NCBI GenBank assembly: GCA_964388035.1
Contig: CAYLZE010000074.1
Coordinates: forward strand, 1 to 24,698
Reading direction: 5' to 3'
From: an uncultured archaeon
Lineage (GTDB): Archaea > Asgardarchaeota > Lokiarchaeia > Sigyniarchaeales > SOKP01
DNA: 24,698 bases
Shown: positions 1-24,698 of the stretch, one piece after another
How the letters are laid out: every line of letters begins with the position of its first letter
How positions within the stretch are numbered: the first letter of the stretch is position 1
The notes under the pieces: generated by a model
Databases searched by the model: none
Told to the model about the DNA's origin: nothing
What the model saw: the letters and a program-made list of their open reading frames with translations, nothing else
Translations under genes and position numbers: made by a program

Positions 1-329
1 ATTGAATTGTCATCGTTGATAGTGATAAATGCATTGGGAATGTGGAATGCAATTCTAAATGTTTGAAAGCATGTCCATACGATGCCCCTCAATTTGGTCC
101 CGAGAGAGGTTCTAAAATGAGAAAGTGTAATTATTGCGTGGAAAGATTCGAACAAAATCTTAAACCTGTTTGTGTGGAAGCATGCAGGACGCGCGCATTG
201 GATGCCGGATCCTTAGAAGAATTAAAGGCTAAATACAAAGAAAATCATAATGCAGTAAAATTCGTGTATTCAGAAAGGACCAAACCCGCAATAATTTTTA
301 AACCAAAATTAAAAAAAAATAATATTTAA
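1..329 (+). CDS. 3' part of a 4Fe-4S dicluster electron-transfer subunit (DmsB/NrfC-like); in-frame TGA at 3-5, possibly a pseudogene
   Basis: The frame from base 6 reads IVIVDSDKCIGNVECNSKCLKACPYDAPQF...KMRKCNYCVERFEQNLKPVCVEACRTRALDAG. This matches the DmsB pattern GxVxVDxxxCIG..C..ACPYxAPQ...KCxxC...PxCVxxCxxRAL. The gene runs off the left edge of the window. Confidence 0.8.
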
Positions 330-350
330 TTTAATATAATTGATTCATTT

Positions 351-929
351 TTAATCATACATAATAACCTGATAAAGCCATCCTATTCCTGTCGTGATTA
401 GAGCAATTAAAAAGCCTAAACCCAATCCATTCCAGAAATATAGTAAAAAAAACTCTTGAAAAGTTAGCGTTGAGAAATTGCTAAATATTAACATCAAGAT
501 ACCCGACCACATTAACGTAGACCATACTAAAATATCAAGAATCATGTATATCCTCGGTATATTTTCTTTTATAGCAAGAATAATGCCAGGAAGGATAAAA
601 ATCAGAGCCCAAAACAGAAATAATAATGAGGATAGAATTATTGCCACGTCATGCCATTGATAGTAATAAAAGTACCAATTAAATACAAGATAACTAGAGA
701 ATATACCTATAAATAGTCCAATTCCTATAAATGCGATGCCTCGATTTCTTGGATTCAAGCCCATGATAAAGAATGCTAGTCCAATCATATATAAGGGAAT
801 TGATAAAAATATAAATAGTATATATATATAATCCGTTGCTTGTGGATCTATACCTAATACTAAACCCAATATGGTAAAAATCCCCGCAATAATTAATAGA
901 ATCAAACCTCCTTTGATTTTACGGTGCAT
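351..929 (-). CDS. Hypothetical polytopic membrane protein (about 6 TM helices)
   Basis: Long hydrophobic ORF. The ATG at 929 is preferred over the TTG at 974 because a TTTATAT box lies about 31-37 nt upstream of it. Confidence 0.75.
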   Translation of the reverse strand: MHRKIKGGLILLIIAGIFTILGLVLGIDPQATDYIYILFIFLSIPLYMIGLAFFIMGLNPRNRGIAFIGIGLFIGIFSSYLVFNWYFYYYQWHDVAIILSSLLFLFWALIFILPGIILAIKENIPRIYMILDILVWSTLMWSGILMLIFSNFSTLTFQEFFLLYFWNGLGLGFLIALITTGIGWLYQVIMYD

Positions 930-959
930 GAATTTGATCTCGCGAAGAAATGTTATTAG

Positions 960-966
960 ATATAAA
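960..966 (-). promoter_or_regulatory. Putative archaeal TATA box for the 351..929 gene
   Basis: TTTATAT on the minus strand at archaeal spacing from the ATG at 929. The AT-rich background limits specificity. Confidence 0.35.
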
Positions 967-1268
967 TGGATCAAGGATCTTTAAATACTTTTATACGATT
1001 TCTAAAGAAAGGAATAGTAAAATTAATGAAATCCTCAAGGATGATAAATTTAAGATTAATATCTAAACTATAAGGTTTATAAAAAGATTGTTCTTCTCAG
1101 AAAAAATAAATCCGAGCCTGCATGTCTTTTTTGTTAATCCTAAATGGATTCATTTCTACGATAATTATTTTTATCTTTCTCTAAAGTTCTATTGATAAAA
1201 TAATTTTGAAAAAGGAATAAGCATATTAAATCATTGAAAAAAAAAGGTAAATTTTTTATTGTTAAATG

Positions 1269-1529
1269 TTAATCTTTCTCTCCAGATGGTTCACGTTTTA
1301 GAAGGATTCTAAAGAAATTTCCTAATGCACCGCCTAATGCTCCAAATATAGTACCCATGCCAAGAATGTGTATCAAAATCAACCAGCCAAATCCCATGCT
1401 GATAAAAAGGGCGCCAACCTGATCCAAAATAACATAGGCATTTATCGCGATCATGATATAAATTGCATAAATTCCCCAAAATATAAGGATTCCTAGTGCC
1501 CTACTCAAAATTCTTTTCTTCATTATCAT
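1269..1529 (-). pseudogene. 5'-truncated paralog of the membrane protein at 2881..3279
   Basis: 58 of 74 aa are identical to the C-terminal part of 2881..3279 by manual ungapped alignment. Similarity stops at MKK and the first ~45 aa have no counterpart upstream. Confidence 0.7.
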
Positions 1530-1744
1530 GCAATGATATTGAATACGGAATAACGAATAGAACCTTAGGAGGAAAATGTTGTAAAAGCGTATTATTCCAG
1601 AGTAACAAATAAATTATAATGTAACATCAATGTAAAATTCATTCTCTTAAGGATTTCCCGTTTTCATTTAATTTATTTTTACAAGACCGTTTAAATAGAT
1701 TAATTTATTGTAATTTAAATAGAGAAATCTAATAAAAAAAAACG

Positions 1745-2656
1745 GTGTATAAATTGACATATGTAAGACCATTATATGTACTGGTAACAGGTGCTACTGG
1801 AAAGCAAGGTGGTTCCGTCGCAAGAACACTTTTAGACTATGGACATAAAGTGAGAGGACTCACTCGTAATCCAGAGTCTGAGAAAGCGAAACTACTAGCA
1901 GAGGAAGGGGTGGAAGTTGTTAAAGGAAGTTTTGATGATCCCGATAGTATTAGAGAAGCAATGAAGGATGTAGAAGCAGTTTTTCTCATGGGTACTTCAT
2001 TTGAAGGCGGTGTTGAAGTAGAAACGAAACATGGAATCACGGTTGCTGATATCGCTAAAGAAATGGGAATCAAGCACTTAGTTTATACGTCAGTAGCGAG
2101 TGCGAATAAAAATACGGATATTCCTCATTTTGAAAGTAAATTCAAGGTTGAAGAGCATATCCGGAAAATAGACGTTCCTTATACGATTGTGCGTCCTGTA
2201 TCTTTCATGGAAAATTATATTGCGCCTTGGGTCCTTCACAAGCTTGAACAAGGTGTAATAGAATCACCATTAGATCCCGATAGTCAAACAGAATTAATAG
2301 CTGTGAAAGACATCGGAAGATTTGTTCTGCATGTTTTAGAAAATCGTGAGCAATTTCTAGGAAAAGAAATTGACATTGCCTCTGAAAGAATATCGGAAGA
2401 AGAAATCACACACATACTTTCTGGTGCACTAGGACGTCCTGTTCATTTGCATGAAATAGATTTAGATAATCCCGAGACATTAGGAGAAGATATGACTAAA
2501 ATGTATAAATGGATAAAAGAAGTAGGATATCGAGTTGATACTGAGAAATTACATGAAGAATATCCTCAAATTGAATGGACAAGCTTTGAACAATGGGCAA
2601 ATGAGCAAGATTGGGAAATGTTTAATCGACCAGTAACAAGAGTAACATCCCAATAA
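1745..2656 (+). CDS. NmrA/HSCARG-family NAD(P)-binding protein (atypical SDR)
   Basis: VLVTGATGKQGGSVA Rossmann motif, VRGLTRNP, HLVYTSV, PHFESKFKVEEHIR, TIVRPVSFMEN. The start could also be the TTG at 1754. Confidence 0.9.
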   Translation: MYKLTYVRPLYVLVTGATGKQGGSVARTLLDYGHKVRGLTRNPESEKAKLLAEEGVEVVKGSFDDPDSIREAMKDVEAVFLMGTSFEGGVEVETKHGITVADIAKEMGIKHLVYTSVASANKNTDIPHFESKFKVEEHIRKIDVPYTIVRPVSFMENYIAPWVLHKLEQGVIESPLDPDSQTELIAVKDIGRFVLHVLENREQFLGKEIDIASERISEEEITHILSGALGRPVHLHEIDLDNPETLGEDMTKMYKWIKEVGYRVDTEKLHEEYPQIEWTSFEQWANEQDWEMFNRPVTRVTSQ

Positions 2657-2679
2657 TTTTTTCTTTTTTCTTTTTTTTC
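2656..2679 (+). terminator. Oligo-T tract, likely archaeal terminator
   Basis: A run of T tracts (ttttttctttttctttttttt-type) follows the NmrA stop codon, in a convergent intergenic region. Confidence 0.5.
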
Positions 2680-2880
2680 AAAATCAATTGTTCATCATTA
2701 AAATGAAATTACTTCAGTATTTTATTTACTCTATAGATTTTTAGTTTTAGATGATTGTTATATAAGTTTTAATTCAATTTTCAACAAAAAAGAAAATTAC
2801 TATAAAATTTGGAAAAATAATTCTTCATTGAGCTTGTTTTCTGGACACAAAATAATGGTGTAAAAAGAAAAAAAAGGAAA

Positions 2881-3279
2881 TTATTTTTCAAGATTAGGTT
2901 CCTCAACGGAAGGTTTTTTCCCGCGCAAGATTCGAATGTAATATCCTAACGCTCCACCGAGAGCCCCGAATAAAGTACCCATACCAAGAATGAGTAACAA
3001 AATCAGCCAACCAAATCCCTTACTGATAAAAAGAGCACCAATTTGGTCCAATATAACATAGGCATTGATTGTGATTATAAAATATGTAACATAGATTCCC
3101 CAAAAAATTAAGGTCCCTAGGGCTCCACTAAGGATACTTTTCTTCATTTTTACGTTAAAATAACCGCCCACAATCCCAGCGATGATTACAAGTTGCCATA
3201 GCGGTATCAAGCTTAAAAGGCCCGCTAAAATAGCTGTAATTAAAATTCCCAAGCCGAACATTTTGCGTTCTTCGTCCAT
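2881..3279 (-). CDS. Small Gly-rich membrane protein (possibly DUF5518-like), coupled to the penicillin acylase gene
   Basis: Hydrophobic, with IAGIVGGYF and GALGGALG motifs. The ATG at 3279 lies 7 nt after a GGAGGTG site within the end of the upstream gene. Confidence 0.8.
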   Translation of the reverse strand: MDEERKMFGLGILITAILAGLLSLIPLWQLVIIAGIVGGYFNVKMKKSILSGALGTLIFWGIYVTYFIITINAYVILDQIGALFISKGFGWLILLLILGMGTLFGALGGALGYYIRILRGKKPSVEEPNLEK

Positions 3280-3281
3280 AT

Positions 3282-5876
3282 TCAAGCACCTCCATTAGGT
3301 AAAAAGTATATAGTGGATTCAATTTCTCTTCGTGGAAAATTTGCTGCTGTGTTTGTAAAGAATTGATAATGATATTTACCGTTTATAAACAATTCTTCTA
3401 ATTGATCAGCATAATGTTTTGAACTGGTAATGCCTCTTTCGCCCGAAGGAATGACGCTTCTGGAATTATTAAGATCACTAAGATCGACAATTAATCTTTC
3501 AGAAGAACCTCCTCTAGCAGATCGTACACTAGTAGCCCCTATACTGATTGCAGAAGGAGTAACCGTGTATCCTTCTCCACCAAATTCAAAGGGTCCTTCA
3601 CTTAATGCTCTGAGTCCGGTTATGTGTAAAAATTCTTCTTTGTGAATCCTTCTATATATCCAATCAGAGGGATTGTCTGAACCATAATAATTCTCTATCC
3701 AATCAATTGCAGAATTTAAAGCCGTTAAAATAATATAATCTCTTGTTTCCACGGTTCCGTTTGTGTTCACATTATCAAACCAATGAGAATTTTTTTGCTG
3801 TTTCATCAAGTATTCCAAGACATTTAATCCGGGGCCGCGCGCAACCCCATACTTCGTAAATTCATCATCAAAAGTATAATCATAGAAGTAATCTCTGAAC
3901 ACGCGATATATTGTAGGGGCAACTTGATCTTCTCTCATCACATAATCCCACCCCAAGAGTTCATTTAAAATTTGTTGTATTTGTTCTGGTGCATTTGAAC
4001 CATATTTTTTCTGTATTGCTAAGATTAAGTAGGGAGTATACGCTTCAGCAACGGAAGATTTAATATCAAGTTGATAGGTCATCATTTTTTCTACATCTAT
4101 ACTAAAATCGGAAGCAGTAGAAAGCATTTCATTGATTCGCCTTGCTCGATATCCCGCAGCATATTCACTTTGAAGTTTTGGATATTGAGGTCCTGCCACT
4201 AATTGATTAGCTGAAGCGAGATAATGTTGTTCGGGGTTAATTGTGTTAGGTAATTCAGAAAATGGAACATAACCAGTCCATTCTCCTTCTCCCCTCGAAC
4301 CATCATATGGAAAACGCCCGTCTCCTGAACGAATTGGAACTTTTCCTGTAGGTCTTATAGCAATATTTCCCTTCACATCTGCATAGACAATATTTTGGGC
4401 AAGACCTGACCAGTATCTTGATGCTCTATCAAAATCTGCCCTATTTTTCGCATGATTAAATCCATATCCGGCAAGGAAATTATAAAAATAGTCTTGTGAA
4501 GTCCACTTCACAGCGATTACGACATCACCCAGACGGGAAGAGAAACCAAAATCCTGTAAATCACTTAATACAGGACCGTGTACTGTTTCTTTAACTGTAT
4601 ATTTTACTGGAGCTTGCCCTTTCACGTTTATCGTGTAATTAATTGTATCATATTTGGTGACTTTCTTATTATAGATATAATGATTTGCATCAACCTTGTC
4701 ATAGTAATAAAAATCCATCACATCATAACCCGTATTAGTAAAACCCCAAGCAACATTTTCATTGTGCCCAACTGCTGGTAAAGGCATTCCTGGAATAGCA
4801 AATCCATAAGTATTCAGCCCCGTATCGTTCGCAACCAGGTGCATTTCGTACCAGATTCCCGGCATTGTCCAAGACAAATGCATATCATTGCATAAAATGG
4901 GTGCGCCCGTTGTGGTTTTAATGCTATCGACTACCCAATTATTAGAACCTACTAATTCTTCATTCTCCATTTCTTGTTGTCCCAGGTCTACTTCTTCCAT
5001 TCCTTCTAGAAATGTTGAAAATGCACTTCCTAATGAATCGTCTGATTGCGTGCTTACTTGACCAGTTAAACTTACAGTTTGTTTTACTTCAGGAGAAGCG
5101 GGAGCCTCAGGATATTTCCCATAATTTGGACAGATTGGAATTTGATAGGGAGTAGGAAGTCCAAATAATTCGTTGTATTTTGCCGGACCTAATGCGTTAA
5201 GATTAAGAAAGCGGTATACATCACCATAGCTCCAGGATAAAGTGTAAGCCATTAATTGTACGAGACAAGAAGAATCTAAGGTTGTCCAATTAGTCGGTTT
5301 AAAATCTAATAAACTATATTCAAGAGGTATATCATTCGGATGGCTATTAATATAATAATTTATCCCCGCAACGTAATTTTCTAAACTCGGATAAAATCCC
5401 ATGTTACTTGCACCTTGCATCTCCTTTAATTTCAAGTCGGTTTTATTCGCCCAATATTCCATTTCCGTGGATTTTAAAAATTTATCGGTCTCTATATAAT
5501 CGGGCCCCAGAACTTCCGAGAGCATTCCCCTGACCTCGCGGCGCATCATATCCATCTGAAAAAGCCGATCTTGGGCATGTAAATATCCCACCGCAAAAAA
5601 CATGTCATGTTCATAATCCGCATAGACATGAGGGATTCCCCATTGATCTCTGATCACGATTACTTTGCCTTTAAGATTAGGAAGATCTAGAGTTTCTTCC
5701 TCTGGAACTTCGCCGGGAGTTTTCCAAAGACCATCTCCCGGAAAAAGAAATTTACCTAACGGAGGAATTAACCCTAAAGGTATGGAAAAAACCGTGAAAC
5801 TGATGATGGTGACTGCGATGACGAGTACAAGTTTTTTTTTCAACTTACTATCGAGATTTTGCATGATTTTAACCAT
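3282..5876 (-). CDS. Penicillin acylase family Ntn-hydrolase (peptidase S45), N-terminally membrane-anchored
   Basis: IRDQWGIPHVYA, GYLHAQDRLFQMD, nucleophile motif GSNNWVV, NDMHL, WYEMHL, QNIVYAD, SANQ, YRARRI; hydrophobic N-terminal helix. Confidence 0.95.
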   Translation of the reverse strand: MVKIMQNLDSKLKKKLVLVIAVTIISFTVFSIPLGLIPPLGKFLFPGDGLWKTPGEVPEEETLDLPNLKGKVIVIRDQWGIPHVYADYEHDMFFAVGYLHAQDRLFQMDMMRREVRGMLSEVLGPDYIETDKFLKSTEMEYWANKTDLKLKEMQGASNMGFYPSLENYVAGINYYINSHPNDIPLEYSLLDFKPTNWTTLDSSCLVQLMAYTLSWSYGDVYRFLNLNALGPAKYNELFGLPTPYQIPICPNYGKYPEAPASPEVKQTVSLTGQVSTQSDDSLGSAFSTFLEGMEEVDLGQQEMENEELVGSNNWVVDSIKTTTGAPILCNDMHLSWTMPGIWYEMHLVANDTGLNTYGFAIPGMPLPAVGHNENVAWGFTNTGYDVMDFYYYDKVDANHYIYNKKVTKYDTINYTINVKGQAPVKYTVKETVHGPVLSDLQDFGFSSRLGDVVIAVKWTSQDYFYNFLAGYGFNHAKNRADFDRASRYWSGLAQNIVYADVKGNIAIRPTGKVPIRSGDGRFPYDGSRGEGEWTGYVPFSELPNTINPEQHYLASANQLVAGPQYPKLQSEYAAGYRARRINEMLSTASDFSIDVEKMMTYQLDIKSSVAEAYTPYLILAIQKKYGSNAPEQIQQILNELLGWDYVMREDQVAPTIYRVFRDYFYDYTFDDEFTKYGVARGPGLNVLEYLMKQQKNSHWFDNVNTNGTVETRDYIILTALNSAIDWIENYYGSDNPSDWIYRRIHKEEFLHITGLRALSEGPFEFGGEGYTVTPSAISIGATSVRSARGGSSERLIVDLSDLNNSRSVIPSGERGITSSKHYADQLEELFINGKYHYQFFTNTAANFPRREIESTIYFLPNGGA
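3287..3293 (-). promoter_or_regulatory. Shine-Dalgarno site GGAGGTG
   Basis: The minus strand reads aatGGAGGTGcttgaatATG. Confidence 0.7.
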
Positions 5877-6019
5877 ATATTTTATAATTTGATTTTTTAG
5901 ATTTCTTGAAATTAATTGATTTATTTGTAAAATTAAGTTGAAATAAAATAGATCCTATCTTTCATATAAAGATTTTTATTAATCTTTATAGATGGATGGA
6001 CAATGAAAAAAGTAGCAAG

Positions 6020-6937
6020 CTATTTTATTAGGTTTGAAATTAAAATATCGATAAACTCCAATTTTGCCTCATCATCACAAAAGTCAAAGCAATAAGAAAT
6101 GGGACTTGATTCCTTTCTCTTTTCTGCTATCGAATATTTTCCCGGTATTTTTTCGGTATCAATTTCAAGAAATAAATCCGTGCTCTTAAAAAGGTGAGGT
6201 TCAAGGAGAAAAATGGGAACACAAGTATCAAAAGGGAAAAATCCATTAATACCCCAATAAGATTTCTGAAGCTTGATCCAAGGCCTCACGTTTTTCGCAA
6301 TATATTGGGGTATTGGTTTATTTACCGCTTCCAATTCTTTTACGTGTTCCTCCGTAATGATCGCCTTACAACATACTTCTAAGCCCATTTGAATCCGAGG
6401 AGTTTTAGTCTCGACTTCTAAAGCTATTTTTGTGGCTTGAGGATCCCTGTAGCTGTTAAACTCGCATAGAACTTGCTGTAAGGGAGCTTTTTCATAGAAG
6501 TTATTAAAGCTTGGGCTTACTAAAAAAATCGGAGCTAAGAGTCCCGCCATAATAACTACCTGTTTGAGATCATCAAAAAATTCGGGGTATTGCATGAGGG
6601 CAGTAGCAACATTCGTAAAAGGGCCCAATGTAAGAAGCGTCAATTCATTTGTATTTTCTTTTACTTCCTTAATTAAGAAGTCAGAGGCTTCGGTAGATAC
6701 TCCCAATTTTCGGTTGTTTTTTGCCCCCAATTTAACAGGAATATCAATTCTCTCAGCAAGAGTGAGGTAGTCTTTCACCAAGGCATACCCTTTATCTACG
6801 CGCGTATTTCCAAATACGGTAGTAATTCCTTCAATTTCAAATTCCGGATTGTTCAGCATTAAAAATAGGGCTAATCCATCATCCACGTCTGCTCCTTGTT
6901 GACCAAGGCCAGGATCAGTATCCACTAATATCCGCAT
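6020..6937 (-). CDS. Nucleoside hydrolase (IU-NH family), atypical active site
   Basis: ILVDTDPG...DVDD, ITTVFGN, LLTLGPFTNVA and EFNSYRDPQA. The ATG at 6937 is preferred as the start. Confidence 0.9.
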   Translation of the reverse strand: MRILVDTDPGLGQQGADVDDGLALFLMLNNPEFEIEGITTVFGNTRVDKGYALVKDYLTLAERIDIPVKLGAKNNRKLGVSTEASDFLIKEVKENTNELTLLTLGPFTNVATALMQYPEFFDDLKQVVIMAGLLAPIFLVSPSFNNFYEKAPLQQVLCEFNSYRDPQATKIALEVETKTPRIQMGLEVCCKAIITEEHVKELEAVNKPIPQYIAKNVRPWIKLQKSYWGINGFFPFDTCVPIFLLEPHLFKSTDLFLEIDTEKIPGKYSIAEKRKESSPISYCFDFCDDEAKLEFIDILISNLIK

Positions 6938-7137
6938 GATATGGGTTACCAAATGATCCACTACATTTAAAATGTCACGGTAGTAGCGTACCGAAAAGGA
7001 ACCTTTTTTTATAATACTTTCATGCTAGTCTAAAATTGAGAGCTTTATTAAGAAATTAATCCCTTCTCCTTAAATATTAAAAAAAGTATTTAAAATATTG
7101 AATATATTGAATTTCTATAATAAAGCGTTGTAAGAAA

Positions 7138-10002
7138 ATGAGCAAACAGCTTAATTCAAAGAAGGAATATTATTTAAAGACCATTAGTGATTTACAATTA
7201 GAATTCGAAACAAATATAGAATATGGAATTAAAGCTTCAGAATTGAATGCTAGATATGACAAATATGGTTTCAATGAATTACCAAAAATCAAAAAATCCC
7301 TTTGGAAAATATATTTAGCCCCGATATTTAATATTTTAATCATAATTTTATTGGTCTCAGCTATTTTCGTAGTTATTTTAGGCGATATTAGCTCTACAAT
7401 AATTACATTTAGTGTGGTGATTCTCAATTCTGTCACCTTGATAATTCAACAATATAGAGCACGAAAAGCGTTAGAATCATTAAGAAAGATTGCTGCTTTA
7501 AAAGCGAATGTTATGAGGGATGGAAGGGAGCTTGAAATTCCCACCAGAGAACTCCTGCCTGGAGATATCATTTTAATCAGTGAAGGAGCTAAAGTTCCTG
7601 CTGATGCCCGAATAATTGAAGCTGTAAATCTATCTCTTGATGAAGCACCCTTAACGGGAGAAAGTGAACCCGTGGAAAAGGACGATATGGTGTTGAATAA
7701 ATCTAATTTACCGCTTCAAGAACAATTAAACATGATATTCATGGGGACTTTCGTGGATACGGGACGGGCAAAAGCTCTGGTCGTTGGAACCGGCCTTAAT
7801 ACGGAAATAGGGAAAATATCTACCCAATTGAACGAGATGGGTAGTATTGAAGATATTCCCTTAACTCACAAATTAAACCGACTTGGCTACATCCTCGGAA
7901 CCATGGTGGTACTTATTCTTATCTCTTCAGTGATTGATAAACTAATCTTATTAGATTTAGAAGGAACCTTATATGGTGAGTATATTAATAATGCTTTAGT
8001 AGATTCTATTTTAACGGCAATGAATATTATGCCGGTTAATTTACCAATCTTAGCCACGTTAGTGTTAGTAACGGGAATATTAAACATGGCACGAAGCGGA
8101 GTAATTGTTAAAAATATGGCCGCAATCGAATCATTAGGGCGGGTTTCTGTGATAGTTTCCGATAAAACAGGAACTATTACTCGAAATGAAATGACGGTAG
8201 GCTTTTTTTGGATTAATAACCATGAATTTTCTGTTTCGGGGACGGGATATGAAGCGGATGGAGAAATATTTGATGACGGAATGATAGCAGATTTCACTCA
8301 TGATTTGACTTTCAAAAGGTTCATTGATTCGATTATTATAAATAATAATGCGAAACTAATCCGTGACAATGTAAAAATACGCGCAAAAGATAAAAAGCAA
8401 ATTTCGGTAAGAAGAGCAGTAGGTTCTCCAACTGAAGCAGCTTTATTAGTTTTGGTAGAAAAGGTCAACATTATACCTCAAGATGTAAAACAAGATTATA
8501 CCAATCTTAAAGAATTTTCCTTTAATTCAGAATTAAAGCAAATGACAACGGTATGCAAGTTAAATTCAGACGGTGAAATTTATGCATATTCTAAGGGTGC
8601 TCCAGAGAAAATCTTAGATCTTTGTTCTAATATTGAAGCAAACGGTAATTCTATTCCTTTCTCTGCTAGCTCTAAAAATGAGCTAATAAACAATATTCAA
8701 AATCGTGCTCGACAAGGTTACAGAATCCTAGCTGTTGCGTATCGGAAACTCAATCATTTTGAGAATGAAAAGAGGAAAACGATTGAAAATAATTTAACTT
8801 TTCTAAGTTTTGTTTCGATATTGGACCCCCCACGTAAAGGAGTTAGAGAATCAGTTGAAGAAGCTCAAAACGGTGGTGTGAAAGTGGTCATGATCACGGG
8901 TGATCACCCCGCAACTGCAATGACGATTGCATCCCAGATGGAGATTTATAAACCAGGAGACTTAATTGTTGAAAGCTCCGAAATAGATAATTTATCTACG
9001 GAAGAATTTAATAAAGTCTCTGTTTTTGCAAGAGTAAATCCTTCAGATAAGCAAGTTATTGTTAAACGCTACCAAGAGCAAAATAAGATTTGTGCGATGA
9101 CCGGGGATGGAATCAATGATGCTCTTGCGTTAAAGCTTGCTAATGCAGGGATCGCCATGGGTATAACCGGTACAGATGTTGCAAAAGAAACGTCAGACAT
9201 GGTAATATCCGATGATAATTTTACGTCGATAGTTAATGGAATTAAAATTGGTAGGGGTTTATTTTCTAAAATAAGAACGATAATTTATTTTTTTATCAGC
9301 CTTAATATCATGGAAGCATTTATCTTTTTTACATATGAATTCATCCCTTCTATTCAGTTATTTAGTTCTCAATGGCAACATGTTTATATATTTGCAATCG
9401 CTCATTCTTTTCCCTCTCTTGCTCTCGTGGGGGATAGAATTCCATTAGGTGTAATGAAAGAACCCCCGAGAAATAAAGAAGAACTCTTAAATAAGAACAT
9501 GTGGGTCATGCTTATTGTTCAAGTAGCAATAATGGGTTTGGGACTCGTGTTAGCCTTCCAACTCACCCTTGAAGGCGTTATTCCATTAAATAAGTGGAAT
9601 TTAAATCCCTTAATTAGTTATTTACCACCTGGTTCTACTCACGAGCAATTAATAGAACAAAAAGCACGCACGATGTTCATTACTTCCTTATATATTGCGG
9701 AAACCACTTTTATTTGGACTTTTCGTAGACCGAATAAATCAATATTCCAGAGTCTTCGAAATGAATTATCGAAATTAATATTAGTAGTAACTATAGCTAC
9801 TTTGGGATTACACGTATTATTTATAAGTTTCTCGTATCCCGTAAATCACTACGTTAACGATGTGCTGGGATGGAACTTCCAATTTAATTTCATGTATCTA
9901 AGTATCACTGATTGGTTAATTTGTATCGCATTGGCGATTCCTGGTCATATGGGGATTGAAATATTTAAACTATATGCACGTAAGCGGAAAATCTTCTTTT
10001 AA
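7138..10002 (+). CDS. P-type ATPase with a P2 (SERCA-like) scaffold and non-canonical membrane binding site; substrate unknown
   Basis: LTGES, SDKTGT, KGAPE, DPPR, MITGDH, FARVNP and TGDGINDALAL are all intact. M4 reads PVNLP instead of PEGLP. Confidence 0.95.
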   Translation: MSKQLNSKKEYYLKTISDLQLEFETNIEYGIKASELNARYDKYGFNELPKIKKSLWKIYLAPIFNILIIILLVSAIFVVILGDISSTIITFSVVILNSVTLIIQQYRARKALESLRKIAALKANVMRDGRELEIPTRELLPGDIILISEGAKVPADARIIEAVNLSLDEAPLTGESEPVEKDDMVLNKSNLPLQEQLNMIFMGTFVDTGRAKALVVGTGLNTEIGKISTQLNEMGSIEDIPLTHKLNRLGYILGTMVVLILISSVIDKLILLDLEGTLYGEYINNALVDSILTAMNIMPVNLPILATLVLVTGILNMARSGVIVKNMAAIESLGRVSVIVSDKTGTITRNEMTVGFFWINNHEFSVSGTGYEADGEIFDDGMIADFTHDLTFKRFIDSIIINNNAKLIRDNVKIRAKDKKQISVRRAVGSPTEAALLVLVEKVNIIPQDVKQDYTNLKEFSFNSELKQMTTVCKLNSDGEIYAYSKGAPEKILDLCSNIEANGNSIPFSASSKNELINNIQNRARQGYRILAVAYRKLNHFENEKRKTIENNLTFLSFVSILDPPRKGVRESVEEAQNGGVKVVMITGDHPATAMTIASQMEIYKPGDLIVESSEIDNLSTEEFNKVSVFARVNPSDKQVIVKRYQEQNKICAMTGDGINDALALKLANAGIAMGITGTDVAKETSDMVISDDNFTSIVNGIKIGRGLFSKIRTIIYFFISLNIMEAFIFFTYEFIPSIQLFSSQWQHVYIFAIAHSFPSLALVGDRIPLGVMKEPPRNKEELLNKNMWVMLIVQVAIMGLGLVLAFQLTLEGVIPLNKWNLNPLISYLPPGSTHEQLIEQKARTMFITSLYIAETTFIWTFRRPNKSIFQSLRNELSKLILVVTIATLGLHVLFISFSYPVNHYVNDVLGWNFQFNFMYLSITDWLICIALAIPGHMGIEIFKLYARKRKIFF

Positions 10003-10005
10003 GTG

Positions 10006-10034
10006 TTTCCTTTTTTCCCTTTTTTCTCTCTTTT
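10006..10034 (+). terminator. Pyrimidine/oligo-T tract, likely terminator
   Basis: A T/C-only run follows the ATPase stop. Mirror A-tracts at about 10090-10123 would serve the convergent GH3 gene. Confidence 0.45.
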
Positions 10035-10124
10035 CATAAAGAGACGGATAAATATGTAATAGGAACCAACTATTACGCTAAAATTATTAAGAAAAAGTTA
10101 AGAAAAGGTTTTTTAAAAAAAAAA

Positions 10125-12185
10125 TTATTTTTTGAATTCGATTTGAGTGGATAATGGAAGAGCACGGGAGGAGGATCCCGCCCAAATTGTGAACATTCCC
10201 GTTTCAGCGATAAAATCATGGTCTTTCTCTGAGTAAAATTCGAATGCTGTCTCGTCCAACTCAATGGAAACGGTTTTTTTCTCTCCGGAATTCAAAAATA
10301 CTTTTTCAAATCCTTGTAATTCTTTGGGCGGGCGGTCAACGGAACATTCATCATCTCCTACATAGATTTGAACTATTTCTGCTCCCGCCGCTTTTCCGGT
10401 ATTATTGACATCAACAGAAACCGTGAAGTTTCCCTTGCCTTGAAGGTTTGCTTTATTAACCCGGATATTGGACATCTCAAAAGTCGTATATGAAAGCCCA
10501 TATCCGAAAGGAAAAAACGGTTCGACTTGCTGCTTATCGAAAAATCGATATCCTACATAAATTCCTTCCCCAAAATATATTTTCAAATTCTCCAAATCTC
10601 CTGGAAAACGATTTGGGGATTTATGCGCAGGATGGTCTTCCAATTTCTTTGGATATGTTACGGGTAGCTTGCCTGAGGGACTTACTTCACCAAAAAGCAC
10701 GCGAGCAAGTGCTATTCCTCCCATCATGCCGGGATACCAAGCATTTAAAATGGCGGGAACGCTGTCATACCATTCGGAACAATCGATGGGACTGCCCACT
10801 ATCAAGATTAACACCGTATTTGGATTTTTTGCTGATATATCTTTTATTAGTTGTACTTGATCCTCAGGTAATCCATAATGCGTGCGATCTTTTCCTTCTG
10901 CATCCGCTTCAGTATGAACAAAAAGTGTTTTGAAGATGCTTCCGCCGTGGTCAAGACCCACTATCAAGAAAACAACGTCAGCATTTTCAGGTTCATCCAC
11001 GATCTCTGCTTTTCCAGACACGTAATCGCTTATTCCTTCAAAAGGAGTCACAAATTTGGGGGGAATAACGGCAGAACTTCCTCCATTTAAGGGCTTTCCA
11101 AACTTTTTATCTGAATTCGGACCGAGGATAGCAATCTTTTTGACTTCATTAAGATTTATAGGAAGCAGATTTGATTCATTTTTAAGCAATACCATGCCTT
11201 CTTCTGCAATTTGTTGGGCAATTGCTTGATGTTCTGGGATATCTGAAACTTTTTCGTGGATGTCTTGTTCTTGTTCAATCAATCCGACGCGAATAAAACT
11301 AAGTAGAAGGGGTTTTATCACATGATTTATATCTTCTTCACTAATCTCTCCTGAATTTAACGCACTTTTAACTTTCTTGGGGGTCATTACCATGCTTAAA
11401 AGGTTTCCTGGCATTTCTAAATTAAGGCCCGCTTTTATGCAAGATGCCGCCCCAGCGGTATTTCGTGCCGCCCCCCAATCTGAAACAACATGACCCGAGA
11501 ATCCCAGTTGGTCTCTTAGGATCTCGCGGAGCGCATGCTTATTTTCAGCACCATATACTCCATTGATTTTATTATAACAGCACATCAAACCCCAAGGATT
11601 TGATTTTTCAATAATTCGCTTGTAATTTTTAACGTAAATTTCTTGGAAGGGGCGCTCTTTAATTTCCGTGCTAATTGTCATTCTCTTGGTTTCAGAGTTA
11701 TTAGTTATATAATGTTTAATACATGCAGCTATCTTTTGAGATTGAATGCCCTTAACTACTTCTGCAGCAATATCAGAAGATAGGATGGGATCTTCGCTGA
11801 GATATTCAAAATTACGCCCGCACAAGGGACTGCGAATTATATTCACGCCAGGCCCTAAAATTTGATGCCGTCCCGCTAACCTCGTTTCCTTACCCAATGC
11901 TACCCCCATCTGATATGCAAGCCTTTTATTCCACGTAGCAGATAATCCGATTGTTGAGGGAAATCTCGTGCGCTTTCCTCGATGGCTGGAATGCCACGCC
12001 ACCCCCAAAGGACCATCCGTCATCCCAAAGGGTAGAATTCCTAATCTTTTGATGGGATGGGTAGTCCAGAGGCCTCTTCCTCGGAGTAGTAGAATTTTCT
12101 CCTCTAAAGTCAGCTGTTGTAACAGATCCTCCACTCTTGCTTCCTCATCCAAGTTCGGGTCTAAATATTTCGCTTTTGTTTCCAT
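10125..12185 (-). CDS. Glycoside hydrolase family 3 (beta-glucosidase-like) with C-terminal Fn3-like domain, cytoplasmic
   Basis: MTDGPLG, GRNFEYLSEDP, CIKHY, nucleophile motif VVSDWG, VLLKN, AWYPG, PSGKLP, FPFGYGLSYT, ELQGFEKV. Start is ATG 12185 or GTG 12194. Confidence 0.95.
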   Translation of the reverse strand: METKAKYLDPNLDEEARVEDLLQQLTLEEKILLLRGRGLWTTHPIKRLGILPFGMTDGPLGVAWHSSHRGKRTRFPSTIGLSATWNKRLAYQMGVALGKETRLAGRHQILGPGVNIIRSPLCGRNFEYLSEDPILSSDIAAEVVKGIQSQKIAACIKHYITNNSETKRMTISTEIKERPFQEIYVKNYKRIIEKSNPWGLMCCYNKINGVYGAENKHALREILRDQLGFSGHVVSDWGAARNTAGAASCIKAGLNLEMPGNLLSMVMTPKKVKSALNSGEISEEDINHVIKPLLLSFIRVGLIEQEQDIHEKVSDIPEHQAIAQQIAEEGMVLLKNESNLLPINLNEVKKIAILGPNSDKKFGKPLNGGSSAVIPPKFVTPFEGISDYVSGKAEIVDEPENADVVFLIVGLDHGGSIFKTLFVHTEADAEGKDRTHYGLPEDQVQLIKDISAKNPNTVLILIVGSPIDCSEWYDSVPAILNAWYPGMMGGIALARVLFGEVSPSGKLPVTYPKKLEDHPAHKSPNRFPGDLENLKIYFGEGIYVGYRFFDKQQVEPFFPFGYGLSYTTFEMSNIRVNKANLQGKGNFTVSVDVNNTGKAAGAEIVQIYVGDDECSVDRPPKELQGFEKVFLNSGEKKTVSIELDETAFEFYSEKDHDFIAETGMFTIWAGSSSRALPLSTQIEFKK

Positions 12186-12408
12186 AAAAATCACTTAAAA
12201 GAGTCAGTTTTATACATGTTACAAGAGAACTAAATTTTTTTATATATTTAATTGTTTAGATGAAAGTATTGAATTCTTAATTAATTATTCAATATAAACT
12301 AAAATATTGCCTTTAATGACCAGCTGATGAGCATCAAGCTCTTTTAATATTCAATACAATGAATTTCTCTAACAATTCACTATAATTAGCTAGGCACGTA
12401 GAATAAAT

Positions 12409-13716
12409 TTAATAATGTCGAGGAGGCTCCCCTCTCATATCAGGAATCTTTCCTTTTAGAATGGGATCCTTAGTGTTTTCCATCCATTTTCGAAGCGTGT
12501 CTCTTAACTCATTTATTATCGATTCATTAGCAGGATTATGAATCCGGTTATCCATTTCGTTCGGGTCTCTTTCTAAATCGTAGAACTCTTCGTTAGGGCG
12601 TGGATGTCTATTCTGGGATCCCATATAAATCCCCGAAGGTTCTTTTGAAATATCTCCAGGAATCTGATAAAGGACCTTGGACTCCTCGCAATTCCAGATA
12701 TATTTATAATTTTTTGTTCGGATTCCTCTAATGGGATCATAAATTTCATGGAACGTTTTTTCCGCATAAATTTCCTCCCGAAAGCCAAGATTCTCGTTTA
12801 TCAACACGGGAAGGAAACTTTTTCCTTCTATCTTCTTAGGGGGTTCTCCTCCGATAAAGTCTATTAACGTTGGAAAAAGGTCAATATTGCTAATCATCTG
12901 ATCAATTATTTTTCCTCCACTGAATATCTCGGATGATGGCATGTTCATTAATAAAAGGGTTTTGATTCCGGGATCATATAACGTGCATTTTGCTCTTGGA
13001 AAAGGTAACCCATGATCCGTAGTAAAGATAAAAAGCGTATTCTCTGTCAAGTGATATCGTTGCATATCATCCCTGATCTTTCCGATAGTAGCATCTACAA
13101 GCTCGATAACGGCATAGAATTCTGCTAAGTTTTGTCTTATTGCTTCATTATCCGGTAAAAAAGGAGGTACCATTACGGTCTTAGGATCGCCAGGTTCCGC
13201 CCATGCTTGAAAGGGTAAATGGACTTCAATCGTTCCTATTTTTAAGAAAAACGGTTTTTCATCATCCTTATGTTGGGAAAAAAAATCGCTATATTGTTTT
13301 TCCATTCTCTTGCAAGAATACTTCCATTCCGCGCCTCGCTTACTCACGGTATCATAGCCCAGAGAATAGGCATCATTACTCTCGTGCTGCAATCCCAATA
13401 AATGCGTGCTATATCCATTCTCCCTCATGGCTATTGCTAAGGTTTTATTTTCTCTTGGAAGAGACCAGCCTCGATTCACTAAACCCATTAAACCATTCTG
13501 ATGAGGATAGAGAGATGTAATGATGCTCCCCCTGCTCGGACTGCATTGAGGTGCTGTACAAAAATAATTCGTGAATTTTAATCCTTCCTTGGCAATTCTA
13601 TCTAGATTAGGAGTATTGAGAGTATTAGGCGTTTGGGGAGAATCATAGCATCTTAAATATTGTCCTTGATCATGAGTGATGAATAACACGATATTTGGTT
13701 TTTTTTGACTTGACAT
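12409..13716 (-). CDS. Cys-type formylglycine sulfatase (possibly N-sulfoglucosamine sulfohydrolase-like)
   Basis: KPNIVLFITHD, TPNLDRIA, CSPSRGSIIT (CxPxR), TDHG, AKCTLYDPG, IDLFPT, FYDLERDPNE. Confidence 0.92.
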   Translation of the reverse strand: MSSQKKPNIVLFITHDQGQYLRCYDSPQTPNTLNTPNLDRIAKEGLKFTNYFCTAPQCSPSRGSIITSLYPHQNGLMGLVNRGWSLPRENKTLAIAMRENGYSTHLLGLQHESNDAYSLGYDTVSKRGAEWKYSCKRMEKQYSDFFSQHKDDEKPFFLKIGTIEVHLPFQAWAEPGDPKTVMVPPFLPDNEAIRQNLAEFYAVIELVDATIGKIRDDMQRYHLTENTLFIFTTDHGLPFPRAKCTLYDPGIKTLLLMNMPSSEIFSGGKIIDQMISNIDLFPTLIDFIGGEPPKKIEGKSFLPVLINENLGFREEIYAEKTFHEIYDPIRGIRTKNYKYIWNCEESKVLYQIPGDISKEPSGIYMGSQNRHPRPNEEFYDLERDPNEMDNRIHNPANESIINELRDTLRKWMENTKDPILKGKIPDMRGEPPRHY

Positions 13717-13935
13717 TTGAACATTACCTTTCCTATATAATTAGTTTAAAGAAAATAAGATAAAAAAATGTAAAGGAATTCTAACAAATAACTTCTTACT
13801 ATTAATATATTTTATATACATTCTTTCCTCATTTTGTAAGTTAGAGAAAAAACGTCCCTTTGAAATATCTTATACATAAAAAATTAATACTTGAATTGTC
13901 TATTATCCATTAAACTAGAATATTGTATAATTATT

Positions 13936-14160
13936 ATGGGTCAAAAAAGTAATTTGACACAATATTGGTTCAATCAAGAGGATTTAATAAAGCCTATTGA
14001 TTGGGAATACTTTAAATCACTTTTAAAAGCCACCCAAGATGCTTTGGAATTATACATGCGAGGAAAAATATCTATTGGAAAAGCTTCTGAAATCGCGCGA
14101 TTATCATATCGCGAAATGGACAGTATTCGTGCTAAAGCAAGAATCCCAATTCACATTTGA
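13936..14160 (+). CDS. UPF0175-like putative antitoxin (small HTH)
   Basis: The C-terminal ALELYMRGKISIGKASEIARLSYREM...IPI matches the UPF0175 pattern. A PIN toxin remnant follows immediately. Confidence 0.75.
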   Translation: MGQKSNLTQYWFNQEDLIKPIDWEYFKSLLKATQDALELYMRGKISIGKASEIARLSYREMDSIRAKARIPIHI

Positions 14161-14166
14161 ATTATT

Positions 14167-14265
14167 ATGATGTAAGTAATTTCCGATACTGCTCCTCTAA
14201 TATTTCAGGCAAAAAATGAGGAACTTTTATCATTTAAGGAATTGTATATAAGTGTCCTCATTCTA
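14167..14265 (+). pseudogene. Remnant of a PIN-domain toxin (DUF3368/VapC-like)
   Basis: ATG ATG TAA GTA ATT TCC GAT ACT GCT CCT CTA... translates as MM*VISDTAPLIFQAKNEELLSFKELYISVLI. This matches the PIN N-terminus VVSDTSPLIxLAKxxxLxLLxxLYxxVLIP. There is a stop at codon 3 and similarity ends after about 32 codons. Confidence 0.75.
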
Positions 14266-14344
14266 TTTTTATTATACTATATCCTAAATTATTATGAGAA
14301 ATACTTAAAGAAGCGATTAAAATTAAGCAATAAGGACATAATTT

Positions 14345-15754
14345 TCATTCAAGATTGTCCAAAAGTTTCAGTTTTTTATCCTCGTGCATTTTATCCACTG
14401 CCGTTCTAATCTCAAGATATCGCTCTTTAGTTATAGGAAATCGAGACATCATTATTAATCCAATAAATAAAGCACTCATGGGGAATACACTCAACAATAA
14501 TCGAAGTCCAAGGATTGTGTTGGCTCCGGCAACGGGGTTAAAAACTGCCCATCCTGTACTCGTGAAAACGGTGCTAATAGACAAGTAAATTAAAATAGTC
14601 GAGAGCCGAATTATCAGGGCACTTACTCCATAATATCCTCCCTCTCTCCTGACACCCGTTTTTAACTCATCATCATCAGCTATTGTTGATATTATCGGAT
14701 CCCTGAAATATAAGGAACCTGAAAATCCTATTCCTATTGCAAAAAAAGTAATGAAACCAGAAATAAGATCTGATATGAAAAGATTTGGGATTAAAACGAG
14801 AATGAATATACTCATGCTGAGTATTGCTCCTCGCTTTAAACCAACTTTTAGTGCAACCCATTTCCAAAAGAATATGAAAATGACCGCAGAAATAAACGAT
14901 ATCCCTAATAATAAACTCAATAAAAAACTTTCCCCTTCTCCAATTCCCAGAACATAAGAACCATAGAGAGGTATGATCGTGGGAAGCATTCCAAATACAT
15001 ACCACGTGGCTAAATCAGGTATAATCCAGTAGAGGAACGTTTTGTTTTTAAGAGTGAATTTAATTGATTCGAAAAACTTAGGAGCATTTTTTGCATCTTG
15101 TATGAATTCTTTTCGTTCCTTAATGCCATACTTGATAAAAATTAGTGATGAACCGATTATAACGCAAGCCATGAATAAAGCTGCGAAGATATAATTAGAT
15201 GCATATTGGGGATTATCATACTTCGGAATGAAAAAACTGGGAATAATGAAAGCAAAAATTAGTGCAATGATAGAAAATATTTGTCGAATAGAGTTAGCTC
15301 GGGCTCTATCCTCAAGATTTTGAAACATTGCGGGAAAGACGCTTACTCTATTCACGGAATAAATTGTATATACTGTATCGAATAGGATTATAATGATTAA
15401 GAAATAAAGAAATAACGGTAATTCACCATTATTAGGAGGCGTCCATAATAAAACCATCAAAATAGCTAGTGGAATAAAAGCGAGCATGATGAAGGGTTTG
15501 CGCTTTCCAAATCGAGTTTTGGTACGATCGGATATAATTCCAAGAAGAGGGGCATTAAAAGCGCTCCATATTGACCATAGGATAAAGCCTAAAGAGATTA
15601 AAATAACATTTAACTGCTTTACGGCAAAATAGAATGTAAAAATGAGAAAAGTAAACATCTGAAACGCAGACACATCAGCAAACTGCCCAAAACTATATCC
15701 TAAAGCGTCTCTGGGATTATATTCGCTTTTAATTTGTTCAGAATCTCCTTTCAA
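14345..15754 (-). CDS. MFS transporter, GPH/MelB (MFS_2) family, lacking the TM2 cation-site aspartates
   Basis: 12-TM pattern, SDRTKTRFGKRKPF, DDDELKTGVRREGGYYG. TTG start with GAGG upstream. Confidence 0.9.
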   Translation of the reverse strand: MKGDSEQIKSEYNPRDALGYSFGQFADVSAFQMFTFLIFTFYFAVKQLNVILISLGFILWSIWSAFNAPLLGIISDRTKTRFGKRKPFIMLAFIPLAILMVLLWTPPNNGELPLFLYFLIIIILFDTVYTIYSVNRVSVFPAMFQNLEDRARANSIRQIFSIIALIFAFIIPSFFIPKYDNPQYASNYIFAALFMACVIIGSSLIFIKYGIKERKEFIQDAKNAPKFFESIKFTLKNKTFLYWIIPDLATWYVFGMLPTIIPLYGSYVLGIGEGESFLLSLLLGISFISAVIFIFFWKWVALKVGLKRGAILSMSIFILVLIPNLFISDLISGFITFFAIGIGFSGSLYFRDPIISTIADDDELKTGVRREGGYYGVSALIIRLSTILIYLSISTVFTSTGWAVFNPVAGANTILGLRLLLSVFPMSALFIGLIMMSRFPITKERYLEIRTAVDKMHEDKKLKLLDNLE

Positions 15755-15819
15755 TGATTATCCTCTCATCTGTGTATTAATTAATAATTATTATAACATG
15801 GTCTTGCGATTTAAGTTTC

Positions 15820-16629
15820 CTAAAATATAATCGTTGATACCACGGGAAGATGATCAGAACCATATTCAGCAGGACAATCAAGGTTAGATATCATATCTTT
15901 TATAACATGATAATCTTGGATAGATTTATAACCTTTTACAAGAATATAATCAATACTTGCCCGATTATTTAAATCTACTATCGTTCCTGTATCAGTGAAG
16001 TATGTCAAAATAGGCTTTATCTCTTGAGATGTCCTTCCAAGATTTAAATCACCCGTTAGAACTGTAGGGTAGCTAGCTGTTGATAATTCCATGATTTTAT
16101 TCATCAAGAATTCCACCTGAACAAATTTATTTTCATTGCGAATGCCTAAATGCGTATTAAAAACATCCAAGGTAAGAGAAGGGCTTACTTGGATGACGCA
16201 ATGGATGAATACTCTTTCTTGTAACATGCTTGGGATTGGATATCCTTGGGCAGAAATTATTGGAAATTTGCTAAGAATTGTGTTACCCATGAGATGTTTA
16301 TTTTCGGGAGGATTATAATAGAAATAAAACATGTTGAGTCGTTTAGCAAGCCAAAATGCCATGTCCACACCTTGTGAAGTGATGCGCCCCGGTTCTACTT
16401 CTTGGAGTCCGACTATATCAGGATCTCCAACTAATATATTCTGAGCAATGCGTTCCAGGTTTAATAAGTCATCTCCACCTTGCCCAAAATGAATGTTGTA
16501 AGTCATGAAAGTAATCTGATTTTTACTCGGAGTTTCTGTCGGACTTTTAGCAAATCCCCATATCAAAAGAGAAGTAAATAGAGGTAACAGAAAGATGCAG
16601 ATAAATGCTATTTTAGCGTTTCTATTCAT
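15820..16629 (-). CDS. Membrane-anchored EEP (endonuclease/exonuclease/phosphatase) fold phosphoesterase, Cwh43/PGAP2IP C-domain-like
   Basis: N-terminal TM helix; MTYNIH, DIVGLQEV, ILSKFPI, NTHL, GDLN, IDYI and SDHLPV form a complete EEP catalytic set. Confidence 0.9.
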   Translation of the reverse strand: MNRNAKIAFICIFLLPLFTSLLIWGFAKSPTETPSKNQITFMTYNIHFGQGGDDLLNLERIAQNILVGDPDIVGLQEVEPGRITSQGVDMAFWLAKRLNMFYFYYNPPENKHLMGNTILSKFPIISAQGYPIPSMLQERVFIHCVIQVSPSLTLDVFNTHLGIRNENKFVQVEFLMNKIMELSTASYPTVLTGDLNLGRTSQEIKPILTYFTDTGTIVDLNNRASIDYILVKGYKSIQDYHVIKDMISNLDCPAEYGSDHLPVVSTIIF

Positions 16630-17902
16630 TAATTCTACCCTCTTTTTCCGTTTTTATATGAATTGAAATAATGGTAGTGATAGAGAAAAGGATTCCAGCA
16701 ATTAAAACTATAAAAGGGCCTGTTCCTTTCAATATTTCCAGTACATATGCCCAATCTGTGGACAAGATATGCATTATAATGAAAATTAAGTAAAAAACTA
16801 AACTTAGGGATAACGCATTTGATATTGTTTTAACTTTTTCCCATTTTAAGGTAATCTGCGTTATTTGAGCAAATAGTAGATAGAAATTTAAATACATTAT
16901 TATTAATGAACCAGAAAGCAAAATACTAATTAAAAAATTAGCAATTCCCTCAAGAAATAGAAATAAGAATAAAATGATTAGCATTAAACTATTTAAAATA
17001 ACCATTAGTTTTATATTGCTAATAACAGTACGGTCTATTTTTATTACAATAATGAGAGCTATCATGAGAGAAATGATATTAAAAATAGTATTCACATAAT
17101 AATTTGTTTGGGTATAATGTGAAATAATATTGGGATATAGGAATAAACTAAACATTAAGAAGAAGAACATGCCTATTCCTACAAAAATGAATAAATAGCG
17201 GGATGATAAAGGTTTCTTTTTACTTTCTTGAGAAATAGGTTCAAGAGAAAAGTTTAAGATACCACTTTTTGTAAAATATATAATGCCTATCGCTAAGGGA
17301 ATTTGAATAATCAACCATAGATATTGAGTTAGATACCAATAATCAGCAATTAACCCCGGAGGCAATAATGAAATATCTTCAGTAACCCCCAGAGATCGTA
17401 TTAAATAATCAATGAGAAACGCACTGAAAATAGAAAACATGACAATTATTAACTTGTTTTTTTTTTCTACGTGGATATCTTCTTCCATCCACTGTGATAA
17501 AAATATACTAATAAAAATGCAATAGAAGAGAATAGTGATACCGGAAAGAATCACCTGCCAAATATTAGGAAAATGGAAGGCGAGTAAAGTACGAGCTATT
17601 GCCGTTGTAAAAATAGAAAAATTCAATGTTCGTTTGACTCCCCACTTCTTACAAATAGTGTTAGTTAAAGCAGGTAAAATGTAAAATATTAGAGTAATTA
17701 AGATCATGAAATTTATAATAACGTCTTCTCCAAAGACTACATGAAACATGGCCACGTATACTCCCGGCACATAAGACCTTAAAGCTTGTATAAAGAAAAG
17801 AGTTAAAGAAATTAATATAAAAAGTAACTTGTATAATTGTTGAGAACCAATTTTCTGTTCAAATTCAGAAAATGAAAAATTTGATGCGATGGAGTCGTTC
17901 AT
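16622..17902 (-). CDS. Polytopic membrane protein (about 11-12 TM), translationally coupled to the EEP gene
   Basis: 426 aa hydrophobic ORF with an 8-bp ATGAATAG overlap with the EEP gene. GAGGGT lies just upstream of the EEP ATG. Confidence 0.85.
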   Translation of the reverse strand: MNDSIASNFSFSEFEQKIGSQQLYKLLFILISLTLFFIQALRSYVPGVYVAMFHVVFGEDVIINFMILITLIFYILPALTNTICKKWGVKRTLNFSIFTTAIARTLLAFHFPNIWQVILSGITILFYCIFISIFLSQWMEEDIHVEKKNKLIIVMFSIFSAFLIDYLIRSLGVTEDISLLPPGLIADYWYLTQYLWLIIQIPLAIGIIYFTKSGILNFSLEPISQESKKKPLSSRYLFIFVGIGMFFFLMFSLFLYPNIISHYTQTNYYVNTIFNIISLMIALIIVIKIDRTVISNIKLMVILNSLMLIILFLFLFLEGIANFLISILLSGSLIIMYLNFYLLFAQITQITLKWEKVKTISNALSLSLVFYLIFIIMHILSTDWAYVLEILKGTGPFIVLIAGILFSITTIISIHIKTEKEGRINE

Positions 17903-18200
17903 AAAAAAACAATAATCCGATTCAATTCAAAATAATTAATGTATAAATATTGAATGCTATGTATATAAATAGTCATTTGTTTTCATGATAATTATAAACT
18001 TTATTAATTAAAAATGCTTGATTCTCTAGGAGATAAGTTTAATCAAACAATAATTGCAAATCCCGAATCAATATATTTATTCAAAGTACCATATTATTCA
18101 TTCTTGTACTTTAAAATGTTCTCCTTTCTATTAAATAAGATTAGTGATCAAATATCTTAAAGCAAGATTTAAGTAAATTAGATTATTATTGTTTTTTAGC

Positions 18201-19274
18201 ATGAATGACTCTGATTATGAAAGGCGCATTATCGAGCGTCAGAGAAATCTTTCTGAAATCCTAGGGGTTTCCGGACATGAAGAAAAAGTAGTTAAGTTCA
18301 TTGTAGAGGAAATCGATCAATTCGTGGATAAGCATTGGATTGATTCGACGGGAAATCTCATGGCAATTATTAATGGCCCTACTGGGAGCCGAGGAATATT
18401 GCTTGATGCTCACACGGATGAGATTGGATTTATAATTTCTCACGTAGATGAAAGAGGATTTGCATATTTCGTACCCATGGGTGGATGGGATGAGCGCGTG
18501 TTATTAGGACAGAGTATAATCATAGAACCGAATGAAAAGCGGATCTATGGAGTAATAGGAGCATTACCCCCCCATATCGTGCCAGAGGAAGAGAGAAAAA
18601 AACCCGTTCCCTTAGATAAATTATTTATTGATTTTGGGTTTTCTTCCAGAGAAGAAGCGGAAAAGAAAGGTGTAAAAATTGGCACGGTAGGAACGTTATA
18701 TTCAGGATTCCAAGAATTAACGGGAGGGCGTTTAAAAGGCAAGGCATTTGATGATAGATCAGGATGCAATATACTAGTTCAAACGTTATTAAATGTTTCT
18801 GATAAAAAGCTTCCCTATACTCTCTGTTTTTCTTGGTCAACTCAGGAAGAATTGGGCCTAAGAGGTGCTAGAACCTCCGCATATTATTTGGACGAAAAAT
18901 ATCATATCGAAATGGGAATTGCTTGCGAAAACACGACAGCTGGAGATGTTCCCGGAGTTCCTCCCCAGAAATGTCCCTCTATACTTGGTAAAGGCCCCGT
19001 AATTACAATAATGGATTCTTCCATGATTGCATCTAAAAAAGTAAAAGAACGTTTGATAAAAGCAGCTGAAAAGAATAATATTCCCTACCAGTTTAGAGTA
19101 CCATCAAGAGGAGGTACGGATGCTGGCGTCATGCATTTAACCCGAGCAGGCATCCCTTGTGGGGTAGTTAGTGTTCCTGGAAGATACATCCATTCTCCAA
19201 ATACAATAATAGATAAAAATGATCTAATCAATGCAATCAATTTAGTAACGGGATTTCTACTTGATACCACTTAA
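18201..19274 (+). CDS. M42 family (TET/FrvX-like) metallo-aminopeptidase
   Basis: GVSGHE, DAHTDEIG, GKAFDDRSG, QEELGLRGA, GGTDAG, RYIHSP. Confidence 0.93.
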   Translation: MNDSDYERRIIERQRNLSEILGVSGHEEKVVKFIVEEIDQFVDKHWIDSTGNLMAIINGPTGSRGILLDAHTDEIGFIISHVDERGFAYFVPMGGWDERVLLGQSIIIEPNEKRIYGVIGALPPHIVPEEERKKPVPLDKLFIDFGFSSREEAEKKGVKIGTVGTLYSGFQELTGGRLKGKAFDDRSGCNILVQTLLNVSDKKLPYTLCFSWSTQEELGLRGARTSAYYLDEKYHIEMGIACENTTAGDVPGVPPQKCPSILGKGPVITIMDSSMIASKKVKERLIKAAEKNNIPYQFRVPSRGGTDAGVMHLTRAGIPCGVVSVPGRYIHSPNTIIDKNDLINAINLVTGFLLDTT

Positions 19275-19477
19275 ATGCTAGGCATGAGTTAAACCATATT
19301 TTTACTTAATTATCTAAATGGTTTTTTTTCCCCTCGATTCTCAGAAAGAACTTCTTGGAAAATTATCTTTTAGACTGATTTTTATGTAATGCAAGAACTT
19401 GAAAAGTGGGATTTTAAGGGGAAAAGATGAGTAATTAAACAAAAATGTTTTATATAAACAAAAATAATATCTTAATC

Positions 19478-20911
19478 ATGTCTATTAAATTGCCAACGCA
19501 GTTAATGAATTTATTAGAAAATGAAATTTCGCAAATGATGACACAAATGCACGTCCCGGGGGTGGCTTTAGCTTGTATTGCTGGGAATCAAGTAATTTTC
19601 GCCAAGGCATTTGGTGCGCGTAACTTAGAGAAGAATTTACCTTTAACTGTGGATACAATTGGTCCGATTGGATCTTGCTCCAAATCTTATACTGCACTTG
19701 CCATTATGCAATTAGTGAGTGAAGGAAAATTGGATATCAATGACCCTGTGAATAAATATGTTCCTTTCAATTTAGGGAAGCCAGATAATCCCATTAGAAT
19801 TTTTCATTTATTAACTCACTCATCGGGAATTCCACAACTTGGCATGGCGGATGTCATTATTAATAGATTGAGCCAACTAGAAGAGACTTATATTCCAATG
19901 AGTAGTTTAGAGGATTTCTATACTTTTGTGAATGGAGCTTCTCAATGGGTTACAGATAAACCAGGAGATCGATTCTCATATCTCAATGAGGGATATACAA
20001 TTCTTGGTGAAATTATAGAGAAAGTTACTAATATGAGTTATGAAGATTACATTAAAGAAAAGATATTTAATCCATTGGAGATGACCAGAACTACTTTCGA
20101 TGAAACAGAATATTTAAATGACCCAAACAACACGAAGGGATACATTCCAAAAGCAACAGATCATCATGTAGAAATGATAGCAAGACCACACTTATTCGGA
20201 AAATTAATCAATCCAGCAGGCGGTATCATGAGTTCCGTAATGGAACAAGCAAATTATTTAAAAATGTTAATTAATCAGGGAGTATCAGAAGAAAAAAAAC
20301 TATTAGACACTCGGCTATTTGAAGAACTGATGAAAATTCACATAAAGGTTTCTACAATGGGAATGTATATTGATGGCGTTGGTGATGAGGGTTATGGATA
20401 TGGGTGGATGATTTCTCATTATTTCGGAGAAAAAATAATTATTCATCCGGGAGGAACTGACACAGGGGTTGCTGTCTTGGCTTTCGTTCCTGATAAAAAG
20501 GTTGGTTTAGTGACTATGTGCAATTGTCGGGGAGGGGAAGCATTGATGCTTTTCATTGGTTATGCAATTTTAGCTGTGTTATTAGGTAAAAATCCAGTTA
20601 CCGATTTACCATTTCTAAATTTAATGCAAAAATTAAACACGTTCACAGGAGTATATCATACTTATAGAGGTATTATGAAAGCGAGAATTGAAAATCACGG
20701 ATTCTTGCTTCATTTTGTACGAGACGCAACAAAGATTAATCCAAGAGTGGATATTCCTCTTATCCCTGAAGATAACGGTTTTGAAACTAATAAATTTTAT
20801 GTCGTTACTGGTCCTGGTGGAAAAATGCCTGTTGAATTCTTCTTTAAAAAGAAAGAGCCTGTTTCTCTTTATTTCGGTCAAACCTATTACAAAAAAGTCA
20901 AAGACCTATAA
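19478..20911 (+). CDS. Serine hydrolase of the beta-lactamase/S12 family, Pab87 (CubicO)-like D-peptidase with C-terminal domain
   Basis: SxxK (GSCSKS), LLTHSSG, YxN (FSYLNEGY), PAGG, YGYGW and HPGG. The C-terminal GVYHTYRGIMKA...IPLIPE...KMPVEF resembles the Pab87 oligomerisation domain (from recall). Confidence 0.88.
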   Translation: MSIKLPTQLMNLLENEISQMMTQMHVPGVALACIAGNQVIFAKAFGARNLEKNLPLTVDTIGPIGSCSKSYTALAIMQLVSEGKLDINDPVNKYVPFNLGKPDNPIRIFHLLTHSSGIPQLGMADVIINRLSQLEETYIPMSSLEDFYTFVNGASQWVTDKPGDRFSYLNEGYTILGEIIEKVTNMSYEDYIKEKIFNPLEMTRTTFDETEYLNDPNNTKGYIPKATDHHVEMIARPHLFGKLINPAGGIMSSVMEQANYLKMLINQGVSEEKKLLDTRLFEELMKIHIKVSTMGMYIDGVGDEGYGYGWMISHYFGEKIIIHPGGTDTGVAVLAFVPDKKVGLVTMCNCRGGEALMLFIGYAILAVLLGKNPVTDLPFLNLMQKLNTFTGVYHTYRGIMKARIENHGFLLHFVRDATKINPRVDIPLIPEDNGFETNKFYVVTGPGGKMPVEFFFKKKEPVSLYFGQTYYKKVKDL

Positions 20912-21005
20912 TTTATTTACTATAAACAGTTTTTTATACAATCAAATCAAAGTATTTAAATATTTATGGTTAAATTCTCAAAATTAATCTTTTAATGATT
21001 TAAAA

Positions 21006-22424
21006 ATGGCAGATGGTAATATAAATATATCAGAAGTTGAAAATTATAAAGATACCACTTGGAAAAATTATTCTACTAAAAATATGATTTCATATAATTT
21101 TAAGTGGTTGACTACTGCGATAGTAGCAGGGATGATTTCGACGCGTCTTTTGTTTTTCTATGAAGTCGAAATTGGTATGCCTATATTTTTATTTACTTTA
21201 GGATATACTATTTTTACCGTATGGGATGCGATTAATGATCCTTTTATGGGTTATCTATCTGATCGCCCGAATCGATTATGGAAGCGATGGGGAAGACGAT
21301 TTCCATGGATCATAGGTGCCTCATTACCCGTTTATTTCTGTTTTTTGCTTATCTTTCTACCTCCTGATCCTTCAATAAATGTTTGGATGACATTTGCGTG
21401 GTTTTTAATAATGATAAGCCTTTATGATACTTTCGCATCACTTCGAGCGACCAATTATAATGCATTATTTCCGGATAAATTCCGTTCAGCTGAACAACGC
21501 ACAAAAGTGTCTGGCATTTCAATGGTCTTTCAAACCATAGCATTATTCTTAGCTTTTATAATACCTCCTATGCTCATAACATACGGAGAACCTAGTTCAT
21601 ATGTTTTTGCAGCAATCGTGATTGGACTGATTTCTCTTGTATTCATGGTTTTAAATATTCCTGGCATAAGGGAAGATAAAGACATGATTGAACGTGCAAC
21701 GCTACTTGCAAGAGAACCAAAACAATCGTTTTTAAAGACTTTGAAAATGGCTCTACGTCACAAAAATTATAGAGTTTGGATAATACAAAATCTCTTAACT
21801 GGAGTATTTGATACTTTATTGGTAGCTTCGATTCCATACTTTGTTAATTACATTCTAAAATTATCCGCCGATGCAGAATTAATGTTATACATACCATTTC
21901 TAATAATGGGCATATTAACAGTACCTCTTTGGATGAAATTGGGTAGAAAATTCGGACAGTTAAAAATCTTTATCGTTGGAATGTTCCTTGTGCCAATTTC
22001 ATTGATACCGTTAATGTTTATTGATAATTTAATTCAGGCTTTTATATGTCTAGCGATAATTGGAGCGACGGTTGCTTCTCATAATATAATGCAAGGTCCA
22101 GTAGTAGGGACTTTATATGACGAAGCTGCGGTTCTTAATAAAAAGCGCTTGGAGGGTTCTTACACGGGTATTAACACTTTTGTAGCAAAATTTGCAGCTA
22201 TAATTCAAGTATTTACCATCGCAATTGTGCACACCCTTACCCAATTCGATCCTACTCCTGAAGCACCTCAAAGCCCTTTAGCATTATTTGGGATTAGGGT
22301 CCAATTTGCCTTAGTTCCCATGATTTGTTGTTTTCTTGGTGCTATAATTTTTACAAAATATTGGGATCTTAAATCCGAAAAACAAATAGAAATTCAAAAA
22401 AAATTGAAAGAATTAGGAATGTAA
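21006..22424 (+). CDS. MFS transporter, GPH/MelB (MFS_2) cation symporter family
   Basis: WDAINDPFMGYLSDR, WGRRFPW, KRLEGSYTG; 12-TM pattern. Confidence 0.92.
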   Translation: MADGNINISEVENYKDTTWKNYSTKNMISYNFKWLTTAIVAGMISTRLLFFYEVEIGMPIFLFTLGYTIFTVWDAINDPFMGYLSDRPNRLWKRWGRRFPWIIGASLPVYFCFLLIFLPPDPSINVWMTFAWFLIMISLYDTFASLRATNYNALFPDKFRSAEQRTKVSGISMVFQTIALFLAFIIPPMLITYGEPSSYVFAAIVIGLISLVFMVLNIPGIREDKDMIERATLLAREPKQSFLKTLKMALRHKNYRVWIIQNLLTGVFDTLLVASIPYFVNYILKLSADAELMLYIPFLIMGILTVPLWMKLGRKFGQLKIFIVGMFLVPISLIPLMFIDNLIQAFICLAIIGATVASHNIMQGPVVGTLYDEAAVLNKKRLEGSYTGINTFVAKFAAIIQVFTIAIVHTLTQFDPTPEAPQSPLALFGIRVQFALVPMICCFLGAIIFTKYWDLKSEKQIEIQKKLKELGM

Positions 22425-22617
22425 TCAATTTTTAAAATATATTTAAAGGGATATTAATAGTATTTCCCGATTCTTCCTTTTTATTTACTTTTTAAAATTT
22501 ATTACAATATATCTAATTTTATCTATATCTTTATTAAAACTTTTTTTTTAGAGAGATTTTTTTTTAGAATTTCAAATTTTGTTTATTCCAAAAATAAAAG
22601 TGGTTATTAAATTTTAA

Positions 22618-23454
22618 TTAACCACGAGAAGTTCTTGAAGCAAGGAACATCGAATTTAATATAAATTTGTAGGCATCTTGATAATTGTTAGATACATAAG
22701 AAATAGTTCTTGATCCCTCTCTTTTAGTTCCAGGAAGCAGTTCCGCTGAAGCTGCCTGCGAAGTGTTCATGAAATCGATTTCCATTTTAATTGATCCTTC
22801 AATTTTAACGGGCTTATAATTTTTAATATTTTTCAGTGCTCTAATTGCCGCTTCTTTAATCATATGAGAGGTTTTTGTTGGAGTTAAACATTTAGCTACA
22901 TATCTATCAATACCCACTTTCACTTGAGCCGTTTCTACAAAAGGTATAAACTCTTGAGCTTCTGCACATACTTTATCATCCCCACTAACCAATATTACAG
23001 GGACTCCAAATTGACCTGCCATTAGCACGCTTAACCCAAGTTCACCAATTAAATTACCATTTAATCGTATATTATAAATTTGACTTCCAGAAATAGTATG
23101 ATTTAAAACAGCGGCTTGAGTACCACCTCTAGCATGATATCCTATTAAAAATACACCGTCAAAAGATTCATTTATTCCCTCCATCATGCATAAAAAGCGG
23201 GTAGGACCAGAGATCATTTCTGCCTCTTCATGTAGTTCTTCTAATAAGATATTGCGTTTATTCGCATGTGCTTCATTTACCACGACATTTTTTGCGCCAC
23301 CTTCAAATGCTCCTTCCACTGCAGCATTAACATCTTTAGTTAATAATTTTCTAAATCGCTCATAAGCAGGCTTGTCATCGCTTACATCAGCAGCCCCTGT
23401 CACACCCGTGGCTCCTTCCATATCAGCCGAAATATATATTTTAATAACTATCAC
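22618..23454 (-). CDS. dppA: M55 family D-aminopeptidase
   Basis: KIYISADMEGATG (DxE zinc motif), DVNAAVEGA, VNEAH, IGYHA, LNHT, GELG, LVSGDD. Confidence 0.92.
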   Translation of the reverse strand: MIVIKIYISADMEGATGVTGAADVSDDKPAYERFRKLLTKDVNAAVEGAFEGGAKNVVVNEAHANKRNILLEELHEEAEMISGPTRFLCMMEGINESFDGVFLIGYHARGGTQAAVLNHTISGSQIYNIRLNGNLIGELGLSVLMAGQFGVPVILVSGDDKVCAEAQEFIPFVETAQVKVGIDRYVAKCLTPTKTSHMIKEAAIRALKNIKNYKPVKIEGSIKMEIDFMNTSQAASAELLPGTKREGSRTISYVSNNYQDAYKFILNSMFLASRTSRG

Positions 23455-23736
23455 TCCTTTAAAGTTCTATTTTTATTTCTATTTAATATAATAATTTATA
23501 ATTATAAGGTATGATTTAATTATTTGAAACTTTATGTAAATAAAAGCGATCTGTTTGAAGATAAATCCTTTCATCTTGATAAATTGCAAAGTTAAGCCAA
23601 ATTTTATTATCCGGGTACACTACAAAAATAAAAAACCCAAAATTTCAAGATTTTGAGGAGCTACGGCAAAATTTATTGAATTTGGGTTGCCGACAAAAGA
23701 AAATTTGCTCGTAAGAACCCTATTTTTTAATTTAAC

Positions 23737-24037
23737 TCATGCCTTTGTTAAATTTTTATATCCTGAATACTTATCTTCAATTTGCTTAATTTTTTTCTGA
23801 ATTTTTAGCATTGAAGCAACTTCATTCAGATCTCCTCCTAAAAATGTTCCAATAATTCCTTTTGCAATAAAACCTCATACTTGGAAAGCATTATTCTGCC
23901 CGATAATTGTGCCAATCTTTAAATCAAAATATCCATAATATTTGGTTAAATGCTTTTAAATGAACTTTTTTCCGTTCTTATGCCCATTTTTTATTCTCTT
24001 TTATTTTTACATTTAATTCCGTGCAGATCTTTGAGAT
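23737..24037 (-). pseudogene. Possible degraded gene fragment of unknown family
   Basis: A protein-like reading (ISKICTELNVKIKENKKWA*ERKKVHL / HLTKYYGYFDLKIGTIIGQNNAFQV*GFIAKGIIGTFLGGDLNEVASMLKIQKKIKQIEDKY...) needs two stops and one frameshift. Confidence 0.25.
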
Positions 24038-24370
24038 GAGATGATTTAAATGTCGCTTAATAGCTTTCTTGAACGTTTTTGCCAAACATTTCTTAAATTT
24101 ATCTTGATATTGCCGTACATTGAACCCCAAGAAGTCAAAACCTTCATTCCGATGGATTATCTTCGTTTTAGCGTCATTCAAATTCATTCCCCTTTCCGCC
24201 AAGAACTCTCGTAATCTGGGAAGGATAGTCCTTATCACGAGTTGCACGAAAGATCCGTTCCTGAAGCCGTCTTACATGCTCTTTGGGCACCTTCTAATGG
24301 ATGGCTTCCCAATCCTCCGTATATCCGTTGGATTATTCAATGAGTACATTCATCATCTAACTTCTCCTTC
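24038..24370 (-). mobile_element. Internally deleted, degenerate group II intron reverse transcriptase/maturase remnant
   Basis: GAAGGAG RBS, then ATG 24356: MMNVLIE*SNGYTEDWEAIH*KVPKEHVRRLQERIFRATRDKD (RVT_N-type W..I.W.....V.RLQ.RI motif). It is joined out of frame at about 24227 to ILPRLREFLAERGMNLNDAKTKIIHRNEGFDFLGFNVRQY...KKAIKRHL (RT subdomains 6-7 and start of the thumb). Confidence 0.85.
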
Positions 24371-24406
24371 GGTTGAGACTTCTCAAGACTTTCATTTCGT
24401 TGAGAC

Positions 24407-24598
24407 TTGTTTCGAAAGTTAACGCTCTTTCAGGATTACTTGGATATATTAGATTCAGAATACAAGGATATCTGGGGTGAGGGCGCGGACTTTAACGGAA
24501 ATTTCTATTTATTTATTAATGGACTGAAAAAAATATGGTATCCTCAAATAAAAGAACCATGGTTCTTAAATAATCCCAGAATCAAGCCACCCAGATAA
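24407..24598 (+). pseudogene. Possible 3' fragment of an unknown gene or small hypothetical protein
   Basis: Protein-like composition (FQDYLDILDSEYKDIWGEGADFNGNFYLFINGLKKIWYPQ...), a weak TTG start, and adjacent to the intron remnant. Confidence 0.3.
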
Positions 24599-24698
24599 GG
24601 AATTTAAATAAATTTACTCAAAGATAAATCGTTTCAGATCATGAATCCTTTTTTTACAAAAACTTTGTAAATTAACTAATAAAAAAAAGAAATTAAAA

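What the first reader, a model, noticed from the sequence alone, without database searches (positions are those of the whole stretch)
7138..10002. P2-like P-type ATPase with a hydrophobic M4 gate (PVNL) and no Ca2+ site II: candidate archaeal lipid flippase or new-substrate pump
Seen: all cytoplasmic catalytic motifs are intact, but M4 reads NIMPVNLP (PVNLP at 8032-8046). Val300 lies 42 residues before phospho-Asp342, the same spacing as SERCA E309 to D351, so the gating Glu is replaced by Val. M6 reads QHVYIFAIAHSFP against SERCA QLLWVNLVTDGLP, giving N796>F752, T799>A755 and D800>H756. M5 N723/E726 and M8 E855 (SERCA N768/E771/E908) are retained. Known: P2 pumps use PEGL, whereas eukaryotic P4 flippases have PISL with a hydrophobic residue at this site and P5 pumps have PP(A/E)LP. 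Inference: a coordinated change of the substrate site in an otherwise intact pump suggests a non-Ca2+ substrate such as a lipid, an organic ion or H+. In a probable Asgard genome it could be an intermediate or a convergent analogue of P4 flippases. It keeps TGES rather than the P4 DGET, and no CDC50-like gene is nearby, so it is not a canonical P4.
Basis: partly seen in the sequence, partly recalled or inferred. Interest (0 to 1): 0.82.

Follow-up and report, generated by a model that had tools for sequence, protein, structure and literature searches.

The report
Asgard pump with glutamate-histidine cargo site
This gene encodes an intact ATP-driven membrane pump from an undescribed branch of the calcium-pump family, present in about three quarters of Asgard archaea, whose cargo pocket is rebuilt around a glutamate-histidine pair, so it probably moves a small cation other than calcium; it is not a eukaryote-type lipid flippase, though a distant sister relationship is not excluded.

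Summary
Every residue claim is correct and covered by contigs of public runs. The change is not decay. It marks an old clade ('PIN') found in 221 of 301 Asgard genomes and 14-16 of 251 genomes of the phylum that holds a Thermoplasmatota-labelled branch. In 84 diverse members M4 never carries the gating Glu, M6 carries His at SERCA D800 (83/84) and M5 E771 stays acidic (84/84); N796, T799 and the acidic M1/M2 entry residues are lost. The clade is monophyletic (100) among P2 pumps. It is not a P4: no DGET, M5 Lys, M6 Asn or CDC50, and P4 origin inside the crown clade is rejected (AU 0.03 or less). A sister position of P4 or P4+P5 to the whole clade is neither best nor rejected (AU 0.17-0.61). 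Best guess: a monovalent cation or H+ pump using an E726-H756 pair (0.45); lipid or organic ion 0.25; transition metal 0.15. No cargo was tested. The window gene is a third, relocated copy. The scan found this family before on other DNA and on another contig of this genome; I found no paper on it.

The parts
7138..10002 (+). PIN-clade P-type ATPase, 954 aa, 10 TM helices with A, N and P domains; third, non-syntenic copy in this genome
7321..7332 (+). M1 P62..N65: replaces the QF-x-D of canonical P2A; entry-path acid lost
   Evidence: P 74/84, N 71/84
7426..7452 (+). M2 N97 ... Q104-Q105: QQ instead of QE (canonical E 99%)
7654..7665 (+). A-domain TGES (not the P4 DGET)
8032..8046 (+). M4 PVNLP; V300 at SERCA E309, N301 at G310; unwound 296-301 in the model
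8161..8175 (+). DKTGT, phosphorylated Asp342
9103..9120 (+). P-domain GDGIND, followed by the clade-typical ALAL instead of APAL
9304..9315 (+). M5 N723 and E726 (SERCA N768, E771); Leu722 where P4 has its Lys
9376..9414 (+). M6 with F752 (N796), A755 (T799) and H756 (D800)
9700..9702 (+). M8 E855 (SERCA E908); 79/84, replaced by Ile in one Asgard family
9958..9969 (+). M10 E941-x-x-K944, nearly invariant

Best explanation
An active P-type pump of an undescribed P2-derived subfamily, with a small monovalent cation as most likely cargo: H+ about 0.25, Na+/K+/NH4+ about 0.20. Shown: intact catalytic motifs, 10-TM P2 fold, unwound M4, clade-wide erasure of Ca site II (hydrophobic residue at E309, mostly aromatic at N796, neutral M1/M2 entry residues) and a nearly invariant E726 (M5) with H756 (M6). 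Inferred by homology, not measured: E726 and H756 face each other at SERCA site I, next to the M4 carbonyl cavity. They are the charge-swapped equivalent of the R655/D684 pair of the plant proton pump. The His either takes and releases a proton as E1/E2 changes move it against E726, or acts as a built-in counter-charge that lets a single monovalent ion bind at the M4 carbonyls, N723 and E726. The residue at 300 is then a hydrophobic gate. Direction of transport is unknown.
For: Motif counts over 84 dereplicated members: Glu at M4 0/84, acidic 726 84/84, H756 83/84, but E855 79/84, N723 75/84 and position 755 mostly hydrophobic. Two fixed ligands fit a dyad better than a full metal site. AHA2 D684 overlies SERCA D800 and R655 is equivalent to E771 (PMC5387105). 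ENA1, a P2 Na+/K+ pump, lacks both the M4 Glu and the M6 Asp (PMC10779151). An M6 His is proposed as built-in counter-ion in P1B-4 (PMC8880997). The M5-M10 profile matches SERCA best (95 bits), then SPCA1 (73) and Na,K pumps (about 50), with no P4 among the 60 listed. Foldseek ranks SPCA1 and SERCA first. The tree places the clade among P2 pumps.
Against: No biochemistry exists, and side-chain distances could not be measured on the model. The genome already holds four P3A-type and several PE-motif pumps, so a further H+ or Na+ pump is not obviously needed. AHA2 has acidic M2 entry residues, while this clade has QQ. Pocket-lining positions 300, 752 and 755 vary in size between paralogues, and gene copies reach 4-5 in one family, which would also fit a larger organic cargo.
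Confidence: 0.45

Rival explanations
1. Lipid head-group or other organic-ion transporter working like P4/P5 pumps: it phosphorylates without a cytosolic ligand, binds cargo in E2P at the M4 backbone amides of P-[IV]-[NS], and uses a His held protonated by E726 as the central positive charge in place of the P4 M5 Lys.
For: P-I-N/S-L resembles PISL, whose backbone amides bind the lipid phosphate (10.1101/666321). Acidic cation-entry residues of M1/M2 are neutralised. The pocket lining varies between paralogues. A DedA/VTT gene lies next to the pump in 12 of about 34 close Lokiarchaeia loci, upstream or downstream. P4 or P4+P5 as sister to the whole clade is not rejected.
Against: No M5 Lys, no M6 Asn, P-3 Asn only 22/84 (P4 features from PMC4937031). 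Phe/Trp/Met occupy the gate in 16/84, whereas Met or Phe there drastically reduces ATP8A1 transport. Two acidic residues remain. The P4 profile scores this clade and P2A alike. P4 shares 6 diagnostic columns with this clade and 9 with canonical P2. DedA is absent from the window and from the distant Asgard loci examined. No CDC50 match.
Confidence: 0.25
2. Transition-metal pump (Mn, Fe, Zn, Co or Ni) binding one ion at a site-I remnant formed by N723, E726, H756 and E855.
For: These four positions are SERCA site-I ligands, and Asp to His is the change expected for a softer metal (established coordination chemistry). P1B-4 pumps use an M6 His-Glu motif.
Against: E855 is Ile in four members of one Asgard family and N723 varies, so only two ligands are fixed. 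There is no Cys motif and no metal-binding extension. No recurring metal-homeostasis neighbour appeared among the neighbour clusters examined. The genome has P1B pumps.
Confidence: 0.15
3. Still a Ca2+ or Mg2+ pump, as automatic annotations say, using site I only or importing like P6/CtpE.
For: The closest families and structures are P2A; CtpE imports Ca2+ without the M6 Asp (PMC10654040).
Against: [quoted passage not shown] CtpE keeps PEGL. All P2 family models score below their cut-offs.
Confidence: 0.07
4. A non-transporting ATPase or scaffold, or a decaying spare copy in the case of this particular gene.
For: The window copy is an extra third copy and deviates most from the close-homologue consensus (51 positions against a median of 7; the set is dominated by other subgroups).
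Against: Open frame, all catalytic motifs and all clade-invariant site residues are kept. Its branch (0.35) is shorter than that of the syntenic copy on C44 (0.95). New polar residues fixed across two phyla imply a transport role.
Confidence: 0.05

Closest known systems
P2A Ca2+(/Mn2+)-ATPases: SERCA, SPCA1/PMR1, Listeria LMCA1
   Same: Fold and domain layout, TGES, 29-34% identity, best PDB sequence and Foldseek matches; M5 N768/E771, M8 E908 and M10 E982 equivalents retained; tree position among prokaryotic P2 pumps.
   Different: E309 hydrophobic, G310 Asn/Ser, N796 mostly aromatic, T799 mostly hydrophobic, D800 His, M1 QF replaced by P-x, M2 QE replaced by QQ. LMCA1, SPCA and PMCA lose site I and keep site II; this clade does the opposite.
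P3A plasma-membrane H+-ATPases (AHA2, Pma1)
   Same: Hydrophobic residue after the M4 Pro, M2 Asn, and an oppositely charged M5/M6 pair at the E771/D800 positions.
   Different: Charges are swapped (Glu in M5, His in M6). Separate clade: forcing them together costs 28.6 lnL (AU 0.10, not formally rejected), and only 2 diagnostic columns are shared against 19 for canonical P2.
P2D ENA Na+/K+-ATPases
   Same: P2-derived pump that lost the M4 Glu and the M6 Asp (IPASL, TSGLP).
   Different: ENA has small residues there, E-N-x-x-Q in M5 and no M6 His at D800. TIGR01523 score 406 against a cut-off of 645.
P4 lipid flippases (ATP8A1/2, Drs2, Neo1)
   Same: Ile/Val at the E309 position followed by a small polar residue; loss of Ca site II.
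   Different: No DGET, M5 Lys, M6 Asn or CDC50; E771 and E908 kept; 17-19% structural identity; TIGR01652 score 103 against 431; crown nesting rejected.
P1B-4 metal pumps (CoaT)
   Same: A conserved M6 His proposed as built-in counter-ion or ligand.
   Different: Different topology (8 TM), SPC motif, distant clade.

Membership tests
P-type ATPase superfamily | DKTGT, TGES-type, TGD and GDGxND motifs; A, N, P domains; unwound M4 | tested here: met
P2A Ca2+-ATPase | Site II ligands E309, N796, D800 | tested here: not met
   V300, F752, H756; 0/84 Glu in M4
P2A Ca2+-ATPase | Family model over its cut-off | tested here: not met
   TIGR01522 460 vs 798; TIGR01116 432 vs 703
P2 lineage (descent) | Branches among P2 pumps, apart from P1 and P3 | tested here: met
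   deep P2 backbone unresolved; eukaryotic SERCA, PMCA, Na,K and ENA sequences were not in the trees
P4 flippase | Hydrophobic gate at E309 in a PISL-like motif | tested here: met
   PVNL here; I 61, F 8, W 7, V 4, L 3, M 1 of 84
P4 flippase | DGET in the A domain | tested here: not met
   TGES173
P4 flippase | M5 Lys (K873) and M6 Asn (N905/N882) | tested here: not met
   L722 and F752; neither residue among the seven commonest at these columns in 84 members
P4 flippase | CDC50 subunit (P4A/C; P4B lacks it) | tested here: inconclusive
   0 of 121 genomes, but no positive control rang
P4 flippase | Common descent: P4 inside or sister to this clade | tested here: inconclusive
   Inside crown rejected (AU 0.03 or less); sister to the whole clade AU 0.17-0.32, with P5 0.61, not best in the placement scans
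P4 flippase | Lipid-stimulated dephosphorylation and flipping | not testable with these tools
   needs biochemistry
P3A H+-ATPase | M6 Asp with M5 Arg/His | tested here: not met
   His in M6, Glu in M5; TIGR01647 341 vs 615
P2D ENA ATPase | PASL-type M4, E-N-x-x-Q in M5, family model | tested here: not met
P5 ATPase | PPxLP in M4, family model, extra TM helices | tested here: not met
   TIGR01657 250 vs 618; P5 profile scores this clade and P2A alike, 135 vs 136 bits
P6 (CtpE) | PEGL kept, M6 Asp replaced by Ile | tested here: not met

The most novel reading that the evidence does not exclude
The PIN clade is the surviving archaeal sister of the eukaryote-specific P4 (or P4+P5) pumps and already moves a lipid head group or other organic cargo past a hydrophobic M4 gate, with a Glu-His pair as built-in charge. 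It would be the first prokaryotic P-type flippase and a handle on how flippases arose.
Probability: 0.12. Interest if true: 0.92.

Novelty: new variant of a known kind. Interest (0 to 1): 0.62.

Why it matters
In P-type ATPases the residues of the M4-M6 site set the cargo, and a Glu(M5)-His(M6) site with an erased site II is not in the P1-P6 scheme of the 2023 review, which expects further prokaryotic families (PMC10654040). The family is kept, mostly as one copy, in about three quarters of Asgard genomes and is expanded in Lokiarchaeia, yet databases label it a Ca2+-ATPase, and such labels feed claims about calcium handling in Asgard archaea. A single purified member would reveal a new transport chemistry. 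It would also test one route to the unexplained origin of P4 and P5 pumps.

Tried and rejected
Sequencing error: rejected. Lineage-specific decay: rejected. Bin contamination: contig C74 has ordinary tetranucleotide rank (79 of 118), GC and GC3, so there is no sign of it, though it is not excluded at 7% bin contamination. True P4 in Asgard genomes: none over the cut-off in 121 genomes. The first AlphaFold model from a narrow alignment was unusable (pLDDT 65); the second (87.7) used an alignment that was about half canonical P2A, so fold searches lean to P2. The VIA wide search gave PfATP4 33.4, SERCA 30.7, MgtA 29.7, AHA2 29.5, Neo1 28.1; these depend on conformation and do not discriminate. 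A single constrained-tree test first favoured PIN+P4 by 6.3 lnL (AU 0.61); branch-by-branch placement then showed that the P4 position is simply unresolved. Four pattern scans of viral contigs for eukaryotic P2/P5 references found nothing. Neighbours give no operon clue: no conserved context beyond family level, and the window's neighbours are catabolic hydrolases. Promoter and terminator scans were at chance level. No RNA holder was listed. Atlas searches returned only generic cation-ATPase clusters. Nine literature searches found no description of the clade; the library lacks most subscription papers. No complex prediction was run, because I do not claim a binding partner.

Full report
Observation. 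The ORF at 7138-10002 encodes a 954-aa P-type ATPase with all catalytic motifs. PVNLP lies at residues 299-303 (8032-8046), 42 residues before Asp342. They add E941 = E982. Contigs of public salt-marsh runs show the same letters over the M4 and M6 codons; one may be the source sample. The genome is 5.47 Mb, and named close homologues are Lokiarchaeota/Promethearchaeota.

It is a clade, not a broken gene. All 120 best homologues (62-74% identity) have P-x-N-L-P, E726, H756 and E855. A full-library search gave about 40 representatives at the 50% level before canonical P2A began. A profile of M5-M10 separates the clade cleanly (members 181 bits or more, canonical 123 or less). It finds members in 221 of 301 Asgard genomes (71 of 90 high-quality ones), with whole families lacking it in the sample. 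A deep branch with PWSFP is labelled Thermoplasmatota and occurs in 14-16 of 251 genomes of that phylum. Over 84 dereplicated members: position 300 is I 61, F 8, W 7, V 4, L 3, M 1 and never Glu; 301 is N 73 or S 9; 726 is acidic in all; H756 83; E855 79; N723 75; E941 83; K944 K or R in all; 752 is mostly F/Y. Against canonical P2A the clade also changed M1 QF to P-x, the M1 Asp mostly to Asn, and M2 QE to QQ. So site II and the acidic entry path are erased, and the fixed core is E726 with H756. E855 is Ile in four members of one family. The one sequence without H756 also changed E855, N723 and N301.

This copy. Relatives in the same family usually have two tandem copies; this genome has three. 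The pair on contig C44 sits in the conserved neighbourhood (TFIIB-like gene, optional DedA). The window copy stands alone between a nucleoside hydrolase and a GH3 gene. It groups with P0002-P0008 (72-74%), of which P0002 was seen in the tandem arrangement. Its branch is 0.35, against 0.95 for the syntenic C44 copy. I read it as a duplicated or transferred orthologue that is still constrained (inference). Contig composition is ordinary.

Structure. The AlphaFold model (pLDDT 87.7, pTM 0.82) shows ten helices and an unwound M4 at 296-301. Foldseek ranks SPCA1 and SERCA first (TM up to 0.85). The alignment behind the model contained P2A rows, and I could not read coordinates, so the E726-H756 contact rests on SERCA homology and is not measured.

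Relation to P4. Features that define P4 (PMC4937031; 10.1101/666321) are mostly missing: no DGET, no M5 Lys, no M6 Asn, and the P-3 Asn is variable. No CDC50 match was found, and no Asgard protein passes the P4 model. Phe, Trp and Met occur naturally at the gate, although Met or Phe there cripples ATP8A1. A profile of 17 metagenomic P4s scores this clade and P2A equally, and diagnostic columns shared with P4 number 6 for this clade and 9 for canonical P2. In trees the clade is monophyletic (100) among P2 pumps. One constrained test slightly favoured joining it with P4 (6.3 lnL, AU 0.61), so I placed P4 on all 81 backbone branches under LG+C20. The best places were beside other divergent P2 pumps. 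Sister to the whole clade cost 1.8-2.4 lnL (AU 0.17-0.32, RELL 1-2%). Places inside the crown, including next to this gene, were rejected (AU 0.03 or less); the deepest inner branches were borderline (about 0.05-0.1). Adding the site columns did not help. With P5A present, P4 and P5 join (possibly long-branch attraction). P4+P5 as sister to the clade costs 1.7 lnL (AU 0.61, RELL 16%), and P4 alone as sister is marginally rejected (AU 0.025). The trees lack eukaryotic P2, P4B and P5B rows, and the backbone was held fixed. Conclusion: not a P4 and not a crown ancestor of P4; deep sisterhood is unresolved. This is weaker than an earlier scan note that it is 'not a relative'.

How it most likely works. 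P3A proton pumps also have a hydrophobic residue there (the genome's own PVALP pumps), and the P2D pump ENA1 moves Na+/K+ with IPASL and no M6 Asp (PMC10779151). In AHA2, D684 overlies SERCA D800 and R655 is equivalent to E771; the Arg serves as built-in counter-ion (PMC5387105). E726/H756 is the charge-swapped version. An M6 His is also the proposed built-in counter-ion in P1B-4 (PMC8880997). Because only two side chains are fixed, a dyad fits better than a four-ligand metal site. I therefore favour a monovalent cation (0.45: H+ on the dyad, or Na+/K+/NH4+ with His as counter-charge). A lipid or organic ion is second (0.25): the PIN/PIS amides, neutral entry path, variable pocket lining, paralogue expansion and occasional DedA neighbour (12 of about 34 close loci, none in the distant loci examined or in the window) all fit, but the P4 ligands are absent. 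A transition metal gets 0.15 and Ca/Mg 0.07, since site II is universal in Ca pumps. These odds are judgement, not measurement.

Novelty. The 2023 review lists P1-P6, calls P4 eukaryote-only, does not mention Asgard archaea and expects more prokaryotic families (PMC10654040). The Asgard transporter survey lists only putative Ca2+, Mg2+ and Cu pumps (PMC7997004). Nine searches found no description. I class it as a new variant of a known kind: an undescribed, ancient P2-derived subfamily with an unprecedented site. Earlier notes of this scan report the same family on other DNA and on contig C44. What I add from my own tests is the Thermoplasmatota-labelled branch, the dispensability of E855, the P3A and ENA precedents, and the placement tests.

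Noticed in passing
window 23978-24293 (-): Degenerate reverse-transcriptase remnant in two frames (weak RVT_1 hit, E 8e-6), resembling pieces of a group II intron-type RT, near the contig end.
   Followed up: partly
window 15820-17902 (-): A 426-aa membrane protein without Pfam hit (Atlas features MFS-like) overlaps by 8 nt a 269-aa exo/endo-phosphatase that matches the PGAP2IP C-terminal domain (PF23226); the pair may resemble a split Cwh43/PGAP2IP-type gene.
   Followed up: partly
window 2881-22424: Dense catabolic region: penicillin-amidase family with overlapping small membrane gene, nucleoside hydrolase, GH3, sulfatase, two GPH/MFS transporters, M42 and M55 peptidases, Pab87-like serine hydrolase.
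   Followed up: no
L191:8500-11361 (G000 C44): The syntenic PINL copy has a much longer branch (0.95) than its orthologues, which suggests relaxed or shifted selection after the extra copy appeared.
   Followed up: partly
L191:6317-7339 and 5597-6208: A 341-aa gene with an N-terminal Cys-x2-Cys pattern and no Pfam hit lies upstream of the tandem pumps in 33 loci; a 204-aa membrane gene on the other strand recurs in 13.
   Followed up: partly
G000 C12:66180-68895 (L195): A P2C-like pump gene is interrupted by stops or a frameshift near its start.
   Followed up: no
G000 C3:23372-26002 (L194): Divergent pump with PEELP in M4 and Lys at the N768 position; it is one of the long branches that attract P4/P5.
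   Followed up: no
P0163, P0210: Other P2A-like proteins with PSGLP in M4 but normal M6 NLxTD, a separate loss of the gating Glu.
   Followed up: no
P0140, L043, L255, L269: Members of one Asgard family replace E855 by Ile and carry a His seven residues earlier on the same helix face.
   Followed up: partly
alignment A4 vs PDB: The clade's M5-M10 profile matches eukaryotic SERCA better than SPCA1 or LMCA1; whether this reflects kinship with SERCA was not tested because SERCA was not in the trees.
   Followed up: no

Follow-up and report, generated by a model that had tools for sequence, protein, structure and literature searches.

PGAP2IP and Cwh43 act in the lipid remodelling of GPI anchors; their mechanism is unresolved, and variants of human CWH43 have been linked to hydrocephalus. 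Pfam has three models, PF23022 (6TM_1st), PF23021 (6TM_2nd) and PF23226 (nuclease-like), which cover PGAP2IP of mammals (gene CWH43) as well as the C-terminal two-thirds of Cwh43 in fungi.

A paper of 2023 already placed Asgard EEPs beside Cwh43/PGAP2IP (PMC10704324). The EEP subfamily in question, to which the EEP of the pair described below also belongs, is made up not of nucleases but of Cwh43/PGAP2IP, sugar phosphodiesterases and neighbouring sphingomyelinases, and what the EEP domain does biochemically is not settled even for Cwh43/PGAP2IP (PMC10704324). Prokaryotic proteins in which the membrane part and the EEP domain are fused in a single chain form the 'Asgard/Chloroflexus group' of that study. 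The subcluster of Cwh43/PGAP2IP and the Asgard proteins also contains the GlcNAc-PDases, soluble EEPs that are secreted by Clostridia and strip GlcNAc-6 of phosphocholine or phosphoethanolamine (PMC10704324).

Here we describe a pair of overlapping genes in a 24,698-nucleotide stretch of DNA from an uncultured Asgard archaeon of the order Sigyniarchaeales (hereafter, the window). A sequence-only reading had proposed that they encode a split Cwh43/PGAP2IP-like protein. Our comparisons partly support this proposal and make the pair a split, side-branch relative of PGAP2IP/Cwh43, the GPI-anchor lipid remodeller of eukaryotes.

Organization and conservation of the gene pair

The ORF list agrees exactly with the sequence-only reading in giving two overlapping genes on the minus strand, with the same coordinates and the same 8-bp overlap (Table 1). 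The internal ribosome-binding site that had been claimed for the second gene is present as well, and a motif of the GGAGG/GAGG type occupies the same place ahead of the second start codon in 32 of 33 related loci checked. The overlap is a translational-coupling junction.

Table 1. Coordinates of the gene pair and its parts in the window.
Feature	Position	Strand	Description
Membrane subunit gene	16622..17902	-	426 aa, ATG start, polytopic; from the ORF list
EEP (catalytic) subunit gene	15820..16629	-	269 aa, ATG start; N-terminal TM helix followed by EEP domain
Overlap of the two genes	16622..16629	-	8 bp; TAG stop 16622-16624, ATG start 16627-16629
Shine-Dalgarno-like GAGGG	16638..16642	-	Still inside the membrane gene, at its 3' end; the EEP ATG follows after 8 nt
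Anchor-helix coding part of EEP gene	16552..16620	-	About residues 4-26; equivalent to helix 13 of fused proteins
EEP catalytic domain	15823..16521	-	Residues 37-269; predicted to lie outside the cell

In each of the 37 loci examined in other Asgard species, the EEP gene directly follows the membrane gene in the same orientation, and the linkage on which the proposal depended is thus borne out. This order is far beyond chance; the split is conserved and genuine. Among the 33 junctions measured, 19 consist of a 4-bp overlap, and the others lie anywhere between 20 bp of overlap and a gap of 9 bp. An assembly or sequencing frameshift that splits a truly fused gene had been raised as a possible artefact, and fused relatives of the same total length do exist, three of them in this very genome. 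However, 37 species genomes, assembled independently, have a stop and a new start at this junction, nearly always with the Shine-Dalgarno-like motif, and because of this conservation a frameshift error is excluded for all practical purposes.

The clade to which the pair belongs is a long-stemmed side branch in a tree of prokaryotic sequences only. Among the 201 Asgard genomes sampled it was found in only one GTDB family, in 11 of 40 genomes, and the family of proteins as a whole in 83 of the 201. A single origin of all split forms gave p = 0.044 in an AU test (30 rows), the group having been defined after the tree was seen.

A search for conserved flanking genes around the 37 loci found none, the best family being present at 8 of them. 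The neighbours include FAD oxidase/CCG, flavodoxin, TatD, Ras-like GTPase and histidine kinase genes, among others, and give no pathway context. A downstream MFS_2 carrier was considered as a further member of the unit and rejected, since it is kept only in the closest relative (L043).

Colinearity with fused proteins and properties of the two subunits

A profile was built from 36 natural single-chain relatives. It matches the membrane ORF at positions 10-375 (E 3.7e-50) and the EEP ORF at positions 388-641 (E 9.2e-61), so that the two ORFs tile the fused profile colinearly, in accordance with the proposed split architecture. The chain is broken after helix 12 and before helix 13. All split pairs are interrupted at about profile position 376-386, and the anchor helix of the EEP ORF aligns from position 388 onward. 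Fused proteins (for example P0209, P0227 and L044) occur in Asgard archaea and are common in Chloroflexota and Thermoplasmatota; their presence in Chloroflexota/Anaerolineae substantiates a caveat of the sequence-only reading, that bacterial fused forms exist. The host genome itself carries three fused paralogues (P0293 and P0294 among them), which, like other fused Asgard proteins, fit the PGAP2IP models as well as or better than the window pair. The pair shares with these prokaryotic 'MFS-like + EEP' proteins full-length homology, the catalytic residues and the conserved outward loops. It differs from them in belonging to a long-stemmed clade of its own, and it is the splitting into two genes, with the break between helices 12 and 13, that sets it apart from the already known fused proteins of the Asgard/Chloroflexus type.

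The EEP subunit has the fold of the EEP superfamily as well as its N, E, H, D-x-N, D and D-H residues. The motifs listed for it previously (IHFG, DIVGLQE, GRITSQGVDMAFWLAKRLNMF, PPENKHLMGNTILSKFPI, PIPS, FIHC, LDVFNTHLG and DYILVKG) are all present in the 269-aa translation, as is the catalytic set, in the form of GDLN and SDH. No variation is seen among 44 homologues at residues N45, E77, H160, D194, N196, D227, D259 and H260, and the active site is intact and of the metal-dependent type. PF03372, the generic EEP model, matches residues 42-260 over its full length with 67.4 bits, and PF23226 matches residues 37-242 with 62.9 bits (gathering cut-off 27). The expectation that the protein would be closer to the PGAP2IP model than to generic EEP families therefore fails on these two scores. 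An AlphaFold2 model (pLDDT 88.7) was assigned the EEP fold by Foldseek, with E values of about 1e-13 to solved EEPs; TDP2, nocturnin and CNOT6L were the top matches, and EEPs acting on DNA or RNA ranked as high as any.

The claimed membrane anchor is found as one N-terminal hydrophobic helix spanning residues 3-26 in the model (hydropathy segment 4-29), within which P16 and L17 are nearly invariant. With R3 and K6 pointing to an N-terminus in the cytoplasm, and given the MFS topology of the partner, the catalytic domain is predicted to face outside the cell. Like the GlcNAc-PDases, the EEP would carry out metal-dependent phosphodiesterase chemistry and act extracellularly. However, GlcNAc-PDases are single-domain proteins that lack a TM partner and whose signal peptide is cleaved off, whereas the window EEP is anchored by a conserved N-terminal helix, the equivalent of TM13 in the fused forms, and is the obligate partner of a 12-TM protein.

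The AlphaFold2 model of the membrane ORF consists of 12 long helices (pLDDT 84.4, pTM 0.88) in the 6+6 arrangement of the MFS fold. Foldseek matched it to MFS transporters with probability 1.0 (FLVCR1/2, MFSD2A and GLUTs among them, at TM-scores of 0.54-0.60), and in the ESM Atlas the ORF falls among MFS_1 transporters (0.97). Lys and Arg residues number 17 on the inside and 1 on the outside, and both termini are predicted to be cytoplasmic. The cytoplasmic loop 2-3 has the consensus K-K-x-G-x-x-R, which resembles motif A but is devoid of the Asp. Outward loops are more conserved (0.85 and 0.78) than most inward loops. The protein thus shares with FLVCR1/2, MFSD2A and GLUTs the predicted 12-helix 6+6 fold and N-in/C-in topology. 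On the other hand, it is only 10-16% identical to these transporters, is coupled or fused to an enzyme and has no MFS signature in Pfam, weak MFS_1 matches being seen in 3 of 74 homologues (best E 3e-4).

Relationship to PGAP2IP/Cwh43

The order of a multi-TM region followed by an EEP domain, put forward in the sequence-only reading, is the architecture by which Pfam defines PGAP2IP. Pair and eukaryotic protein share the module order of 6 TM, 6 TM, a further helix and the EEP domain, together with a complete catalytic set and a predicted extracytoplasmic EEP. They differ in that the pair is made up of two polypeptides, encoded by two ORFs with a conserved stop, start and ribosome-binding site, and is without the Frag1/PGAP2-like module.

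The claim of a Cwh43-like TM part held only through intermediates. Pfam scans gave no direct match of the window membrane ORF to PF23021 or PF23022, and Pfam and NCBIfam scans together returned nothing useful for it; a sub-threshold match to MamI was spurious. Both models are reached via relatives, some of which exceed the cut-off. PF23021 is matched by 1 of 74 close homologues of the membrane ORF (E 4.6e-4), by 11 of the 36 fused relatives (best E 3.2e-8), by a second split lineage with 27.1, 24.0 and 19.8 bits, and by L044 with 83 bits, and PF23226 is matched by all 36 fused relatives. PF23022 has no match anywhere in this genome and is passed only by two Asgard proteins, L044 (42.2 bits) and L045 (28.7 bits), both of them fused and both also passing PF23021 and PF23226.

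Direct comparison of the membrane ORF with L044 was not significant, either by BLASTP (E 0.58) or by hhalign of the membrane-ORF profile (A1) against L044 alone (E 0.31); the link therefore needs the fused-family profile. A TM-only family profile scored 148 bits with the window ORF and 45.3 bits with L044 in the same register, against at most 4.9 bits with shuffled sequences, and a profile of the first half scored 52.9 and 23.5 bits, respectively. In terms of homology, which is traceable through the fused intermediates, the membrane subunit is the counterpart of the two 6-TM modules in fused PGAP2IP-like proteins. A sequence search of the PDB yielded no solved structure of PGAP2IP/Cwh43, only generic EEPs.

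In the 96.7%-complete genome, PIG-M (PF05007), PIG-U (PF06728) and PigN (PF04987) were not found by searches that likewise matched in no control genome, and the Frag1-like matches were only DUF998 proteins. Given that PIG-M, PIG-U and PigN were not found, a GPI substrate for the pair seems unlikely.

Proposed function and alternative readings

We propose that the single, translationally coupled operon probably encodes a two-subunit membrane phosphodiesterase, a naturally split form of the prokaryotic 'MFS-like 12-TM + helix 13 + EEP' protein. The EEP subunit would insert N-in through its single helix, while the 12-helix subunit would have both ends in the cytoplasm. Packing of the EEP helix on the 12-helix subunit, in the manner of helix 13 of the fused forms, would keep the catalytic domain on the outer side, above outward loops 3-4 and 5-6, which are conserved. 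The transporter-like subunit may bind or laterally admit a membrane lipid or lipid-linked glycan and present its phosphodiester-linked head group to the EEP site, where the head group would be hydrolysed or transferred. Since this genome shows no sign of a GPI pathway, the outcome would be remodelling or turnover of outer-leaflet head groups and not of GPI.

An alternative that we regard as rather unlikely is cleave-and-import salvage, whereby an outward EEP removes a head group of the phosphocholine/phosphoethanolamine type from surface glycans or glycolipids and the MFS-fold subunit imports the product. Characterised members of the same EEP cluster are indeed sugar-specific phosphocholine/phosphoethanolamine phosphodiesterases (PMC10704324), Foldseek ranks the choline/ethanolamine transporters FLVCR2 and FLVCR1 first for the membrane model, and both the position of this subunit in the ESM Atlas and its motif-A-like loop would suit a transporter. 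However, since the Foldseek ranking of MFS proteins is flat (E 2e-6 to 7e-5 over very different transporters), the first place of FLVCR is not specific, and the weak MFS_1 matches are limited to the few homologues mentioned above. Moreover, a hydrolase and an importer are not usually coupled 1:1 so strictly, or covalently fused as they would be in most relatives, an arrangement typical of a single enzyme, and it is on the outside, facing the EEP domain, that the most conserved loops lie. A membrane-tethered extracellular nuclease or generic phosphatase next to an unrelated transporter is very improbable. For it stand the many nucleases of the EEP superfamily, the top structural matches of the EEP model and weak matches to exonuclease III models of NCBIfam, but the exonuclease III matches reach 19-20 bits against cut-offs of 99-183, and PF23226 is passed. 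In addition, the partnership is not incidental, because each ORF is homologous to one of the two portions of a single chain in the fused proteins.

That the pair is the true functional counterpart, and of the ancestor lineage, of the eukaryotic GPI-lipid remodelase, acting on an archaeal inositol-glycolipid anchor, appears quite improbable to us. The architecture is common to PGAP2IP, one fused paralogue lies near eukaryotic three-domain PGAP2IP clusters in the ESM Atlas (0.96), and components of GPI-anchor synthesis and maturation have been reported to be Asgard-derived (PMC12872458, 2026), although the text of that paper and the supplements consulted do not name CWH43 or PGAP. Against this reading stand the failure to find PIG-M, PIG-U and PigN in the genome, with DUF998 proteins as the only Frag1-like matches, the finding of the window-type clade, a long side branch, in only part of one family among the sampled Asgard genomes, and the frequency of fused forms in Chloroflexota and Thermoplasmatota. 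A wider proposal, in which the MFS-fold module, as a lateral gate or flippase, feeds lipids to the external phosphodiesterase/transferase and the Asgard machine, fused and split, is the prokaryotic root of the eukaryotic GPI-lipid remodelase, is likewise improbable; if true, it would offer a tractable two-piece model for a eukaryotic enzyme with an unsolved mechanism.

On its own, the pair does not bear on the origin of eukaryotes, being a side branch (in a tree of prokaryotic sequences only) from a genome without a detectable GPI pathway. The breadth of the family in the sampled Asgard genomes, with a few proteins passing all three PGAP2IP models, is on the other hand relevant to recent claims of Asgard-derived GPI machinery. 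For the two-subunit phosphodiesterase that we favour, the natural two-piece version separates the transporter-like from the catalytic module, so that each could be expressed, mutated and assayed alone, which would allow a test of whether the 12-helix part delivers lipid. Finally, and in favour of this reading, one of the fused paralogues in the host genome is followed by a co-oriented gene for a GDPD glycerophosphodiesterase.

A two-gene operon with a conserved junction

The pair consists of a membrane open reading frame (ORF) and an endonuclease/exonuclease/phosphatase (EEP) ORF in a window of ~34% G+C with close protein relatives in Promethearchaeota/Lokiarchaeota and other Asgard metagenome-assembled genomes (MAGs). 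The coordinates agree with the 8-bp overlap described in the sequence-only reading, as does a GAGGG motif within the membrane gene with the internal ribosome-binding site; every EEP motif quoted there was found in the 269-aa translation.

Conservation of the split pair was assessed in 37 loci, all of different GTDB species. One carries the label Deferrimicrobium; the others are labelled Promethearchaeota, Odin-, Thor-, Hod- and Helarchaeota. In all 37, the membrane-ORF homologue lies directly upstream of, and co-oriented with, the EEP homologue. A 4-bp ATGA-type overlap joins the genes in 19 of the 33 loci measured, the remaining junctions lying between a 20-bp overlap and a 9-bp gap, and 32/33 have a GGAGG/GAGG motif ahead of the EEP start. 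No flanking gene is conserved among the 37 loci, the best flanking family reaching 8/37. Since gene order is kept and flanks are variable, the conserved unit is a two-gene, translationally coupled operon. Conservation of pair and junction across these species excludes a frameshift artefact, for which a check had been suggested, and the genes are linked in every locus, as had been anticipated. The split is thus real and old.

Features of the pair, its genomic surroundings and related loci (L, locus)
Feature	Location	Strand	Remark
Membrane ORF, 426 aa	16622-17902	-	ORF listing
EEP ORF, 269 aa	15820-16629	-	ORF listing
TAG stop of membrane gene	16622-16624	-
ATG start of EEP gene	16627-16629	-
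GAGGG motif	16638-16642	-	8 nt ahead of EEP start codon
MFS_2 (GPH-family) carrier	14345-15754	-	65 bp downstream of pair, co-oriented
Ras-family GTPase gene (example)	L017:290-832	+
Fused paralogue, 689 aa	L013:810-2879	+	directly upstream of split pair
Second membrane-subunit gene	L031:4585-5478	+	after EEP gene
Fused paralogue, contig C48	L003:148-2205	+	neighbour: convergent MFS_2 carrier
Fused paralogue, contig C3	L004:1207-3267	-	neighbour: co-oriented Rce1-like CPBP protease
Fused paralogue, contig C56	L005:142-2193	+	neighbour: co-oriented GDPD glycerophosphodiesterase
Fused protein, 630 aa	L044:949-2841	+	Asgard genome G111, GTDB family code f25
Fused protein, 658 aa	L045:907-2883	+	Asgard genome G178, GTDB family code f25
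Second split lineage	L046:530-2574	-	another Asgard family
Second split lineage	L047:814-2612	+	another Asgard family
Second split lineage	L050:808-2900	+	another Asgard family
DUF998 membrane ORF (220-251 aa)	L052:1267-2022	-	contig C29
DUF998 membrane ORF (220-251 aa)	L053:1401-2063	-	contig C91

The MFS_2 carrier gene of the window has a TTG start preceded by a GAGAGGA motif. It recurs beside the pair only in the closest relative (L043, 71% identical) and was rejected as part of the conserved unit on that ground. In 7/37 loci the pair has a co-oriented gene for a Ras-family small GTPase (PF00071, 140 bits) beside it or nearby: upstream in L016, L017, L018 and L019 (immediately so in L016 and L018), directly downstream in L011, L012 and L026. 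L029, L031 and L037 each carry the membrane gene as two pieces, which may reflect assembly errors or decay. An Asgard-type pair in a Candidatus Deferrimicrobium sp. record (L041), where the contig was binned with a bacterial MAG, probably represents mis-binning rather than gene transfer.

Relation to fused proteins and to PGAP2IP

A profile of 74 membrane-ORF homologues (A1), searched against 1.84 billion representative proteins, found ~36 proteins of 590-770 aa in which 12 MFS-like transmembrane (TM) helices, a helix 13 and an EEP domain form a single chain. PF03372 and PF23226, the latter the Pfam nuclease-like PGAP2IP model, are present at the C-terminus of all 36. Their sources, as named, are Anaerolineae, Thermoplasmata/Thermoplasmatota and Euryarchaeota, the first of these confirming the bacterial fusions mentioned in the sequence-only reading. 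A second profile, A2 (643 positions), was made from the fused proteins and run on all ORFs of the source genome (5.47 Mb, 211 contigs, 96.7% complete, 7.3% contaminated). Positions 10-375 matched residues 26-418 of the membrane ORF (E 3.7e-50) and positions 388-641 matched residues 7-268 of the EEP ORF (E 9.2e-61); the two ORFs thus tile the fused architecture. All split pairs examined are broken at the same A2 position, between helices 12 and 13, and, judging from the profile alignment, the EEP subunit has kept helix 13 as its N-terminal anchor. The pair is very probably a split relative of the fused proteins. The same genome carries three fused paralogues (683-686 aa), all passing PF23226; one, P0293, is adjoined by an MFS_2 gene.

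That Asgard EEPs are kin to Cwh43/PGAP2IP has already been published (PMC10704324). Components of GPI-anchor synthesis and maturation have been reported as Asgard-derived (2026 Nature paper, PMC12872458), CWH43/PGAP2IP not being named in its text. Our literature search found no paper on the split operon or on an MFS fold of the TM module; what is new here is a natural split form of a known multi-TM plus EEP architecture.

The EEP ORF passes PF23226 (62.9 bits, cut-off 27) but scores slightly higher on generic PF03372 (67.4 bits), so that a closer fit to PGAP2IP than to generic EEP families was not borne out. The membrane ORF directly matches neither the first (PF23022) nor the second (PF23021) 6-TM PGAP2IP model of Pfam. 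PF23021 is matched by 11/36 fused relatives (best E 3.2e-8); in the fused relative P0272 the match (26.3 bits) falls on the exact stretch matched by A1 positions 240-412. Membrane subunits of the second split lineage score 27.1 (L046), 24.0 (L047) and 19.8 bits (L050) on this model. Two fused proteins from two Asgard genomes exceed the gathering scores of PF23022, PF23021 and PF23226, with 42.2, 83.1 and 109.4 bits for L044 and 28.7, 64.4 and 100.1 bits for L045. No other prokaryotic protein in this analysis was as PGAP2IP-like, and as candidates for a eukaryote-related lineage these two rank ahead of the window's pair.

Scored with a profile of the fused family's TM region alone, the window's membrane ORF gave 148 bits, the N-terminal part of L044 45.3 bits and L045 27.4 bits, against at most 4.9 bits for fifty shuffles of each target. 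Since BLASTP of the membrane ORF against L044 and hhalign of A1 against the single L044 sequence were not significant, we place the pair in the PGAP2IP-like architecture as a putative distant and split member, its homology being traced by way of intermediates. The suggested kinship of the membrane ORF with PGAP2IP TM regions is not seen as a direct match; the fused intermediates point to an indirect link in consistent register.

In a 60-row tree of prokaryotic sequences, split pairs of the window type form one clade (SH-aLRT 99) with a long stem, apart from the Asgard fused proteins and from the second split lineage. The latter groups with a fused euryarchaeal protein and shares the profile position of the break. 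The split may have arisen once or twice: an AU test gave p 0.044 on 30 rows, for a group defined once the tree was known. In a sample of 201 Asgard genomes, the membrane gene of the window type was found in 12, all of the window's own GTDB family, where 11 of the 40 other genomes carry it; some member of the wider family, fused or split, was found in 83. In the ESM Atlas, a fused paralogue lies next to Chloroflexota clusters (0.98), with an ascomycete three-domain PGAP2IP cluster at rank 8 (0.96), a nearness we treat as a lead only.

Predicted topology and possible function

The membrane ORF was modelled as 12 long helices (pLDDT 84.4, pTM 0.88). Foldseek returned MFS transporters only, including FLVCR2/1, MFSD2A, GLUTs and sialin (probability 1.0, TM-score 0.54-0.60, identity 10-16%), and the ESM Atlas gave MFS_1 clusters at 0.97. 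Under an N-in topology, 17 K+R fall in inward loops or helix ends and 1 outward, from which both termini are predicted to be cytoplasmic. Conservation is among the highest in outward loops 3-4 and 5-6 (means 0.85 and 0.78). The N-terminus of the EEP subunit is basic (R3, K6); a helix is modelled at residues 3-26, with P16 and L17 nearly invariant, followed by an EEP fold (pLDDT 88.7) for which Foldseek gave generic matches (TDP2, nocturnin, CNOT6L, 4ruw, 3mpr, 3teb). Its catalytic residues are invariant in 44 homologues, in agreement with the TM-anchored enzyme with a full catalytic set proposed earlier. The catalytic domain is predicted to face outside the cell, over the outward loops that are conserved in the MFS-like subunit.

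We favour, with some reserve, a two-subunit phosphodiesterase or transferase on the outer face of the membrane, in which the EEP enzyme would receive a lipid or lipid-linked substrate from the MFS-like subunit. That the substrate is itself a lipid is a tentative proposal. The main rival, a cleave-and-import salvage system, appears unlikely. The EEP falls in the subgroup that a 2023 JBC paper (PMC10704324) built around GlcNAc-6-phosphocholine/phosphoethanolamine phosphodiesterases. Cwh43p and PGAP2IP belong to it, as does an unstudied 'Asgard/Chloroflexus' subcluster, described as 'divergent in size and domain organization'; sphingomyelinases are neighbours.

Searches of the 96.7% complete source genome for PIG-M, PIG-U and PigN found none. 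PGAP2 and the N-terminal domain of Cwh43 belong to the Frag1 family; as Frag1-like proteins, only two DUF998 proteins matched in this genome, at sub-threshold scores on Frag1/DRAM/Sfk1 (22.7 and 26.1 bits, cut-off 30.3), and neither is linked to any EEP gene. The GDPD gene following one fused paralogue hints at phospholipid head-group metabolism.
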